Source of the DNA: Vampirovibrionales bacterium
GTDB taxonomy: Bacteria; Cyanobacteriota; Vampirovibrionia; Vampirovibrionales; JAJTHC01
DNA: 64,000 bases
Assembly (NCBI GenBank): GCA_035285025.1
Contig: JAYKHY010000029.1
Span: 10,955-74,954, forward strand
Direction of reading: 5' to 3'
In this document: piece by piece, positions 1 to 64,000 of the stretch
Numbering within the stretch: the first letter of the stretch is position 1
How the letters are laid out: each line of letters starts with the position of its first letter
Program-made: the position numbers and the translations under genes
The notes under the pieces: generated by a model
The model's input: the letters and a program-made list of their open reading frames with translations, nothing else
Told to the model about the DNA's origin: nothing
Database searches by the model: none

Positions 1-9
1 TCAATCTTT

Positions 10-1152
10 ATGGCCTACGCCTACTTTAATCCTTATGCGCCTTTTACCGGTATTCCGGGGCGCGCCGCTGTGGGCAATAAAGCGCGTCAATCGAGTCAAT
101 CGGGGCAATCAGGTCAATCTGGGGCTGCGGCCTCCGAGAATGCCAGGGATACCCAAAGTGCCTCGGACCGGGCGAGCCGCCAGGCAGGGGGCGTCGAGGC
201 CACGCCGCGCAAGCTGATTCAAGGCCGTCCGGCCGCGCAGAAAGTCCAGAATGTCGCTGCAGCCGCCCAAACCGGTCTGCAAAGTGGTAAGGTTAGTTTG
301 CCACTGGGCACGGTGCTCGATGACTTTAAAAACACGATGTCTGCGTTGGGGACCGAACCCGAGAAGCGCAAGCACATTGAGCAATATTTAGGGGTCGTAG
401 CGCTCGAGGCAGGTAAAAACAAGCCTTCTTTGCCGTTAATCAAGCACGCGCTGCGCTCAGCCTCCGAAACGCTGGATGAAAGCATTACGCAATCCCTCGG
501 GCAGCCGTCTTCGGTGGTACGCGAGTGGATTGACGCGGTTTTATTGCAGGATGTTGACTTTAAAAGCCTTCAGGCGGGCCCTTCATTACTCAAAACAGAG
601 CTTAAGGATGCTGGCGCGCCTGTCTTATCGGATGATAATACCGCTTTAGACCCTCAGCTCAAGCAATCCATCTCGCAGCAAATTGCGGCGAGTAAAACCA
701 AGGCTGCCTCTGGTGATTTTGGCGGCGCGATTGGTGCTTTAACACAAGGGATCAGTGATTTGAACGCCGCAGAGGCCCAAACAAGTCCTTCGTTGCAAAC
801 ACATGTGCTTGCGGGGGCTTTATTGCAACAACGCGGGCTGATACAGCTAAAATCGGGCGGGTCGCAGCCTGCAATCCAGGATTTTAGCGCCGCTGCCGAG
901 CGGTTTGCGCTTGCGGGTCAACCCGAAAAGCAGGCTAAAAGCCTGCTAGCCGCAGCTACTGCGAGCCGAAAAAACGCCCCTGCCGAAAGCAGCTTAGCAT
1001 TTTACAAACAAGCCGCAGATGTTGCTCGTAAAAGCGGACAAGATGAATTGTTTAAACAATCTTTAAACGGCCTCGCACAAACCTATGCGCAGCTTAACCA
1101 GCCCGATGCGGCTCAAAAAGTCCTGCAATTGATCGATCGTCTTGGGGCTTAA
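10..1152 (+). CDS. Hypothetical protein (380 aa) with an N-terminal QSG tripeptide repeat and a TPR-like helical C-terminus
   Basis: This is a long ORF beginning 9 nt into the window. It contains an in-frame 9-bp repeat (QSSQSGQSGQSG) and an Ala/Gln-rich helical C-terminus. I recognise no catalytic motif. Confidence 0.5.
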   Translation: MAYAYFNPYAPFTGIPGRAAVGNKARQSSQSGQSGQSGAAASENARDTQSASDRASRQAGGVEATPRKLIQGRPAAQKVQNVAAAAQTGLQSGKVSLPLGTVLDDFKNTMSALGTEPEKRKHIEQYLGVVALEAGKNKPSLPLIKHALRSASETLDESITQSLGQPSSVVREWIDAVLLQDVDFKSLQAGPSLLKTELKDAGAPVLSDDNTALDPQLKQSISQQIAASKTKAASGDFGGAIGALTQGISDLNAAEAQTSPSLQTHVLAGALLQQRGLIQLKSGGSQPAIQDFSAAAERFALAGQPEKQAKSLLAAATASRKNAPAESSLAFYKQAADVARKSGQDELFKQSLNGLAQTYAQLNQPDAAQKVLQLIDRLGA

Positions 1153-1500
1153 ACGAACGATACGCTTATTATCGAGTGCGAGCCAGCGGAGATAAACGCT
1201 CATAAAGCAACGCGTCCACTTTAGGCTAATAAAACGATTCACCAGACCGTATTGTTCGATTTATTTAATGCTAGCCCATCCAAGCCTAACGTAGATTTGT
1301 CATCACCACCCAGCTGATTTAGCCTCGTGTAATATGGTATTGCTGATAAATGTTGAATAAGCCGTTTTAGCAGGCTTTTTTCGGTCTGCTCCGAGGGTTT
1401 TATTCAAGAGCTTATCATTTGCAGATTAGAATAATGCGGTTTAAAAGAATATAGTTTTTTAGCGTTCGCGCCGGGCGCGAAGTCTGTCACAAGGGCCATC

Positions 1501-3294
1501 ATGTCAAACAAGCTTTTTATCCGTAGCGAAGTTATGGCCGTTGTTGCACTGCTTTCGGCAGATGCGCTAGAGGATGCTTTTGCTGCCACCAAGGTCTCGG
1601 GTAAATCCGAGCGGGCGCGTCAAACCAAACGGCTGGCCAAGATTGAGCCTCGGGCAGCGGTGCTCGAAATTCTAATACGAGAATTACCGCGTAGCGCGGG
1701 CCACCGGCCGACTTTACAGACTGTTGCCGAACTGTTAATGAATCTGGGCGATATTGAGCAGCTGCAAAAGCCGCTCTGGGATTTAATCAAATCCGAAGAC
1801 GCCACGGACGATATAAAAGATGCCGCCAACATGATTCTCAGGCATTTGGGCGACGCAACCGACCCGGATTTATACCTAAGTTACCTCAACGATCCGATGG
1901 GCTTAATTAGCCGGGAAACCGAGCGCATGTTAGCGATGTCGGCCAGTAACCCCGAGGCGCTGATTGATTTTCTGGATTTTCTGTTCTCCTTGCCAGCAAT
2001 CGAGCAACAAAACCTGATTTACTCGTTACACGCTGATTATCCGACGGACGAGCTGCTAAATTTATACATTGCAGGTCTGTTGGCCGAACCTGAACCGGAA
2101 TTGGTCCAGGTAATGCTCAAAAACGTGGGGCAAATCCGCAGCCCGCGGGCTGCCCGCTTTATGCAAGCCATGCACCAATATTATCAGCAGCATCCGCGGT
2201 ATCAGGATGCTGACACACAAGCCGAGCTGAATCGAGTGTTCCGGTTGGCCGAAAAATCCTACAAATTGCAAGGCTTGCAGCCTGCGCAAACCGAATTTGA
2301 ACCCAAGTTGCTCTCTGCGTTCGATGAAACGAACCTGGCCCTGAAGCATTTTTTACAGGAAACCCCGGTCGAGACGTGCTGCATGACGTTGCCCGATATC
2401 ATGGGGAATCAGGGGGTGCTGGTGGCCCGTAAGCACGCCAACGGCGATTACGTGTTGATTTGCGTGGCGCTGAACGACATTGAGGGCATCGTCGATACGT
2501 TTGGGTTTTTACAATTGGCGCCGGATGACTACGAGCGGATTGTTGCCAAATTCCACGAGGAAAGCAGCAAAATCGAGGTGCCGGTTGCGGCCTGCCTGGC
2601 GCAACTGCAACGCGCCGAGCAAAAAACGCTTGAGCGCTATAAACCGCTCCCTTACGAATATGCTTGCTGGAAGGCGGCGCTGAGCGATATTGCGCCTGAA
2701 TCTGCCCTGTTAACCGATGATTTGCAGGACAACGCTCGCGCGCTAAGCCAGTCGCAGTGGCAAACCATGACTGAGGCCCTGTCGCAGCATCCGGATTTTA
2801 ACAATTGGTTTATCGATGAATTAGATGATCACGAAATGAACGAGCCAGACGCGCTTGCAGCCGCGGCCACGCAGCCGCATTGGTCGTTGGGTGTTGCTGC
2901 GTGCGTGCAGATGGCCGAAGGGCAAAATTGGGCGTTGCCGCAACTGGCAGAAGCGCTGGAGCAGGCAGCGGAGTCGTTGATGGCGCAATGGCTCTCGCAG
3001 CCGGCGCTGCGCGATGCGCTGGCGATGCGCTTGGCGCGTGCGGCACGGATGTTGCAATACCAGCATAGCGATACGTTTGCGGGGCTGGCCGCGACCGAGG
3101 CCACGCGACTTTGGGCGGGCGGCGGCCCAGAAGCGACGACGTTTGCGCGCTGGATTGGCTTGAGAAGTATTGAAGAGTGTTTGCTCAAATATCGCTTACA
3201 TCCGCAAACGGCGCTAGCCGAAGCACGCCATATTGAGCGGCTCCTCGAATCGGGCTGGCCGCCCAAGCGTGCGATGAGCCTTCAATCGTTATAA
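1501..3294 (+). CDS. Hypothetical protein (597 aa), helical and acidic, with no recognisable motif
   Basis: The ORF is long and uninterrupted with protein-like composition. Its stop codon lies inside the first unit of the downstream 95-bp tandem repeat. Confidence 0.5.
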   Translation: MSNKLFIRSEVMAVVALLSADALEDAFAATKVSGKSERARQTKRLAKIEPRAAVLEILIRELPRSAGHRPTLQTVAELLMNLGDIEQLQKPLWDLIKSEDATDDIKDAANMILRHLGDATDPDLYLSYLNDPMGLISRETERMLAMSASNPEALIDFLDFLFSLPAIEQQNLIYSLHADYPTDELLNLYIAGLLAEPEPELVQVMLKNVGQIRSPRAARFMQAMHQYYQQHPRYQDADTQAELNRVFRLAEKSYKLQGLQPAQTEFEPKLLSAFDETNLALKHFLQETPVETCCMTLPDIMGNQGVLVARKHANGDYVLICVALNDIEGIVDTFGFLQLAPDDYERIVAKFHEESSKIEVPVAACLAQLQRAEQKTLERYKPLPYEYACWKAALSDIAPESALLTDDLQDNARALSQSQWQTMTEALSQHPDFNNWFIDELDDHEMNEPDALAAAATQPHWSLGVAACVQMAEGQNWALPQLAEALEQAAESLMAQWLSQPALRDALAMRLARAARMLQYQHSDTFAGLAATEATRLWAGGGPEATTFARWIGLRSIEECLLKYRLHPQTALAEARHIERLLESGWPPKRAMSLQSL

Positions 3295-3494
3295 CTAAAA
3301 AGCATTAAAACAGGCCAGCAAACGATTCGAGCAGTTTTAAGTCGTCGGGCTGGCCGCCCAAGCGTGCGATAAGCCTTCAATCGTTATAACTAAAAAGCAC
3401 TAAAATAGGCCAGCAAACGATTCGAGCAGTTTTAAGCCGTCGGGCTGGCCGCCCAAGCGTGCGATGAGCCTTCAATCGTTATAGCTAAAAAGCC
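3250..3494. repeat. Tandem direct repeat, about 2.6 copies of a 95-bp unit, duplicating the last ~45 bp (stop codon included) of the 1501..3294 gene plus ~50 bp of downstream sequence
   Basis: Unit starts fall at 3250, 3345 and 3440 (period 95), with 2–4 mismatches per copy. Each unit contains the inverted repeat ggccagc…gctggcc. Confidence 0.85.
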
Positions 3495-3509
3495 TTAGCG
3501 CGGGTGCGT

Positions 3510-4568
3510 TTAGTGCGCAGGCGCTTCGGCTTTGAGTTTTCGGCCCATCAGGCTACGAATAATAACGGCCTCGTTTTCGGCGCTTACACCACTTAATGCT
3601 AGCGCTACTTCGGCCACAATCGGGGCCTCAAGTGCGCGCGCTTGTGCAAGCTGTAGCACCGCCTCGGTGGTGTTAACGCCCTCGGCCGTTACTTTTAAAT
3701 CCGCTAAAATCTGCGGAAGCGGTTTACCTTGTGCCAACTGGAATCCAACCTGAAAATTCCGGCTTAACGGGCTGTTACAGGTTGCAAGCAAATCGCCAAG
3801 ACCGCTTAACCCATACAGTGTTTGCTCTTCGGCGCCAAGGGCAACAGAAAGTCTTGTCATTTCTGCAAGGCCGCGGGTAATGAACGCTGCGCGGGCATTT
3901 TCGCCCAGGTGTTTGGCCTGCATGTAGCCGCTTGCAATGGCAAAAATGTTTTTTAACGCGGCGCCCAACTCAACCCCCGCCACATCCGAGCTGGTATACA
4001 ACCTAAAACGATGCTCGCGGCTGAGCGCCCGCTGCAGGCGCAGGCAGGTTTGCTCGCATTTACTGGCAACAACGCCCGCGGTGGGCAAGCCCATCAAGAC
4101 CTCTTTGGCCAAATTTGGTCCAGAAAGCGTTGCATAGGGCTGCTCGGGCAACGTACGCCCGATAATCTCGTGCATCAGCGAAAGTTGCTCAAGATCAAAC
4201 CCTTTAGAGGCATTAACCAGAACCGTATTGGCAGGCAGGCTGCCCAGCGCCTGAATCTGTTGCACCACGCTCTGCGTACCGCCACTGCTGACCACTAACA
4301 GCACGATATCGGCGTTTTCGATGGCTTGCGCCAACGAGTGCGTCAGCGTGAGCGACGCTGGTAACGTGACTTCGAGCGGAAACTGAACATGCCGGTTGGC
4401 TGCCATGGTCTCGATTTTAATGGCGTTGCGGCCCCAAAGCCAAACGTTTGCCGCCCCGCTTGCGGTTGGGTGCTCGGGGTCAGAGTAATCGGAAGGGTCG
4501 TGCGCCGATAATAGCCAGGCCAGTGTTAGCCCCCAGCTTCCAGAGCCCAAAATCGCGATTTTGGTCAT
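3510..4568 (-). CDS. gpsA: NAD(P)H-dependent glycerol-3-phosphate dehydrogenase
   Basis: The N-terminus reads MTKIAILGSGSWG (Rossmann fold), and the length (352 aa) and overall pattern match GpsA. Its start overlaps the plsY stop by 4 bp. Confidence 0.9.
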   Translation of the reverse strand: MTKIAILGSGSWGLTLAWLLSAHDPSDYSDPEHPTASGAANVWLWGRNAIKIETMAANRHVQFPLEVTLPASLTLTHSLAQAIENADIVLLVVSSGGTQSVVQQIQALGSLPANTVLVNASKGFDLEQLSLMHEIIGRTLPEQPYATLSGPNLAKEVLMGLPTAGVVASKCEQTCLRLQRALSREHRFRLYTSSDVAGVELGAALKNIFAIASGYMQAKHLGENARAAFITRGLAEMTRLSVALGAEEQTLYGLSGLGDLLATCNSPLSRNFQVGFQLAQGKPLPQILADLKVTAEGVNTTEAVLQLAQARALEAPIVAEVALALSGVSAENEAVIIRSLMGRKLKAEAPAH

Positions 4569-5158
4569 GTCAGGCGTCCTTCTTGTCCTTTTAAAAGACG
4601 ACTGATATTACTGCGGTGCAAAACGATGACCAAAACGGCGGCGGCACAGGCGTAAATAAGGTACGCATCAGGAACATTCAAAAGCCAGCACGTGATGGGA
4701 ACGACTAAACAAGCACTAATGGTCGCGACTGAAACGATTCTGGTCAGCTTAAACACTATCAACGCAACCACGGCTGCTATCAGGCTGGCGGCAGGCACAA
4801 GCGCAAACATGGTGCCCAAGCCGGTAATAGCGCCCTTACCACCTTTAAAGTTAATAAACACCGATTTGCTGTGCCCAATCAGGCAAAGCGCCGCAAAAAT
4901 AACGTGCCACACCGTGTGTTGCGGAAACAGGACCTGCGACGCCAAAACGGGTAAAAATCCTTTTAACCCATCAACAATCAGCACAAACCGGGCAGGGCCA
5001 GCGCCCGCAACGCGCTTAACGTTGGTTGCGCCCACGTTGCCGCTTCCGTGCGCCCTGATATCTAGCCCGGTAAGGCGTTTGACAACAATATAAGCTGTCG
5101 GTATTGCCCCAAGCAGGTAACAGAGCAACGCATAAATAAAAAACATCCAGGTGGGCAT
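4565..5158 (-). CDS. plsY: Glycerol-3-phosphate acyltransferase PlsY
   Basis: It carries the signature GSGNVGATN motif. The 197-aa polytopic membrane protein forms a plsY–gpsA operon. Confidence 0.9.
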   Translation of the reverse strand: MPTWMFFIYALLCYLLGAIPTAYIVVKRLTGLDIRAHGSGNVGATNVKRVAGAGPARFVLIVDGLKGFLPVLASQVLFPQHTVWHVIFAALCLIGHSKSVFINFKGGKGAITGLGTMFALVPAASLIAAVVALIVFKLTRIVSVATISACLVVPITCWLLNVPDAYLIYACAAAVLVIVLHRSNISRLLKGQEGRLT

Positions 5159-5485
5159 AGTGGGCTATATTGTAGCCAGAGCTTACGCGGACTTCAATTG
5201 TTTTGTAAGAATCCATGCTGTGGCACAGAAATTAAATAATTACCGATGCGGGGATTGTTAAAAAAAGAGCTGTTTTTGTGAGTAAGAGCCATGGGGGCTA
5301 CAGACCGTGTAGAGGTTTAGTTGAGCGTTTACAGCAACCCGCAGAAGCCAAAGCCTAACCCTCCGTTGCGCTTCTTATTCTGATGCTGAGTCTAGCTGAT
5401 TGGCTCGCAGAGTGGATAAGGTTATGGGTTGGCGTGTGCCCGCGGTATACTGCGGTTATTCAAGCTTTTTTAGAGTTTTGTTGAT

Positions 5486-6235
5486 TTGTTTCGTCAAAAA
5501 TTTACTAGCATGACACTACAGACGACAGAAAAAAGCGTAAGGCGACCTCAAAAATTTACCAGTCGCTTGCGGCCGTCGGTTTCAAATGCATCCGGGGGCG
5601 CGCGGCGTGCGATTAATTCAGGCTCTGCAGCTGTTCGCAGGCTTGTTTCGTTACCCGGGTTAACCAGCGTGTTGGTTATTGCCTCGGGGCTGCTGGCGTT
5701 AAGCGTGTTTTTACTGCCGTTACCCGATTTTTTCACGCCCACACCTCGGCTTTATAGTTTGGCCATGGTCTGGCTTGTGCTGTGCAGCGCCAGTTTTAAG
5801 CCGCCGCTTACGTTTACGGCGCTTGCAGGCCTAATAATATGTGCAATCGCAGGCATCCCATTGTTGGGACATTGGCAAGGCCTGGCCTACGTTACGTCTG
5901 CTTCTATGGGGTACTGGCTAGGCGCGCTGATCGTCTCTGTCGCGTTGCCTTATTTCGTCAAGCGTTCGTCGGCCGGGCGAACGTCATTTATACGCGTCTT
6001 GGGGATTGCCCTAGTCTCGATATTGCTATTGCACGGTGTGGGTAGCATTTGGCTGTTGGGGCAGAGCTTAGTGCAGGCCGCGATGCTCCAAAGCCTGTCA
6101 CAGTGGCTACAATCATTCTGGGCAAGCTGGACGGGGTATACGCTATACCCGATTGGTTACGACATGTTGGGCGTAACCCTGCTTTTGGCACCTGTTTTAC
6201 TATTGCGCAGCGCACTGCTTAAGCTGACAACTTAG
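5486..6235 (+). CDS. Polytopic membrane protein, possibly BioY-family; the true start is probably downstream of 5486
   Basis: The protein has 5–6 hydrophobic helices and a basic, low-complexity N-terminal extension. It shows weak BioY-like topology and a GY(W/L)xG pattern. Confidence 0.4.
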   Translation: MFRQKFTSMTLQTTEKSVRRPQKFTSRLRPSVSNASGGARRAINSGSAAVRRLVSLPGLTSVLVIASGLLALSVFLLPLPDFFTPTPRLYSLAMVWLVLCSASFKPPLTFTALAGLIICAIAGIPLLGHWQGLAYVTSASMGYWLGALIVSVALPYFVKRSSAGRTSFIRVLGIALVSILLLHGVGSIWLLGQSLVQAAMLQSLSQWLQSFWASWTGYTLYPIGYDMLGVTLLLAPVLLLRSALLKLTT

Positions 6236-6253
6236 GCATGAATAGGCGTGTGT

Positions 6254-7717
6254 TTAAGCTTGCTGCGTCAGTTGCGCCTGAATTTTGCTTGCCATTGCGC
6301 TGTTGCCCTGGCTTTCCATCCGCTGCGCAACGGTTTGTAAAAAGGCTCTGACGTCGGTAGTCAAGGGTTGCGTGGGGGCAGCTAGGGTCGTCGAAGCTGG
6401 ACGCTGAGCGCGGGGTTTTTGCGGTGCCACCGGGGTTTGATATCGATTAGCTTTTGACCCTGCATTAGGTACTGACAGCCCAGGCGTGCGATTCGCGGAG
6501 GCTAATCCGTTCAGGGTGTTTATTTGAGGATTACTGGCTTTTCCAAGTCCCAAGCTGTGGCCTTTAGACTGGGGCTGCGGACGAACCTGCTGCTGCGAGC
6601 CGTAACTGGCTAACGCTTGCCGCAATGTCGTGTTACCTGCCGAGGCCGAAGCCTTGGCCGCCAAGGCACGATTGCCAGAGCTATTTGATAGCGGGCTTTG
6701 CCGCGTGCTTAATAAATCCGAGCGTAAATCGCCCGGCTTGGCTGCGCTACTGCGGCTAGATTCTACTGTTAATGTTTCATCAAACGAGGAGGCACCCGCT
6801 TGAGCGGCTTTTTTACGGCTTATAATCAGTTTCAGGGTAATCAGGCCAATAACGCAGCCCAGGCCCAACAGGCACCCCAGCGCAAGCGTCAGGGTTTGCA
6901 TAAGCTCTGGGCGTTTTTGCGCAATTGAGTAGGCTTTATTGAGCCCCGGCAGTATCTCGCCAATGCTCCCTAGCTGCTTGACGTCAGGCTGGCCAGCGTC
7001 CGGATTTAACTGGAATTGCGTTTGGGCCTCGGGCGTTGTTGCAAGGGTTGGTTTTTCGGGGGTTAAGCCTTCGGGCGCAGTTTTTGGCGTTGCAGCCTGG
7101 GGTTGCGCAGGATTCTCGGAAGATTTGAGCAACGCACTTAGCGGTATCGATGGCTCGCTTGCTGGCTCAGGCTTTTTAAATGCGGCTTGGGGCGCAATTG
7201 TGTTGCTGTTTAAGGTGGTTTGGCCTGCCATCGGCATGCCAGCGGTAGTCAAGGGCGCTTCTGTTTGCTGATTGTTGCCGGCAGCTGCGCCAATGCTGGT
7301 CTGGCTGCTTGCTAGTTGCAGCGATCTGGTGGGTTGCGGCGGTAAGCTGTACCCAACCTGCACGCCAGATAAGTTTCGTCCCGTCAGGCTGATTTTTAAA
7401 TCTTGATGATCCCGCTCAATGATGGCCCCTGTCAGGCGCTGCGTGTTTTTAAACCGTGTTTTAATTGTGCCAGCGGCCGGGTTTGCTTGCTTAAGCCGAA
7501 TCACAATGCGGTTTTCGGAGCTGGATTCGACGCTATAGCCTAAGGTTTCTTCGCTATGGACGTTTAAACGAATCTGACCCCGTTCGCCGTCTGCAAAATC
7601 AACCTGAGACACCGGCACCGCCCAAGCTGCCGTTGCCAAAAAGGCGGGCATAAAGCTTATGGCAAACAGCGCCAGATAATGTTGGGTAACGTTGCGAGTC
7701 TGGAGTTTGTAAGGCAT
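6254..7717 (-). CDS. Secreted/membrane protein with an N-terminal AMIN-like domain, a Pro/Thr/Gln linker, one TM helix and a Ser/Ala-rich C-terminal region
   Basis: A signal peptide (…ATAAWA) is followed by a ~100-aa beta-rich block resembling the AMIN domains found in PilQ and AmiC. The linker is PQAATPKTAPEGLTPEKP and the TM helix is LGCLLGLGCVIGLITLKLII. Confidence 0.5.
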   Translation of the reverse strand: MPYKLQTRNVTQHYLALFAISFMPAFLATAAWAVPVSQVDFADGERGQIRLNVHSEETLGYSVESSSENRIVIRLKQANPAAGTIKTRFKNTQRLTGAIIERDHQDLKISLTGRNLSGVQVGYSLPPQPTRSLQLASSQTSIGAAAGNNQQTEAPLTTAGMPMAGQTTLNSNTIAPQAAFKKPEPASEPSIPLSALLKSSENPAQPQAATPKTAPEGLTPEKPTLATTPEAQTQFQLNPDAGQPDVKQLGSIGEILPGLNKAYSIAQKRPELMQTLTLALGCLLGLGCVIGLITLKLIISRKKAAQAGASSFDETLTVESSRSSAAKPGDLRSDLLSTRQSPLSNSSGNRALAAKASASAGNTTLRQALASYGSQQQVRPQPQSKGHSLGLGKASNPQINTLNGLASANRTPGLSVPNAGSKANRYQTPVAPQKPRAQRPASTTLAAPTQPLTTDVRAFLQTVAQRMESQGNSAMASKIQAQLTQQA

Positions 7718-7977
7718 TGCAAGACGCTCCGCAAACCGGGGTGTAAGCTAGACGTTAATGAGACATTTAAAGGAGTTTAAAGGTTAAGATTAGAAGGCAA
7801 ACGGGCCAATCGGGCTCAAGATGATTAAACAGGGCTCGGGCCTCGGCTTTGGCTTGATGCTTACTTGTGTCAATCAGTCGCCTGCAACCGCTCGAAGACA
7901 GGTGCCTGTATTCACTACTTTAAACGGGGTAGGGTTCTGCTTGCGTCCACCAGACGGAGGAGCTTTTGATTAAAATA

Positions 7978-8667
7978 CTAAAGCTGTAACGCATGAATCA
8001 TCGCGCGCAGTTTTTCGGGGCTTTTTTGGCCCGCAGTAACCTCAATCCCCGAGGCTACATCAATGGCATCGGCCCAAGGCCAGACGCTTTGCACCACGGG
8101 GGGCATGGTTTGTGGCGTAAACCCGCCGGCCACCCAAATTTGTGCCCTAAGGGTATTTGCACTGCTGTCTTTGTTTCTGCCTTTATCTATATTTATCGTA
8201 AGTCCTGCTGCTTGTGCCAACGTGTGGGGTACGCGCTGCCAAAAATCGGCTTCCGGTTGCTTGCTTGCGTCTTCTAGCAGCCATGCGTATGGTTTTAACG
8301 GTTGCCAGTCCTGTATAGCGTGTTTCAGGGGCCAATTGGCATCCCGGAGCATTAACGTTTTAATAATGGGGTAGGGGCTCTTGGCAAAGTCTTGCGCCCG
8401 CTCTTGCCCGTGGAGCTGGATAAACTCCAGGCCGGCCTGCTCTGCGATTGAGAAAACAAGGCTTGCGGGCTGATCCCGAAATACGCCTACCGTAGGAATC
8501 CCCAGCGGCCTGGCTTGCTGGCAAATGGCTTTGGCTACCTCAATGTCCGCAATGTATCGCGGCGTATCGGGCACAAAAATCAAGCCTAAAAATGCGGCAC
8601 CGTGGTTTATGCATAACTCGGCATCGGCGATGTGGGTAATGCCACAGGTTTTAAGCGCAATCGACAT
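7978..8667 (-). CDS. trpF: N-(5'-phosphoribosyl)anthranilate isomerase-like protein
   Basis: Sequence blocks LKTCGIT, LGLIF, IQLHGQE, AGG and IDVASGIE align with TrpF blocks. The usual GG(T/S)G phosphate-binding motif is not apparent. Confidence 0.65.
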   Translation of the reverse strand: MSIALKTCGITHIADAELCINHGAAFLGLIFVPDTPRYIADIEVAKAICQQARPLGIPTVGVFRDQPASLVFSIAEQAGLEFIQLHGQERAQDFAKSPYPIIKTLMLRDANWPLKHAIQDWQPLKPYAWLLEDASKQPEADFWQRVPHTLAQAAGLTINIDKGRNKDSSANTLRAQIWVAGGFTPQTMPPVVQSVWPWADAIDVASGIEVTAGQKSPEKLRAMIHALQL

Positions 8668-9203
8668 GGGTTAAAGCCTTTATTGGTTACGGGCAGACGC
8701 GCGCAGACGGTATTGCGCGCAGAAGGGTTTGATTAATGCTAAACAGTTTTAACCCAAAGTTGATGCGTTAGAACGCGAAGTTGATGGGTGAGAGCGTGCG
8801 GCTTTTTAAATCTGGTCTCTGGTCTCATTTAATTAAGTCGAGTCGCATCAGGTCGCGATGGCATGTAAGATTGAGCAATGCCCGTGGGTTGCGGCATAAT
8901 AAACAGCAATATGTTGTTTATTAAGACGTTATTGCGTTTGCACAAGAATTTAAATGGATCAGCATGCCTTTTTGTCGCTCAAGACGCAGGTTTAGCGTTC
9001 GTGTTCAGCCCGGTTCGCCTTTTAATAAAAAGGATTTAGGTCCAATAGAGTCAATTAACTTAAGATTTACCAGGTTTATGGCACTGTGGCCTTGAAAATA
9101 CAGTCAGGGTAAGCATTTTTCAACCTAAAGTGTTTGATTTGCTTTTTAAAATAGTAAGTATCGTGATCGTTATACAGGCAGCCTTAATCTGCCAACAGGA
9201 GCA

Positions 9204-10940
9204 ATGGTTATGGTTCCCCCGCAGCAGCCCGAAAAATTTCCGCGCCCATACAGCGCGCAAGTCGTCGATGGTCCGACGCGTGCCCCGCACCGTGCGTTTT
9301 ACCACGCCATGGGCCTTAAAGACGAAGACTTTAGTAAGCCGTTTATCGGCGTAGCCTCGACGTGGGGCGAAATGACGCCGTGTAATATCTCGTTGCACGA
9401 CCAGGCCGCTGCCATTAAAGGGCACCTGGAATCGCAAGGCGCTGTGGCCCGAGAATTTGCCACGATTAGCGTCAGCGACGGTATTGCCATGGGTCACGAG
9501 GGCATGCGCGCCTCGCTCATCAGCCGCGATGTTATTGCGGATTCTGTTGAGCTGGTGGTTCACGGTCATCAGTACGATGGCTTTGTGGGCGTGGCGGGCT
9601 GCGATAAAACCCTGCCCGGCATGATGATGGTGATGGGCCGGATGAACCGCCCTGCCGTATTTATTTATGGCGGCACGATTATGCCCGGCCAGTTTAACGG
9701 GAAAGACGTAACCGTGCAGGATGTTTACGAGGCTGTTGGCGCACACGCTTCGGGCGCGATGTCTCAGGAAGCGCTTGAGGCTTTGTCTCACGCGGCGTGT
9801 CCGGGGGCAGGCAGCTGCGGCGGCCAGTTTACGGCCAACACCATGGCTTGCGTGGCCGAGGCTATTGGTTTGGCGCTACCGGGCAGTAGTAGCCCGCCGG
9901 CTGTAAGCGAAGCCCGTAAGGTGTTTATGGCGCGCGTCGCGGAGGCCATGTTAAACCTGCTACAGCTTGATATTCGGCCGCGCGATATTTTGACGATGGA
10001 CGCGTTTGAAAACGCAACGCGCGTTGTGGCAGCGACCGGCGGCTCTACTAATAGCCTGCTGCATTTGCCCGCCATCGCGCACGAGGTCGGGTTGACGCTG
10101 ACGCTCAAGCAAATGGGCGAATGGTTCGAATCCACGCCGCTACTGGCAGATTTAAAGCCGGGCGGGCACTACGTGATGAACGATCTGCATAAAATTGGCG
10201 GCGTACCCGTCGTGCTAAAAGCACTGCTGGATGCTGGCCTGCTGCACGGCGATGCCTTGACCGTTACCGGTAAATCCCACGCCGAAAATCTGGCGCAGGT
10301 GGTTATTCCCGAAGGGCAAGCGGTGGTTAAGCCGGCGCATACCCCCATTAAACCGGTGGGCGGGTTGCGCGTGCTGTTTGGTAACCTGGCGCCAGAAGGC
10401 GCGGTGGTTAAAACCAGCGGCTTGTCGCGCCTGGTGCATACGGGCCCAGCCAAGATTTTTGACTCAGAAGATGCCTGTTTTGAGGCGGTGCAGCGCCAGC
10501 GGATTCTGCCTAACGACGTGGTGGTGATTCGGTACGAGGGCCCCAAAGGCGGCCCGGGCATGCGCGAAATGCTTGCCGTGACGGCGGCTATTTGCGGCCA
10601 GGGCTTGGGCGATTCAGTCGCGATGATTACCGATGGCCGATTTAGCGGCGCAACCCGCGGCTTAATGGTGGGGCACGCCAGTCCCGAAGCGCAGGTGGGT
10701 GGGCCTATTGCGCTGGTTGAACCCGGCGATATGATCACCATTGATGCCGAACAAGGGATTATCCAGGTTAACGTGGATGATGATGAGCTGACGCGCCGAT
10801 TAGCCAATTGGCAGCCCAAAGTGCTGCCCGAGCATTACCAGCGTGGCGTGTTTGGTAAATACGTGCAGTTGGTCGGGTCGGCCAGTCAGGGCGCCGTAAC
10901 CCATCAAGGGCTTGCAAAACCTGTGCTGACGCCCGCTTAG
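9204..10940 (+). CDS. ilvD: Dihydroxy-acid dehydratase
   Basis: It contains the [10 protein letters not shown] motif (the Fe-S cluster cysteine region) and SxxDGxxxGHxG, and its 578 aa length matches short-type IlvD. Confidence 0.92.
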
Positions 10941-10966
10941 CAATCAAAAAATTGCCTAAAGCCTTT

Positions 10967-11006
10967 AAAGCCCCGCAAGCTTTAACCCAACACCTTTCGG
11001 GGCTTT
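10967..11006 (+). terminator. Candidate terminator hairpin downstream of ilvD (aaagccccg…cggggcttt)
   Basis: A 9-bp perfect inverted repeat starts ~25 bp after the ilvD stop. The loop is large and the following tail is only weakly T-rich. Confidence 0.3.
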
Positions 11007-11058
11007 AGTGCGTGCTTTTAACGTTGGGTAATGAGTCAGTTTGCCCAGGGAGGGAGCG

Positions 11059-11079
11059 CGAGGGAGGGAACGGCCCTCG
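11059..11079. repeat. Copy 1 of a small palindromic intergenic element, cgagggAgggaacggccctcg
   Basis: The 6-bp stem cgaggg/ccctcg flanks a 9-nt loop. A near-identical copy occurs at 14450..14470; both copies sit at gene 3' ends. Confidence 0.7.
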
Positions 11080-11179
11080 CTTCAGGATGTTGAACTCACC
11101 AAACTGACCCATAATTAACGCGGGCTAATATCGCTGGCTGAGCTCGCTGCACGTTATACCGTACGTTAATTTTGTAACC

Positions 11180-12019
11180 CTAAAACATGCCGTATTGCTG
11201 CGCACCAGGATAGCTGGCTAAAAACGGATTGCTCTGCCAGGGGTTTTGCGGCTGGCGCGGCATACCGAAGGGATTTTTTTGCTTCATAAACGGCAGCCCG
11301 TTGTTGGGCGTGCCGTATCCGGGCGGCATCATTAACGAAGGGTCGATGCCGGGTGGGTACATAATGTTGGGCGCGTTGCCGCCAGGTAGCCCCATGTGCT
11401 GGTTGCCAAAATTATAGGGCGTTTGGCCAAAGCTGTTTGCGGGTGTGGGCGCACCTGATGTCGGATTTTTGCCCAAAATGCCTTCGGCAACTTTGCCCGC
11501 AATGGCACTGCCAGCCAAGTAGCCTACGGTGCCAACAACCCAGCCAACCGGAGACATCATCGTGATGCCGGTTAGGGCGGCTGCGCCTGCGGCACCAACC
11601 AAACCACCGCCTATGCCAGCGGCAGAGCGGCCAGTTTCTTTTAAAGCTTCTCCGGGGCCTTGGGTCAGCAACGTTTTACCTACGTTAAACGCCGATACGG
11701 CAGTGCCGGCTGCAAATGCGACTAAAGCGCCTCCGGCTAACGCTTTGCCAAAGGGCATTTTTGCCCCAGAAGCAAGTGGTTTAAGCACGTTAGCAACCAT
11801 TTTTGCAGGTTTGCTTGCGGCCCACTTGTTTTTTTCGATAAAAGGTTTGGTTTGCCCAATAAAGCCCGCCATGGTTTCGTTTAAAGACCGGGTTGCCTGG
11901 CTGTAACTATGCGCAGAATTTTCGCCGACAGCAACCTGAGCTTTTTTGCTCATGGCGTCGTTCCAGTCGTGCAGCTTCTGAAAAATCTTTGGGTACGAAT
12001 TACCGTTAACACTGGTCAT
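11180..12019 (-). CDS. Hypothetical protein with a Gly-zipper/Ala-Gly-rich hydrophobic core and a Pro/Gly/Gln/Asn-rich low-complexity C-terminal tail
   Basis: The ORF is 279 aa. Its central AGGALVAFAAGTAVSA…GGGLVGAAGAAALTG region resembles a glycine-zipper membrane segment. The C-terminal 90 aa are PGY/NPF/QNP-rich. Confidence 0.5.
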   Translation of the reverse strand: MTSVNGNSYPKIFQKLHDWNDAMSKKAQVAVGENSAHSYSQATRSLNETMAGFIGQTKPFIEKNKWAASKPAKMVANVLKPLASGAKMPFGKALAGGALVAFAAGTAVSAFNVGKTLLTQGPGEALKETGRSAAGIGGGLVGAAGAAALTGITMMSPVGWVVGTVGYLAGSAIAGKVAEGILGKNPTSGAPTPANSFGQTPYNFGNQHMGLPGGNAPNIMYPPGIDPSLMMPPGYGTPNNGLPFMKQKNPFGMPRQPQNPWQSNPFLASYPGAQQYGMF

Positions 12020-12721
12020 AATGGAATGGTTACCCTCTCGAGACGCGCTTGCGTCGATGAACGTACTGTATCAAAGCAGTTGGATAAGTTAAATCAGTCT
12101 ATCCTAACGACGATTGTCGTTGTTAAGCATGCGTTGCCAGATTAAACATGTGTTACAAACTACAGCTCAAAAAGAACTGTTTCCTCCTAGCTCGTCCAAA
12201 TGCATAAAACCCAAATCAAGCCGTTTTGTGCGCTAACTCAAGTTTATTTTAAATGGGTTAGGCTCAATAAAGGCCAAACAAATAAAAAAACCCCGGCGAT
12301 CAGAATCACTGACCTCCGGGAATTGAGCCGTTGCTGAGTCGTCGGTTTTGTAAAATCGAACGTACGAGCTGAAAATTTTAAGCTCAAGTTTTGCCTCTAA
12401 ACGGCCTGTTATAAGGCATAGGCTTTTGGGCGAATGTATAAGATGTGTTTTTCGAGTTGCTCTGCTTGCGCTGCCGGCTTGGCTTGCTGGGCGTTTCTGT
12501 AAGCGTAGGCGGTTGATACTTTTATTTTTGTTTTAATAGCAATTAAAAACATCCATCGTTTTTTGCAGATTGATTAAACCCAGCGTCTGGATGAGATGCG
12601 CCTGTGTGCGCTATAGTCTTAACTTAAGTTTCTGGGCAGTAGATGCAATAGATTGAGTCACGCCCTTAAACGCGTTTAATGTTGTGTTAAACCCTTATTA
12701 TCCGCGCAATTTAACGATTAT

Positions 12722-12795
12722 GTCCCAGTAGCTCAGCCGGATAGAGCAGCCGCCTTCTAAGCGGCAGGTCGCAGGTTCGAATCCTGCCTGGGATG
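12722..12795 (+). tRNA. tRNA-Arg (anticodon TCT)
   Basis: A cloverleaf is readable: a 7-bp acceptor stem (gtcccag/ctgggat), D-arm gctcagccggatagagc, anticodon stem gccgc/gcggc with loop cttctaa, and T-arm gcagg-ttcgaat-cctgc. CCA is not encoded. Confidence 0.9.
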
Positions 12796-12837
12796 ATTCT
12801 GTTTCATCGAGTGTTGTCTATCGAATCGAGCCCGCTT

Positions 12838-13278
12838 ATGCCCACGCCAAATGCAGCGTTATCGAACTTGAACATTCCGGTCTCAGAGGCGTTTCCACCG
12901 CCGGATCCGTTTCCGGTCATCGAGGCGTTTCCGAATGCTTTTGCCGGACGAGAGTTTCCCATCCAGACAGAATTCCCCGAATTTACCTCGGTGTGCCCTA
13001 AAACCGGCCTACCCGATTTTGGCACCATCGTGATTACCTATATTCCTAATTGGCATTGCCTAGAGCTTAAATCACTCAAGTATTATCTTCTGGCGTATCG
13101 CAACTACGGTATTTTTTACGAAAACGTCGTGAACCGGATTTTAAACGACGTCGTCAAGGCAACTGAGCCAAAATTTGCCGAAGTTACCGGAAAATTCAGC
13201 GCGCGCGGCGGGCTGAACACCACCATTACCGTGCGCTATCACGAAGCGCCCAATGCTGCCCAGCAAGGTAATCTTTAA
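12838..13278 (+). CDS. queF: NADPH-dependent 7-cyano-7-deazaguanine reductase (preQ0 reductase)
   Basis: It carries the QueF signature E(L)KSLKYY and the catalytic-Cys motif VCPKTGLPDFG. I moved the start to the internal Met at 12838 because the longer ORF (from 12793) would overlap the tRNA. Confidence 0.82.
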   Translation: MPTPNAALSNLNIPVSEAFPPPDPFPVIEAFPNAFAGREFPIQTEFPEFTSVCPKTGLPDFGTIVITYIPNWHCLELKSLKYYLLAYRNYGIFYENVVNRILNDVVKATEPKFAEVTGKFSARGGLNTTITVRYHEAPNAAQQGNL

Positions 13279-13302
13279 AGGCGCCTTAAAGGCTAACTGC
13301 TC

Positions 13303-14277
13303 ATGTGCCCTGTGTCGACCCCCATGGCGCCCAGCCCTTACCCAATCCCTGTCTTTGAAGCGCCAGAAAACTGCACGGCGCTGAGCAAAGCTTGGCAGGC
13401 TGCAGGGCAAACCGTTGCGCTGGTACCCACCATGGGTGCTTTGCACGCGGGGCATTTAGCGCTAATAGAAGCTGCAAAAATTCGCGCTAATCGTGTTGTG
13501 GTAAGCATTTACGTAAATCCGCTGCAATTTGGCCCGAACGAGGATTTTGACAGGTACCCCCGCACGTTTGAGGCAGATTTAGCGGCGTGCGTTGCCGCTG
13601 GGGCCGATGCGGTGCTGGCGCCCGCTAGTGCCATGCCACAAGCGCAGGCCCGCCCCGGTGCAGCGCCTATTACGCAAGTGCAGCCGCCTGCGTATTTAAC
13701 GCAGGGCTTGTGCGGCGCAAGCCGGCCAGGGCATTTTGAGGGCGTGGCCACGGTTGTTTTGCAGCTGTTAAACATTGTGCAGCCACAGGTTGCGATTTTT
13801 GGCGAGAAAGACTATCAGCAACTGTGCGTGATTAAAACCATGGCGAAGCAGTTGTGTTTGCCGGTCGAGATTGTGGGCCACCCAATTGTTCGCGAAGCGG
13901 ATGGCCTTGCGATGAGCAGCCGCAACCGCTACCTGACAGACCCTGCGGACCGGCGTGCCGCGTTAACCCTGTATAATATTCTGTTTGCAATACAGGCAAA
14001 ACTGTCGCTGCAGCGGCAACTGCCCGCCCAGGCGACTTTTCAGGCCATTTGCAGAACCTGGCTTCAGAACGATCCGTTAACCCGTGACCGGGTGCGGCTG
14101 GAGTATTTGCAGGCCGTTAACGAGACGACGCTTGCACCAGTAGAGACACTTGAGCGGGGCGTGCGCGTGATGATTGCGGCAAATGTGGGGCTGTCGGGCC
14201 AAGCTGCTTCGGCTCAAACCCCATCAGCATCTGCTGCGCACGCTTCTGTTCGATTAATCGATAACCTTAAGCTTTAA
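13303..14277 (+). CDS. panC: Pantoate–beta-alanine ligase
   Basis: It contains the [13 protein letters not shown] (HxGH) motif and the overall PanC pattern. The true start may be the Met at 13324. Confidence 0.9.
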
Positions 14278-14449
14278 TCCAGTAAATATTAGGCGATTAT
14301 ATAGCAAATTAACTTTTAAGCGATAGTTAAAATTGAGACTAAACGTCTTTGAAATGGCTTTTTAGCGCTTAAAAGTTTATCATTTGCGATTTAAAACACT
14401 ATAGTTTTAACGCGTCGTGGGTTAGTTTGCCGTGTTTAATCTCCAAAAG

Positions 14450-14470
14450 CGAGGGTGGGAACGGCCCTCG
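14450..14470. repeat. Copy 2 of the palindromic intergenic element, cgagggTgggaacggccctcg
   Basis: It differs from the 11059..11079 copy by one loop nucleotide. It lies between the convergent panC and purQ genes. Confidence 0.7.
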
Positions 14471-14712
14471 CTCAGGGCAAGTGTTTTCCTAACCTAATGT
14501 ACATGATTTATTTTGCGTATTATTCCTGCAAGTACATCAATCAACTAAAAACTGTCATTCCGGCGAAAGCTGGAATCCAGGCAAGTCAACTTTGTGAACG
14601 GTGGATACCCCTCGGGTAATCAACCCCCGCGAAGGCGAGGAGGAGTATGACGCAACTGACCTTGAGGGGATAATACCGTTTATTTTTAATAGCTTAAAGC
14701 TTTGTTTTGCGT

Positions 14713-15438
14713 CTAGACGTTTACGGCATTTTTAGACGTGAGCGCTTTAAGCAAGCCTTCAAACCAGCGTCTTCCGTCGCCAGAATCATTAAGTTCGGGG
14801 CGGTGCCATAAGTTACGCTCTGGGTGGGGCATTAGGCCAACAACATTGCCCTGGCGGTTGCAAATCCCGGCGATGCCTCTGGCACTGCCGTTTAAATCTC
14901 GGGCGTAACGCAAAAGCACCTGATTATTGGCCTCAAGTTCATCCAGTGTGGCTTCTGGCGCCTGGTAATTACCTTCACCGTGGGCAACCGGAAAAACCAC
15001 TTGCTGCCCTTGGCTGTAGCATTGCGTAAACGGATGATGTGTTTGCGCAATCAAAAGTGGTTCAAACCGGTTGCAGACAAACCCGTTGGGTTGCGTGGCC
15101 GAGGCGTTGTGCGTGAGCGCGCCGGGCAACAAGCCAGATTCCGTTAAAATCTGGAAGCCATTACAGATACCCAATACGGTCACGCCGCGTTGCGCGGCTG
15201 AGTGCACACTGGGCATCACCGGCGCGAGTTTGGCAATCGCGCCCGAGCGTAAATAATCGCCGTAACTAAAGCCGCCGGGTAATATTATCAGGGCTAGTTC
15301 TGCCAGTTGCGCATCGGGTATGGGTTGGGCCGATTCAAAAAATATCGGCTCTGTGCCCAGCACCACCCTAACCGCATCGGCGCAGTCTCGTTGGCAATTG
15401 CTGCCCGGAAAAACAATAATGCCTGCGTTTAAGGGCAT
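14713..15438 (-). CDS. purQ: Phosphoribosylformylglycinamidine synthase, glutamine amidotransferase subunit
   Basis: The N-terminus IIVFPGSNCQRD is typical, a catalytic Cys motif GICNGFQ is present, and His/Glu residues sit near the C-terminus. It overlaps the stop of the upstream purC-purS ORF by 10 bp. Confidence 0.9.
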   Translation of the reverse strand: MPLNAGIIVFPGSNCQRDCADAVRVVLGTEPIFFESAQPIPDAQLAELALIILPGGFSYGDYLRSGAIAKLAPVMPSVHSAAQRGVTVLGICNGFQILTESGLLPGALTHNASATQPNGFVCNRFEPLLIAQTHHPFTQCYSQGQQVVFPVAHGEGNYQAPEATLDELEANNQVLLRYARDLNGSARGIAGICNRQGNVVGLMPHPERNLWHRPELNDSGDGRRWFEGLLKALTSKNAVNV

Positions 15439-16475
15439 ATCGGCTCTGCTGCCACTGCATCAAGATTAAGCGCATTAAGCGTTACGTTATCCAGCACCGG
15501 ATTCGCGAGTAATTGCTCGGCCAGTTGCAAAGCCTGCTGCTCGGCAGCCAGCGGCGATGCTGCGCGCAGTGAAAGCTGAAATAATTTACCCGCGGCAACG
15601 CTGTCAAGCGTTGTAAAGCCAAGCGCTTTGGCCGCAGCCAGTATCGCGTCAGATTCAGGGTGCAAAATTTCGGGGCGCCGAGAAACCTGAAGCGAGACGG
15701 TATAAGGCTGCAACGCCGGCTGCCAGTCGGCTAAAAACTGCTCGGGCGGCAGGGCCATAATCCGGTCGTACACCGCCTGATACGTTTGCCCCAGGTCGGC
15801 TAAATCCTTCCGAAATACGTCTTTATCCAGCACCTGGCCGCTCGCTCGGTCGCGTAATCTAAAATTATCCGGGCTCAATTCATCGGCAATCACCAGCGGC
15901 GCGCCGCCGTTTAAATGGGCCAAACCAAATTCCAGTTTAAAATCTGCACAGATAATGCCCAGCGCGTTAAAGTAAGCTTTTAAAATGGCGTTAATCTGCA
16001 GCGCGGTGCGCTCCAGCAATGCAGGCGTAATGCCCGAGGGCAGCAAATTAAGTTCTTGCAGTACGCCGGTGCTCAGCAGCGGATCGCCCGCGGCGTCGTC
16101 CTTCAAAAAAAACTCGACCACCGGAGCGCTAAACGTATGCCCTTCGGGCAGCTGCGGCGTTCGTTTGCAAACGCTCCCCAGGGCCACGTTGCGCACCACC
16201 ACTTCAACCGGAATCATAACCAGTTGCTGAAAAACAAGCTGGTTTTTGGCGTCGCCCGGCGCAATAAAGCAGGTATTAAAGCCGGCCAGATTAAGCAGCG
16301 TAAAAAGCTGAGCCGAAATTTGCGCGCATAACGCACCTTTATTGGGGATTTCTGCGTGCTTTTCGCCGTTAAACGCGGTTACGCCATCGGTAAACGTAAC
16401 GTTTAGCGTGCCATCGGCCAGGGCCTCTAGGCGTTTGGTTTTGCCAGATTTAAAAAGGGTCAGCGTCATGCGCAT
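15429..16475 (-). CDS. purC: SAICAR synthetase fused in frame to a PurS (FGAM synthase PurS subunit) domain
   Basis: Residues 1–250 align block-by-block with PurC: FNGEK, IPVEVVVRNVALGS, ICADFKLEFG and DKDVFRKDL. Residues ~260–340 carry a PurS-like pattern, YTVSLQVSRRPEILHPESDAILAAAKALGF…LANPVLDNVTL. There is no stop between the two. Confidence 0.82.
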   Translation of the reverse strand: MRMTLTLFKSGKTKRLEALADGTLNVTFTDGVTAFNGEKHAEIPNKGALCAQISAQLFTLLNLAGFNTCFIAPGDAKNQLVFQQLVMIPVEVVVRNVALGSVCKRTPQLPEGHTFSAPVVEFFLKDDAAGDPLLSTGVLQELNLLPSGITPALLERTALQINAILKAYFNALGIICADFKLEFGLAHLNGGAPLVIADELSPDNFRLRDRASGQVLDKDVFRKDLADLGQTYQAVYDRIMALPPEQFLADWQPALQPYTVSLQVSRRPEILHPESDAILAAAKALGFTTLDSVAAGKLFQLSLRAASPLAAEQQALQLAEQLLANPVLDNVTLNALNLDAVAAEPICP

Positions 16476-16675
16476 TAGCGTATCACGATTTACGTGGGGC
16501 TTCTAGCTGTTAAAAACGTGGTTTAATCTCGTCAAATGAAGGCCGTTGCCTCTCCTGACCTTCCTCACGCCTTAAGGTACACTGACCCACACCTAAAACC
16601 GTTATTAACCAAAACAAAATCAGTGTTTAAAATGCAACAAAATACCGTGTATTAAGCACTAATTTTGCGTTTATT

Positions 16676-17713
16676 TTAAGCGTTTTGCGGGTTCAATGTT
16701 TGCTGCCATGTCCATGCGCTATGAATGATTTCGTCCAGTTTGCTGAACTTAGACTCCCAGCCAAGCGTGCTTTTGGCCAAATCGTATTTCGCGACCAAGC
16801 GCGCCGGATCCCCAGGGCGATGCGGTAAAACGTGTTTGCGCGCAGTAAACCCCGTGATGCGCTCGCAGGTTTTGATAATCTCGAGCACGCTTGCGCCCTG
16901 GCCTGTGCCTAAATTGAGTGCGATGCTTTCGCCGCCCCGGTGCAGGTAATCAAGCGCCAGGGTATGCGCACGCGCCAAATCTTCGACGTGAATGTAATCA
17001 CGAACGCAGGTGCCATCCGGGGTTAAGGCCAGGTCGTAATCGTCGCCGTAGAGCGTAACCGGTTGGGCTTGGGCCAATGCGCTTAGCACGTTAGGTATCA
17101 GGTGGGTTTCGCAGGTGTGCCACTCGCCAATGGGTTTTTCTTGCGTCGATGATGCCCAGGCACCCGCCGCGTTAAAGTAGCGTAACGAGACGTAACGTAA
17201 CCCGTAGGCTTGGCAGGCGTCCTGAAGCGCCCATTCTGTTGCAAGCTTGCTGCGACCGTAAGGATTAATGGGCTTTAGCGGCGTAGTTTCATCCAAATCG
17301 GTTGCGTGCGCCCCGTACACCGCGCACGTCGATGAAAAAATAAACAACGGTAGCCGAGGCAATGATAAAACGGCCTGGATTAAATTAAGCGAGCCTATTG
17401 TATTGTTATTGTAGTAAAGCATCGGCGCTTCAACGGATTCCGCCACGAGCGCTTTGGCCGCAAAATGCATTACGGCATCGGGGGCAAATGCTTGAACTGC
17501 AGCCGCAATGGCGTCTGCCTGTTGTAAATCAATTTGCTGAAAATTAAGCTGCGTGTTGGGCGAAAGTCGATTCGCCTCGACAAGCGCCAAATGCCCCGTG
17601 GAAAGATTATCCAGCACTAAAACCTGAGTCTGGGGGTACTGAAGCAAAAGATGGCGCAGACAATGGCTACCGATGTAGCCCGCGCCGCCGGTGATTAGAA
17701 GTTTCATGGCCAT
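16676..17713 (-). CDS. galE: UDP-glucose 4-epimerase (NAD-dependent sugar epimerase, SDR family)
   Basis: It has the MKLLITGGAGYIGSH Rossmann motif and a YxxxK-type catalytic region (YGRSK). The 345-aa length fits. Confidence 0.82.
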   Translation of the reverse strand: MAMKLLITGGAGYIGSHCLRHLLLQYPQTQVLVLDNLSTGHLALVEANRLSPNTQLNFQQIDLQQADAIAAAVQAFAPDAVMHFAAKALVAESVEAPMLYYNNNTIGSLNLIQAVLSLPRLPLFIFSSTCAVYGAHATDLDETTPLKPINPYGRSKLATEWALQDACQAYGLRYVSLRYFNAAGAWASSTQEKPIGEWHTCETHLIPNVLSALAQAQPVTLYGDDYDLALTPDGTCVRDYIHVEDLARAHTLALDYLHRGGESIALNLGTGQGASVLEIIKTCERITGFTARKHVLPHRPGDPARLVAKYDLAKSTLGWESKFSKLDEIIHSAWTWQQTLNPQNA

Positions 17714-17853
17714 TCAATTTACGAAAAATAAAGTATAACTCCAATCCGCCACCCAGATAGCGTTTTGTAAAATGGCTTGTATCTTGCCTGCAGCGCCTAT
17801 ACAACGGCTAAAGCCCTTGTATAGGTACCACACGCCGCCGGGCTTAAGGACTG

Positions 17854-19095
17854 CTACATGTGCTCGTACATGCTAAAGAGCGGTAAATAAATCGAGAGCG
17901 CGAGTACGCCAACCACAGCCCCCAGCACCACCATCAGGACGGGTTCAATCATGGCGGTCAGGGCATCGACTTTTCGTTCCACTTCTTCTTCCAGCAATTC
18001 TTCAGATAGTTTGAGCATGCGCTCCAGTTCCCCCGATTCTTCGCCCGCCGAGACCATTAGCAGCACCAGATCGGGCACCTGCTTGATTTGCACCAGCGAG
18101 TTTGCCAGCGATTGCCCAATCTGAATCTGGCTGTAAACCTGATTAAATTTGCTGCGGATGATATCGTTTTGAATGGTACTGGTTGAGAGCAATAACGCAT
18201 CACTCACCGGGAGTCCCGCCGCAAACGAGATGCCAAAACTCGAGAAAAAGTGCGCGTTACTCATCAGTAAAACCAGATCTTTAACAACGGGCACTTTAAG
18301 GCTAAGCCGCTGCATGGCAAATTTGCCCTGCGCCGAGGTTAAAAAGGTTTTTGCAAAGTAGCCTGCCGCAACAAACCCCGGAATCAGGGCGTACCAGTAA
18401 TTGCGAACAATACTGCTAATAAACACCATCATTTGTGTGATAAGCGGCAATTTAACGTTCATGGATTTATAAATATCTTCAAACGTTGGGATAATAATGG
18501 TGAACATTAAAATCAGCACCAATCCCAAAATGGCCAGTACCACTGCGGGGTAAACCATGGCGGCCCCAATTTTGTTTTTAACCTTTTGGTTGCGTTGCAT
18601 CTGCTCCATCAGGCGTATCAGGGTGGCGTCCAAATCGCCCGAGGCTTCGCCGGCGCGCACCAGGTTAACAAACAGGCTGTTAAACACCTGTGGATGCTTG
18701 CCGAGCGCTTGGCTAAAGCTCATCCCCGACATAATATCGCCGCGAATGGTTTTAATGGTGGCTTTAAACCCGGCGTGCGTGACAAAATTTTCAAAATAAA
18801 TCAGCGCGTCCGTCAGCGGAATCCCTGCTTTGGACATAATGGCCATGTTGCGCGAGAATACCAGCAGGTTTTGCAAGCTACCGCCCGGGTTAAAGCCTTC
18901 CAGAATCCGTTTAAGCCAGTTTGCACCGCTATGGGTGGATTCGGCCTGCATGTTTTTGAGTTTTTTCATCTGCGTAACAATGAGTTTTTTCTCTCGCAGC
19001 ATTACGCGCGCTTCAGATTCGCTGTTGGCGTTAATCACGCCCTTCAGCTTTTTTTTATCAGTCATTTGTAGCGCTTGGTATTCGTAAGAATGCAT
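17854..19095 (-). CDS. Type II secretion / type IV pilus inner-membrane platform protein (GspF/PilC family)
   Basis: The 413-aa protein has two repeats of the T2SF domain pattern and three TM segments. It lies directly downstream of the secretion ATPase. Confidence 0.85.
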   Translation of the reverse strand: MHSYEYQALQMTDKKKLKGVINANSESEARVMLREKKLIVTQMKKLKNMQAESTHSGANWLKRILEGFNPGGSLQNLLVFSRNMAIMSKAGIPLTDALIYFENFVTHAGFKATIKTIRGDIMSGMSFSQALGKHPQVFNSLFVNLVRAGEASGDLDATLIRLMEQMQRNQKVKNKIGAAMVYPAVVLAILGLVLILMFTIIIPTFEDIYKSMNVKLPLITQMMVFISSIVRNYWYALIPGFVAAGYFAKTFLTSAQGKFAMQRLSLKVPVVKDLVLLMSNAHFFSSFGISFAAGLPVSDALLLSTSTIQNDIIRSKFNQVYSQIQIGQSLANSLVQIKQVPDLVLLMVSAGEESGELERMLKLSEELLEEEVERKVDALTAMIEPVLMVVLGAVVGVLALSIYLPLFSMYEHM

Positions 19096-19196
19096 ATCAG
19101 GTGGATCTCAACTCCGTAAGTAATTTTTTTGCTGTTTTGGTAAGTGGTTAGGCAAAAGAAAACGCGTTGTTGCAAAACGGTAAAAGCTTAATTGCG

Positions 19197-20960
19197 TTAA
19201 TCCCCTAAAGTGGGGCCCAAAACGCGGGTGACTTCGTCAATCGAGGTGATGCCTTCGAGCACTTTTTCGCGGCCAGCTGCGGCAAGGGTTTTCATGCCTG
19301 TATTCACGGCGGTGTCTTCAAGTTCAAGGTCCGAGCGACTCTGGCCAATCATCTGCCTTAATTCGCGGTCTACGACCATGATTTCGTAAAGCCCGCAGCG
19401 GCCGGTGTAGCCGCTCCCGCCGCAGAGTTCGCACCCTTTGGCCTTATAAAGCGTATAACGATTCTGTTGCGCCGGTTTATCGTAGGGCAGTAATAGCTGT
19501 TTATGCGTCTCGCTGGCTTCGTAGGGCTCTTTGCACTGGCTGCATAGGGTTCTTACCAAGCGTTGCGCAATTACACCGCGTAGCGCCGAGGCCACCAGGT
19601 TTGGCGGCGCACCCATTTGTACCATCCGCGTTACCGAGGCCGAGGTGGTGTTACTGTGAATGGTGCTAAACACCAAGTGGCCTGTAAGCGCCGCGTGAAT
19701 GGCGGCTTCCAGGGTTTCTTCGTCCCGGATTTCACCCACCATGATGACGTCTGGATCTTGACGCAGTAAGGCTCTTAAACTCGAGGCAAAGGTAAAATCG
19801 GCCTTGGTGTTAACTTGCGATTGGTTCAGGCCTTCGATGGTTAATTCGATGGGGTCTTCAACGGTGGCGATGTTGCGATCTTCGGAGTTGATTTGATGCA
19901 ACATGGTATACAGCGTTGTGGTTTTACCCGAACCCGTTGGGCCGCTGACCAGAACAATACCGTACGGAGCGCTGTAGAGGTACTCCAGCTTTTCGGTATC
20001 GACTTCATCAAAGCCCAGTTCGGCAAAACTGGTAATGTTTTTAGAGGGTCTTAAAATCCTGATAACGATTTTTTCGCGATTGACCGACACCGGCATGGTG
20101 TTTACCCGCAGGTTATATTCGGTACCCCGGTATTTAAGCGTAATCCGGCCATCTTGCGGGCGGCGGTGCTCGGCAATATCGAGTTTGGCCATAACTTTAA
20201 TGCGGGTAATAAAGCTGGCTTCCATCGATTGCGGAATGGTTAAAATGGTTTTTAAAATCCCATCGGTTCTAAAGCGCACCTGAATTTGATCTTTTCTGGG
20301 TTCGGCGTGAACGTCGCTTGCGCCCTGAGCAATGGCTTCTTCGAGCAGGGAGTTGACCAGCTTAACCAGGGGGTTGTTGGGATCCGAGGCCTCCTGCTCC
20401 TGACGGAGCATTTCGAGCTGCCCCCCAGAATTGGCGTTAGCGTCATTGGCCGAAAGCACTTCCAGCAAAGAATCCGCAGAGCGGTTGCTGAGGTGTTTTT
20501 TATAAAACTGCTGAAAATCATATTGCGTGGTCACCACGCTCAGCGGACGCATGCCGGTAACAAAGGTAATCTCGTCAATCACGGTTCGGTCGTTAGGGTC
20601 GACCATTGCTACCACCAACCGCCCCGAGGCATTGGTAATGGGAATCACCTGTTTATCGTGGATAATCTCGTCGGGCAGCAGCTCCAGGGTCTGCTTATCA
20701 ATGACCATTTCGGAGATGTTAACGTAGCGCAAGCCAAACTGGCGGCCCAGTGCGGCACCCAGATCTTCTCGGGTGATTTTGCCTTTTTTAACCAATATTT
20801 CGCCAATTTGCACGCCGGCTTCTTTTGATTCAACCAATGCAACTTTCATGTCTGCTTCGGTCACCAAACCCATGTCAATCAGCACTTCACCCAATCGCTT
20901 GCGAGCGGGCTGCGCCGTTTGGCTGATTGGCGGTGTGTTTTTTGATGGGTCCGCGAGCAT
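19197..20960 (-). CDS. Type II secretion / type IV pilus assembly ATPase (GspE/PilB family)
   Basis: It carries the Walker A motif GPTGSGKTTTLY and a tetracysteine motif CSQC…CELCGGSGYTGR. The N-terminal GSPII_E_N-like domain resembles the N-domains of PilB and T2SS GspE. Confidence 0.9.
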   Translation of the reverse strand: MLADPSKNTPPISQTAQPARKRLGEVLIDMGLVTEADMKVALVESKEAGVQIGEILVKKGKITREDLGAALGRQFGLRYVNISEMVIDKQTLELLPDEIIHDKQVIPITNASGRLVVAMVDPNDRTVIDEITFVTGMRPLSVVTTQYDFQQFYKKHLSNRSADSLLEVLSANDANANSGGQLEMLRQEQEASDPNNPLVKLVNSLLEEAIAQGASDVHAEPRKDQIQVRFRTDGILKTILTIPQSMEASFITRIKVMAKLDIAEHRRPQDGRITLKYRGTEYNLRVNTMPVSVNREKIVIRILRPSKNITSFAELGFDEVDTEKLEYLYSAPYGIVLVSGPTGSGKTTTLYTMLHQINSEDRNIATVEDPIELTIEGLNQSQVNTKADFTFASSLRALLRQDPDVIMVGEIRDEETLEAAIHAALTGHLVFSTIHSNTTSASVTRMVQMGAPPNLVASALRGVIAQRLVRTLCSQCKEPYEASETHKQLLLPYDKPAQQNRYTLYKAKGCELCGGSGYTGRCGLYEIMVVDRELRQMIGQSRSDLELEDTAVNTGMKTLAAAGREKVLEGITSIDEVTRVLGPTLGD

Positions 20961-21019
20961 TGATGACTTTCCGGTTAAGGCGGGTTATGTACCACGGGTT
21001 TCCTGATTTTTATTTATCA

Positions 21020-22972
21020 TTACGACTCGGATGCGGATCGGATTCGCGTTTTAGCCGAGGGCTTAATTGTTGACTCTGCCGGTAGCAAGGGCAGTGCCGA
21101 CAAGGGTAATCCGGTTTTATTAGGCAATTTTTCGGGTAGCGTACTTGTTTTTACAACATCCGCGGCTGGCAGCACATTATTGGGCAGCCTACCGGCGGGG
21201 TTTGCCGGTAAGGTTCTTGTGGACGCGGTGTTCGTTGTTTCGGGCACTTGTACCAGGTTCGGTTGGTAGGCAATGGCTTCTTCCTTCACGATGTGCGGCG
21301 TTACCATAATTACCAGCTCGGTCTTTTCGGACTGACGACTGGTTGAAGCCCGTAACATTGCCCCCACAATGGGCAGATCCGAGAGCCCCGGAACTTTTTC
21401 AAGCGTCTGAAGATTCCGTTCTCGTAGCAGACCGCCAATCACAAGTGTTTGGCCATCCCGAACACGCGCCGCGTTTAGCGTCAGGCTTCGGGTCGAAATG
21501 AGCGGCACGGTCGTGGGAGCATCACTACTGCCGCCCGTCACCGTACCTGCCAGTTCATTGATCGTCGGGGTCATTCTCAGCGTCACCGAGCCATCATTGG
21601 TAATAGTCGGGGTCACATTAAGCGAAATCCCCACGTTTTGTTTTTCGACGGTGGTTGTAATCACGGCAGCCGTGCCGGCAACCGTGGTGCCCGTACTAAA
21701 CGTGGCCACTTCATCCGAAATATTAATCACGGATTCCTGCCCGTCCATCGCCAGGATATTAGGATTCGCCAGAATCCGCCCGCCATTCTCGATTTGTTGC
21801 ATCGTCAGGCTAATCGTGGGGAGTCTGAACCGTGTATTGAGTCCGCTATTAAACCCAAAGTTGGTAATCCCGCTTGAGACCGAATCAGCGGAACTGGGAA
21901 GCAAAAACGTCCCCCCAAAATTGCCCGAGGCCAGATTGCCGATGCGCGGCTCAAAGGTTTTATTCTTGCCTAGACGAACCTCGACCAGAGCAATCTCAAT
22001 ACTCACCTGTGGGCGACGCACATCAACCCTGCCAATGTAACCATCGACCAAGGCCAGTTGTTCGGCCGTGCCCATTATGGTCAGCGTGCCACTTACAGGG
22101 TCAGGAACAAACGTAACACCACTAGCGGTAAAGCCTGGCACCCCGTTCGCGCCTGAAGCACCTGCAGCGCCTGAAGCACCTGCAGCGCCTGCACCACCTG
22201 CTGCGCCTACACCAAAATTAAACAGGGTTGCCGCAAGCATTTGGGCCACATGTACAGGTTCATTGTATTTAATTTGGTAGACTCGACGATTTCTGGGGAC
22301 ATCGAGCTGCCGCAGCACTTTGTCGACCAGTTGAATATCACTTTCGCTCCCCAGCACCAACACCGAATTGCTTGACGGGTCGGCCGAGGCCACGGCTGAA
22401 CGATTAACGCCGGGCTGTGTACTTTTGAACACCGTATTATTAAGCTGCGTCGCGGTTTCGTTCGCATCTTTATACAGCACAGGGAACGCCTTGAAGACCT
22501 GATTAATCAGTTTTTTCTCCTCGGCCGCTTCAAAGCCGGCAACCATAATGGTGTTGCCGGTGCGGTTATAAGTCAGGCTGGTCGAGGTAAAAATGTATTC
22601 CAGGGCTTTGTTAATGCTCACATTCTCAAGGTCAACGGTCAGTTCGCCCTGTACAGATGGATCGAGCAGGATATTAAACCCGCCTTGCTCAGCCAGAATA
22701 TAGAGCAAATCGCGAATGCTGGCGTTTCGGGCTTTAAGCGTTACATTGGCCCCTTCTTTGGCAATGTTAATGGGCTGCACAATCGAAATCTTGCCGGTGA
22801 GCGCCGTATTGCTCTGCGTCGCTGCTGAGCCTGCCGACGCTGGCGTGTAGGCATACGTTTCAGCAGCGCTCAACGGCAGACTTAAGCAAAATTGCCCCAG
22901 GCAAAACGTTGCAGCAAGCGTGTAGGCCTTGAGTGTATTTAGCCGTGGCTGTGGGCGATGCGTATGTTTCAT
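21020..22972 (-). CDS. Secretin (GspD/PilQ family) outer-membrane channel
   Basis: The C-terminal secretin motif VPGLSDLPIVGAMLRAST…ELVIMVTPHIV is present, along with N0/STN-like and N-domain repeats and a signal peptide. I trimmed the start to the Met at 22972 (MKHTHRP…), which precedes the signal peptide. Confidence 0.85.
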   Translation of the reverse strand: MKHTHRPQPRLNTLKAYTLAATFCLGQFCLSLPLSAAETYAYTPASAGSAATQSNTALTGKISIVQPINIAKEGANVTLKARNASIRDLLYILAEQGGFNILLDPSVQGELTVDLENVSINKALEYIFTSTSLTYNRTGNTIMVAGFEAAEEKKLINQVFKAFPVLYKDANETATQLNNTVFKSTQPGVNRSAVASADPSSNSVLVLGSESDIQLVDKVLRQLDVPRNRRVYQIKYNEPVHVAQMLAATLFNFGVGAAGGAGAAGASGAAGASGANGVPGFTASGVTFVPDPVSGTLTIMGTAEQLALVDGYIGRVDVRRPQVSIEIALVEVRLGKNKTFEPRIGNLASGNFGGTFLLPSSADSVSSGITNFGFNSGLNTRFRLPTISLTMQQIENGGRILANPNILAMDGQESVINISDEVATFSTGTTVAGTAAVITTTVEKQNVGISLNVTPTITNDGSVTLRMTPTINELAGTVTGGSSDAPTTVPLISTRSLTLNAARVRDGQTLVIGGLLRERNLQTLEKVPGLSDLPIVGAMLRASTSRQSEKTELVIMVTPHIVKEEAIAYQPNLVQVPETTNTASTRTLPANPAGRLPNNVLPAADVVKTSTLPEKLPNKTGLPLSALPLLPAESTIKPSAKTRIRSASES

Positions 22973-23030
22973 CAGGGTCAACTTTCCTAAATTAAGGTTG
23001 TATGCGTTCAAAAAAATCAGTAAAATCATG

Positions 23031-23909
23031 TTATTTAAGAATGTCATCCAGACTTAACGTGTCGTTTTCGTCGCTTTTGTCTCCGCTGTTGCTATCTTTG
23101 CCTTGCGAGGCACGCTCTTGTGCGCTGGGAGCGTTACCCGAGGAACCATCTGTGCTGGTGGCAAATCCGATAATGTTCTCGATTTCAAGCGTCTGCCGCT
23201 CGCTTGGGTTTGTTGCACGGGCTATAACGACTTGTTTGGGCAGAATGGAAACCACTTTAAAATCCGAGAAGACTTCTCCGGCCTTTACCAGGTGTGTTTC
23301 ATCGTTCGCGACAAAAATGGCCATGGGCTTTTGCGGGTTATAAACAATGCTCTTGAGGTTCACGCTTGAAAAATCGGTTACCGTAACCTCGGGCGTGCCA
23401 TCCTTGGCGCCGAATTGAGTTTCGGGCGTTGAGTTGGGGGCATCGCCCTGTTTTTGGTCGTCCGCAGCTTTTTCGTCATCCTCTGCCACCACCGCATTGG
23501 GCGAAAAGAACGGGTCTTTGTATCCACTGGCCAGCAAATCATTCAGGCTTAAAAACGCCAGCGCTTCCTTGCTCTCTTGCTTCTCAGGGGTTTCTTTTTT
23601 TTCTGGCGTATTGACGCGAGCACTCGGGGTTAAGCCGGTTGCCGCAGTCGGTAAAGGCGGTTTGGTGGACTTCGAGTTGGTATCAGAGGCTTTAGGTACG
23701 TTAGGCGTTGTCGCAGGGGGAGGATTGTCTGACTTGACCGGGGCCTGTACATTAGCGTTCACGCTTGGCTTATTTGCTTTGGGGCCTTGTACTCCTGGCA
23801 ACGGCGGAAGTGCAGCACAGCCACAGAGCCAGGGCAAAACCATAAAACACGCTAGTGTTTGGGCTAACGTGCTAACGGTAAGCGATGAATGATTGTTCCG
23901 ACGATTCAC
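23031..23909 (-). CDS. Pro-rich lipoprotein, possibly GspC/PilP-like, encoded immediately upstream of the secretin
   Basis: It has a signal/lipobox-like N-terminus (VLPWLCGCA) and a long Pro/Thr/Lys linker. Its C-terminal beta-rich domain (VKAGEVFSDFKVVSILPKQVVIA) is PilP/GspC-like. Confidence 0.4.
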   Translation of the reverse strand: MNRRNNHSSLTVSTLAQTLACFMVLPWLCGCAALPPLPGVQGPKANKPSVNANVQAPVKSDNPPPATTPNVPKASDTNSKSTKPPLPTAATGLTPSARVNTPEKKETPEKQESKEALAFLSLNDLLASGYKDPFFSPNAVVAEDDEKAADDQKQGDAPNSTPETQFGAKDGTPEVTVTDFSSVNLKSIVYNPQKPMAIFVANDETHLVKAGEVFSDFKVVSILPKQVVIARATNPSERQTLEIENIIGFATSTDGSSGNAPSAQERASQGKDSNSGDKSDENDTLSLDDILK

Positions 23910-24150
23910 GAGCGGGCTCCGGCAAAATAATTGGCCGCAGTTAAACGGTTTACGGTGTAAGCGATGTTTTAGTGGGGTTCGAGAAGCCTAAAACGCGCCA
24001 ATTTTAAATACACAGCAAAATTGTAACGATTTTGTCGCGTCTACCGCTCCCCTAGCCAGTTGATTTTATTTTTTGCCTTGATTTAAAAAGACGAGCGTTT
24101 TTTTGATCTACGCTTGTACAAAGCTCGTTTGAAGAGATGATTTTTTTGCG

Positions 24151-25545
24151 ATGATGATTCTTCCAGTCGAAACTGCCCCAACCTCAGCCCCAACCGTTGA
24201 CCCAATCGCGGCAAGCCCTGCCGAATCGGGCACCGCGCCACGTAAAATTGGCTTTGTGCATATGGGCTGCGCCAAAAACCTGGTAGATACCGAGACCATG
24301 TTGGGGCTTTTGGCCAAAGAGGGCCACCAGATTATGCAGGACGAGCAAGAGGCCGACGTTGTGCTGGTCAACACCTGCGCGTTTATCGAAAAGGCTCAGG
24401 AAGAATCTGTTGAAGCCCTTGCGACGCTTGCAGAACAAGGTAAAAAACTACTCATTACCGGCTGCCTGGCTCAAAAATTTCAGGGCGAACTCCTGGAACT
24501 TTTCCCCGAGGCGGAAGCCGTCGTGGGCATTGATCAAGTGCCAGACATTGCCAGCATCGTCCAGCGAAGCAGCGCGGGCGAGCGCGTGCTAGCCATTCAG
24601 CAAGACCCGACGTATTTACTGCACGATGATAGCGCACGCCAGCACATAACATTGGGCAGTTGGGCGTACCTTAAAATCGCCGAGGGCTGCGATTACCGCT
24701 GCACGTTTTGTATTATTCCTACCATGCGCGGCGATTTCAGGAGCCGGCCCATTCAAAACGTGGTAGAAAGCGCAACAAAAATGGCAGAATCAGGCGGGGT
24801 CAGCGAGCTGATTCTGGTGGGGCAGGATACCACCAGTTACGGCAAGGATCACGGCGAATCCCTGGCGGAATTGCTCTATGCGCTAAATGAAATCGAGGCG
24901 CTTAGCTGGATTCGGTTTTTATACGCCTACCCTACAAATGTTTCGGATGAGCTGTTAACCGCAATTGCGCAGTGCGACAAAGTGGTTAAAACGCTCGATT
25001 GCCCGTTGCAGCATAGCCATCCAGAGATGTTAAAGCGCATGGGCCGCCCGGTGACAGATTTGCCCGCGTTTGCCGAGCGGATTCGCAGTAAAATTCCTAA
25101 CGTGATGTTGCGAACCACGTTTATTGCAGGGTTTCCGGGCGAAACCGAGGCGCATGTAGAACATTTGGCGCAAACCCTTGAAGAGGTCAAGTTTGAGCGC
25201 ATGGGCGTCTTTGAATATTCGGACGTGGATACCGCTGCAAGCCAAAACCTGGATTTAAAAGTGCCTAAACGAGACATCAAAGCCCGTCGAAACCGTTTGA
25301 TGGCCGTTCAACAGCAGATTTCATACGGGGTGCATCAGGCGCTGGTGGGGCAAACCGTACCCGTAATGATTGATTTTGCCCGGGATAATGGCCTGTTGCA
25401 GGGTCGAACCCAGTGGGACGCCCCAGAAGTTGACCCTGTTGTCACCGTTAAATCGCGCAATGCAGCCTCAAGGCCTTCGCCCGGGCAGATTATTCCGGTT
25501 AAAATCACCGGGGCCAGTCCGTACGATTTACGAGGCGAGGCCTAG
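24151..25545 (+). CDS. rimO: Ribosomal protein S12 methylthiotransferase
   Basis: An N-terminal MTTase domain (IGFVHMGCAKNLVDTE) is followed by the radical-SAM motif CDYRCTFCIIP and a C-terminal TRAM domain. Confidence 0.85.
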   Translation: MMILPVETAPTSAPTVDPIAASPAESGTAPRKIGFVHMGCAKNLVDTETMLGLLAKEGHQIMQDEQEADVVLVNTCAFIEKAQEESVEALATLAEQGKKLLITGCLAQKFQGELLELFPEAEAVVGIDQVPDIASIVQRSSAGERVLAIQQDPTYLLHDDSARQHITLGSWAYLKIAEGCDYRCTFCIIPTMRGDFRSRPIQNVVESATKMAESGGVSELILVGQDTTSYGKDHGESLAELLYALNEIEALSWIRFLYAYPTNVSDELLTAIAQCDKVVKTLDCPLQHSHPEMLKRMGRPVTDLPAFAERIRSKIPNVMLRTTFIAGFPGETEAHVEHLAQTLEEVKFERMGVFEYSDVDTAASQNLDLKVPKRDIKARRNRLMAVQQQISYGVHQALVGQTVPVMIDFARDNGLLQGRTQWDAPEVDPVVTVKSRNAASRPSPGQIIPVKITGASPYDLRGEA

Positions 25546-25676
25546 CAGCAATTTAGATGTTAAGGTCTGTTGCTAATTGCTTTTAACCCGTATTGCCTTA
25601 ATTGCGCTATACTGGCAAAGCCATTTGTTATAGCTTTTAGAACTTTTTTAAGACAGGGAGTAGCGTTTAAGTCACC

Positions 25677-26036
25677 ATGAGTGCAGTTGTAATCATTGGC
25701 CGGTTGGGCCAGGACCCCGAAGTCAAATACTTTGAATCTGGCAGCGTTAAAGCAACCTTGTCGGTTGCCGTGGACCGCGGCTTTAAAGAAAACAAAACCA
25801 CGGACTGGTTTAGAGTCGAAGCCTGGGGCAAGCTTGCCGAAATTGCGGGCGAGTACATGAAAAAAGGCACGTTGGTCTCGATTAATGGATCGCTCGAAGT
25901 CCAGCGTTGGAACGATCAATCGGGTAACGAGCGCGAAATGCCGGTGATTCGCGCCGAAAACATCCAGATGGAAGGCAGCAAGCGCGACAACGAGCAAGCC
26001 GCCGGCAGAACCTCTGGTGAGTTTGCGCCTTTTTAA
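25677..26036 (+). CDS. ssb: Single-stranded DNA-binding protein (short form)
   Basis: The OB-fold pattern IIGRLGQDPEVKY…WFRVEAWGKLAE matches SSB. The protein is only 119 aa, with a short tail ending …EFAPF. Confidence 0.85.
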   Translation: MSAVVIIGRLGQDPEVKYFESGSVKATLSVAVDRGFKENKTTDWFRVEAWGKLAEIAGEYMKKGTLVSINGSLEVQRWNDQSGNEREMPVIRAENIQMEGSKRDNEQAAGRTSGEFAPF

Positions 26037-26171
26037 ACAAAACAATTACCAATTTAAAGCTTGATTAAGGGCTTTAAAACTTACGCGCGGCCACAGGTTT
26101 AAAATTTAGACGTTAAGCCGCGCGCTTAACTTGTTTTAAAGTGAATTGGGTATAGACGAGATTTTACTGCT

Positions 26172-27170
26172 ATGCTGCGCCTTATTGCTGTTAGGATTTT
26201 GGCCTGCCTAGGGGCGTTTACACTGTTTTTAGGCTCGCAAGCCTTCGCCGAATCAGGTATAAATGCGGATTTGTGTATGGCTAGCGAGCCTGGCTTGAGC
26301 AAAGCGCGCACAGGTATAGCCTGGCTGTACATTCACGGTGTCGAAAACCGTGATGAAGCCTATTTTTTAACGCATGCCAAAGCCATACACCGCGAGCTGA
26401 TACGTAAAAGCAACGCGTATACGTTTTTTGGTAAACCCGTGGCGTGCCAGTTTGGCTACGTGTACTGGGGCGATTTAGCGGGCGGCGTTCAGGGTAAAAT
26501 TGCCGAAAAAAACCAGATCAGCAGCCGCAGCATTATGGCCTCTGGCTTGGCGCGTACTGCTAAAGCCAGCCCGCCAGGTGCATTTGAAAGTCGGCAATTG
26601 CTACACCAGTTTAGCCACGATGCCATTTGGTATTTGACCAATCCGGCGCATCAGACGGCGATTAACGCGCGGGTTGTCTCGGTTTACGAGCGCCTAAACG
26701 ACCTAAACGGCATCGAGGGTACGGTGCTGGCGGGTCATAGTCTGGGGAGTGTGATTGCGCTTAAAACCATTACCATGGCCATCGATCAGAGCGCGAAAAC
26801 ACGCGACCAGTTAGCCGGCTTGGTGACATATGGTAGCCCGGTGACAACGTTGTTAAGCGCAGAGCTTGAGCAAAAATTGGCCGAGCGTAAAAAGCATTTT
26901 AGCTTTTTTAACAAGCCCGATCCGACGCCCAAGCCCTGGATTAACGTAATGTATGGCGCAGACCCGGTGGCATCGGGCGTTTATGGCGGATTCTCCCGGT
27001 TTCCGGAGGCGTTTACGTTTTCTATCGCCGATGCGACGATGACGGTGAACGCCCTGGGTACCGTAGGTGGCTTTTTCTCGGGAAAAATTAGTCCGCATGC
27101 CGCTTATAGCAACTATCCGCAGGCGTTTGTAAGCAGTTTAAAGGTAGGCCAAAAAGTGATGAGCAAGTAG
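26172..27170 (+). CDS. Secreted alpha/beta-hydrolase (putative lipase/esterase)
   Basis: It has a signal peptide (…GSQAFA) and the nucleophile-elbow motif GHSLGS. I see no similarity to a defined lipase family beyond this. Confidence 0.5.
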   Translation: MLRLIAVRILACLGAFTLFLGSQAFAESGINADLCMASEPGLSKARTGIAWLYIHGVENRDEAYFLTHAKAIHRELIRKSNAYTFFGKPVACQFGYVYWGDLAGGVQGKIAEKNQISSRSIMASGLARTAKASPPGAFESRQLLHQFSHDAIWYLTNPAHQTAINARVVSVYERLNDLNGIEGTVLAGHSLGSVIALKTITMAIDQSAKTRDQLAGLVTYGSPVTTLLSAELEQKLAERKKHFSFFNKPDPTPKPWINVMYGADPVASGVYGGFSRFPEAFTFSIADATMTVNALGTVGGFFSGKISPHAAYSNYPQAFVSSLKVGQKVMSK

Positions 27171-27340
27171 AGTGTAAACTTTGTTGGAGTCTGAGCAGTC
27201 CTGAGCGTTGCAATGCTGTAATTCCCAGCCAGTCGGGCATCTGCTTGTTCCAGAGGTTCATTGAAAACAGCTTTTTTCGGTTCGATTTTTGGCTAGCGCT
27301 TTTACCTTCATTCAGGTTCAGGCTACAATCTGGGGTAGCT

Positions 27341-28882
27341 ATGCGCGTGCCTGATTTAACCTTGGGAATAGTTGCTGACGACCTGACCGGCGCCGGCGAC
27401 ACAGCCCTGCCGTTTTTTCTGGATAGGCGTGATACCGTCGTGCTGGCGAGTCGAGACTGGGCTGATGCCCTGGATAATTTTGCTGCGCAAGGCGGGCTTG
27501 CTGATTCAGACGTTGCGTTAGCAAAAGCATGGGTGCTTAACACGCAATCCAGGCATAGTTCGGCTGCAACCGCCGCCGAAATTACGGCTGATGCGTTTAA
27601 ACTGCTTAAAAGCCGGCTTAATTGCGATTTGTACTATAAAAAAATCGATTCTACGCTGCGCGGGCACGTTGCGGCAGAGTGCCTGGCTGCTGTTGAAGCG
27701 CTGGAGGCCGATTGTGGCGTTATCGTGCCTGCCTTCCCAGAGCAGGGCCGCCAAACCGTAGGCGGTTACCAGTTGGTGCACGGCATACCGCTCGAGCGCT
27801 CCGATGTTGCGCGCGACCCGCTGGCGCCCATGGGGCAAACATACGTGCCTAAAATTCTGGCCGATGATTTGATTCGACACCACGGTGAGGGCGCGGATAA
27901 TTTATTGGGGTATGTGCCGCTGGGTACGGTATTGCATGGTGCAGGCCCGATTTTAATGGCGCTGCAAGCGCAGGCCGAAGCCGGAAAAAAGCTGGTGCTG
28001 GTTGATGCCGCCACGACCGAGGATTTAAATCAAATTGCGCTCGCGCTCGAAAAATCCAGAAAAAACCTGTCGATTTTGCCGTGCGGTGCGGGCGGGCTCG
28101 CGAATGCGCTGATTCGGCATTGGCCCACAGGTAGTACAACGCCTCTGGTGCAAGAGTCCGGCGATCTGCAAAAAGACTTGCTGCGAAAACGTGAGTTATA
28201 CAAGGGCGAGCTAAAAAATAACGAGCTTAAAAATCACGAGCTCGAAGATTGGCCTTGGCCAAGCCCGGCAGGTGCAGACGAATTTTTGCCCACGCTGCTG
28301 GTAGTGGGCAGTTACAGCCGGGTTACGCAGATTCAGCTGGAGGCGCTGCTGGCACGGCGCAGGCAGGCTGGGCAACCGATTACCTTTATTGGGCTTTCTC
28401 CCAGGCAGATTCTAGGCCTGAGCCCTACGCAACCCACCGTTGATACGCTGGCGTTGGCGCTTAACCGGGGTCAGTTGGCGGTGGTGTCTACGGTGGTTCC
28501 GACTGAGTTGCCCAGCCACCCCGAAGTTGATCAGAACACCTACGAAGAGACGCTTAAACTGGCCGAAGAAAACGAGATCAGCGTTTGGGACGCAAAACTA
28601 ATGGCGCAAAACACCCTGGCGCAAGTGGTTAAAGCTGTGCTAGACGCTCAGCCAGCCCGATTATTGATTTGTGGCGGCGAGACAAGTTACCGCGTGTTTG
28701 AGGCGATTGGTGGCAAAGCGTTTTGTTTGGCCGGCCAACTGGCCCCGCAAGTACCTTTGTGTCTCGAAAAACGTCAAAATCTTCCCGAACGCTGGATTGT
28801 CACCAAATCTGGCGGGTTTGGCCCGCCGGAGCTGCTGATTGATATTCTGGATAAGCTCAACAAGATACAGGCGCTCAAATGA
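27341..28882 (+). CDS. Four-carbon acid sugar kinase family protein (DUF1537/OtnK-like) with an internal low-complexity insertion
   Basis: The N-terminal IVADDLTGAGDTA motif is typical of the YgbK/OtnK family. It contains an in-frame 15-bp repeat encoding ELKNNELKNHELE. Its stop overlaps the rfbB start (ATGATG). Confidence 0.6.
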   Translation: MRVPDLTLGIVADDLTGAGDTALPFFLDRRDTVVLASRDWADALDNFAAQGGLADSDVALAKAWVLNTQSRHSSAATAAEITADAFKLLKSRLNCDLYYKKIDSTLRGHVAAECLAAVEALEADCGVIVPAFPEQGRQTVGGYQLVHGIPLERSDVARDPLAPMGQTYVPKILADDLIRHHGEGADNLLGYVPLGTVLHGAGPILMALQAQAEAGKKLVLVDAATTEDLNQIALALEKSRKNLSILPCGAGGLANALIRHWPTGSTTPLVQESGDLQKDLLRKRELYKGELKNNELKNHELEDWPWPSPAGADEFLPTLLVVGSYSRVTQIQLEALLARRRQAGQPITFIGLSPRQILGLSPTQPTVDTLALALNRGQLAVVSTVVPTELPSHPEVDQNTYEETLKLAEENEISVWDAKLMAQNTLAQVVKAVLDAQPARLLICGGETSYRVFEAIGGKAFCLAGQLAPQVPLCLEKRQNLPERWIVTKSGGFGPPELLIDILDKLNKIQALK

Positions 28883-29892
28883 TGCAGCAAAACCCCGAAA
28901 AAAAACATACTGGTAGTGCTTACACGCCTAAACGACTCTTGATTACGGGCGGTGCAGGCTTTATAGGCAGCTGGCTTGTTAAACTTGCCCTCCAGCGCTG
29001 GCCAGAAGCGCACATTGTTACGCTGGATGCCCTAACCTACGCCGGTAATCTCGCAAATTTGGAGCCTGTGTTGAATCACCCCAGGCATCAGTTTGTTAAA
29101 GGCGATATTGCAGATGCTGCCTGCGTCAAGGCGTTATTTGAGCAATACGCCTTTGATGCCGTGATTAACAGCGCTGCAGAAACGCACGTAGACCGCAGCA
29201 TCCACGATGCCAGCCCGTTTTTAAAAAGCAATGTGCTGGGTACCGGCGTTTTGCTTGAGGCTGCGCGGCTTGCAAACGGTTTTGACCGATTTTTACAAGT
29301 CTCTACAGATGAGGTGTACGGTAGCATCGAAGCACCTGCACGCTTCACTGAGGCGTCTCCTTTAAACCCCAGTAGCCCTTACGCCGCAAGCAAGGCCAGC
29401 GCCGATTTGCTGGTGCAAAGTTACGCACATACCTATGGGCTAAACACGCTGATTACCCGCTGCACCAATAATTATGGGCCAAATCAATACCCCGAAAAAT
29501 TACTGCCGCTTATGATCCAAAACGCTTTGCAGCACCAAGCTTTACCAGTGTACGGCGATGGCATGAACATTCGCGACTGGCTGCACGTGCGTGACCACTG
29601 CAGAGCCCTGCTCACCGTGCTTGAAAGAGGCACCCCGGGGGAGGTGTATAACATTGGCGGCTGTAACGAGCAAACCAACCTGAGCGTTATAAAAGCGGTA
29701 CTCAAGCGCCTTAATCGTCCCGAATCACTGATTACGTTTGTGCCAGATAGGCTGGGTCATGATCGACGTTACGCAATAGACGCGGGTAAGCTGAGTGCGC
29801 AATTAGGCTGGCAGCCCGAAGAAGCCTTTGAAGCCGGCTTGGATGAATTGGTGCAAGCTGCTAACACGAATGCGGAAGCACTTGTGGGCTGA
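28879..29892 (+). CDS. rfbB: dTDP-glucose 4,6-dehydratase
   Basis: It carries LLITGGAGFIGS, the catalytic TDEVYG…YAASKA (YxxxK) region and NYGPNQYPEKLLP, a block conserved in RfbB. Confidence 0.85.
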   Translation: MMQQNPEKKHTGSAYTPKRLLITGGAGFIGSWLVKLALQRWPEAHIVTLDALTYAGNLANLEPVLNHPRHQFVKGDIADAACVKALFEQYAFDAVINSAAETHVDRSIHDASPFLKSNVLGTGVLLEAARLANGFDRFLQVSTDEVYGSIEAPARFTEASPLNPSSPYAASKASADLLVQSYAHTYGLNTLITRCTNNYGPNQYPEKLLPLMIQNALQHQALPVYGDGMNIRDWLHVRDHCRALLTVLERGTPGEVYNIGGCNEQTNLSVIKAVLKRLNRPESLITFVPDRLGHDRRYAIDAGKLSAQLGWQPEEAFEAGLDELVQAANTNAEALVG

Positions 29893-29920
29893 GGCATAAC
29901 GCAGTAATTTTTGCAAAATT

Positions 29921-30829
29921 TTAGTGTGGCTCGGGTAACGGCTCGGGGCGCGTTTCCCAGTGCAGTGGCCAATCTTCTGGCGCAAGCGGATAAGACTCCG
30001 CTTGAGTCGGGAACGTACCGTTTTGAACATCGTGCGCCCATTGGCGTGCTGCCGCTTGGGTTTGCGCGCCAAAATCGGCGTATTGGCGCACAAACCTGGG
30101 TTTAAGATTTGGGTAGCGCCCCAGCACGTCATCAATCACCAGCACTTGGCCGTCGCACGCGGCACCCGCGCCAATGCCAATGGTTGGTATTTTAAGCTGA
30201 CTGCTAATATAGCCCGCGACACGACTGGGCATGAGCTCTAGCACAATTGCAAACGCGCCAGCGGCCTCGAGCGCTTGGGCTTGCTGTAACAGCGTTAGCG
30301 CGTGCGCCGCACGCTTGCCCTGAATTTTATAGCCCCCCAGCGTGTTTATGCTTTGCGGCGTAAAGCCTAAATGGCCCATCACCGGGATACCCATTTGGCT
30401 TAGGCGTCGGATTGCGGCGCAAACCAGCGGCGTTGCGCCTTCTAGCTTTACGGCCTGCGCGTGGCCTTCCTGGATCATGCGGCCGGCGTTTTCAATCGCT
30501 TGCGAGACGCTGATGTGGTAGCTCATAAACGGTAAATCCGCCACAATCAAGCTTTTTTGGCTCCCGCGCGACACGGCTTTAACATGGTGTAGCATTTCGT
30601 CCATCGTCACGCTTAACGTGTCCGGGTGACCCAAAACGGTCATTGCCAACGAATCGCCCACCAGCAAAATATCCACTTCGCCATCCAGCCATTGCGCGGT
30701 CGAGGCGTCGTAGCAGGTGAGCATGGTAATGGCTTGCGCGTTAGGCAGCGCGTTAGTCTGGCGTTTTCGGGCCGTAATGGCTTGCGCGCTCTGGCGTTTA
30801 ATTGGGTCTGGGGCTGGAGAACTGCTCAT
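29921..30829 (-). CDS. panB: 3-methyl-2-oxobutanoate hydroxymethyltransferase
   Basis: The motifs ITMLTCYDASTAQ, LLVGDSLAMTVLGHPDT, GHLGFTPQS and GIGAGAACDGQVLV match PanB. I placed the start at the Met at 30829; the ORF could extend to 30856. Confidence 0.88.
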   Translation of the reverse strand: MSSSPAPDPIKRQSAQAITARKRQTNALPNAQAITMLTCYDASTAQWLDGEVDILLVGDSLAMTVLGHPDTLSVTMDEMLHHVKAVSRGSQKSLIVADLPFMSYHISVSQAIENAGRMIQEGHAQAVKLEGATPLVCAAIRRLSQMGIPVMGHLGFTPQSINTLGGYKIQGKRAAHALTLLQQAQALEAAGAFAIVLELMPSRVAGYISSQLKIPTIGIGAGAACDGQVLVIDDVLGRYPNLKPRFVRQYADFGAQTQAAARQWAHDVQNGTFPTQAESYPLAPEDWPLHWETRPEPLPEPH

Positions 30830-30909
30830 GCGATTATCATAGCATTTAAAAGCCATAGCGTGCGCGCGCAGATGCTGTGCGCACGGGCCATTATAACTTG
30901 AGACTCAGG

Positions 30910-31953
30910 TCAAGGCTGGGGTGTCGCGTTTAAAAAGCCGGCCAGACTTTTAGGCGCTTTCGGCAGTGCCTGGCCGAGCCAGGCTAGCGTAAATTTAAGC
31001 GCTTTTTGGGCCGCAACATCCGGGTCTGCCGCTGCTGGCCACGGCAGACTATAAATACGTTGGCAGGCAGTAAATAACGTGTCTTTTTCGGGCAAAGAAT
31101 CTTGCTGCGGGCTGTGACTTGCGTGGGCAGGGGCCTGGACAAGTTGATCTAAGTTAAATTGGGGTTGCGTGAGCGCCGGGTTTAAGCTTTGCGCAAACCA
31201 GAGCGTACTGCCCGAAACCTTGATCAGATTGGGCAGCGCTTGAGCACCAAAGCCTTGACCCCTGTATAACGCGTGGCAGCTGTGGCACAATACGCCGTGC
31301 GCGCTCCAGCTAAAATACCACCACGGCTGTGTCGTAAAGTCTGGGCGCTGGTGTGCCGAGGGCTCGATTTGCGCGCTGAGCGTCTCGTTTTCGCAGTAAA
31401 TGCAGTGCCTAAGCTGTAAGCCGTGCCCCGCCGCTTTAAGCATTTGCATTAGGGCCGAGGCCATTAGCGTGTTTAAAGGGCGCGCGAGCGCTTTTGGGCT
31501 ATCTTGAATTGGCGTACAGGCAAGCGCAAGCGCATCGAGTATCATCAGGCTGTTGGCCAGCGTGTAGTAAATGCGTGCCGTGGGATCTTTTTCAGATTCT
31601 GGGTGGCGATGCCAGCCCGAATGTTGCTCTGGGGGGGCGGGCAAAAGTTTTTCGGCAGTTTCTGCGAGTAATACGGCTGCATTCAGGATTAAAAAATGGG
31701 ACCTTAGGTTAAAAAACGGCTGCAGAGTCTCGTATTGCCGAAGGGCAGGATGACTCGGGTTAAGGGCCAGTTGTATTTTGAGTTCTGCCAGGCCGGCGCA
31801 CGCGCCTGCCAGTTTACTGTTGGCTTTTCGTACGCCTTTGGCCACAACATCTAGCCGACCATAGCTTGGTGTAAGGCAGCTTAAAAACCGATCGTTTTCG
31901 GACAACTTTCGGGTCTTGACCACGATGGCCTGCGTTATGAGTGTTTCGGGCAT
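30910..31953 (-). CDS. recO: DNA repair protein RecO-like (long form)
   Basis: The N-terminal OB-fold pattern is AIVVKTRKLSENDRFLSCLTPSYGRLDVVAKGVRK. A zinc-binding C-x2-C…C-x2-C motif (HCIYCENE…CHSCHALY) follows. There is a ~100-aa extra C-terminal extension. Confidence 0.55.
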   Translation of the reverse strand: MPETLITQAIVVKTRKLSENDRFLSCLTPSYGRLDVVAKGVRKANSKLAGACAGLAELKIQLALNPSHPALRQYETLQPFFNLRSHFLILNAAVLLAETAEKLLPAPPEQHSGWHRHPESEKDPTARIYYTLANSLMILDALALACTPIQDSPKALARPLNTLMASALMQMLKAAGHGLQLRHCIYCENETLSAQIEPSAHQRPDFTTQPWWYFSWSAHGVLCHSCHALYRGQGFGAQALPNLIKVSGSTLWFAQSLNPALTQPQFNLDQLVQAPAHASHSPQQDSLPEKDTLFTACQRIYSLPWPAAADPDVAAQKALKFTLAWLGQALPKAPKSLAGFLNATPQP

Positions 31954-32004
31954 ACCGCGTGTTGATTTTTGGGGGCCTTAGGGATGGTTAAAACAGCTAC
32001 CGCG

Positions 32005-32511
32005 TTACGTATTACCTGGCATCGTATCGGCAACATCAAGTTTAAGGGCTTTTAGCAGTAACGAGACCTCAAGCGTCTCGAACACCAGCGAGCCTGCCAT
32101 AAGTAGCAAGCCCAACAAAAACAGGCCTGCCGCCCAATGGTCGCCCAGTGGCAATGCGCCCAATACGCCAAGTGCAATTGCAAAAGCGCAGCCCGTCAGG
32201 CTCGCGACGGCGGCGTTTGTGCACAACAGGCCGTTGCGCAATAATCGGCCGCGTGTGAGCAAAAGGTGCTGCTGCTGCCGCAAGCTACCGGTGATTGGCA
32301 AGGGCGAAGCTGGTTTGGCCGGTGATGTTTCCTGATACGACAGCCGGGCTTCTTGATTGAGGCTGCGTAGCCGGTTGATTACAGAGCTTAGGCGGTTATG
32401 CATGCCCAGCGCCAGCAGGGCGCTTGCCGACATGGCAACCGCTGGAGAAAGCGCCTGCTGAATAATCAGGGTCGTGGGAAACGGTTCGGGCTGTGTTGGT
32501 AATGTAACCAT
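32005..32511 (-). CDS. Hypothetical small membrane protein (168 aa)
   Basis: The ORF has two C-terminal hydrophobic helices and no recognisable motif. Confidence 0.4.
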   Translation of the reverse strand: MVTLPTQPEPFPTTLIIQQALSPAVAMSASALLALGMHNRLSSVINRLRSLNQEARLSYQETSPAKPASPLPITGSLRQQQHLLLTRGRLLRNGLLCTNAAVASLTGCAFAIALGVLGALPLGDHWAAGLFLLGLLLMAGSLVFETLEVSLLLKALKLDVADTMPGNT

Positions 32512-32655
32512 AAGTGTGTTCAGATTTTTGAGGCTTGGCTAAAGGTTAATGTTTTACTTCAGGCCGTATTCATTGGTTCAAGCTTCGCCTGAGTTTAATC
32601 TTACTGGGCTGTGTGTTTCGCGGTGGTTCAAGTGTAATATAAGGCGTGAGCGCTT

Positions 32656-33243
32656 GTGAAAGTTTTTTTTGAATTCGGGAGAATAACGCGTTTTATGGGC
32701 TGGCAAAATCAGATTTGGCAAAGGGGCCTTGTTGCTGGCTTGATTGGCTTAAGCACTTGGGGCGCTTTAAGTGTTTTAGCGCCAGCGCCGTTTGCTGGTT
32801 ACGCTTATGCGGCCGAAGTCTTACCCGTATCGAGCGTTTACGCGCAATACTGGCAAGCCTTAGCGGCCGAGCTTAAAACCTGGCACGGCTGGCTGGCCAC
32901 TTGGCAAACGTGGCAAGCCGAGCCGGAGATCACCCCGCAAATGTACCAGATGACCATGGCGCGCGTGCATCAGCTGAGTTTATCGAGCCAGCGGCTCAAA
33001 AAAATCATGCCCCGGCTACCCGGTGCCCAAGCGTTGTCGTCTAGTCAAACGCTCAATCAGCTCGATGCGATTGTGCAGCGGATGCAACAAGAAACTATAA
33101 GCCAGCACGAGTCGCCCTATTCGCCACCGTTTACGCCGCCCGGCCACCCTAGCGAACAGTGGCGCGCGGATTTTGGCGTGCTGTGTACCACGCTCAAGCG
33201 ATTTGAGTTGTTTTATCAGCTTCTGGGGCTCTCGTCTGCGTAA
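32656..33243 (+). CDS. Hypothetical secreted protein, Trp-rich (195 aa)
   Basis: It has a signal-peptide-like N-terminus and a WxxW-rich helical segment. Confidence 0.4.
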   Translation: MKVFFEFGRITRFMGWQNQIWQRGLVAGLIGLSTWGALSVLAPAPFAGYAYAAEVLPVSSVYAQYWQALAAELKTWHGWLATWQTWQAEPEITPQMYQMTMARVHQLSLSSQRLKKIMPRLPGAQALSSSQTLNQLDAIVQRMQQETISQHESPYSPPFTPPGHPSEQWRADFGVLCTTLKRFELFYQLLGLSSA

Positions 33244-33736
33244 TAGGCGCTGTTGCTATCGTCATAATCGCTTTGATTTAGAGAGACAATGCCAGGGTAA
33301 GAACGGTACGCGTGTCACAGTAGGGCCTTTTGATTCAGGCGATCAAATCTCTTGATTAAATTTACAATGAGTGAACGATTACCGCAGGTCAGTGTTTTAA
33401 TTTGGTCGCCAAGGCAATACTGCTCAAATTCGTCATACCCGACTAGGTGGGTAATAATCCTAAACTTAGGGTGCCCTTCCCTTGCCTAGATTGCGGCTTT
33501 TGCCGGAATGACGTAGTTTGCTAACTTGTTATCTGAACCCTGCGTTGATCACGGACTCATTGAATTCGCTGCCAAAAAGGCTTATTCAAAAGTTGATTTG
33601 CTATAAACTAGACCTGACTCTGATTGCAAAATCTTGCAGCAAAAAAAACTTACGATTTGAAAATCTAAACAAGTATACTAATGCTTGTTCTAAAAAGTAG
33701 TACTTATCAAACGCATTTAATGGTGACTGCTGCCCT

Positions 33737-34954
33737 ATGGCGATTCACAAACCTCAAGCGCCCGCATTATCTCGAGACGATAACCGCGTAGTGATTTTTG
33801 ACACCACGTTACGCGATGGCGAACAATCGGCCGGGGCCGCGCTAAAAAAAGACGAAAAATTGCTGATTGCACATCAGTTGGCAAAGCTAGGCGTCGATGT
33901 CATCGAGGCGGGGTTCCCGTTTAGCAGCCCGGAAGATTTTGATGCCGTACAGCAGATTGCCGAGCAGGTGGGCTGCCTGGAAAACGCGCCAAGCATTTGC
34001 GGGCTGGCTCGTGCAACATTTAAAGATATTGAGGCGGTTGCTAATGCGGTTAAACCCGCTAAAAAACCTCGAATTCACACGTTTATCGCCACAAGCGATA
34101 TTCATATTCAGGCCAAGTTTAAAAAATCCCGAGAGGATATTCTTAAAATCGCGACCGAAATGGTGGCTTACGCCAAATCGTTGTGCGCCGATGTTGAGTT
34201 TTCGGCCGAAGATGCGGGCCGCACTGAGCCGTTTTTTTTGTATCGCGTGCTCGAGGCGGTAATTGACGCCGGCGCCACCACGGTCAATATTCCAGATACT
34301 GTTGGCTACACGATGCCCGATGAGTTTGGCCGGTTAATCAAGGGGATTGCGCAAAACGTGCCCAACATTGCGCAGGCGGTAATCTCGGTGCATTGCCACG
34401 ATGATTTGGGCCTGGCGACGGCCAACAGCTTGATGGGCGTGCTTAACGGGGCGCGGCAAATCGAATGCACTGTTAACGGCATTGGCGAGCGCGCGGGCAA
34501 CGCCGCCATGGAAGAAGTCGTGATGGCGATGAAAACCCGCCGAGCCTACTTTGAGGCCGAGTCGGCAGGGTATTATACCGGGATTGATTCGACACAGTTT
34601 TACGAGGCAAGCCAACTGGTTTCGCGTTTGACCGGGATTTCAATCCAGCCCAACAAGGCGATTGTGGGCCGAAACGCGTTTGCCCACGAATCGGGCATTC
34701 ATCAGGACGGGTTTTTAAAGGGCGCACAAACCTACGAGATTATGTCCCCGGAGTCCGTGGGCTTGCCTGGCTCGATTTTGCCGCTGGGTCCGCGTTCTGG
34801 ACGAGCCGCGCTTAAGGCGCGTTTAAAGGCCATTGGCATTGATGTTGAGGGCGAGCAGTTGGATACGCTGTTTGGTGCGTTTAAGCAACTTGCAGACCAA
34901 AAAAAGCACATCGAAGATGACGATTTACGACAGTTAATGCAAGCGGCATCTTAA
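33737..34954 (+). CDS. 2-isopropylmalate synthase / citramalate synthase family protein (short form without the LeuA regulatory domain)
   Basis: The family-defining motifs [30 protein letters not shown] and the full DRE-TIM barrel are present. The protein is only 405 aa, and a long AT-rich leader precedes it. Confidence 0.8.
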
Positions 34955-35567
34955 CCGTTCGCATTAAGCTTAATTTTGGCGATTAAAAGACGATTAAATA
35001 GTTAACTTGCCAGCTTGTTTAACGTGCCGGCTTTACGCTCAGCGCCCGACGCTTTTGCCTGAAAAAACGCTTTTGCCTGGAAAAGCTTTTTTTCATAAAC
35101 ACTCCCGAGACTCTTTTCGGTTTTCTGTAGATCAAGAAGTTGTTTCTGACGTTTTAATAGCTCATGCGTGTTTTTTTTGCTTTGAAGATTCAGCTGTTGT
35201 AGCCGTTCGGCTTTATGCTACGGTAACCCTAGCTTATCTTTGTTTTGTGCAAAAAGCCCGAAATACTCATTGGTGTAAGTTTTACCCTGCTTTACATTAG
35301 CTTAATATAACGGCTCTGTTTGACACTTTTTTTTTTGAACTTCGTTGATCGAGATAAGACGTCTTGTCTTTATGCTTGATTTTTAATGAACGGGTTGCGC
35401 CAAACATTCGCTCGGTTTGCGCTTTCATCACGCTTAAATTTACTAATGAATCCATCAATTTTATTAGTTCAAAACATCAATGCGTTATCTGCTTAACTGG
35501 GATGTTAAGTGCTTTAAAGCGCTTTAGGCACTGTTACAGCTTTCTTTAGTTTTGGTTCTTATTCCTT

Positions 35568-37967
35568 ATGTCGTTAACGATTCACGCGCTGCCATTAGCC
35601 AGTCGCCCGCAAGCAAAAAAAACCGAAAAGTTGCATTTTGGTCAGGTTACCGAGGCTGCTGCGAACGTTCAAGCTTCTGCGGCTGGGCTCAACGCGGCAC
35701 CTGGGATTCCGCAAACGCCCATGACAGGGATTTGGGTTTCTGCGCAAGGTTACCACCCCGAATGGGAGAGCAAGCACGGCGTTAAAAAAATTGGTGGCTT
35801 AGCCGAGGTCAGTTATTCAATTCCGCAGCAGGTGCGCGCTGCGGGCGTCGATTTGCGGCCGCTGTTCCCGCTGTTTAAAGGCTTCGAAAAAATCGGCTTT
35901 GAGCCCACCGGCTTGCCGAGCGTAACGGTTAAAGGCCCAGATGGCAAAGACGAAGTCTACAATCTGCTCTGGAAAAACCAGAACGGCGTGATTCATTACG
36001 CCGTGAGCAGTGATAGCTTGAACGTGCTAGAAAACATCGACAAAGCCAAACCAATCGAGGTTACGCCCGAGCAGCTGCCAGAATCGGAGCGTAAAGCCCG
36101 TGGCTTAAATGGTCACGGCACAGCTCCTGGCACTTCGGGTAACACGCCTGTAGTTTATAGCTCGGGTAATACGCCTGTCGTTAGTGCCAGCTCGGGCAAT
36201 ACGCAGGCTGTTTTTGCAAAACAAGAAAAAATCATGGTTAACCCAGAGGTCATTAAGCTAAACCAGGCCATCGCCGAATTTTTGCCGATGCTGGATGTGG
36301 CTGGCAAGGCGCAGTCGTCCCAGCCCTGGCAAATTAAGGGCGGCAACAAAATGGTGATTGCCAATGACTGGATGAACGCCGAACTGTTGCCTGCGCTTGC
36401 GATTAAACACCCCGATTACAAAAATCAGGTGCGGAGCATTTTTTACACGCACAACACGTACGATTCTACGCAAACCAAATTGCAGCTTAAGCTGGCCGAA
36501 AAGCTCGGGATTGCAATACCAGAAGATTTAAAAAACGAGCATACGTATCTGCACGCGCCCGAACCGCCGGCCAACCCAGTGCTGGCGTGGTTCCAGGATA
36601 CCTTGGGCCTGCGCCCCGCGCCCCAGAAAAAAACCAACGATCTGGCCGAGTGGGTCAGTGCGCTGCGCATGGGTGTGCGGTACGCCGATGACGTTGTGAT
36701 TAACCAACGCTTTAAAGAGAGTATTTTAAGCGGCCGTTTTGGCGTAGATGATGAATTTAAGCGGTTTTTGGCGCAAAAAGAATCCGACGGCAACGTGTTT
36801 GATATGCAGCATGCCCTGAGCAAACTCGAAACGCCCGTTGCTAACAAGCATCTTGGCACCGAGGGTTATACGCCTCTGGAGGCCAGTACGCATAAAGCGT
36901 TGCTGGCAGAGCCGGCTCAAAAATTTGCGTCTAAGGCATCGACTTGCTCAAAGCCGGAGTCTGCAAGTGTGCATGCAACACGGCCTCAGCCCGTCTCGAT
37001 TTGGCAGCAAGCGCTGCACTGGGCGCAGACGCTACTGGCGAAGCTGGGGATGGGTAAAACGCCTGATCCTCTATTCACGACGGTTTCGCTACCGAAAGTT
37101 CAAAAAACGCGGCTGGCCGTAAACAGCCCAACGCTTTCGCCAGCCATGCAAAACTTAAAACAATTTAAGCAAACGAATAAGCTTGCGTTGCAGAAGCAAT
37201 TTGGCCTGCCGCAAAACCCGAACGCTGTATTGTACTCCACCACGCTGCGCTTTAGCGATATGCGTCAAAAAGGCTCGCTGCTGCTGATGCAAACGCTCGA
37301 AAAATTTATGACCGAGCACGAGGATGCGCAATTTATTCTGAACATTAAAGCGGGTGATAAAGCCAACACGCCGATACTAGAAGGCTTTATTCAAGCCTTG
37401 GAAAACAACCCGGTCATTCGAGACCGGGTCAAGTGCATTGGCTGGATTAGAGAGACTGAGCGCGCCCGGATTTTGGCCGGTGCCGATTGCATGATGACGC
37501 CCAGCGGCTACGAGCCCTACGGGTTAACGCAACTGGAGCCCATGGCCTACGGTGCCGTACCCATTGTAAGCAATCGTGACGGGTTATTCGCCAGCGTATA
37601 CGATCCTAGCGTGCTGCCAGCGTACAATCACCACCCCGGTGAGGCTAAAAAATCGGCCTACGGGCAAACCGGTTACATGGTCGATTCGGATATGCTGGCT
37701 TACATGCAGGCGCTTGATGGCGCGGGTCCCAGCGGACCTGACCCGCAAAATCCAGCGATACGCAACGCCAGCAAGGCGTTTTTAAAAACCCTAGAGCGTA
37801 CGTATCGCGATGCGCAATCGGGCGAGGCGCTCAAGGTAGCGAGCAATGCCCTGCGCTATGTGGCCGCAGAGCATAAACCGGATGCCATAACCGAAAAATA
37901 TTACGTGCCGTTGTTCAAGCACGTTCAAACCGCGCTCGAAGCACCCAAACTCGCGCAATCGGCTTAG
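35568..37967 (+). CDS. Glycogen/starch-synthase-like glycosyltransferase (GT5 family) with large insertions (799 aa)
   Basis: The N-terminal motif KKIGGLAEV corresponds to KTGGLADV of GlgA. The C-terminal motif SGYEPYGLTQLEPMAYGAVPIVSNRDGL corresponds to [22 protein letters not shown]. About 300 aa of extra sequence separates the two halves. Confidence 0.7.
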   Translation: MSLTIHALPLASRPQAKKTEKLHFGQVTEAAANVQASAAGLNAAPGIPQTPMTGIWVSAQGYHPEWESKHGVKKIGGLAEVSYSIPQQVRAAGVDLRPLFPLFKGFEKIGFEPTGLPSVTVKGPDGKDEVYNLLWKNQNGVIHYAVSSDSLNVLENIDKAKPIEVTPEQLPESERKARGLNGHGTAPGTSGNTPVVYSSGNTPVVSASSGNTQAVFAKQEKIMVNPEVIKLNQAIAEFLPMLDVAGKAQSSQPWQIKGGNKMVIANDWMNAELLPALAIKHPDYKNQVRSIFYTHNTYDSTQTKLQLKLAEKLGIAIPEDLKNEHTYLHAPEPPANPVLAWFQDTLGLRPAPQKKTNDLAEWVSALRMGVRYADDVVINQRFKESILSGRFGVDDEFKRFLAQKESDGNVFDMQHALSKLETPVANKHLGTEGYTPLEASTHKALLAEPAQKFASKASTCSKPESASVHATRPQPVSIWQQALHWAQTLLAKLGMGKTPDPLFTTVSLPKVQKTRLAVNSPTLSPAMQNLKQFKQTNKLALQKQFGLPQNPNAVLYSTTLRFSDMRQKGSLLLMQTLEKFMTEHEDAQFILNIKAGDKANTPILEGFIQALENNPVIRDRVKCIGWIRETERARILAGADCMMTPSGYEPYGLTQLEPMAYGAVPIVSNRDGLFASVYDPSVLPAYNHHPGEAKKSAYGQTGYMVDSDMLAYMQALDGAGPSGPDPQNPAIRNASKAFLKTLERTYRDAQSGEALKVASNALRYVAAEHKPDAITEKYYVPLFKHVQTALEAPKLAQSA

Positions 37968-38067
37968 CCGAAGACTTAAAACCGCACAATCTGACATTGA
38001 GGCGTTTTGATGCGCGTGATACCAACTTTTACCCCATTATTAAGCCTTTTAAACCTGAGAGACTGCC

Positions 38068-39303
38068 ATGCAAACGGGCCTGACACCCGTCCCTTATGTT
38101 CCTTATTCGGCTAATTCCATAGCCAGCCCCTGGGCTGCGCTGCCGAACATTAACGCGGCTCCCGTGCCTCCTTCAGGCACACAGGCACCGTGGCAAGCAC
38201 AAAATACCCCGGCAGAACCCCAAAAAACCGAAACGTTTAAATCGGATTCAATCAACACTGGAATTTCGCTTACAGACCCGATTACGCAAACCGAGCGCGG
38301 GATTAAAACCAAAATTTCGGAGTACGTGGTTCATCTTAACCCGCTGCAAAAGCTGGCTTTAAGCGCAAAAAACACGTTTATCGAGACGCCGAAATCCGTG
38401 GTAAAAGGCCTAAGCGGTAGCCCGGAGTTTGATTTTGGCGATAAAATGCGTGTTGCGCAGATTCCGTATTATCTGGGTGGCTTGGCGCTGGTGGGATCTT
38501 ATCTGGCACCGGGCGGTAAAAATGCGCTAAAAAACGCGTTAAAGCCAGCACTGGCCTGTGTTGGTTATATTGTAGGATTCCCGCTGGCCAACGCAACCGT
38601 AAACACGCTGTACAAGTTGCGCTATGGCGTAGATTTGGATATGCGTTATCACACCAGTAAAAATACGATTGCGGGCGTCTACGATAGCGCCGTGTTTGTG
38701 CGCGAAGATTTGCTTCCGCCTGATGACTTTGCCCGGATGCGCCGTAAAATGGGGATTCCCGAGGGGTTAGCCGCGCCTGACTGGGAGGTTAAACGCCAGC
38801 TCGATGGATTGATTCCTGCCGCAAAAGTAAGCAAATTATTACTCGGTAACGTCCTGGCCGCTGTGGGTGCGGGATATCTTGCGCAATTGCCGCACTGGCA
38901 GCAAATGCCCGCCATAATTCAGGGCGTTAAACTGGCGTTGGCAACGCCCGGGCTGAGCCCTTCGCAAAAGCTTCGTGATGTAGTTACGGTGTTAAAGCGG
39001 GCTGCTGTCCCCGTAGTCAGCCAGCTTAAGGCACCCAGGTGGCCTGGCGTGTTGGCCGCAGGGAGCGTGGCAGGTGCATTAGGGTATACTTTGCTGGGTA
39101 TGCACCGGGCCACCACGCGCAAGCAATATCAGACGCCTGGCAATGTTGCCAGCACGTTTAAGCCCTTAATGCCTAACACGCCTGCAGCAAGTCCGTTTGG
39201 CCTGCTGCCTGGTGTTACGAGCAACCTGCCTGCCATAAGTGCTTCCTTATGGCGCTCGCAGTCTGCGCCTCCAGAAGCGTTAATGACGCAAGGAGGCTAC
39301 TAG
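38068..39303 (+). CDS. Hypothetical membrane protein (411 aa) encoded between the GT5-like and GH13 genes
   Basis: It has several hydrophobic helices. Its stop lies 2 bp before the start of the next gene. Confidence 0.45.
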   Translation: MQTGLTPVPYVPYSANSIASPWAALPNINAAPVPPSGTQAPWQAQNTPAEPQKTETFKSDSINTGISLTDPITQTERGIKTKISEYVVHLNPLQKLALSAKNTFIETPKSVVKGLSGSPEFDFGDKMRVAQIPYYLGGLALVGSYLAPGGKNALKNALKPALACVGYIVGFPLANATVNTLYKLRYGVDLDMRYHTSKNTIAGVYDSAVFVREDLLPPDDFARMRRKMGIPEGLAAPDWEVKRQLDGLIPAAKVSKLLLGNVLAAVGAGYLAQLPHWQQMPAIIQGVKLALATPGLSPSQKLRDVVTVLKRAAVPVVSQLKAPRWPGVLAAGSVAGALGYTLLGMHRATTRKQYQTPGNVASTFKPLMPNTPAASPFGLLPGVTSNLPAISASLWRSQSAPPEALMTQGGY

Positions 39304-39305
39304 GC

Positions 39306-42300
39306 ATGCAGGCGCATCTGGCACAAAGTATTCCGGTTAGCCAATGGCCGCAGGCCTATGCGCAAAGCTTGGGCCAAAACGCCCAAACCTTATCGCGCGG
39401 CGTCGAGGGGCGCCCGGTTAACGATCCCGAACTTGCCGCATTAAGCGATAACTTAAAGCGCGGCAGCAGCCTGATGATCGCATCGTTAATATCGGGCGGG
39501 ACCATGGGTAAGCCTATGGCTGGGCGTGAGCTGCTTGGATTCGCGGGCTGGTACGCAGCCATGGCGGCAACGCCACGCCTACGAAACATCTTGACCCGCC
39601 TTACGACCGGGTTGCCCATGGGGCAAACGTTTGTGAGCACGCAAGGTGAGCGGCAGCGGGTTTTTAACGAATCCAGCCGAATTCCTCGGCATTTGTTACC
39701 GCAATCCATGCAGCAGCGCGTTGCGCGTCGTATTAACGATACGCTCGATAACGTTCAGGATTCGATGCAAAAAATTTCGGCTCAGGCCGAGACGGCTTGG
39801 CTGCTTGCGGCAGGGCCGTTAACGCCTGTTTTGGCAAGCGCATTGAATCACGTGACCGCGGAACCCATTGGTCGCGGGGTGCATGCGTTGCAAAAGGCAC
39901 TGCCTGCATCGCCCGAGATTCAACTTAAGCGTCTGGCGGGCGAAGGCACGAGCGATTTGACGCACTGGTGGCACGATTTTGATCGCGCACTGACGCGGGG
40001 CTTGAACCTGGGGTCGCTAAAGCACGGCCTGCAAAGTACGCCTCAACAATTGGCCCAACATTTGCATAGCCTCGGTCAGCACCCCGAGCAGCTCGCCCAC
40101 GCCAAAACACTTTTTGAAACCCAGCGCACCAATATTAATGCGATTGTATCCCAAAGTACCCCCTTGATAGAAAAATCGAATAGTGAAGCAGGGCGCGCAG
40201 CTGAGCATGCGATTAGCGGGGCGCGCAACAGCCTGCGCCGGTACCGGTATCTGCTGGAAAAACTCCCCACGCTTAGCAAGGCACAGATCGAGACCGCGCT
40301 CAATGGCAACACGCTAGCCGAATTCCAGAAAATGATAACCGCGGGCCGATTTAAAACCGCCATGGCGATGCTGGGCGATTGCCCCGATGCAACCAACACG
40401 CTTGCCGCCGCTTTACGCGGGCGTAAATTTAACGAAGCCTTCAAACGGTTTGGCGTGCATCCGGCCAAGCACCTGCAGCAACTTGCCGAAGCCTCGTTGC
40501 GGACGCGCTTATGGCGCACGCGGTATTTGGGTATGTTGGGCGGCGGCGTTGCCGCAAGTTGGGCGTTATATAGCGCGCTTGCGCCTAAAAAATCGCCACC
40601 GGCGCAACATCAGCACGTTACCAGTGCTAACGCGACCAACTTAAACCAGTTAACGCAAGATCCTAAAATGCAAAAAGCCTTGCACTCGGCGGCGCAAAAC
40701 GGCTCGTTAGATGTTGGCGTGCTCAGCCAGATGCCTGCGGCAGAAGGGTTTAAGTTGCTCCAGGCTAAGCCGATGGATACCGCGAATGCGCCCCGCTTCG
40801 GGCAGACTCCGTTTGTGCCAGGTATGGGCTCGTTTACGCCCGCAATGCCGCTTAACACTCAGCCGCGTTTAGCGTTTGCGCCGCCATTACAAGACGCGCG
40901 GCGCATCGCCGGTGCACCAGCCGCCGGATACGATGCGCCTATTCAAAACTATAATTCTGTCGCAGGTGCGTCAGCCGCCGGATACGATACGCCTTTTAAA
41001 AACACGCCCGCCATGCCCTTAAAACGCATGCTGCAAAAGAATCAGGCCCAAATTTACGCCATTAACATCCGGACGTTTGCCGCACAAGATAAAAACGGCG
41101 ACGGCAAGTTCGACTGGCAAATGGGCGAAACCGGTACGTTTCTCAACGCCATCAATCGGCTTGATGAACTGAAGGCGATGGGCATAAATACCATTCATTT
41201 GCTGCCGATTGTGGATTCTGCCGACATGCTGAAATACGGCAATGCAGGCAGCGTGTACGCCGCCGAAAACATGCACCGCGTGAACCCGCAGTTTGTTTCG
41301 CCCCAAGAGCAAGCCGCCTTTGCGGCGACGCATAACGGCCAAAAACTGACGCCAGAACTGGCGGCGCGCATGTTTGTTGATGCGTGCCACGCACGCGGGA
41401 TTGCGGTGATGGCCGATGTGCCCAGCTGCGCAGGGTTGGATTTGGCGATTGCCAAACCAGAGCTCATTGAGCTGGATAAGCAAGGGCATTTTAAAATCCC
41501 CAACAACTGGGTCGATATTTTGATGATGAAACCCGATGGGCCCGAAGTGCGGCAGTATTTTGACGGATTCTTCAAGTTAATGGCTAACGGGCTGGGCGTA
41601 GACGGGTTCCGGGCCGATGTTGCGCGCGCCCGAACCGATGATTTTTGGCGTTGGGCCATTGGCCAATACCCCAATCATGGTTGGTTGGGCGAGACGTATA
41701 CGGAAGAAACGTCCGCGATTAACAATATTCCAGCGGATCGCCCCGCCGAGTTGCTGAAGGCCGGATTTGACAATGTGTACGGGCAGTTTCACATCTTCCA
41801 CAACTTGCACAGCGCCGACGATTACATCCAGTACCTGACAAACGCGTACGAGCACGAGTTGTTACCTGCCGCCCAAGCTGGGCGAGGCGGTAAATCTTTA
41901 TTGGGCTCGTTTTACACGCACGACGATCACAGCTCGTTTAACGTAGGCGGCCCGTTATTGATGTTGCTGCAAGCGGGCTTAATGGCGAGCCAGCCGTGGA
42001 CGACGCCTTACGTGATTGATGGCCAGCAAACCGGCGACCCCAAAGACCTGGATATTTTTAACTTTGGCCCGCGCCCCGGTGGGAATAATCCAGAAATTGC
42101 TGCGATGATGCAGCACCTGTTTACGTTGCGAAATTCAACAGCGCCCAGCGCGCCTTTCATGACCAATGCTGCGCCAGGCGCTCCGGCTATTGGCGATGTC
42201 CTGCGCTCGGGAGCGTTTATTCCGTTGCCGGTTAGCAAGCCGCGCGACGGTGCAAACCAGATTATTGCCTTTGCGCGCCATTTAAACGGTAAAACCGTGT

Positions 42301-42554
42301 TGGTACTGGCCAATAAAGACCTGAACGCGCGCAGCGCTGGCAAGATTACCCTGCCCGGTGCCCTGCCGGGCATGGCCATGGCTCGCCTGACGCCAGCCTA
42401 CGGCCAGCCCAGTCAGATTAAACTGAACGAAGTGGGCGCGCTGAGCGTGGATTTGGCCCCGGGCACCTTCCATATGTTTGAAGTCGCGTTGCCTAATTTA
42501 CCCATTAACGCCGCAAATGCTGGCTTAAAAGCGTATCCTGGAGTGTTGGGGTAA
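39306..42554 (+). CDS. Membrane-anchored GH13 (alpha-amylase family) protein with an N-terminal domain of unknown function
   Basis: The C-terminal half carries GH13 regions: region II DGFRADVARA, region III WLGETYTEE, region IV FYTHDDHS, and an LPIVDS TIM-barrel start. A single predicted TM helix (YLGMLGGGVAASWALYSALAP) sits near residue 430. I chose the start at the Met at 39306, just after the upstream stop. Confidence 0.7.
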   Translation: MQAHLAQSIPVSQWPQAYAQSLGQNAQTLSRGVEGRPVNDPELAALSDNLKRGSSLMIASLISGGTMGKPMAGRELLGFAGWYAAMAATPRLRNILTRLTTGLPMGQTFVSTQGERQRVFNESSRIPRHLLPQSMQQRVARRINDTLDNVQDSMQKISAQAETAWLLAAGPLTPVLASALNHVTAEPIGRGVHALQKALPASPEIQLKRLAGEGTSDLTHWWHDFDRALTRGLNLGSLKHGLQSTPQQLAQHLHSLGQHPEQLAHAKTLFETQRTNINAIVSQSTPLIEKSNSEAGRAAEHAISGARNSLRRYRYLLEKLPTLSKAQIETALNGNTLAEFQKMITAGRFKTAMAMLGDCPDATNTLAAALRGRKFNEAFKRFGVHPAKHLQQLAEASLRTRLWRTRYLGMLGGGVAASWALYSALAPKKSPPAQHQHVTSANATNLNQLTQDPKMQKALHSAAQNGSLDVGVLSQMPAAEGFKLLQAKPMDTANAPRFGQTPFVPGMGSFTPAMPLNTQPRLAFAPPLQDARRIAGAPAAGYDAPIQNYNSVAGASAAGYDTPFKNTPAMPLKRMLQKNQAQIYAINIRTFAAQDKNGDGKFDWQMGETGTFLNAINRLDELKAMGINTIHLLPIVDSADMLKYGNAGSVYAAENMHRVNPQFVSPQEQAAFAATHNGQKLTPELAARMFVDACHARGIAVMADVPSCAGLDLAIAKPELIELDKQGHFKIPNNWVDILMMKPDGPEVRQYFDGFFKLMANGLGVDGFRADVARARTDDFWRWAIGQYPNHGWLGETYTEETSAINNIPADRPAELLKAGFDNVYGQFHIFHNLHSADDYIQYLTNAYEHELLPAAQAGRGGKSLLGSFYTHDDHSSFNVGGPLLMLLQAGLMASQPWTTPYVIDGQQTGDPKDLDIFNFGPRPGGNNPEIAAMMQHLFTLRNSTAPSAPFMTNAAPGAPAIGDVLRSGAFIPLPVSKPRDGANQIIAFARHLNGKTVLVLANKDLNARSAGKITLPGALPGMAMARLTPAYGQPSQIKLNEVGALSVDLAPGTFHMFEVALPNLPINAANAGLKAYPGVLG

Positions 42555-42667
42555 GTATGGGCTATCAAGGGTGTTGGTATTTAAAACCAAAACAGCTTGC
42601 CAAAGGGGGCAAGCTGCTGGTTTTGACTATCAAGCTGGTTTTGACTATCAAGAAGTTTTTAAGTTTA

Positions 42668-43189
42668 TTAGCCTTTTTTAATAGGCCTCAAGATGTTTTG
42701 ACCTTTTGCTACCCGGAGTCCTGTTTTAATAGGGTTCAAGATGTCTTTACCTACCTGTTGAGCTACCTCCGAGAGTTGGTTGAAGGTTTGACGACCTGTT
42801 TGATCAGCTTGCAAAGCCAGATATTTACTGTTGTAACGAAGTTGATTCAAACCGGACATCAATGTCTGGGCTGTATAGCTATCTGCAAAAGCTCTTCGGG
42901 TGGCAATATCGGCCGGAATGATTTTTTGGAGCCAAGTGTCTCTGACCACTTTAGTCAGTTCTGGAGCCGTTTTTGGGGAGGCTTGAGCTTCTTGTTTCAA
43001 GCCGACCCAAGCTTTGTTTGCAATACCCCCCAAATCGCTCCCAATACCAGACGTCGCTGTGATAGGAGCGCTTGTCGGTAAATGTAAAGGCGCTTTAAGT
43101 ACCTTGACAACATCTCCCCCGCCATAAAGCGCCGTCCGCGCAGCTAAATCTAGAGAAAAGCCTTTAACCAATAAATTTTTGAAATTCAT
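42668..43189 (-). CDS. Hypothetical Ala/Lys/Gln-rich helical protein (173 aa) encoded antisense between the two GH13-like genes
   Basis: Its composition is more protein-like than the overlapping plus-strand ORF. The C-terminus is encoded by imperfect 28-bp direct repeats (ILNPIK/ILRPIK). Confidence 0.35.
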   Translation of the reverse strand: MNFKNLLVKGFSLDLAARTALYGGGDVVKVLKAPLHLPTSAPITATSGIGSDLGGIANKAWVGLKQEAQASPKTAPELTKVVRDTWLQKIIPADIATRRAFADSYTAQTLMSGLNQLRYNSKYLALQADQTGRQTFNQLSEVAQQVGKDILNPIKTGLRVAKGQNILRPIKKG

Positions 43190-43365
43190 CTCAAAATCTC
43201 CCCTTCAAATTGATTCAACAAACTAGCCCTAACGTGATCTTATTTAACCGGTTCTCTAATGTATGGATAAAACCATTTGGCTTTTTTTGTGCATGACCTA
43301 ATGTTTTAAAAACAGACTTTAAAGCCTTTGCACTTTTTTTGCTTCAGTCGTTTTAAAGAAACACG

Positions 43366-46300
43366 ATGCGTATTCAGCCCAACACGCCCCTAAAAACGCC
43401 CCAAAAACCAAGCTTCTCCGGATACCGCCCGCACCCGGAGGCCCCTGGCCATGCGCAGATTTATCATCCTGACGCGATTAGCGCTAAAACCGTGAGCGTC
43501 ACTATCCGCGAGCCGCAAGGCAACAACACGCAAGCAGACACCGAAAAAACCTACGCCCTGGAGCAAACCCCCGACAAGCGCCAGTGGGTACTAAAAACCC
43601 CGGTTAAGGCTGGCAGCCATTACGCCTTGATGATTGACGGCAAGCGCCACCTGGATGCCTTGCATACACAGCTTTTAACCAGCGACAGCGTTTCCCGCGC
43701 AGGCGCGGGCGCCATCGCGTCTCAAGCATTGCCGTTTAATGTTATCGATAATCCGATTCGCCCAGCGCTGTTGCGCTCGCCCGGCAGCATGCTCGATATT
43801 TTCCAGCATAGCCTTCGGCAGTCTGGTAATGGGTCTGCGGGTACTCCAGGTACTCGTATCACAACCCACTTTAATCAAAAACAGGGCTCGGTGGGTAAGG
43901 CGTTAAATACGCTGCTTAAACAGCCTAATATGGATGCGGCGAAAACCGTTTTGCTCAAGCCGTTTAGCCAGGGCGGCTACTGGATTGAGAACCCGTACCA
44001 GCTAGACCCCCAGAGTTTTGCCAACGAGCCCGAATTTGACGCGTTTTTAGACACGTTGCTCGCCAACAATCAGCAGCCTGCCATGGATTTAGCGTTGGTC
44101 AACCAGAATATGACGGGCGGGCAGTATCAGGCCAACCTGATTCATGGCGCGCGCAGCCCGTTTTGGGAATGGTTCCGAGATAATCAAGCGGAGCGTTCGC
44201 TTGAATCCCCGCTGCCGCGCGTGCTGCAAGAAGGCTTTAAACACGGCATATTGCCTACCAAGTATGATCCAAGCACAGGGCATCGTGATCAAATTGACTA
44301 CGAGCGTTTTCAAGTGCATCTCTCCAATGCGCCGAGCCAGTCTAACTACCAACCTCTTCAGCAAACCTGGCTGAAAATTACGCCCACGCCCTTGTCTGAT
44401 GATCACGCTTACGGCCCGGAAGACAGCGTGCATCCGTACGAGTTTCCGGTTGATGCCAACCTGGCGCAGGAAAAACTCGCCGAGGCCCAAGCGCGTGGCC
44501 TGAAGCCCAACGACGAAGCTTACAAACGCCTTATGTTGGATTGGCCGGCTACCCGTTCTGAGGGGGGGGCTCGCCCGGCGCAAACTATTGATGCGCAATG
44601 CCGCGATGATGCTTTAGCCAAATGGAACGGGAATGTTGATGTTCCTTCGCTGAATCCTGATAATCCGCAAGTACGTGCTTATTTACAGGGTGCCGTCACG
44701 CACTGGGTGGCGCGTGTTGTTAATCATCAACGCGCGGCACTGGCCCAGCAACTGCCCAATGACTTAACCCCCGCAACGCTGTTGGCATTTGAACAACAAC
44801 GCTTTAAGGGCCTGCCCGTATTGCCCGATGCCGCGCTAAATCAGGCGCTTACGCCGCCAAAGCCCCAGGGCGAACCGGCGCAAGTACTCACGCAAAAGCT
44901 AACGCATCAGTACGCGTTAAGCGCTTTGCCGTTGCCGAGAACGCTCAACCATTGGCTTTCTGCAGTTAGCCTGCCAGAATTTAACAAAGGGCTTCAAAAC
45001 ACGGCACCTGGCGGCTGGTTTGCAGGCGAGGGTTTTGCGCACGCGCTGCAAAATAAGCTCGAGGCTGCTACCCGGCAGCTCCCGCAGCCGGAGCAGGCAA
45101 AGCTGTCTAGCGATCTGGTTCAGCTGGTGATTTTACAAAAACTTGCCCCCAAGCTGTATTTGCAATTGCTAACGGGCTCGCCCGATGCGAACGGAGCGGG
45201 TGAGCGCCTGCTAAAGCATTTGCCGCAAGTTGTGTTAAAAAGTGATCCCGTCACCGTGGCACGCTTGCTGCCAGAAACTTTGACCCGTCAACTTAATGAG
45301 CTGCCACCAGAAACGGTTGCGCATTGGCTTACAGAAGCGCTTGAGCCCCTTGACCCGGTTAAGTTGAGCGTGGCCGATGCATTAATTAATCACCACGAGC
45401 TTGGGCCTAATTTAAGGCTTGATGCCGCGAAAGACGTTGCCGACTTTGATCCGGTTTACGCCGCCCCAACCCCCGAGGCACGAGAAAAAGCGCTCGATAA
45501 AAGCATGCAACATGTCGTTGGCTTCTGGAACGAACTGCTTGCGCCAGCAAAGGCGATTTATCCTGCCTTGCGTATCGGTGCCGAGGTCACAGATATCCAT
45601 TTATTGGGCGACGGTAAGCCAGAGTTAATGAAAAAAAGCTACGAGACCCTGATGCAGGCGTTTGATAGCATGCCTGAAATGGACCATGGCTTTAGTAAAC
45701 TGCACGAGCTGGTGCATTACGCCCAACGACCCTTTGAGGCGGGCAATAGCCAGGTTGAACCGTTTGAAGGGAACGCCAAAGCTAACTTCTGGAATGAGCT
45801 TTCTGCGCGGGCGCATAAAATTCCGCTGAAAACCCAGCACAACTATCAAACCTTGGGCAGCAGCCACGATTACGCCACGGTGACGCACAACCTGCTGCAT
45901 AACCCGTTACTGTTTTTTGCCAACGATGAACCCTACCGCGGCGTTAAAGACGAGTTTTCGGATGCCCGCCTGGAGCTGAGCAGCAAGGCCGTGTTTGAGC
46001 CCGTTCGCGCGCAATTAAAACAAGCGGGCATCGAAAATCCCGGCGACGCGCTGTACAAACTTGAGCAGCACTTGGCCAAGGTTAACAATCCGCTGGTTCA
46101 AGGCGTTTTAGATGGCAAAGCCAAGGAAGCCAGCAATATGCTTGGCCCCACCCCTCGCGATTTAAAAGCCGCGTCGCTTAAGGCTGTTGCGCAAGTGGCC
46201 TCGGCGCAAGCGCTGGGTTTACCAAACGACGATGCTAAAGCTGCCCTAATCCAGGCCTATGAGCGCGTATTGCTCGAGCCCAGCGCCGCCAAGGCCAAGC

Positions 46301-47178
46301 GCGCGGTGCTGAATAACGCTTTAGTCAGCTATTTTAAAGCCAACAAAACGCCAGAAGCACAGCAGCAGCAACTTTTTAAAGCGATTCTGGATGCCAGCTT
46401 GCCCGAAAACGCCAACGATAGCCGTGCTAGCCAACGCTTTGGCTACTTGCCGCTCGAGGCCGCCTGGGATCAGGTTTTAAAACGCCTGCCCCAAACATTT
46501 GCGCTTAACGGGTTGCGCGGAGCCGACCTTAAACAGGCCCTTATGACGCGCACGCTGCAAACCACGCAGCTACCCCAAAAATTCGAACGCCTGGTCGCCA
46601 TGCAGGTGGCCCTGCCGGGGCAACCTTCGGTGTATTTGCACGATTTATTTGCCCCCAGTGGCGGCGAGACTGATAACAACGCCTTTGTCCAAAACCGGAA
46701 CGAAATTTTTGTAACCACAGGCCGTGGTGATACGCCAGCACAAACACAGATGAAACAAAAAACGCTGGCCTTGCTCGCGTTGCGCAAAACTTTACCCGTC
46801 CTGAACGACGGGCTGGTGCGTGACGTTGCGCCAGAAAAAGCCCAGCAAGTGGCTTTAAATCAGGCAGGTGTTATGCCGATTGTCCGTGATAACGGGCGCG
46901 ATCAAGCGATTGTGCTAATTAACACCGGAAAACCCGCCGCCATCGATTGGTCGAACCGTGTGGGCGGCCTTGAGACCTACGGTCACCCTAGCGCAACGCA
47001 ACCCGTGGCTCGAAACTTTAAGCTGGACTTAAGCGCCCTGGATATGCCCGTGGGGACGCAATACCAGTCAATCGATTCGGGTGAGCGTTACGAGCTTAAC
47101 GCACAGCATCAGTTGGTGCATAGCAAAACCAAGCAGGGGATCGACATCGAAACGGTCAAGGCGCTTAAGCGCCTGTAA
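43366..47178 (+). CDS. Giant CBM48-like + GH13-like (alpha-amylase superfamily) protein, 1270 aa; catalytic status uncertain
   Basis: The N-terminal ~100 aa resemble CBM48/E-set domains (YHPDAISAKTVSVTIREP…GSHYALMIDGKRH). A DVPSLNPDNPQVRAYLQGAVTHW motif is typical of GH13 between regions I and II, and LGSSHD resembles region IV. I could not find a clear GFRxD nucleophile motif. Confidence 0.55.
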   Translation: MRIQPNTPLKTPQKPSFSGYRPHPEAPGHAQIYHPDAISAKTVSVTIREPQGNNTQADTEKTYALEQTPDKRQWVLKTPVKAGSHYALMIDGKRHLDALHTQLLTSDSVSRAGAGAIASQALPFNVIDNPIRPALLRSPGSMLDIFQHSLRQSGNGSAGTPGTRITTHFNQKQGSVGKALNTLLKQPNMDAAKTVLLKPFSQGGYWIENPYQLDPQSFANEPEFDAFLDTLLANNQQPAMDLALVNQNMTGGQYQANLIHGARSPFWEWFRDNQAERSLESPLPRVLQEGFKHGILPTKYDPSTGHRDQIDYERFQVHLSNAPSQSNYQPLQQTWLKITPTPLSDDHAYGPEDSVHPYEFPVDANLAQEKLAEAQARGLKPNDEAYKRLMLDWPATRSEGGARPAQTIDAQCRDDALAKWNGNVDVPSLNPDNPQVRAYLQGAVTHWVARVVNHQRAALAQQLPNDLTPATLLAFEQQRFKGLPVLPDAALNQALTPPKPQGEPAQVLTQKLTHQYALSALPLPRTLNHWLSAVSLPEFNKGLQNTAPGGWFAGEGFAHALQNKLEAATRQLPQPEQAKLSSDLVQLVILQKLAPKLYLQLLTGSPDANGAGERLLKHLPQVVLKSDPVTVARLLPETLTRQLNELPPETVAHWLTEALEPLDPVKLSVADALINHHELGPNLRLDAAKDVADFDPVYAAPTPEAREKALDKSMQHVVGFWNELLAPAKAIYPALRIGAEVTDIHLLGDGKPELMKKSYETLMQAFDSMPEMDHGFSKLHELVHYAQRPFEAGNSQVEPFEGNAKANFWNELSARAHKIPLKTQHNYQTLGSSHDYATVTHNLLHNPLLFFANDEPYRGVKDEFSDARLELSSKAVFEPVRAQLKQAGIENPGDALYKLEQHLAKVNNPLVQGVLDGKAKEASNMLGPTPRDLKAASLKAVAQVASAQALGLPNDDAKAALIQAYERVLLEPSAAKAKRAVLNNALVSYFKANKTPEAQQQQLFKAILDASLPENANDSRASQRFGYLPLEAAWDQVLKRLPQTFALNGLRGADLKQALMTRTLQTTQLPQKFERLVAMQVALPGQPSVYLHDLFAPSGGETDNNAFVQNRNEIFVTTGRGDTPAQTQMKQKTLALLALRKTLPVLNDGLVRDVAPEKAQQVALNQAGVMPIVRDNGRDQAIVLINTGKPAAIDWSNRVGGLETYGHPSATQPVARNFKLDLSALDMPVGTQYQSIDSGERYELNAQHQLVHSKTKQGIDIETVKALKRL

Positions 47179-47376
47179 TATTGATGAATCTGCTTAAGCG
47201 CCTGTAATTATTGATGAATCTGCTTAGGCATCTGTAGGCGTTTAGCCTTTGAGCCCGTTTAACAAGGTTAAGGCGTCAAGTCATGAATAATAAGCCTGAA
47301 AAAAGCGAACCAGCCCTGGGGCCGATTCGCTTTTTCAAAATCTTTAGACGTTAACGTTCAGAAAATTTAGGTGTTT

Positions 47377-48231
47377 TTAGCTCACCGAAGGGTTAAAAGC
47401 CTTAGGAATCACAGGCGCTTTTTCGTTCATAGGCGTCGGCGGCGTGCGATCGACATAAAGCTTCGGCGTATTGCCCGTTAACTTATCTAATTTAGAGAGC
47501 CGTTTTTCAATTTTGTCCATTAACATAGTTAAACGGTTCATTACGCCAACCCCTTGGCGCTGCCGGGGCGGCCGTTGCGGTGGCATTGCGCACCGCGAAT
47601 GCGATTCAAATCCGCCCTGAGGACCAGGTGGATAAGCAGCCGGGGGCATCATAGGCGGTTGCATTGCACCCATGTTACCAAAGCCGCCGGGGCCATAACT
47701 GCCCGAAAAATTTGGGATAGGCGATCCGGCTGGTGCCGGGAAACCCTGAGGTGACATGCCCTGGGGTTGTGCGCCGCCAAAGGTTTCTTGCAGGTACTGG
47801 TTAAACAGCGCTTGCATCGGTAAACCTTGCGAGGCCTGGCCTGCCTGTGGCACCGGAAACCCAGAAGAATTTGGCACATTACCCGTCGGTTGCGATCCGA
47901 AATACTGGTTGGAAAAAAACATTCCGGTCGGGAGCTGAGCTTGCCCGTTATTTTGTGCCCCAAACTGGTGCATGGCCGATAATCCGTTTTCGCCATTGCT
48001 AAAATTAATGCTGCCCTGCGCGTTAAAGCTGGGGTTAATATTCAGTTGCCCGGATAATTGCCCAATATTAATGGTGTTACCTAACGGCGAACTGAACACG
48101 CCTGGTGCTTGTTGCGGCGTGCCAAAACCCGCACCGGGGGTTTGCATATTAAACGTGGGCTGAAACGCCTGGTTATAAACTACCGGCGCGTTCATGGTGC
48201 CGTAATTCGTAAAATTGTTCGTGTAACTCAT
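47377..48231 (-). CDS. Q/N/G/P-rich low-complexity (prion-like) protein with a basic helical C-terminus
   Basis: I chose the start at the Met at 48231, which is preceded by GAGGAG 9 nt upstream; the ORF track extends it to 48339. The first 230 aa are NQ/GF/PQ-rich, and the C-terminus has a KIEKRLSKLDKL helix. Confidence 0.5.
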   Translation of the reverse strand: MSYTNNFTNYGTMNAPVVYNQAFQPTFNMQTPGAGFGTPQQAPGVFSSPLGNTINIGQLSGQLNINPSFNAQGSINFSNGENGLSAMHQFGAQNNGQAQLPTGMFFSNQYFGSQPTGNVPNSSGFPVPQAGQASQGLPMQALFNQYLQETFGGAQPQGMSPQGFPAPAGSPIPNFSGSYGPGGFGNMGAMQPPMMPPAAYPPGPQGGFESHSRCAMPPQRPPRQRQGVGVMNRLTMLMDKIEKRLSKLDKLTGNTPKLYVDRTPPTPMNEKAPVIPKAFNPSVS

Positions 48232-49247
48232 TGCCCCAATCTCCTCATAAGTGCTATTTGTTTTAAATAGCAATACCTTGCTTATTTGCCTAAACAGTGC
48301 GCGCCCAAAATCAGGCAGCGCCCCATGGCAAGCTGACACGACGTATTTTTGCTTCCCACTTCAATCTTCTTAAAAACCAAGTTCTAAACAAAAAATTCGA
48401 AAAAAATAAATTGAACTTGGATGCATTAAAAGAATTGTTTTTAATTTAAAAAGTTTAGTTTTTCTTGATTCTGGCGTCCATTCGATTCTTGAACAAGAGC
48501 GCTAATACCGCGTCACAGCATCGATTAAAGATTATTTTAAATTCGTTTATCAAAAATGTTAATAACGCGTCTAGTCTTCTCGTTATAATTTACTGCGATG
48601 ATTTTTTATATTTTTTCTCGCTTTATTCTCTCAATTTTTATTCTCTCAAATTTTTCGGTCTCTAGTCTTTCTCCATGATATTTTTTTCTCTAGTCTCTCT
48701 CTGTTCGTGCTCACTCGTTAACGTTTTTAATGGCTCTTATCTATTCATTCAGGTGAATGCTTTATATCCCTTTTGATACGTAAATAAAAACAGCCTAAAT
48801 TGCGTTCTTGCTTTAAAATTGCAAGCTTAAGCTTTGTTTTAGGAGTGTAAATAAAATAAAAACACGTTTTTTAGTAGCCAAATGGCCCGAGTTTTTATCT
48901 GGGTTACCTTTGAGGTTGAATAAAACAGCCGATGCGGCTTAACGCACGTTTGTCGGTTGACAGGCGTTTATGCTACTTTAAAAGTATTTAAATTAAGGGT
49001 TATAATCTAAACCTGCAAAACAAGGCGCTGGCCTTGATGTTTTAGATGATTTAATCAAATTTTCTGGGTTCGCGCTGATTATTCAATGGTATGTCAACTG
49101 TTTCGATAACCGTTTGGGCCGATTTGTTAAATCAATAGCATCACTAAAATGCATATCTTGCAGATATGTTTGTACGCTAAAAAACAGCCTTAATTGTAAA
49201 AATTTAGTAAGACGTTTTACGCTCGTTTTTCTTTAGGAGACGTTTCT

Positions 49248-50735
49248 GTGGGTGTACCCGTTTCAATGCCGGTTCAATCGTCCGAAGATACCGCAACGTT
49301 AGACGCGCTTGCGCAGCGTGCCAGCCATGGCGGGGCCATTGGCGCAGGCGCTAGCCCTAAGCTAATGAGCCTTCCGCAATTACTGATGCTGGCTGTCGGG
49401 ATTATCGGCTTTCAGTTTGCCTGGAGCACCCAAATTGCGCTCTCTAGTCGTGTGCTCGAGCCCTTGGGCGCGGACCCGTTTCTGTTTGGACTCATCTGGT
49501 GTGCGGGCCCTATTACCGGCATGGTTGTGGCACCGCTGGTGGGGATGTGGAGCGACCACACCCTTACGCCGCTGGGTAAGCGCTGGCCGTATGTGCTTGC
49601 GGGCGCTGTTTTGGGCGCGATTGCAATGGTATTGTTCCCGCAATCGCCCAATTTGTGGGTTGCTGCCATCATGATCTGGCTGATTGACGCCTTTATTAAC
49701 ACGGCCCAAGGGCCGTATCGCGCGTTGGTACCCGACATGGTGCCGCGTGCACAGCAAAGTATTGCAAACAGTTATCTGAATTTTGGGGTTGGTACGGGTA
49801 ACGTGATTGCCATGGGCTTTGCGCCGCTTGCGCTCGCGATGCTTGGGCAAGAAATCCCGATTCAGTCCCAGTATGTGATTTCGGCGGTGGTGCTTGCGGG
49901 TATTACGATTTTAACCGCGCTGTTTGTCAAGGAAAAGCCGGCGTCCGCACAAGCGTCGGTTGACACCATTGGCGCCGAGCCTGCGCCTGCCATTACGGCG
50001 GGGATTGATGCGGATAAAGCCATCGGCAAGGCAACGCCCGGCGTGGCGCAAATGTTTAAAAACTTTGCCGCCGCCAGTCCCGAGATTCATAAAATTTCGG
50101 CGGTGCAGTTCTTTACATGGGTCGCCTTGATGGGCATGTTTATTTATTTAACACCTTATGTCACACATCACGTGTTTAAAGTGCCCGATTTGACTCGTCC
50201 GGAGTTGTTTAGTGCAGCTCAGATGGCTGGCTTTAAAACGCTCGAAAAAACCGCAACCAACACAACGCAACAGGCGTTTGCTGCCTTTAACCTAGTGTGC
50301 TTACTCCTCTCGTTACCGCTGGGGTATTTAACCACCAAGTTCGGGAAAAAGCCGGTGCTCAGCTTTGCCCTGCTTACTATGGCCGCCGGCTTCCTGACGG
50401 CGCCGTTTATCAGCACGCCGCTTCAGGTTATTGCCATGCTGGCGTGTGCCGGGGTGGCCTGGGCAACAACGCTGTCAATCCCGTTTTCAATCTTGTGTGA
50501 TCATATGCCTAAAGGCCAAGAAGGCAGCATTATGGGCATGTTTAACGTATTTGTGGCCGCGCCGCAGCTGATTAGCGCAATTGCCGTTGGCTGGGTTATT
50601 AATCAAATGCCGGTGGCTTTGCCGGTGGGCTATACCCACGCCTGGTGGCTGCCGTTTACGGTGGGCACGGTAAGCCTTATTATTGCTGTGGGCGTTTTGC
50701 AAACCATTAAAGAACATAAACCCCTCCGCGCTTAG
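49248..50735 (+). CDS. MFS transporter, GPH/sucrose-transporter-like family
   Basis: It has twelve predicted TM segments. The start is a GTG 8 nt after AGGAGA. A D-x-x-x-R-type loop occurs after TM2, and the central loop is long and hydrophilic. Confidence 0.7.
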   Translation: MGVPVSMPVQSSEDTATLDALAQRASHGGAIGAGASPKLMSLPQLLMLAVGIIGFQFAWSTQIALSSRVLEPLGADPFLFGLIWCAGPITGMVVAPLVGMWSDHTLTPLGKRWPYVLAGAVLGAIAMVLFPQSPNLWVAAIMIWLIDAFINTAQGPYRALVPDMVPRAQQSIANSYLNFGVGTGNVIAMGFAPLALAMLGQEIPIQSQYVISAVVLAGITILTALFVKEKPASAQASVDTIGAEPAPAITAGIDADKAIGKATPGVAQMFKNFAAASPEIHKISAVQFFTWVALMGMFIYLTPYVTHHVFKVPDLTRPELFSAAQMAGFKTLEKTATNTTQQAFAAFNLVCLLLSLPLGYLTTKFGKKPVLSFALLTMAAGFLTAPFISTPLQVIAMLACAGVAWATTLSIPFSILCDHMPKGQEGSIMGMFNVFVAAPQLISAIAVGWVINQMPVALPVGYTHAWWLPFTVGTVSLIIAVGVLQTIKEHKPLRA

Positions 50736-51085
50736 TGTTGGCCCTGGTTATGCCTGAAAACGCTTTTTAGGCGTGACGTTTAGTGTGTTGCGCTTAAAAA
50801 ATAATGGTGCAAGCTTGCTTCTGGGCGCGAACAAAAATCAGGCATATTCCATTTGTAAAAAGCTGCTATAATAGTGTTAAGTGTTCGTGTTGGGAGCGTT
50901 TCGACTAATCAAACAAAAAACGTTTTGTAGACACGGTCGCGTTTTAATGTAATAACCAAATCAAACGACGTTGGCTTCTATCTCCTGGTTTAAATGTTTC
51001 TGGATAGACCGTACCGAGTTTGCGTTAATCAACCTTGTGTTCTTCTTATCCAGATATATACACATTCCAGTAGAAAGGGGCCTCA

Positions 51086-51412
51086 ATGGCAATCCAAGAA
51101 ATCACGTGTACTGCTTGTAGTGCGGTTTTTGAGTTTACCGACGAAGAGCAGTCGTTTTACGAAGCGAAAGGCTTTACGCCCCCGCGTAAGTGCAAGCCTT
51201 GCCGTGACGCCGCAAAAGCAGAGCGTCGTGGCGGTGGCGGCTACGGTGGTGGCGGCTACGGTGGCGGTGGCTACGGTGGCGGACGTCCTCCTCGCGAAAT
51301 GCACGATGCGGTTTGCGCGGGTTGCGGTGTACAAACGCAAGTCCCCTTCCGTCCGAATGGCATGAAGCCGGTGTATTGCCGCAATTGCTTCCAGCCAGCA
51401 GCACGCTACTAA
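51086..51412 (+). CDS. Double zinc-ribbon protein (zf-trcl-like) with a GGGGY-repeat linker
   Basis: Two C-x2-C…C-x2-C ribbons (ITCTACS…CKPCR and AVCAGCG…CRNCF) are separated by RRGGGGYGGGGYGGGGYGGGR, which is encoded by 15-bp tandem repeats. Confidence 0.7.
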   Translation: MAIQEITCTACSAVFEFTDEEQSFYEAKGFTPPRKCKPCRDAAKAERRGGGGYGGGGYGGGGYGGGRPPREMHDAVCAGCGVQTQVPFRPNGMKPVYCRNCFQPAARY

Positions 51413-51614
51413 ATAGTTTTAAAAACGTTACGGCAAGCCTAATCGCGTTTTAAATGTGGTTTACGGCTTGCCGTGATTTTTGAGTTATTTTAAGCGCAGT
51501 TTTTCGGGAATTGATACAAAGTACTCCCGATGCTAACTGCTCCCGTTAACAGAGTGCCAAGCCCTTAACCTGCTAGTTGCGCCTAGGGCGGCCTGTTTGC
51601 CAGAAAGGACACCT

Positions 51615-51768
51615 TGTGCCTAAAAATAAGCAAAAACAAGAAAAAGCCAAACGTAATGCCGAATACGCAAAAAAATATCGTAAGCGCACGCCCTCCCGGT
51701 TTGCCCGTAAGCCCGGCTTCGGCGGCCCCCGTAGCGGCTCCGACAATGACGCTTCTGTCCCGTCATAA
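51615..51768 (+). CDS. Possible small, highly basic protein (~50 aa) with a GTG start
   Basis: GAAAGGA lies 7 nt upstream of the GTG. The sequence is Lys/Arg-rich (VPKNKQKQEKAKRNAEYAKKYRKR…). It could equally be non-coding. Confidence 0.25.
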
Positions 51769-51848
51769 GCGCGTACTAACCCACTTTTAAGTCAGTTTTA
51801 GCCGGTTTTTGTTCTTTTGGAATCTTGGATTCCAGATGCGTGAACTAA

Positions 51849-52508
51849 ATGAGTGAATACTTGGCTTCCGAACTGGGCGCAATTGCGCCAAATCGTCTCC
51901 ATCCGCCTTCGGTATCTGTAAGGCCCCTGTGCCCAAAAGATAACGAGGCGATGCGAGACATTATTACCGCAAGCCTCCAAGAGTTTGGCTGTTCTGGGCA
52001 AGGCTTTTCAGCCCTAGACCCGGAGATGGACGACCTGTACACGGCGTATCAACGTTTGGGTTGGCGTTACTGGGTTGCGGAAGATACTGAAACGGGTCAG
52101 CTACTTGGCGGCGTAGGGCTTTATCCGCTCAAAGGCCTTGATGCGCGCTATGGTGTCGCCGAATTCCATAAATTCTACCTTTCGCCTGACGCCCGTGGCA
52201 AAGGCGTTGGCAAGGCGCTGTATAAGGCGGCGCTTGGCTATGCCGTAGCAAGCCAATACCGCTGGATGTACCTGGAGACGCACCCGAATATGACGCAAGC
52301 TATTGCGCTGTACGAAAAATGGGGCTTCCACCGCCTGCCGTTGCGTATGGGCGGCACGGGTCACAGCGGCTTTAGTGTGTTTATGATTCGCAGTTTAAAC
52401 GCCAACGCGCCCGTTAAGCGCAGCTTAAAATCGATTTCGCAAGCCATTACCGCTGCACGTGCGGGGCTCGCTAATCAATCCCTCGCTAATCAATCCATTA
52501 CAGAGTAA
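51849..52508 (+). CDS. GNAT family N-acetyltransferase
   Basis: The acetyl-CoA-binding motif RGKGVGKALYKAAL (Q/RxxGxG/A) and the GNAT fold pattern are present. Confidence 0.75.
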   Translation: MSEYLASELGAIAPNRLHPPSVSVRPLCPKDNEAMRDIITASLQEFGCSGQGFSALDPEMDDLYTAYQRLGWRYWVAEDTETGQLLGGVGLYPLKGLDARYGVAEFHKFYLSPDARGKGVGKALYKAALGYAVASQYRWMYLETHPNMTQAIALYEKWGFHRLPLRMGGTGHSGFSVFMIRSLNANAPVKRSLKSISQAITAARAGLANQSLANQSITE

Positions 52509-52703
52509 TGCGCCAGTCAAGAACCGTTATCTGATAAAAGAGAGCTTCTTAATCGCAATCGCGCGTGCCTGCCTTTCCCTGGCTACAGGCCCTTCGAGTC
52601 AAGCGGATTCAAGGCTTGTTTTAACCTTAAACAATATGGACTAAGGGCGTTTAAACAGAGGGCGTTTAAACATTATTATGTGGTTATTGATTGACTGAGC
52701 CGG

Positions 52704-53768
52704 TTACAGGCGGCCCGTATCCCACTGTGAACGGATGTTGGCGGGTTCGAGCAAGCGATTGAGCTCATCGCGTGTTGGCAGCTCGCTGAGGCCCTGCTGG
52801 CGGTACAAGTAAAGCCCCGCCGTAATAACACCCCGTTGCGCGCATGCCAGCAAGCTTTGGCGTTGCGCCAGGCCCGCAATCAGGCCGCCGTTAAACGCGT
52901 CGCCCGCGCCAATGGCGTCCAGTGAGCCAATGGCGGGCGGTAAGGATTCTGGCCAATAGGCTGGAATCGTCATGGTTTCGCCCCTAAAACGAATATAGCA
53001 CCCTTCGTCTGCCGCTTTTAATATCACCAGCGGAACGCCCTGATAACTTAAATAATCCAGTACCTGCTCGGGTTGGGTTAAGTTACACAGCGGCCTGCAA
53101 TCGCCGGGGGTGCTTAGGCTTAAAACGTCGGTCAGTGGTAAAATCTGGGCCATCGCTTCCAGGTACTTCGAGGTTTTTTGCCATAAATCCGGGCGGTAAT
53201 TCGGATCAAACACCGTGGTCCAGCCAGCCGCGCGAGCGTGTTTAAAGCCGTGCAACACGGTTTTACGCGCAGATTCCGAAATTGCCATCGAGATGCCCGA
53301 GGCAAAAAGAATGCCCGGAGTTTTAGGGCTAAATGCGTTTTCGGGCAGGTCATCTGGGCACAACAGCGCGCTGGCACTGTTTTTACGGTAATACACAAAT
53401 GCCGAGACATCGGCATTGCCCCGCGCACGAATCACCAAACCGGTGCTGCACCCCTGCGGCCCCTGGGTTTCCATGAAACGCTGCGTTGGCCAGCTGATGT
53501 TTTCTTTGGCTAATAAATCGGCAATGCCTTGCCCAAACGGATCCGCGGCAAGTCGCGTCACCAAGCTGGTAGGAATCGTTTGTCGCGCTACCGCAACTGC
53601 AGTCGTAAGCACATCGCCGCTGTAGCGCTTGGTAAATTCAAATTCGCTCTGCACGCTTTCTCGAGACAAAAGCTCGGTGAGTGGCTCACCGATGATGACC
53701 ACAGGCATGGGCAACGCGTGCATTTTGTTCGCACCCGGCTTGGGCCCCTCATTTGGCCTCTCGTACAT
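52704..53768 (-). CDS. PfkB-family carbohydrate kinase (ribokinase/KdgK-like)
   Basis: The C-terminal DAIGAGDAFNGGLIAGL motif (PfkB signature 2) and an N-terminal GG-containing region are present. Confidence 0.8.
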   Translation of the reverse strand: MYERPNEGPKPGANKMHALPMPVVIIGEPLTELLSRESVQSEFEFTKRYSGDVLTTAVAVARQTIPTSLVTRLAADPFGQGIADLLAKENISWPTQRFMETQGPQGCSTGLVIRARGNADVSAFVYYRKNSASALLCPDDLPENAFSPKTPGILFASGISMAISESARKTVLHGFKHARAAGWTTVFDPNYRPDLWQKTSKYLEAMAQILPLTDVLSLSTPGDCRPLCNLTQPEQVLDYLSYQGVPLVILKAADEGCYIRFRGETMTIPAYWPESLPPAIGSLDAIGAGDAFNGGLIAGLAQRQSLLACAQRGVITAGLYLYRQQGLSELPTRDELNRLLEPANIRSQWDTGRL

Positions 53769-54355
53769 AGCGGTTTACCCTTGTCAGAACAAATGGCGTA
53801 ATCTAACGATTAGTGACTCAATACGCTACAAGCTGGTCTTAAAGTTTGTCTTAAAAATTATTTAAGCACATGGCGCTTAAAATGGAACAGGCGTTTTTTC
53901 GAGTTTACAAATTATACCTGGCGCTAAACGGCTCAATTGCATTATTGTCTGGCGGTCATGCAGAATCAATCCCTATACTTTTTTTAAAAATGGTGAGTCG
54001 TTCATTTTTTTTGAGTGTCCATCATTCTAAGGAGTAGGCTGTTCCAACCCTCGCGTTTCTTCTCTAAGCTTTAACAGTAGCAGACTTACTGTCTGTAGAC
54101 TTTTGATTAAGATGCGGTTTAAAGCGCCGTTATTTTAACGGAAAAAAGTACTTCGCTCGAATACGGGCTCTCGCGGTCGTGCGCTTACGATATCAAGATT
54201 TTATTTGAATCCTGAATATTGTTTGTCGTTCGCGCTAAAATTAAGCAGATAAAGGTTCTTGCCAGAAAGCCGCTGCGCAAAAAATCTTGCCTGCGCTTTT
54301 AATGGGCTTCGACCAGACAAATTTAGAAATAGCGGCAAGCTTCTGAGATAATTTT

Positions 54356-55558
54356 ATGATGACGACGCAACTCCAACCGCCCCAAACGTTAACAGATGGC
54401 GCGACGCCCGAGTTTTCTCAGGGGCCTATCCCCATGCTAGATTTAAAACGCCAGTACGCGCTCCTCAAGCCTGCACTAGATGATGCAATGCTGAGCGTAC
54501 TGGGTAGCGGCCAATATATTCTGGGGCCGCAAGTGCAAGCCTTTGAGCAAGAGGCCGCAGCGTTTTGCCAAACCAGGCATGCCATTGGCGTCGCCTCGGG
54601 GACTGATGCGCTTTACCTGGCTTTGCGCGCGCTAAATATTGGCCCGGGCGATGAAGTGATTACCACGGCGTTTTCGTACATTGCAACCTCCGAGGCGATT
54701 GCGCAAACCGGCGCGATTCCTGTTTTTGCAGACATTGAGCCGCTAACACCCGCCAGTAGCTTCAACCTGAATCTCGAAGCGCTTGAAGCGCTGATCACCC
54801 CGCGTACGCGCGCCATTTTACCTGTACATCTTTTTGGATTGCCCGTGCCCATGGTGCCGCTTATGGCGCTCGCTAAAAAACATCAGCTTGCCGTGATCGA
54901 AGATTGCGCGCAAGCAATGGGTGCCACGTGCCTGAATCAGGACGGAACCCCGCAACCCGTGGGTAGCTTTGGCGATTTTGGCTGCTTTAGCTTCTTCCCG
55001 ACTAAAAATCTGGGTGCGGCGGGCGATGGGGGCCTGGTGACCACGCAGCAGGATGCCTTGAACGATCAGCTGCGTATGCTTCGGGCGCACGGCAGTAAGC
55101 AGCGCTATTATCACGAGGTGGCAGGGCTAAACAGTCGTCTGGATGAGCTGCAGGCCGCGTTACTTCGGATTAAGCTGCCCTATTTAAGCCAATGGAACTT
55201 GCGCCGGCGCGCGATTGCTGCGCAGTATTCACAAGCGGTATCGGGTCTGCAAGATCTGGTTACGCCGATTGAAACGCCTGACACGAACCACGTGTATCAC
55301 CAGTATACGATTTTATTGCATGAAAATAAGCGCGAGCAGGTGCAGGCTGCGTTGGCCGCAAACCAGATTGCCAGCATGATTTATTACCCTGTGCCGCTGC
55401 ACTTGCAAGGCACACATAAGCCGTTGGGGTATCAAAGCGGCGATTTACCTCAGATTGAGGCGGCTGCGTCACGTGTGTTGAGTTTGCCGATTTTTCCGGA
55501 GTTAACTGAGGCCGAAATTTTGCGAATTGCGACAACCATTAAGCATGCTTTAAGCTAG
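54356..55558 (+). CDS. DegT/DnrJ/EryC1/StrS-family PLP-dependent sugar aminotransferase
   Basis: The PLP-lysine region is GCFSFFPTKNLGAAGDGG, and the fold-type I pattern and 400-aa length fit the family. Confidence 0.85.
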   Translation: MMTTQLQPPQTLTDGATPEFSQGPIPMLDLKRQYALLKPALDDAMLSVLGSGQYILGPQVQAFEQEAAAFCQTRHAIGVASGTDALYLALRALNIGPGDEVITTAFSYIATSEAIAQTGAIPVFADIEPLTPASSFNLNLEALEALITPRTRAILPVHLFGLPVPMVPLMALAKKHQLAVIEDCAQAMGATCLNQDGTPQPVGSFGDFGCFSFFPTKNLGAAGDGGLVTTQQDALNDQLRMLRAHGSKQRYYHEVAGLNSRLDELQAALLRIKLPYLSQWNLRRRAIAAQYSQAVSGLQDLVTPIETPDTNHVYHQYTILLHENKREQVQAALAANQIASMIYYPVPLHLQGTHKPLGYQSGDLPQIEAAASRVLSLPIFPELTEAEILRIATTIKHALS

Positions 55559-55707
55559 CCAAGGCTTTACGCGCTGTTTGCGTAAATTAATTTTTGGATT
55601 AGCCTTTTGAGCTAGGCGTTTTATGCAGGTGTTTTCGGGTCAGCACCGGTTTAAACCAATTTATAACCCAATATGTATGAGTTGCTTTTTAAAAAGTACA
55701 ACTAACA

Positions 55708-56223
55708 ATGATAGAAACGTGCCTGCAAAGTAAGCATATTCATACCGGGCCGGTGTTACGCCTGACGCATGATACGGTTCGGTTGCCTGATGGCGAACAG
55801 GCGTTGCGTGAAGTGGCTTGGCACCCGGGCGGCGTGGTGATTTTGCCGCAGTTAACCCCGCAAACCGTGATTCTTGTTGAGCAATTTCGGTATCCAACTG
55901 GGCAAACGCTGCTGGAGTTTCCTGCCGGAAAGTTGAACCTGAATGAGGACCCCTTAGCCGCCGCGAAGCGAGAATTACTGGAAGAAACCGGCTACGAAGC
56001 CGAAGTTTGGACCGCCTTAGGGTTTATATACACCGCGCCTGGGTTTACCAACGAAAAACTTTATTTGTTTAAAGCCAGCCAGTTAACGGCGCACCCTGAC
56101 CCGCCACGAGAACCCGACGAATTTATAGAGCTGCATACGGTTGCAACCGAGACGTTAAAACAATGGCATACTACGGGTAAACTGCTGGATGCGAAGACGT
56201 TGTGTTTACTGCACCATTTGTAA
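55708..56223 (+). CDS. NUDIX hydrolase (ADP-ribose pyrophosphatase-like)
   Basis: It carries the Nudix box GKLNLNEDPLAAAKRELLEETGY. Confidence 0.8.
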   Translation: MIETCLQSKHIHTGPVLRLTHDTVRLPDGEQALREVAWHPGGVVILPQLTPQTVILVEQFRYPTGQTLLEFPAGKLNLNEDPLAAAKRELLEETGYEAEVWTALGFIYTAPGFTNEKLYLFKASQLTAHPDPPREPDEFIELHTVATETLKQWHTTGKLLDAKTLCLLHHL

Positions 56224-56477
56224 GCTTCAAGAAGCCTTAATTGAGCCAGTGATTAGATGTCTCAGTTTTAGACGAAGCTAGGCGTCTGTAGTGAGGTGTT
56301 TGCGTCGTTTGCAAAGTATTGATTTAGAAACCTACGACCTGCCCCATTAATGCAGATTTTACCCAACGCCGTGTCAATTTGCATAATTCATTAAAAATCA
56401 AAACCCTCCGGATGATCGATCGAAGCAATCGTTTTATACGGAGGGCTGTGAATAGAGTGTTTTTTAGATTAACGGAG

Positions 56478-56813
56478 TTATTGCTGTTGACCCAGCAGAC
56501 CCATCGATTTCTGAATGTTTTCGCTGATGATTTTGCGACACTCATCAACCATTTTTGTAATCGAATCACGTTGCGATTGAATCCGGTTAAGGTGCATCTC
56601 AAGCATTTTATCGGCTTGTTGTAGTTGTGCCACGCGCGCTTCAATAAATTTGGCGGCCTCGGTGCCGGGCTCAAGTTTGCTTTGCGTGTTTAATAAACCT
56701 TGCATCATACCGGATAGGTACATGCGGTGCTGTTCCATCGATTGCGCTTCAAATTCAATGTCGCTTTTGCGTGCAACGAGCGCAAAAAGTCTGCCACAAG
56801 TAGATAAGCCCAC
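56478..56813 (-). CDS. Hypothetical coiled-coil protein (111 aa)
   Basis: The ORF is helical and Gln/Met-rich, and it precedes a 1.2-kb non-coding stretch. Confidence 0.3.
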   Translation of the reverse strand: MGLSTCGRLFALVARKSDIEFEAQSMEQHRMYLSGMMQGLLNTQSKLEPGTEAAKFIEARVAQLQQADKMLEMHLNRIQSQRDSITKMVDECRKIISENIQKSMGLLGQQQ

Positions 56814-58013
56814 GGTGTTCGTCTCCGTATTTCTTTAAAAATGGTCTAGCCGTGTTGGTCCAAACAGTAAAGCATTAAAGTTCATCGTAACCCGATGCAC
56901 TGAAAGTGGTTGAGCCCAAAGTCTTGCGTTGGCGTGGTCCCCGTTAAGTCATCACGTCGCTAAGAGTTTATCAGACGTTCAGGCGTGCAAATCAGTGTCT
57001 AAAATGCGGCTGGATATAGTCTTAAACGTTATAAACTGCTCAATGATGCTAAAATAGGAATTTTTTATTAAGAAGTGTTAATTTAACATGGCGTCTAAGA
57101 TTGACACACAGGATATCAAAATTGCCAGGCTGTTGGGCCGTTGGTTAGTATAGCAAGGATCGAGCCATAAAACGGCTTTACCCGCCTAAGCTTGGACTTA
57201 AGCGGGTAAAATGTTATGAAAATTTACAAATTTTAATAGGCTTTATTTATTTTGTGTCCCATTTGTTGGTAAGGGCTGCCTGCAGCCACGTTGTTTTCAA
57301 TCGAGAGCATTTGCTGCTGATACAGCATAAATCTAAAGCGCATCAGCTTCATTTGGCTATTAAACGTTAGTAAATATTGAATCGAGCTAACAATGTTTGA
57401 TGCTATCGCCTCAAGCGGGTTATTACGCTTTAAAAAACTGGCAGATAACTGCATTACTGTTCTCGGATCGGCCATAGCCATAGCAAGGCACCCCTTTGTG
57501 CTACCCAAAAGCAAACGAATACACCATTGCCCGCTTGTAAGCCTAAAACGGCTTAGCCCTCCTTAACCTGCATGGTGTGCGCATCATGCGTGTTAGGCGG
57601 TAGTAAAGCGAGGCAGAAAGAGCAATAAAAGCTCTCAATAATATAAAAACAAAATAAAGGTAAAAATTGCCTTTATTTTAAGAACAATTACAAATGGCAC
57701 CGTTAGGCGGTAGTGGGACAGTTTGTTGGGTTCAACCTCCTGTAGCGAGGGCTCTGGATTTTTACTGGTAAAAAGTGCTATTAAGCGCTATCCCTTGCGC
57801 TCCCTCTCCAAACCAAGCTGACCCAGTATCCAATCAGAGTCTAAAAAGCGACTAAAAAAAATCAGCCCGTCGGCTGGCCTGGATGATTCAATACCTCAAT
57901 GCCAAGGCAGATCTGGCCAGCGCGCTCACGACCTGTAGCAAGCTGATTAGCCCTTAGATAGGCGCTAAAGCCAAGTTTTCAGCTAACCTTCCAGAAGAAC
58001 CCTAAAGATAGGG

Positions 58014-59135
58014 TTACATGCTTTTAATGGCTTCGATTACGCGCTGAACGTTTTCTCGGGGGGTTTTGGGCAAAATCCCGTGGCCCAGATTAAAGCCATA
58101 GCCTTTACCTGCGTTAAGCGCCATGCCGGTTTGCGCAATCTGGCGCGCGGCTTGCGCCACGGTTTGGGCCGAGGCTTGCCAAAGCATTACTGGATCTAGA
58201 TTGCCCTGCAAAGCTACATGACTCATTTGATTCTCGACAAGCCACTGATGGGTTGCGCCTAAGTCCGTATGCTCATCCAGACTCAGTACGGTGGCACCGC
58301 TACGGGCCAGCAACGGCAGCAAACCACGGCTGCCACGCGCGTACAAAATCACAGGCACACCGGGGTGCGCGGCTTTAACCGCCGCAATCACCTGCTGCTG
58401 ATACGGCAGCACAAACTGCTGATACGTCTCGGGGTGGAGTTGACCGGCCCAGGTATCAAAAAGTTGCAGGGCTTGCGCCCCGGCCTCAATTTGGGCAATC
58501 AGGTAGCGTGCAACGGTTTCAGAAAGCATTGCTAGTAATTGCGTTAACGTGCGCGGCGCGTTATAAAGCCAGCTTTTAATCTGGTGCAGGTGTCGGCTGG
58601 TTTGTCCTTCAATCATGTAAGTGGCCAGCGTCCAGGGGGCGCCCGCAAACCCTAAAAGTGCTTTTTCTCGTGGTAGTTCGGCGCGCAGCAATTTTAAAGT
58701 TTCAAGCATAAACCCCAAATCCGCTTTCGGATCGGGAATGCGTAATTGCGACAGTCCGTCCGGTTTAAGCGGCTCCGGAAAACACGGGCCTGCATCGTTA
58801 AAAATCAGCTTTAATCCCATCGCCTCGGCGGGGGGTAAAATATCCGAAAATACAATTGAGGCGTCCATGTCAAACGCCTTAATCGGTTGCATCGAGACTT
58901 CGACGGCAAGTTCCGGTGTTTTGCAAAGCGTCATAAAATCGGCTTTAGCGCGCACCGCCTGATATTCGTGCATGTATCGCCCGGCTTGGCGCATCAGCCA
59001 CACCGGGGGGCGCTCAATGGCGTGTTGCCCGCTTAACGCCCGTATAAGTAGCGGCTGCGTGTTATCTGGCCCTGCTGGTGGATTAGTTTGTGCCGATGGA
59101 GAGTGTTCGGGGGTTAGGCTGGGCGTGGGCATCAT
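58014..59135 (-). CDS. hemE: Uroporphyrinogen decarboxylase
   Basis: It has the RPPVWLMRQAGRY signature and full-length URO-D architecture. The N-terminal ~25 aa of the ORF probably lie upstream of the true start. Confidence 0.88.
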   Translation of the reverse strand: MMPTPSLTPEHSPSAQTNPPAGPDNTQPLLIRALSGQHAIERPPVWLMRQAGRYMHEYQAVRAKADFMTLCKTPELAVEVSMQPIKAFDMDASIVFSDILPPAEAMGLKLIFNDAGPCFPEPLKPDGLSQLRIPDPKADLGFMLETLKLLRAELPREKALLGFAGAPWTLATYMIEGQTSRHLHQIKSWLYNAPRTLTQLLAMLSETVARYLIAQIEAGAQALQLFDTWAGQLHPETYQQFVLPYQQQVIAAVKAAHPGVPVILYARGSRGLLPLLARSGATVLSLDEHTDLGATHQWLVENQMSHVALQGNLDPVMLWQASAQTVAQAARQIAQTGMALNAGKGYGFNLGHGILPKTPRENVQRVIEAIKSM

Positions 59136-59177
59136 GCGGTAAACTTTCTTCTGGAGTATCTAGAGTAGAATCAGGGC

Positions 59178-59954
59178 GTGATACGTTTTTTAAAAAGCTC
59201 TTCTGGTTTTAGTTTAGCGCAGATATTGCAAAAACTGCGCAGCCAGGCGTTTGCGATTCGGGTGGCCGTGCAGGATCCCGTTTGCCCCGGCTGCGGCGGC
59301 TGGATAGACGCGGGCTTGAATCACCCTGGCGTATTTTGGTGCGAAGGGTGCCAGTCTCGCTGGGGATTTTTAATGCAGCCTGCATCGCTGAACCAAGCCG
59401 ATGCGCTACAGATTTATCAATGCCATTTGGTACCACGGCTTAAGCATGTGCTGTATCGCTGGAAGTTTTTACCCAAGCATCCCGGTCAATCGTTTTTAAT
59501 CAACCTCATGCTGGGCGAGTCAGGCGTGTGTCAGCCGTTTCTGGATGAAAACACCCTGATGGTAACCATTCCTGCGCGCACCGCCGTCGAGCACCGGCAG
59601 GACAGAATGACCGCATTGGCCAGCGTGTTGGCCGCAAGCGTGGGCGCGCGCTTTTTACCTGGCGCGTTGCTTTGGCAGCGTAAAACCGAGCGTCAGCACC
59701 AGTTGGCGGGGCGTGCGACCCGGATGCGGAATGTGATTGGGGCCTTGGCGTTGCATTCCACTGCACAGGCGCGTTTGGCGCACGCGCTCCAAAAAAATCA
59801 GCGCGCACGCATCGTGATTTTAGATGATATTTTAACAACGGGTAGCACACTTAACGCCGCACGCATGGCGATTTCGGCGGTTTTTCCGCAGGCGAACATT
59901 GTTACCATGGCCATTGCGCACGTACCACTGCAACACGAATCGCCTGCGGGTTAA
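59178..59954 (+). CDS. comF: ComF-family phosphoribosyltransferase-domain protein
   Basis: An N-terminal Cys cluster (CPGCGG…CEGCQ) is followed by the C-terminal PRTase motif IVILDDILTTGSTL. Confidence 0.75.
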   Translation: MIRFLKSSSGFSLAQILQKLRSQAFAIRVAVQDPVCPGCGGWIDAGLNHPGVFWCEGCQSRWGFLMQPASLNQADALQIYQCHLVPRLKHVLYRWKFLPKHPGQSFLINLMLGESGVCQPFLDENTLMVTIPARTAVEHRQDRMTALASVLAASVGARFLPGALLWQRKTERQHQLAGRATRMRNVIGALALHSTAQARLAHALQKNQRARIVILDDILTTGSTLNAARMAISAVFPQANIVTMAIAHVPLQHESPAG

Positions 59955-60212
59955 ATGCCTTTGGTTTAGAACTATAACTTACTTATTAGTTTAAAAGTTG
60001 TGTTGCCTAGGACTGCGATGCAATAGCAGAGACGTCTGTATTAGGTGTATGATCTTATTCTTGAACGCATCCAAAAATAACGCTTACAAAGTCCTCGGCG
60101 TAACTCGTGGCATAATAAGGTTTGCAGACGATTGTTAATTAAATGGCTCTCTGGCAGGGGCCGCGCTTAAAGTTTTAAATGGTTGATTCGGTTTTTTAAC
60201 GTTTGGGTTGTT

Positions 60213-61286
60213 ATGGCACAGGTTACGCTTAAAAACATCTCGTGCGCCTTCGAGGGTAAAACCGTCCTGAACGATGTGTCGCTGTCGGTAAACGACGGCG
60301 AGTTTCTGGTGATTGTCGGCCCGAGCGGCTGCGGAAAATCCACGCTATTGCGCATTATTGCAGGGCTCACGCCGCCCAGTTCGGGCGAAGTCATGATTGG
60401 CGAGACGGCCGTAAACGCGGTTGCGCCAAAAGATCGGGACGTGGCCATGGTGTTCCAGAATTACGCCTTGTACCCGCATATGAGCGTAATGGAAAATCTT
60501 GCGTTTGCCCTTAAAATGCGCGGCGTGAACAAGCCCGAGCGCGAGCAACGCGTGACCCAAGTTGCCGAGCAATTGCAACTGACCGAGCTGCTCAAGCGTA
60601 AGCCGGGGCAGCTTTCTGGCGGGCAGCGCCAGCGCGTGGCCCTAGGGCGTGCCATTGTACGCAACCCGCGCGTGTTTTTAATGGATGAGCCGCTCTCAAA
60701 CCTGGATGCCAACCTGCGGCAGCACACGCGCGGCGAACTGGCCAAGCTGCACCAGAAACTGGGCATCACCACGCTATACGTCACGCACGATAAAATCGAG
60801 GCGATGACCCTTGGCCAGCGCATTGCCGTGATTCACGAGGGCAAAATCCAGCAAATCGCAGACCCTGTTACGATTTATCAATCGCCGGTTAATTTGTTTG
60901 TGGCGCAGTTTATGGGCACGCTTAACAAGCTGCCTGCACAGATTACGCCCCAAGGCTTAGTGCTGACCGGCCTGAATGCGCAACCCTGGCCGTTGCCGAC
61001 GCAAAGCGACGGAATCCAGGCACCGGTAGGGGCTACCGTTCAAGTCTGTTTCAGGCCCGAGTCTGCGCAATTACTGCCCGAGCAGGGCTTTATGGCAACG
61101 CCTTGGCCGCCTTTTATGCTGGCGGGTACAGTCAGCCGGCTGGAGCGCCACGGGAGCGAAAACTGGCTCGAAGTTGCGATTGCAGGCGAGCAAACCATCA
61201 CCTTACGCATTGCTGCGCACGAATCTCCGGCGTTGGGCGCAAGCGTGGCCTGCCGTGTTCAGCCCGAAGGCATCCGGGTGTTTTAG
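60213..61286 (+). CDS. ABC transporter ATP-binding protein of the MalK/UgpC type, with a C-terminal TOBE-like domain
   Basis: Walker A GPSGCGKST, the LSGGQRQRVALGRA signature and Walker B FLMDEPLS are all present, followed by a ~120-aa C-terminal regulatory beta domain. I placed the start at the Met at 60213. Confidence 0.85.
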   Translation: MAQVTLKNISCAFEGKTVLNDVSLSVNDGEFLVIVGPSGCGKSTLLRIIAGLTPPSSGEVMIGETAVNAVAPKDRDVAMVFQNYALYPHMSVMENLAFALKMRGVNKPEREQRVTQVAEQLQLTELLKRKPGQLSGGQRQRVALGRAIVRNPRVFLMDEPLSNLDANLRQHTRGELAKLHQKLGITTLYVTHDKIEAMTLGQRIAVIHEGKIQQIADPVTIYQSPVNLFVAQFMGTLNKLPAQITPQGLVLTGLNAQPWPLPTQSDGIQAPVGATVQVCFRPESAQLLPEQGFMATPWPPFMLAGTVSRLERHGSENWLEVAIAGEQTITLRIAAHESPALGASVACRVQPEGIRVF

Positions 61287-61609
61287 ACAGATCAGTAAAA
61301 AGTAAAAACGTCATTGCGGTAAAAGCCAGAGTTCAGATAAAAGGGACTTGCGCATTAAAAGTTGTCAAAAGCTATTATTTTATTGGTATCTGAGTACCGG
61401 CATCTTAAGTATCGGCACCTTGAGACCCGCCAAAGAGTTACAGCGTTATTCCTTCAAGACCTGTCCCGTTATTTCTGCCCAAAACGGTTAGAACCCATTT
61501 TAAAAAGCGTGAACTTGCCTCTATATCCAGTGTTCGCCTGAATAACGAGTTTTACACCCTTATAATGGCTTGCAGCATTCTGGTTCAATCCCTCGTCCCC
61601 CTCTTCTTA

Positions 61610-64000
61610 TGAGCAAACACAACACCAAACGCTGGCAACTGCGCCAGGCGCAAACCCAGCAAGCGCGCCCCGCAAAACCCGATGCGGCCCTGATCGCAGC
61701 CGCCCATGGCTCACCCATTATCGCGCGGCTGCTACTGCAACGGGGTTATAAAACGCCCGAGCAAATCAAAGCGTTTTTAAACCTTGAGGCCTTTACGCCC
61801 CGGCCCGGCACCGAAATGCCCGATGCCGAAGCCGCACTCACTCGAATCAATCAAGCCATTGATGCGCAAGAGCCCATTTTGGTTTATGGCGATTTTGATG
61901 TTGACGGCCTGAGCGGCAGCTCAATCTTGATGGAGGCGCTTACTACGCTTGGCGCAAAAGTTAGTCATTATATTCCCGATCGTATTGCTGAAGGTCACGG
62001 GCTTAATAGCGCTGCGCTGTGCCGTTTAGTAAGTACCCGGCAGCTTAAACTGGTGATTACGACCGACACGGGCATCACGAATTTTAACGAAATTAGCCTG
62101 ATTAAAGGTCTGGGCGTCGATACGATTGTGACGGATCATCATCACCTGCCCGATAATTTGCCGCCAGCCATTGCCAATGTTAATCCGCAACGTCTTGGGC
62201 CCGATCATCCGTTTTTTAGCATGTGTGGTGCGGGCACGGCATTTAAGCTTATGGAAGCCCTGCTGCATCAGCGCTTGCCGAAGGCCGATGCTGATGCAGC
62301 AACCGAAAAACTTACCGATTTGGCGGCTGTGGGCACCGTGGCCGATATCGTCTCGTTTAGCGGAGAAAACCGCTGGCTGGTGTGGCGCGGTTTAAAACAA
62401 CTGGCCAAGCGCGAACGCGTGGGCTTGCACGCGCTTTTAAAATTGGCCACCGTTGCCGATGATGCGCCGCTGAATACCGAAACCGTCGGCTTTACGATTG
62501 GCCCGCGCTTAAACGCGCTGGGCCGTTTGAGCAACGCTAACGATGGCGTGCTTTTACTAACGACGCAGGATGCGCAACAGGCCGAGCAACTCGGCCAACG
62601 CCTTGAGGCGCTGAACCGACGGCGGCAAGAGCTTTGCGAAACCACGTTCATCGAGGCGCAGCAAATTATCAACAACCAGGGTGGGCTGGGGCAGCAGCGC
62701 GCCGTGATTGCCGGCATGAGCCACTGGGAGCCGGGGATTATTGGTATTGTTTGCTCGCGGATTGTGGATAAATACCGTGTGCCTGCTTTTTTATATGTGG
62801 TTAACGAGCAAACCGGCGAAGTCCGGGGGTCTGCGCGCGGACTCGAAGGGTTCCACGTGCACAAGGCTCTGCAAAGCGTGGAGGATTTACTGACCGGCTA
62901 CGGCGGCCACGCGGGTGCGGGCGGATTTTACCTAAAGCTTAGTAATTTGGCGAATTTTAAGCAGCGTTTGCACGCCGAATGCCAACGCCAGGTAACCGAC
63001 GAAATGATGCTGCCATTGGTCTGGATTGATGAGGTGATTCAGGCAGAACAGGCGAATTTAAACCTGATTGATCTTATCGAGCATCTGGCCCCGTTTGGGC
63101 CCGATAATCCACCCGTCACGCTTGCGATTGAAGGCGTAAAAGTGATTCAGCAGCGCCAACTGGGTGCCGAAGGCAAACATCGTAAAGTCATACTTGCGCC
63201 CTATAACAAAGGCGCTCAGGCCAGCGCGCAGGCAAAACCCATCGAAGCCCTGGAATGGGGTGCAGGGCAGAACCCGGCGTTCACGCCAAACCAGCCGTAT
63301 TGCTTTGCGGTTTCGCTCGAAAAAAACACGTTTAACGGCGAGACGCGCGTGCAAACCATTATTAAAGACGCTAAACCCGCGCTAAAGGCCGAAGCCTGCC
63401 TGGGCAGCGAAGGCGCATGGTTATCCGTTACAGAAAATGAGCCCATTCCAGAAGCTGAGCCGCTCCCAGCTCCCAACAAAACGCACACGCCTGCGGGTGT
63501 TGCCTGGATTGATCATCGTCGTCGAGAGCACGTAGGCGCGTTTGTGCGCGATGTGATTTTACCGGGCGAACTCGACGTCGGTTGCGCGGTATTCCACGAA
63601 GGGCGTTTGCCCGAACTTCCGCTGTGGCAAGCCGACATGCTCATGAGCCGGCAGCAGTTGCGCCGCGTTAACAGTCTGGTGTTTTGGGATTTACCGCCCT
63701 GCGAAGCTTCGTTGAGGCAGATTTTGTCTGTGGCTTCACCGGTGACGGTGCATTGGGTGGGTGGTAAATTCCAGTCGATGCCTGTGACGCCCGAACCCGT
63801 GGACATGCTGCGGCTGCTTGGCCGGGTGGCACAATCGCTTATTCGCAATCAAGTCCCTGTGCCTGTGGCAACCATTGCCGCGCAATTAGCCACCAGCGAA
63901 GCGGTTGTGCTCGCCGGGTTTGCGGTACTCGCCGAAACGCGCTGGCTTAGCGTTAAGGTAATAAACGGGCCTGCAGAAAACGCCTCGCGTGGTGTGCAAA
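61610..64000 (+). CDS. recJ: Single-stranded-DNA-specific exonuclease RecJ (3' end beyond the window)
   Basis: It carries the DHH-family motifs YGDFDVDGLSGSS, ITTDTG and VTDHHHLP, plus a DHHA1 GGHAGAGG region. The ORF runs open to the window edge. Confidence 0.85.

Follow-up and report, generated by a model that had tools for sequence, protein, structure and literature searches.

The window considered here, a 64-kb stretch of a Vampirovibrionales MAG, contains four genes on the + strand, a, b, c and d, which an earlier note had singled out as a locus of oversized, highly divergent alpha-glucan enzymes. An ORF and motif check supported the four genes as real and on one strand: a (35568..37967, 799 aa) encodes a GT5 glycogen/starch-synthase-like glucosyltransferase, b (38068..39303, 411 aa) a helical protein of an uncharacterised family, c a protein whose longest ORF spans 39249-42554 (1101 aa), and d (43366..47178, 1270 aa) a GH13 protein of the neopullulanase/cyclomaltodextrinase type. 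The enzyme assignments (GT5 for a, GH13 for c and d) are borne out by profile searches and by orthologues that pass the PF00128 threshold. Further downstream on the same strand lies a gene (49248..50735) for a putative MFS sugar:H+ symporter of the sucrose/maltose (SUT/GPH, SLC45) type, and the boundaries of the cluster should be extended to it. Neither frameshifts nor assembly errors account for the large genes, since their sizes are conserved across distant relatives and in independent assemblies. As the earlier note had it, no glgB, glgC, glgP or glgX gene lies nearby: tblastn searches of the 64-kb window with E. coli GlgB, GlgC, GlgP and GlgX retrieved only the GlgA-like part of a, MalQ, GH57 and phosphorylase queries matched nothing else either, and a Pfam survey of the window agreed. 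This absence applies to the neighbourhood only; Vampirovibrio chlorellavorus has both the cluster and canonical genes.

Several non-coding stretches and minor ORFs accompany these genes. The 613 bp upstream of a (34955..35567) presumably contain the promoter/operator region; their GC content is below that of the flanking genes and they hold an 18-nt tandem repeat (35049-35084) and short palindromes. The leader had been described as both AT-rich and hairpin-rich, and only the first half of this description stands: its RNA folding energy does not depart from that of shuffled sequences (z = -0.42) and an Rfam search at E<=1 gave no match, and on these results we rejected the idea that a is preceded by a riboswitch or other structured leader. 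Past c, a GC-rich bidirectional hairpin with T-runs on both strands (42591..42618) is the top-scoring terminator-like site on either strand; it begins 37 nt after the c stop codon and is likely the terminator of an a-b-c operon. The small ORF at 42668-43189 (- strand), once thought to encode an antisense helical protein, sits between c and d opposite no gene, has a GC3 of 0.40 (0.55-0.63 in the neighbouring genes) and has no homologue in the related loci; we therefore rejected it as a part of the system. After d come the expected AT-rich region (a stretch of 37.5% GC) and a Q/N/P-rich ORF (47377-48339, - strand), rejected likewise for want of a homologue in any relative. Elsewhere in the window, pilus/T2SS-like genes occupy 17854-23909, 12 kb from the cluster, and are unlinked to it in relatives.

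Protein a is a predicted GT5 glycogen-synthase-type transferase in which the catalytic motifs are kept, the equivalent of His161 excepted. Both GlgA signature blocks noticed earlier are present (KKIGGLAEV, residues 73-81, and EPYGLTQLEPMAYGAVPIV, residues 649-667), and a passes the Pfam thresholds of Glycos_transf_1 (37 bits, cutoff 26.4) and Glyco_transf_5 (32.9 bits, cutoff 22.7). Its best matches in the PDB and in NCBIfam are to GlgA (E. coli GlgA 3d1j, 1.5e-11; TIGR02095 glgA, 105 bits for a cutoff of 328). With GlgA and the starch synthases it shares KxGGL, where K74 (K15 of the E. coli enzyme), G76, G77 and L78 are unchanged from E. coli GlgA, the N-domain motifs HN and AD, and the equivalents of R300 (R561), K305 (K568) and E377 (E649, in the EPxGLxQL block), all three invariant in the a family. 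His161 in the HDW motif of E. coli GlgA, which we take to be important from mutagenesis, is replaced by N266 in a (ANDW in the window and in lineage L003), and this Asn could alter or lower activity; the V. chlorellavorus homologues of a have AHDW, with His. In other respects a differs markedly from GlgA: local identity is just 26-32%, and at 799 aa vs about 477 aa it is 67% longer than the E. coli protein (477 aa), close to the 70% first estimated. The extra length lies in an N-terminal extension, three or four insertions, among them one of ~90 aa in the N-domain and one of ~90 aa between the domains, and a C-terminal extension, and the protein is predicted to be soluble. Homologues in the cluster measure 789 and 980 aa in L003 and L006/L008, and word-based homologue searches with a found nothing beyond a itself. 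Whereas GlgA partners glgC/glgB, a would be co-transcribed with genes for putative membrane anchors.

Protein c most likely starts at the ATG at 39306, 2 nt past the stop codon of b and with AAGGAGG 9 nt upstream, which gives 1082 aa rather than the 1101 aa of the earlier note; this start is also that of the Logan gene call, and the alignment of homologues begins there. The ribosome-binding site and the stop/start arrangement couple b to c. The protein is a predicted fusion of a helical hydrophobic module, cN (39306..40583), to an AmyB-like GH13 domain with an intact catalytic triad. The module ends in its most TM-like helix, LGMLGGGVAASWALYSALA (40527-40583), and is followed by a P/Q/A-rich low-complexity linker (40584..41018) and by the catalytic domain with its C-terminal beta domain (41019..42554, hereafter GH13c). 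The GH13 regions II, III and IV reported for c are indeed there: CSR-II GVDGFRADVARA at 41595-41630, CSR-III WLGETY at 41682-41699 and CSR-IV YTHDD at 41913-41927. The catalytic Asp/Glu/Asp (GVDGFRADVAR, ETY, THDD) are invariant in seven lineages. In PF00128 (cutoff 22) the window GH13c scores 18.3, and its orthologues reach 31.4 (V. chlorellavorus) and 47.6 (L011).

The GH13 domain of c is most likely closest to Thermotoga AmyB (GH13_48), to judge from profile comparisons. The family profile matched T. neapolitana AmyB (PDB 4gkl) at 1.7e-31 over the whole catalytic domain, aligning with it at CSR-II, III and IV, followed by 3dhu (5e-25), 1gju (1e-20) and GlgE (4e-14). In GH13_48 the residue before the nucleophile is Cys in 81% of sequences and otherwise Ala, Val or Leu, Ala/Val being a minority state in GH13_48/49, and CSR-VII and CSR-V close with the signatures GQ and L-[DN], respectively (Marecek, Terrapon & Janecek 2024, PMC11239784). 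In the GH13c family the residue ahead of the nucleophile is Ala or Val; its CSR-VII ends in GQ in the window and L003 and in GF, GW or similar elsewhere, and L-[DN] was not recognised in the segment aligned to CSR-V. A further difference lies in CSR-I, which ends in Asn-His in AmyB, as in most GH13 proteins, but in Pro-Ser (D[VIL]PS) in GH13c, and the missing Asn-His could change or reduce activity. Finally, GH13c is fused or translationally coupled to a hydrophobic helical protein of 400-1200 aa, an arrangement that the GH13_48 domain survey (PMC11239784) does not list. A weak TreZ match on c (E 6.7e-7, 28 bits) raised the possibility of a TreY/TreZ trehalose pathway, which we rejected as the PDB matches of d include no maltooligosyl-trehalose synthase.

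Protein d, a predicted neopullulanase-like GH13 enzyme, retains the nucleophile, the acid/base and the transition-state Asp and carries three large conserved insertions. The GH13-like motifs first noticed in it hold up: CSR-I MDLALVNQN (44083-44109), CSR-II NLRLDAAKD (45409-45435), CSR-III IGAEVTD (45574-45594) and CSR-IV GSSHDY (45856-45873), together with CSR-VII. The triad D686, E740 and D835 is invariant in seven family members, CSR-III being assigned by position and pattern only. The window protein has no Pfam match, and two orthologues score 25.9 and 26.4 bits in PF00128 (cutoff 22). The best PDB matches of a seven-sequence profile belong to the neopullulanase/cyclomaltodextrinase/maltogenic amylase group, with Nostoc NPDE (GH13_20 and relatives; 2z1k, 1j0h, 1sma, 2wc7): neopullulanase 2z1k came at 2e-13, along with NPDE 2wc7 and maltogenic amylase 1sma. 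With the insertions deleted, the match to 2wc7 reached 7.6e-17; RLDAAKD fell on CSR-II in 2z1k, and SHDY on CSR-IV in 2wc7. A hhalign comparison of the c-GH13 and d profiles was uninformative (4.7% probability), and each family is therefore linked to GH13 separately. Besides CSR-II, IV and VII, d shares with the neopullulanase group an 'SPYWDWF'-like segment after CSR-I and an LNxxNPEV segment. Enzymes of this group are cytoplasmic and act on imported dextrins, and by analogy d would do the same.

In size d differs strongly from the neopullulanase group (1270 aa vs 475-590 aa), with ~230 aa extra between the NPxVR helix and CSR-II, ~150 aa in domain B and ~200 aa between CSR-IV and CSR-VII. 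Nine lineages have full-length homologues, which are 1256-1450 aa long. MPKLN in CSR-V is the GH13_20 signature in Janecek's classification, but d has VPSLN there (family consensus V-A-L-M-N). In CSR-I the window protein has Gln instead of His, which could change or reduce activity. The CBM48-like N-terminus once proposed for d was not recovered: five family N-termini gave no match to CBM_48 or any other Pfam model at E<=10, and no N-domain or CBM HMM was recognised. The AF2 model (pLDDT 40.6) places strands at residues 43-97, with a pLDDT below 50.

The nature of b and cN is central to the interpretation of the locus. Although b matched nothing in Pfam or NCBIfam, and the members of its family matched nothing consistently in Pfam at E<=5, hhalign aligned the b and cN families with 95.7% probability (E 9e-9), and b is thus a predicted paralogue of cN. 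An exhaustive search gathered about 148 clusters of the b/cN family at 50% identity; the family, for which there is no Pfam model, has so far been traced only to Vampirovibrionia, with a member in Gastranaerophilales, and a metagenome-contig scan with the b family gave no confirmed locus. The AF2 model of b is all-helical (pLDDT 48.9). Both b and cN have four moderately hydrophobic segments at conserved positions, and polar residues (Asn) are conserved within hydrophobic helices. On a summed Hessa scale on which the MFS helices score -1.4 to 1.9 and the soluble a and d at least 9.9, most segments are marginal (3-8), and the last helix, at 0.1 (in L016) to 4.4, is TM-like in every lineage. The description of b as a membrane protein is not confirmed, since of its four conserved segments only the last is clearly TM-like. 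Since the other three are only marginally hydrophobic, the insertion and topology of b/cN are uncertain; membrane association of b and c is plausible. The earlier note had considered the system possibly membrane-associated or exported, and it is export that is not supported: no signal peptide was found in a, c or d, and the stand-alone GH13c proteins of relatives, which start with an equivalent linker, have none either.

The MFS protein has about 12 strongly hydrophobic helices and matches Pfam MFS_1 and MFS_2. Its nearest relatives are the plant SUT/SUC and SLC45 symporters (GPH), as it matches Arabidopsis SUC1 (8bb6, 4e-20) and SLC45A4 (8e-9) in the PDB, yet it lies far under the cutoff of TIGR01301 GPH_sucrose (78 bits vs 511). 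We regard it as a putative sucrose/maltose-type symporter and a conserved partner of d, which its orthologues directly adjoin in L003, L005, L006/L008, L013, L018 and L020.

Full-length homologues were found in 12 further Vampirovibrionia lineages, including both V. chlorellavorus genomes, so that synteny was compared over 13 lineages with the window. The triad of b, cN and GH13c is present in all 12 lineages in which the region is covered, with cN and GH13c fused in five and split into overlapping or abutting genes in seven. Separate genes of normal length in relatives had been named as a sign that the giant ORFs are artefacts; c is indeed split in V. chlorellavorus and six other lineages, but the fused form recurs independently, at similar length, in four lineages besides the window, and we therefore consider c the product of a real fusion/fission event. 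Stand-alone cN genes homologous to cN are found in V. chlorellavorus, L011, L016, L018, L019, L021 and L022. The triad is adjoined by d in eight lineages, a ninth (L005) having a truncated b beside d and the MFS gene, and d by the MFS gene in seven; in L018 the order on one strand is b-cN-GH13c-d-MFS. The recurrent core is b, cN and GH13c, usually beside d and a sucrose/maltose-type MFS symporter. The synthase a is in the cluster in only three of the 13 lineages, and its link to b, c and d is for this reason weaker than those of the others. MalQ lies within 10 kb in three lineages, and a phosphorylase, GH57 or sugar-binding protein is encoded nearby in others. In V. chlorellavorus exactly the same six components as in the window make up the cluster, with housekeeping genes on both sides. 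This genome also encodes 3 GT5, 2 GT35, 7 GH13, 1 GH77 and 2 CBM48 genes (Soo et al. 2015, Table S5, which gives only CAZyme family counts), and the cluster probably supplements canonical glycogen genes at other loci.

We propose, with middling confidence in the mechanism, that this is a lineage-specific alpha-glucan/alpha-glucoside processing cluster conserved across Vampirovibrionia (Melainabacteria). The best reading, to which we would give about an even chance, is a membrane-tethered module for alpha-glucoside/maltodextrin uptake and alpha-glucan remodelling. The symporter would import an alpha-glucoside, e.g. maltose, maltodextrin or sucrose; an inner-membrane anchor, a hetero-oligomer of b and cN, would hold GH13c, on its long P/Q-rich tether, at the cytoplasmic face; and GH13c and the large soluble d would cleave or disproportionate alpha-1,4 chains, possibly alpha-1,6 linkages too. 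In genomes like that of the window, a co-transcribed GT5, a, would lengthen an alpha-1,4-glucan from nucleotide-glucose. The module would both feed and remodel storage glucan, beside ordinary glycogen genes elsewhere and not in place of them. The synthesis system first suggested does not fit the conserved core of two GH13 proteins, two paralogous putative anchors and a symporter; the rarity of GT5 and the MalQ, phosphorylase, GH57 or sugar-binding protein genes adjoining elsewhere argue for uptake, catabolism or remodelling more than for synthesis. Were only the last helix to span the membrane, the GH13 domain would be periplasmic, in conflict with this cytoplasmic model.

Alternatively, the same parts could be lineage-specific, fast-evolving paralogues that serve ordinary glycogen turnover in the cytoplasm. 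Protein a would then be an additional glycogen synthase, c would act as an amylase or glucanotransferase and d as a debranching or neopullulanase-type enzyme. On this view b and cN would be helical proteins outside the membrane that bind granules or act as scaffolds, and the MFS gene would be only loosely linked. All the catalytic domains come from families used in glycogen metabolism, signal peptides are absent and most hydrophobic segments of b/cN are marginal. We nevertheless find this explanation unlikely, as the final helix of both cN and b is TM-like throughout, and d is paired with the MFS gene in seven lineages, in L018 co-linearly with b-cN-GH13c, which a scheme with no link to transport would hardly explain.

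The fungal alpha-1,3-glucan synthases Ags1/Mok1 combine GH13, GT5 and multi-TM parts in one polypeptide, and the three kinds of part in one window operon recall them, a resemblance seen here from the genes alone. A split synthase-plus-exporter of this type would make a capsular or periplasmic alpha-glucan, with a making chains in the cytoplasm, b and cN forming the membrane conduit and the tethered GH13c (perhaps also d) trimming or joining chains outside the membrane. Such a scheme would account for the co-transcription of a, b and c in the window and the clustering of GT5, b/cN and GH13 in L003 and V. chlorellavorus, for the polar Asn within the hydrophobic helices and for the TM-like helix and long P/Q-rich linker ahead of GH13, typical of surface-tethered enzymes. 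It is quite improbable, however: the parts are separate proteins here, ten of the 13 lineages have no GT5 in the cluster while the symporter, MalQ and phosphorylase are common neighbours, searches linked b/cN to no transporter or synthase family, and stand-alone GH13c and d carry no signal peptide that would point to an extracytoplasmic GH13 domain of the Ags1 type. We consider equally doubtful the broader idea that b/cN are a new membrane-protein family, obligately coupled to GH13, that may form a new alpha-glucan membrane machine. It could take the form of a glucan/maltodextrin translocase with a built-in hydrolase or transferase, or that of a bacterial multi-subunit counterpart of the fungal GH13-GT5-TM synthase.

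V. chlorellavorus preys epibiotically on starch-storing Chlorella, T4SS injection of hydrolytic enzymes has been proposed for it (Soo et al. 2015), and its complete cluster, with long disordered extensions and no Sec signals in the enzymes, would suit effectors sent non-classically (e.g. type IV) into algal prey for its starch, the symporter retrieving the products, but this is highly improbable given the b/cN-family member in Gastranaerophilales, a gut lineage not known for algal predation, the hydrophobic anchor, which favours retention of c, and the failure to find a secretion signal or an adjoining secretion gene.

Returning to the uptake and remodelling module, the enzyme families involved are known but their combination with b/cN and a symporter appears not to have been described before, and the literature on Vampirovibrio glycogen and on Melainabacteria starch synthase/GT5 yielded no description of the cluster. 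Routine annotation misses its proteins: NCBI lists d and b as 'hypothetical protein', and c and d of the window fall under the Pfam thresholds. The cluster indicates that the class Vampirovibrionia shares a dedicated, undescribed alpha-glucan module. As the class contains the closest non-photosynthetic relatives of cyanobacteria, its sugar storage and uptake bear on the evolution of glycogen/starch metabolism and on how predators like V. chlorellavorus feed on starch-storing algae. The fusion of b/cN to GH13 offers a direct, testable hypothesis of physical coupling. Lastly, these proteins are instances in which the catalytic cores of GH13 and GT5 enzymes accommodate insertions hundreds of residues long.

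The four plus-strand genes that the earlier note had delineated, with the motifs it quoted, were all found at their assigned positions: a (35568-37967, 799 aa), b (38068-39303, 411 aa), c (to 42554, with a start revised below) and d (43366-47178, 1270 aa). The c protein joins an N-terminal half paralogous to b (cN) to a GH13 domain (GH13c) through a P/Q/A-rich linker and, counting these two parts separately, a SUT-type MFS gene (49248-50735, +) completes a cluster of six components. The neighbourhood was recovered in 12 further lineages, namely V. chlorellavorus (two strains, counted once), a Vampirovibrio sp., five other NCBI MAG assemblies (Vampirovibrionales wherever named) and five metagenome or read-archive contigs; the counts given here include the window. 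The b, cN and GH13c coding regions are adjacent and in the same order in each of the 12 lineages for which this region is covered. cN and GH13c are fused in five (the window and the related loci L003, L009, L013 and L020) and encoded by separate, overlapping or abutting genes in seven (V. chlorellavorus and the loci L011, L016, L018, L019, L021 and L022). The d gene lies beside this triad in eight lineages, to which locus L005 adds a truncated b adjoining d and the MFS gene, and 17 kb away on the same contig in one further lineage. The MFS gene accompanies d in seven lineages, while the long GT5 gene a belongs to the cluster in three (the window, L003 and V. chlorellavorus). All components but a follow each other on a single strand in L018 (b-cN-GH13c-d-MFS), and the V. 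chlorellavorus cluster contains exactly the six components of the window, flanked by unrelated housekeeping genes. Because sizes are conserved across independent assemblies, the possibility that the large open reading frames are frameshift or assembly artefacts was rejected.

Other cluster neighbours are MalQ (three lineages), a phosphorylase (two), a GH57 enzyme (one) and an ABC sugar-binding protein (two). The latter are SBP_bac_1 proteins encoded beside or near the b-c genes (2681-4015 in L009, 702-1907 in L018), and no permease gene was seen beside them. In L003 (GCA_029866025.1), the c homologue is directly adjoined by a gene (1373-4747, -) for a 1124-aa Gly/Ala-rich protein with hydrophobic stretches, which has no Pfam match and no counterpart in the window.

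The b protein matches nothing in Pfam or NCBIfam, and cN has no database match. Profile-profile comparison nevertheless reveals that about 140 aa are homologous between b and cN (95.7% probability, E 9e-9). This shared core consists of a pair of hydrophobic helices, a hydrophilic stretch that is conserved (RYGVDL...DLL...IP) and a helix carrying a GN.LAAVGAGY motif. When 1.84 billion representatives were searched exhaustively with a profile, 148 b-family clusters were returned at E<=0.001, mostly of 320-460 aa with a cN-like minority of 600-1286 aa, one of them annotated Gastranaerophilales; none of the ten long members tested carries a Pfam domain. The hydrophobic segments of cN occupy conserved positions, and the final one, directly followed by the linker of about 150 aa, is the most transmembrane-like. 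The summed Hessa scores of the last helix of b and cN range from 0.1 to 4.4 in the lineages tested, those of the three remaining segments being intermediate (about 2.5 to 10); for reference, MFS helices give -1.4 to 1.9, and a and d, both soluble, at least 9.9. These scores make it likely, as judged from sequence, that b and cN are membrane anchored.

The C-terminal half of c is a GH13 domain. On its own, the window protein falls just below the PF00128 cutoff (18.3 against 22) and matches GH13 chains in the PDB (4gkl at 4e-8); its orthologues exceed that cutoff (31.4 and 47.6 bits). A seven-lineage GH13c profile matches 4gkl (T. neapolitana AmyB) at 1.7e-31 over the entire catalytic domain, followed by 3dhu (5e-25), the maltosyltransferase 1gju (1e-20) and GlgE (4e-14). 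Conserved sequence regions (CSR) II, III and IV, which hold the catalytic triad, are invariant (GVDG[FI]R[AV]DVAR, E[TS]Y and THDD), and CSR-I ends in Pro-Ser in place of Asn-His. Subfamily GH13_48 (PMC11239784) has 4gkl as its type member, and c shows part of its signatures and lacks others; we therefore call c a divergent GH13 enzyme near GH13_48.

For the d protein, the window sequence has no Pfam match and only marginal PDB matches, and sequence searches retrieved two full-length homologues (47% and 25% identity), the others coming from a genome scan. Its orthologues do clear PF00128, and a seven-sequence profile matches neopullulanase, cyclomaltodextrinase, maltogenic amylase and the Nostoc enzyme NPDE at about 2e-13, improving to 7.6e-17 once the family-specific insertions are deleted in silico. 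In that trimmed profile, RLDAAKD falls on CSR-II of neopullulanase 2z1k and SHDY on CSR-IV of NPDE; within the family, no variation is seen at D686, E740 and D835 or at the residues of CSR-I and CSR-VII. There are three insertions, of about 150 aa (domain B), about 230 aa (preceding CSR-II) and about 200 aa (from CSR-IV to CSR-VII); since they contain invariant residues, they are conserved domains rather than junk. The HMMs lend no support to the CBM48-like N-terminus that had been proposed for d. In L022, a low-coverage ENA contig, the d homologue is encoded by two genes (353 and 1087 aa; 5286-9736, -), either a genuine split or a sequencing frameshift.

Protein a matches Glycos_transf_1 and, over a short stretch, Glyco_transf_5, both above the Pfam cutoffs; its top NCBIfam match, TIGR02095 (glgA), reaches 105 bits, far under the cutoff of 328, and its closest solved structure is E. 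coli GlgA (1.5e-11). An alignment of a with E. coli GlgA and three a-type homologues shows no variation at the equivalents of K15 (KxGGL), R300, K305 and E377 or in the N-domain motifs HN and AD; at the position of His161, the window and L003 have Asn and V. chlorellavorus keeps His. Compared with E. coli GlgA, a is lengthened by N- and C-terminal extensions and by insertions, partly of low complexity (e.g. GNTPVV repeats), both inside its two Rossmann domains and in the segment that joins them. Its homologues measure 789 aa (L003) and 980-981 aa (V. chlorellavorus), and hydropathy reveals no hydrophobic segment. The 799-aa sequence is 100% identical to an NCBI entry (MAG: glycosyltransferase [Vampirovibrionales bacterium]) and also occurs on one Logan contig.

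The most likely start of c is the ATG at 39306 rather than 39249: it lies 2 nt past the b stop codon and 9 nt downstream of AAGGAGG, agrees with an independent gene call and coincides with the start of homologue alignments. The c protein is thus 1082 aa long, and b and c would be translationally coupled. A terminator-like bidirectional hairpin (42591-42618) 3' of c suggests that a-b-c form one transcription unit and d another. The same hairpin is shared by a 173-aa open reading frame (42668-43189, -), previously described as antisense, which in fact lies between c and d, overlaps a plus-strand frame (42557-43081) and has no family match and no homologue in the related loci. With a GC3 of 0.40 (vs 0.55-0.63 in neighbouring genes) and atypical codon-position GC, it represents an orphan gene or else a non-coding stretch. 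The 613-bp leader upstream of a is lower in GC, and its description as hairpin-rich is not supported: when folded, it gains no stability over shuffled sequence (z = -0.42), and Rfam has no match for it. Some 480 bp upstream of a, two copies of an 18-nt tandem direct repeat, ACGCTTTTGCCTGRAAAA, overlap a 15-nt inverted repeat (35049-35095); further palindromes lie at 35352-35369 and 35507-35524, and all of these elements may be operator sites. Between d and the MFS gene lie a Q/N/P-rich frame (47377-48339, -, 320 aa), for which no homologue was found in related loci, and an AT-rich spacer of about 900 bp (48340-49247, 37.5% GC), which together look as though they had been inserted into the d-MFS pair in this lineage.

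Matches to Arabidopsis SUC1 (4e-20), SLC45A4 and TIGR01301 place the MFS protein among sucrose/maltose-type glycoside:H+ symporters. Neither a, c and d nor the stand-alone GH13c proteins of three lineages, which begin with the P/Q-rich linker, carry a signal peptide, and this favours a cytoplasmic face for GH13c; were the last cN helix the sole membrane span, the fused domain would instead be periplasmic, in conflict with this placement. The observations fit best with, and we give roughly even chances to, a membrane-tethered module that would take up and remodel alpha-glucosides and alpha-1,4-glucans, the GT5 enzyme providing an optional connection to storage-glucan synthesis. Ordinary glycogen turnover in the cytoplasm, in which b and cN would act as scaffolds, is a less likely alternative, to be weighed with the missing signal peptides on one side and the symporter on the other. 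A split Ags1-like synthase/exporter is unlikely: GT5 and GH13 enzymes do meet in the cluster, a in only three lineages. That the proteins are secreted predation effectors, shared though the cluster is with V. chlorellavorus, is highly improbable. The catalytic families of the cluster are already known; the b/cN family, the way it is obligately coupled or fused to a GH13 enzyme and the giant-insertion d family appear to be undescribed, and no published description of the cluster was found in the literature. Its interest, now moderate, would increase if b and cN were a new glucan-handling membrane component.

The absence of nearby glgB, glgC, glgP and glgX homologues was borne out by tblastn of the E. 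coli proteins over the 64-kb window (the GlgA-like part of a excepted), and MalQ, GH57 and phosphorylase queries from related loci had no match there either. In V. chlorellavorus, the CAZyme table lists 3 GT5, 2 GT35, 7 GH13, 1 GH77, 2 GH57 and 2 CBM48 genes (Soo et al. 2015), so that the cluster coexists with canonical glycogen genes. Outside the cluster, the window is ordinary chromosome, with amino-acid, purine, pantothenate and lipid genes and one tRNA-Arg. Frames of 198-597 aa without Pfam match (E<=1e-4) lie at 10-1152, 1501-3294, 6254-7717, 11180-12019, 59178-59954 and 62268-62864. A type IV pilus/T2SS-like set (17854-23909, -) encodes an MshEN-domain T2SSE ATPase, an STN-domain secretin, a T2SSF protein resembling PilC and a 292-aa product without Pfam match. 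A MalK/UgpC-type sugar ABC ATPase (ABC_tran + TOBE_2; 60183-61286, +) and a pfkB-family sugar kinase (52704-53768, -) are carbohydrate genes unlinked to the cluster in relatives.

Follow-up and report, generated by a model that had tools for sequence, protein, structure and literature searches.

Fusion of a MemB-type membrane protein with a GH13 enzyme module in Vampirovibrionia

The window analyzed here, a stretch of 64,000 nucleotides from a Vampirovibrionales bacterium, contains an uninterrupted reading frame on the + strand (positions 39306-42554 in the ORF listing) that encodes a protein of 1082 aa. Homologues were found for each of its domains, and the gene is a natural fusion of two neighboring genes, memB and GH13, from a memA-memB-GH13 cassette. 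In nearly all relatives the GH13 enzyme and the membrane protein are separate neighbors within this fixed three-gene set, so that their fusion points to a hitherto unstudied alpha-glucan system at the membrane. The best reading, and on balance a likely one, is that a MemA/MemB membrane scaffold carries an alpha-glucan enzyme. The memB family had not been annotated before and is named here.

The start at 39306 is backed by an AAGGAGG sequence 9 nt 5' of the ATG and by the N-terminal alignment with a full-length homologue of 52% identity. The protein is identical to an NCBI MAG protein annotated as hypothetical; all homologues recovered are likewise named 'hypothetical', and no annotated one was found among them. 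In 72 of 78 complete loci memB and GH13 are separate genes overlapping by 1-20 nt, so that one single-base error could join them, and the sequence derives from a MAG. One could thus suspect an artefact of assembly or annotation, or a decaying gene, the real products being separate MemB and GH13 proteins. This is very improbable: the same fusion occurs in an independent MAG at 52% identity, with conserved blocks within the linker, four further species-level loci are fused, all 1082 codons are open, and the catalytic and transmembrane (TM) residues are conserved. In ~93% of species GH13 is a separate gene and its start codon lies downstream of the hydrophobic helix, the very situation that the original prediction had named as its own counter-case; the source genome has a true fusion, as do five other species-level loci. 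The six fused loci belong to at least two separate clades. Fusions were monophyletic in 0 of 100 neighbor-joining (NJ) bootstraps, with support of 100/100 for the window's fusion plus L001 and 83/100 for L015, L026, and L027. Two MAGs carry fused and unfused copies side by side.

The N-terminal 430 residues had been described as a helical, Gln/Ala-rich domain of unknown type, connected to the GH13 barrel by a single TM helix. The picture of a soluble domain on one tether is not supported. The region is homologous to stand-alone multi-segment membrane proteins, and the helix corresponds to the C-terminal anchor of the MemB family itself, the last of four conserved hydrophobic segments. An exhaustive search with residues 1-445 recovered 242 relatives, most of them stand-alone proteins in which a hydrophobic helix lies ~30 aa before the C-terminus; among the matches listed, only 4 of the 149 other relatives carry a GH13 module. 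Residues 1-445 align over the full length with 21 relatives, including the H1-H2 pair, the juxtamembrane block, the W...AGP.TP pattern of H3, the variable helical region, and the terminal W-R-x-R...GGG helix, and the local memB HMM matches the gene preceding GH13 in other loci with E-values of 1e-91 to 1e-123. Judged by this homology, residues 1-427 are a complete MemB family member. Typical members are stand-alone proteins of 450-900 aa with four conserved hydrophobic segments and the TM4 helix at the end.

The predicted segments of MemB follow one another as below, all coordinates here and further on referring to the + strand unless stated otherwise. H1 (residues 53-66) and H2 (residues 76-90), separated by a short loop (together 39462..39575), were placed by family-mean hydropathy peaks and by AF2 helices 40-65 and 72-101. 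When the best 19-residue Kyte-Doolittle (KD) mean per family member is taken, H1 has a median of 1.02, reaches 1.6 or more in only 3% of members, and has a charge-free core in 41%; for H2 the median is 1.34, and 81% of 229 members have no charged residue in its core. They are followed by a conserved juxtamembrane region (residues 91-150, 39576..39755), the best-conserved part common to memA and memB, which was delineated from family alignments and an hhalign block and is predicted to form a beta-hairpin (AF2 strands 108-110 and 116-118). H3 (residues 161-181, 39786..39848), defined by hydropathy and invariant columns (W165, A169, G170, and the near-invariant P174), is the center of a 49-residue AF2 helix, 150-198; it lacks charged residues in 83% of 230 members and has a median KD of 1.43. 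Between H3 and TM4 lies a predicted helical bundle (residues 200-385, 39903..40460; AF2 pLDDT ~90-96), for which no PDB fold match was found (best E-value 0.65). The bundle is highly variable in length and accounts for family members being anywhere from 446 to 1286 aa long.

The helix that the original prediction had placed near residue 430 is present at residues 406-427 (TM4, 40521..40586; ~425-446 in a longer reading of 1101 aa), as identified from KD and the family alignment, where it shows the pattern W-R-x-R...G-G-G... and is nearly invariant in the 52%-identical homologue; what did not stand is its role as the sole segment, and its hydrophobicity is marginal, the Gly/Ala/Ser-rich sequence having a KD of 1.31. 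In the family as a whole TM4 has the highest mean KD of the four segments (1.6; median 1.59) and is charge-free in 85% of 73 aligned members. All four segments are rich in conserved small residues and low in charge across ~230 members. The three extra conserved low-charge segments (53-66, 76-90, and 161-181) suggest that the N-terminal 430 aa are themselves a membrane-protein module. MemB would thus be integral to the membrane or embedded in it, with as many as four hydrophobic segments and a helical bundle between the last two.

The modest hydropathy (medians of 1.0-1.6, and 1.31 for the strongest helix of the fusion protein) could also be that of buried helices in a soluble or granule-surface scaffold, that is, a coiled-coil or helical organizer of glycogen-like granules bearing the enzyme. 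The conserved G-P-x-T-P within H3, the all-helical AF2 model of the N-terminal module with its confident bundle, and the weak, non-significant resemblance of MemB to soluble helical proteins are compatible with such a scaffold. Against it, the H3 and TM4 cores of ~18-21 residues lack charge in 83-85% of aligned members, and the KD of TM4 reaches 2.0-2.6 in many of them. Moreover, in stand-alone members the terminal helix lies ~30 aa from the C-terminus between W-R-x-R and G-K flanks, the classic anatomy of a membrane anchor, and the paralogue memA keeps the pattern of hydrophobic segments. We therefore regard a soluble scaffold as quite unlikely and retain the membrane module.

The gene directly upstream of the fusion, memA (38068..39303), encodes a membrane protein of 411 aa with hydrophobic peaks at residues ~160, 248, and 327; its stop lies 2 nt 5' of the ATG at 39306. 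It has no Pfam or NCBIfam match. The memB HMM matches memA of the window at E 5e-9, memA/memB HMM comparisons across loci give E-values of 1e-9 to 1e-21, and hhalign aligns the memB and memA profiles over 171 columns (98.8%, E 6.5e-17). On this profile evidence memA is a paralogue of memB, and hence of the N-terminal module of the fusion. A memA orthologue is found upstream in 78 of 84 distinct Vampirovibrionia loci, and these 78 have the gene order memA, memB, GH13 (or memA followed by the fusion), the remaining six being cut by contig ends. The cassette is thus conserved across the class Vampirovibrionia (Melainabacteria), in every locus with enough DNA. The three genes run in the same direction, and the end of memB usually overlaps the beginning of GH13 (median gap to the GH13 ATG -1 nt; overlap in 44 of 72 pairs). 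The functional link to the upstream membrane protein that had been proposed is borne out, as this gene is the paralogue of the N-terminal module and the trio is present in every sufficiently complete locus. In most species the GH13 enzyme is a separate polypeptide whose translation would be coupled to that of memB and which presumably binds to the MemA/MemB pair; in the source genome it is covalently tethered to MemB. We infer a physical association of MemA, MemB, and GH13.

For the catalytic module (residues 571-1082, 41016..42551), AF2, Foldseek, and profile data predict a (beta/alpha)8 barrel with a beta-sandwich on its C-terminal side. In the AF2 model, which covers residues 565-1082 (pLDDT 91.7, pTM 0.92), strands alternate with helices before a run of eight C-terminal strands. 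Foldseek retrieved 910 PDB chains at E <= 0.001, and all 50 of the 50 matches listed are GH13 enzymes, led by 4gkl (E 1e-27, TM 0.68/0.83) and followed by 3dhu, GlgE, and TVAII; the GH13 family profile matches PDB 4gkl, the AmyB structure, at E 2e-36. Pfam PF00128 gives 18.4 bits (E 1.4e-3), below the gathering threshold of 22, so that the assignment to GH13 depends on profile and fold comparisons; a precomputed PF00128 match is present in many homologues.

The proposed intact catalytic residues (GFRADVA at residue 767, GETYTEE at 795, HDDH at 872) are confirmed by alignment to AmyB, by conservation, and by the AF2/Foldseek comparison. In the profile alignment D771, E796, and H872-D873 coincide with the catalytic D, E, and H-D of AmyB, and among 34 family members D771, E796, and D873 are invariant or at least 90% conserved. 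CSR-I is 'DVPSCA' (residues 704-709, 41415..41432), aligned to AmyB 'DMVLNHA'; D704 and P706 are invariant and S707 and C708 at least 90% conserved in these members, the Asn-His usual in GH13 being replaced by Ser-Cys. CSR-II, 'VDGFRADVA' (residues 765-773, 41598..41624; AmyB 'VDGFRCDVA'), contains the nucleophile D771 and the invariant D766, G767, R769, and D771, R769 standing two residues before the nucleophile. The acid/base E796, also invariant, lies in CSR-III, 'WLGETYTE' (residues 793-800, 41682..41705), opposite the Glu of AmyB 'WISETH'. In CSR-IV, 'SFYTHDDH' (residues 868-875, 41907..41930), H872-D873 aligns to the H-D of AmyB 'NHD'; conservation is at least 90% for H872 and D873 and complete for D874. 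Sequence and model together thus indicate a confident GH13 fold with an intact triad D771/E796/D873, apparently a catalytically competent alpha-glucan hydrolase or transferase. Alpha-glucan is the substrate we infer. Replacement of the near-universal CSR-I His by Cys means that specificity, and even activity, could differ from those of known GH13 enzymes.

The module belongs to a lineage-specific subfamily, to which AmyB (GH13_48), maltosyltransferase, and GlgE are the nearest types. The best match in both sequence and fold is AmyB, the GH13_48 maltogenic amylase of Thermotoga neapolitana (PDB 4GKL; phmmer E 1e-9). The two share the (beta/alpha)8 core, the aligned Asp/Glu/Asp, the CSR-II 'VDGFRxDVA', and a CSR-VII ending in G-Q ('PYVIDGQQ' aligned to AmyB 'PLVHNGQE'), a trait of GH13_48/49 (PMC11239784). 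In GH13_48 a Cys directly precedes the nucleophile in 81% of sequences, and Ala, Val, or Leu otherwise (PMC11239784); the Ala of 'GFRADVA' is among these minority residues. However, identity to AmyB is only ~19%, Ser-Cys replaces the CSR-I Asn-His, Ala replaces the Cys before the nucleophile, and CSR-IV is T-H-D-D against N-H-D. GH13_48 is defined by a CSR-I that ends in N-H and a CSR-IV that ends in N-H-D (PMC11239784); because the module has S-C and T-H-D in these places, it was not filed in that subfamily. Unlike AmyB, the family has a disordered N-terminal region or a membrane module, and it occurs only in Vampirovibrionia, always after memA-memB.

The maltosyltransferase of Thermotoga maritima (PDB 1GJU) strongly resembles the module over the first half of the barrel (profile E 1.8e-25), whereas its second half aligns poorly and it ranks 40th in Foldseek. 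It is an accepted GH13 member that also lacks the CSR-I Asn-His ('DFIPRTA' against 'DVPSCA'), and this common feature hints at possible transferase rather than hydrolase chemistry. In contrast to the fusion protein, it is a soluble cytoplasmic enzyme of a thermophile and has no membrane partner. GlgE (GH13_3; for example PDB 3ZSS and 5CGM) is also among the top fold matches (TM 0.67-0.69; profile E 3e-20), and a 'GlgE' gene has been stated for Melainabacteria in a preprint (10.1101/2021.06.18.448987). It scores below AmyB, however, its N-terminal domains are absent from the fusion protein, and there is no NCBIfam GlgE match on the latter.

MemB and the GH13 module are joined by a low-complexity Pro/Gln/Ala-rich linker (residues 428-570, 40587..41015), poorly conserved between the two closest homologues except for short blocks. 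It is the counterpart of the disordered N-terminus of free GH13 homologues, which have 50-120 aa of low-complexity sequence without a hydrophobic segment. The motifs [RKH]-F-G and D-x-F-x-R are present in the disordered N-termini of the enzymes.

The absence of an N-terminal signal peptide, noted in the original prediction, is corroborated: within the first 120 aa no 19-residue KD mean exceeds 0.83. No Sec/Tat signal peptide or lipobox was found in the fusion protein or in 88 free homologues, and the GH13 N-termini of these 88, the full-length ones among 120 homologues, show no signal-peptide-like or TM-like segment. Because the GH13 start overlaps memB, the free enzymes could not begin at an overlooked start codon farther upstream. 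The N-terminal tails of MemA and MemB are long and likewise lack a signal peptide.

Three neighboring features complete the locus. Upstream of memA, the gene that opens the apparent operon (35568..37967) encodes a GlgA-like GT5 glucan synthase of 799 aa with low-complexity insertions (Pfam Glyco_transf_5 and Glycos_transf_1; NCBIfam glgA TIGR02095 at E 3e-30, below cutoff), showing the KxGGL-type motif 'KIGGLAEV' and 'EPYGLTQLE'. A terminator-like G+C-rich hairpin with a 9-11 bp stem (42591..42618, both strands), the top-ranked site by consensus match only, lies 37 nt 3' of the fusion stop and is the probable end of a GT5-memA-fusion transcription unit. Downstream, BIG (43366..47178) is a highly divergent GH13 protein of 1270 aa with a large insertion and no Pfam or NCBIfam match. 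The profile of its 10 orthologues matches neopullulanase/NPDE-type GH13 structures (E 1e-29), with SusG structures as weak matches; its triad is intact, and R684, D686, K689, E740, and D835 are invariant. GT5 and BIG recur beside the cassette, but in a minority of loci only, GT5 in 6 of 84 (homologues adjoin it in L002, L008, L009, L010, and L017) and BIG in ~17 of 84. Both lack signal peptides.

Since free GH13, GT5, and the 1270-aa GH13 all lack an export signal, the cytoplasmic face is favored; the enzyme would rather face the cytoplasm, somewhat more probably than the outside, with the MemB helical bundle then periplasmic. Glucan export, suggested in the original prediction, gains no support from these proteins; it may take place or may not. 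The opposite orientation, in which TM4 is a signal-anchor (N-in, C-out) with GH13 on the periplasmic face, and MemA/MemB anchor or even export an enzyme that trims exported alpha-glucan or incoming maltodextrins, is possible but doubtful. It accords with the strongly positive, acid-free Arg-rich stretch before TM4 (net ~+2.5) and the weaker one after it, which fit a cytoplasmic bundle with the C-terminus outside. Lys/Arg are, however, enriched on both flanks of every hydrophobic segment, so that the charge bias is ambiguous. H1 is too weak for a confident TM segment, and with an internal N-terminus, a three-span topology (H2, H3, and TM4) would leave GH13 on the outer side. Pro-rich extended linkers are commoner in extracytoplasmic and envelope proteins of bacteria, a sugar-binding ABC component adjoins the cassette in L001, an MFS/GPH transporter lies ~2 kb downstream in the window, and an oligomeric pore could be built on the conserved small-residue motifs of the TM segments. 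Conversely, the free orthologues have no signal peptide, lipobox, or TM segment and start within memB, and the fused and free versions that coexist in two genomes would be expected to share one compartment. GT5, as the partner enzyme, must act in the cytoplasm, since the GlgA family requires cytoplasmic nucleotide sugar, and no conserved known secretion component was found in the cassette neighborhoods.

Membrane placement of glucan enzymes has functional parallels. SusG of Bacteroides is a lipoprotein amylase, brought to the outer membrane by a signal peptide and a lipid anchor. It resembles the fusion in being a GH13 enzyme at a membrane with dedicated membrane partners, but the fusion protein has no export signal, and its anchor is a multi-segment protein of inner-membrane type with a paralogous partner. 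Storage-glucan metabolism is tethered to membranes by Stbd1 in mammals and by MFP1 with starch synthase SS4 in plant chloroplasts. These are helical or coiled-coil proteins whose hydrophobic anchors localize glucan enzymes, including a GT5 synthase with long extensions. They use CBM or coiled-coil contacts where the protein described here uses a GH13 fusion, and no sequence or fold relationship to it was detected; by analogy, the likeness may serve as a lead to how the system works.

With enzyme and scaffold joined in this way, the system would place alpha-1,4-glucan chemistry at the membrane through GH13, the co-located GlgA-like GT5, and the giant divergent GH13. More tentatively, MemA/MemB, the free or fused GH13, BIG, and GT5 might constitute a class-wide membrane-integrated alpha-glucan machine, hitherto unrecognized in this lineage, the non-photosynthetic sister of Cyanobacteria. 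If so, it could be a receptor-like device, in which a periplasmic helical bundle between two TM helices controls a cytoplasmic glucan enzyme, or a complex that makes, processes, and exports an envelope alpha-glucan. In either form, short motifs within the disordered N-termini of the enzymes, for example [RKH]-F-G and D-x-F-x-R, would serve to recruit them.

The open reading frame at 39306-42554 (+), which is open throughout in the ORF listing of the window, encodes a 1082-aa protein that joins an N-terminal module of residues 1-427, named memB, to a GH13 catalytic module. An ATG at 39249 would give a longer product overlapping the upstream gene; this alternative start was rejected. The start at 39306 is preferred because it is preceded by a Shine-Dalgarno sequence, AAGGAGG, 9 nt upstream, and because the N-terminus of the sole full-length homologue aligns with this Met (MQTHLA versus MQAHLA). 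An identical sequence is deposited from a Vampirovibrionales MAG under the name "hypothetical protein", and a second MAG encodes a 1099-aa homologue with 52% identity. A word-index search with the full-length protein recovered only itself and one homologue; such a search with the memB alignment recovered two proteins only, probably owing to candidates dominated by low-complexity words. As originally predicted, there is no N-terminal signal peptide, the N-terminus having no hydrophobic stretch near it, and the motifs GFRADVA (residue 767), GETYTEE (residue 795) and HDDH (residue 872) are in place.

The N-terminal "unknown domain" appears to be a complete member of a membrane-protein family. When 1.84 billion representatives were searched exhaustively by HMMER with residues 1-445, 242 relatives scored E ≤ 1e-3 and, among these, 48 scored E ≤ 1e-10. 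The majority are stand-alone proteins 450-560 aa long, a lengthened helical middle brings others up to 1286 aa, and only four of the 149 other relatives listed also carry the GH13 module. Hydropathy scans reveal a common pattern, in which segments occur around relative positions 60, 90 and 185 and the last helix, usually the strongest, lies about 30 residues from the C-terminus. Based on a 22-member alignment and HMM-based statistics on 232 members, we defined four hydrophobic segments (median best 19-residue Kyte-Doolittle means in parentheses): H1, residues 53-66 (1.02); H2, residues 76-90 (1.34); H3, residues 161-181 (1.43); and TM4, residues 406-427 (1.59). In H3, W165, A169 and G170 are invariant and P174 is near-invariant, and TM4 follows the pattern W-R-x-R...G-G-G.

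The hydrophobic helix that had been placed near residue 430 is thus present at residues 406-427, although its own 19-residue Kyte-Doolittle mean is only 1.31. Its description as a single tether does not hold: the four segments defined across memB indicate that it is the C-terminal anchor with which memB proteins themselves end, and that there are other candidate spans. The cores of H2, H3 and TM4 are charge-free in 81-85% of members, and we consider it very improbable that the module lies outside the membrane.

An AlphaFold2 (AF2) model of residues 1-445 (pLDDT 77.8) is all-helical except for a small hairpin at 108-118. Its bundle at 200-385 is modelled with very high confidence, and H3 and TM4 lie in the long helices on either side. 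Searches with this model against PDB using Foldseek gave nothing significant (best E 0.65, TM about 0.1), and a likeness to alpha-pore-forming toxins or 4-helix sensor domains was dropped as noise-level. The memB profile yielded only coiled-coil-like chance matches among PDB sequences. Family length differs between lineages, being about 450-560 aa in most Vampirovibrionales and about 800-900 aa, up to 1286 aa, in Gastranaerophilales; long examples are the ORFs of about 790-920 aa at cassette loci L003 and L029-L087 and the relatives P0179 and P0181 (1224-1286 aa). All of the extra length comes from an expanded helical stretch separating H3 from the terminal helix.

Few carbohydrate enzymes have been studied as well as those of GH13, and the catalytic part is a new, unassigned branch of this very well-known family. 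The Pfam Alpha-amylase model scores below threshold on the ORF (18.4 versus 22 bits), and NCBIfam gives weak partial matches only. With residues 565-1082 as query, more than 900 homologues were found, the best 120 at E 1e-161 to 1e-91. An AF2 model built from a 34-sequence alignment (pLDDT 91.7, pTM 0.92) contains the barrel and a C-terminal beta-domain. It matched 910 PDB chains at E ≤ 0.001 in Foldseek, and the 50 listed are all GH13 enzymes. The best match is the Thermotoga neapolitana amylase AmyB (4gkl; E 1e-27, TM 0.68/0.83), followed by the L. plantarum amylase, GlgE, TVAII/neopullulanase and the T. maritima maltosyltransferase; the family profile against 4gkl gives E 2e-36. In the profile alignment, D771 corresponds to the Asp of AmyB conserved sequence region (CSR) II, E796 to the CSR-III Glu, and H872-D873 to the CSR-IV His-Asp. 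These residues and R769 are invariant or at least 90% conserved in the 34-sequence alignment. Thus, the C-terminal module is a genuine GH13 and is probably active.

The usual GH13 CSR-I contains Asn-His, and its histidine is near-universal. Here, CSR-I reads DVPSCA, with Ser-Cys in place of Asn-His, and family members keep this substitution; Asn-His is likewise missing from CSR-I of the T. maritima maltosyltransferase. The published signature of GH13_48, the subfamily of AmyB, comprises N-H in CSR-I, N-H-D in CSR-IV and G-Q at the end of CSR-VII (PMC11239784). The new GH13 shares the G-Q closing CSR-VII, and the Ala that precedes its nucleophile is tolerated in GH13_48, but it lacks both N-H and N-H-D (PMC11239784), and for this reason we did not file it there. 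Based on this comparison, we treat it as a lineage-specific group of its own, whose members may be hydrolases or transferases. Filing as GlgE was considered and rejected.

Homologues of the catalytic module are nearly all free proteins of 540-630 aa. Their N-termini are stretches of 50-120 residues, Pro/Gln/Ala-rich or, in low-GC lineages, Asn/Gln/Lys-rich, in which no signal peptide, lipobox or TM segment was found. Residues 428-570 of the fusion are the counterpart of this disordered N-terminus; the linkers of the other fused clades are shorter, at about 50 aa.

The 411-aa membrane protein encoded immediately upstream (38068-39303), memA, is a paralogue of memB. BLASTP of the N-terminal domain against it was not significant (E 1.6); the HMM of memB relatives matched it (E 5e-9) as well as its orthologues (E 1e-9 to 1e-21), and profile-profile comparison of the two families gave 98.8% probability, E 6.5e-17, over 171 columns spanning H1, H2, a juxtamembrane block and H3. 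The region between H3 and the terminal helix of memB has a memA counterpart of only about 55 aa. No Pfam or NCBIfam model matched memA, memB or BIG, the 1270-aa GH13 encoded downstream of the fusion.

On each of four contigs with a free GH13 homologue, two unannotated genes lie immediately upstream of it, with overlapping stops and starts. A scan with the GH13 alignment against one genome per GTDB species detected at least 490 loci, and all credible lineage titles point to Vampirovibrionia, among them Vampirovibrio chlorellavorus NCIMB 11383 and many Gastranaerophilales. Local HMM searches found memA, memB and GH13, or memA and the fusion, on one strand in 78 of 84 distinct loci; the six others are all cut by a contig end. 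The median distance from the memB stop to the first GH13 ATG is -1 nt, with overlap in 44 of 72 pairs. Some cassette contigs are titled Methanobacteriaceae archaeon, Muribaculaceae, Bacteroidaceae, Anaerovoracaceae or Clostridium sp. (L030, L034, L035, L049, L051, L052, L063 and L070); these are probably mis-binned or mislabelled MAGs.

The fused loci are the window, L001, L013, L015, L026 and L027. In a neighbor-joining tree of the GH13 domain, fusions are monophyletic in 0 of 100 bootstraps, and the supported groups are the window with L001 (100/100) and L015 with L026 and L027 (83/100). Therefore, fusion, or fission, happened more than once. Two Vampirovibrionales MAGs, JBDIVN01 (L015, L019) and JAJCZA01 (L027, L025), have two cassettes each, one fused and adjoining BIG, the other unfused, which suggests a duplicated system with diverged architecture. 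Gene fusion is classic evidence that the MemB C-terminus and the enzyme N-terminus would act together in the same compartment.

In the window, a GlgA-like GT5 synthase (35568-37967, +) is followed after 100 nt by memA and after a further 2 nt by the fusion gene. The GT5 has long insertions and is 799 aa long, typical GlgA proteins being about 480 aa; we observed two low-complexity insertions and a disordered N-terminus with KLHFGQ, and cassette-adjoining orthologues elsewhere reach 997 aa. Between the fusion gene and BIG lies an 811-bp gap of lower GC (42555-43365) with two overlapping ORFs without family match, at 42557-43081 (+) and 42668-43189 (-), and a strong, bidirectional terminator-like hairpin at 42591-42618 by consensus match only. 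BIG (43366-47178, +) is likewise a GH13, though a highly divergent one. A profile built from ten of its orthologues hits structures of the neopullulanase/NPDE type at E 1e-29, with invariant CSR-II Arg/Asp/Lys, CSR-III Glu and CSR-IV Asp and a large insertion between CSR-V and CSR-II. BIG adjoins the cassette in about 17 loci, and GT5 does so in six; BIG lies upstream in divergent orientation in Vampirovibrionales and downstream in some Gastranaerophilales. The conserved theme appears to be alpha-1,4-glucan chemistry beside two membrane proteins. The flanking genes in the window are unrelated and housekeeping. An MFS/GPH sucrose-type sugar transporter (49248-50735, +) and a PfkB-family sugar kinase (52704-53768, -) are found 2-6 kb downstream of the glucan cluster, and at L001 an ABC sugar-binding protein is encoded just upstream of memA; the cluster may be tied to sugar uptake.

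Short motifs of the form [RKH]-F-[GS] are found repeatedly in the N-terminal regions of GT5, of some free GH13 proteins and of BIG, regions that otherwise show no conservation. In the window they are represented by HFGQ in GT5 (35630-35645), RFGQ in the linker (40791-40802) and FSGYR in BIG (43408-43422), although RFSGYR of BIG may rather belong to a folded N-domain, as its first strand. Such motifs also occur in N-termini at L002, L008, L010, L013-L017, L026 and L027, and in GT5 they are found in five of six sequences versus 0.1 expected from shuffles. Another motif, D-x-F-x-R, is present in 20 of 88 free GH13 N-termini versus 0.2 expected; its loss in fused proteins was looked for, and the motif is confined to one subclade, of the genus Vampirovibrio. 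Both may be docking motifs.

In the fusion, a competent-looking GH13 is connected covalently to the anchor helix that ends a membrane module, with a disordered linker in between. The paralogue of this module is encoded immediately upstream, and in other species the same three parts are separate yet translationally coupled. MemA and MemB would form a hetero-oligomeric membrane scaffold, with the conserved small-residue motifs in H2, H3 and TM4 suggesting tight helix packing, and the enzyme would act on alpha-glucan at the membrane surface together with GT5 and BIG.

We moderately favor the cytoplasmic face for the GH13. The free GH13, BIG and GT5 all lack export signals, a hidden upstream start of the free GH13 being excluded by the overlapping gene starts, and two genomes contain both the fused and the free version, which argues against a periplasmic enzyme. 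GT5 enzymes use cytoplasmic ADP-glucose. The long N-terminal tails of MemA and MemB, without signal peptide, are compatible with N-in; given two or four spans, the C-terminus would also be inside, and the helical bundle flanked by H3 and TM4 would be on the periplasmic side, much as a sensor domain is. A periplasmic GH13 is rather unlikely. It is favored by the enrichment of Lys/Arg on both sides of every segment, most just before TM4, and since H1 is weak, there may be only three spans, with the C-terminus outside. Linkers rich in Pro occur more often outside the cytoplasm than in it. Positive-inside charge counting over the 232 memB members did not discriminate between the topologies.

Membrane or lipid anchoring of amylases is known, e.g., for SusG, via signal peptides and lipid anchors. 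In the literature, we found no account in which the anchor is a paralogous pair of multi-segment membrane proteins, either fused to the enzyme or encoded in an operon with it, and no description of this memA/memB/GH13 system. The one study of glycogen metabolism in Melainabacteria that we found reports glgC, glgA, GH57 glgB and a BLAST-based "GlgE" (10.1101/2021.06.18.448987). The memA/memB family and the cassette are undescribed so far.

In summary, the analysis defines a membrane-protein family without a Pfam model, a GH13 lineage with cysteine for the near-universal CSR-I histidine, and a giant GH13 that Pfam misses. Throughout a whole class, which includes the Gastranaerophilales of the gut and Vampirovibrio, a predator of algae, one GH13 subfamily is kept together with two paralogous membrane proteins. 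The GH13-memB fusion arose at least twice and may serve as a Rosetta-stone signal for a previously undescribed physical complex. If the protein is just a membrane-parked amylase, the practical benefit would be that several hundred "hypothetical" genes can be annotated better. With anchor and enzyme in one polypeptide, it offers a cloneable entry to membrane alpha-glucan organization, for storage or envelope, in the sister lineage of Cyanobacteria.
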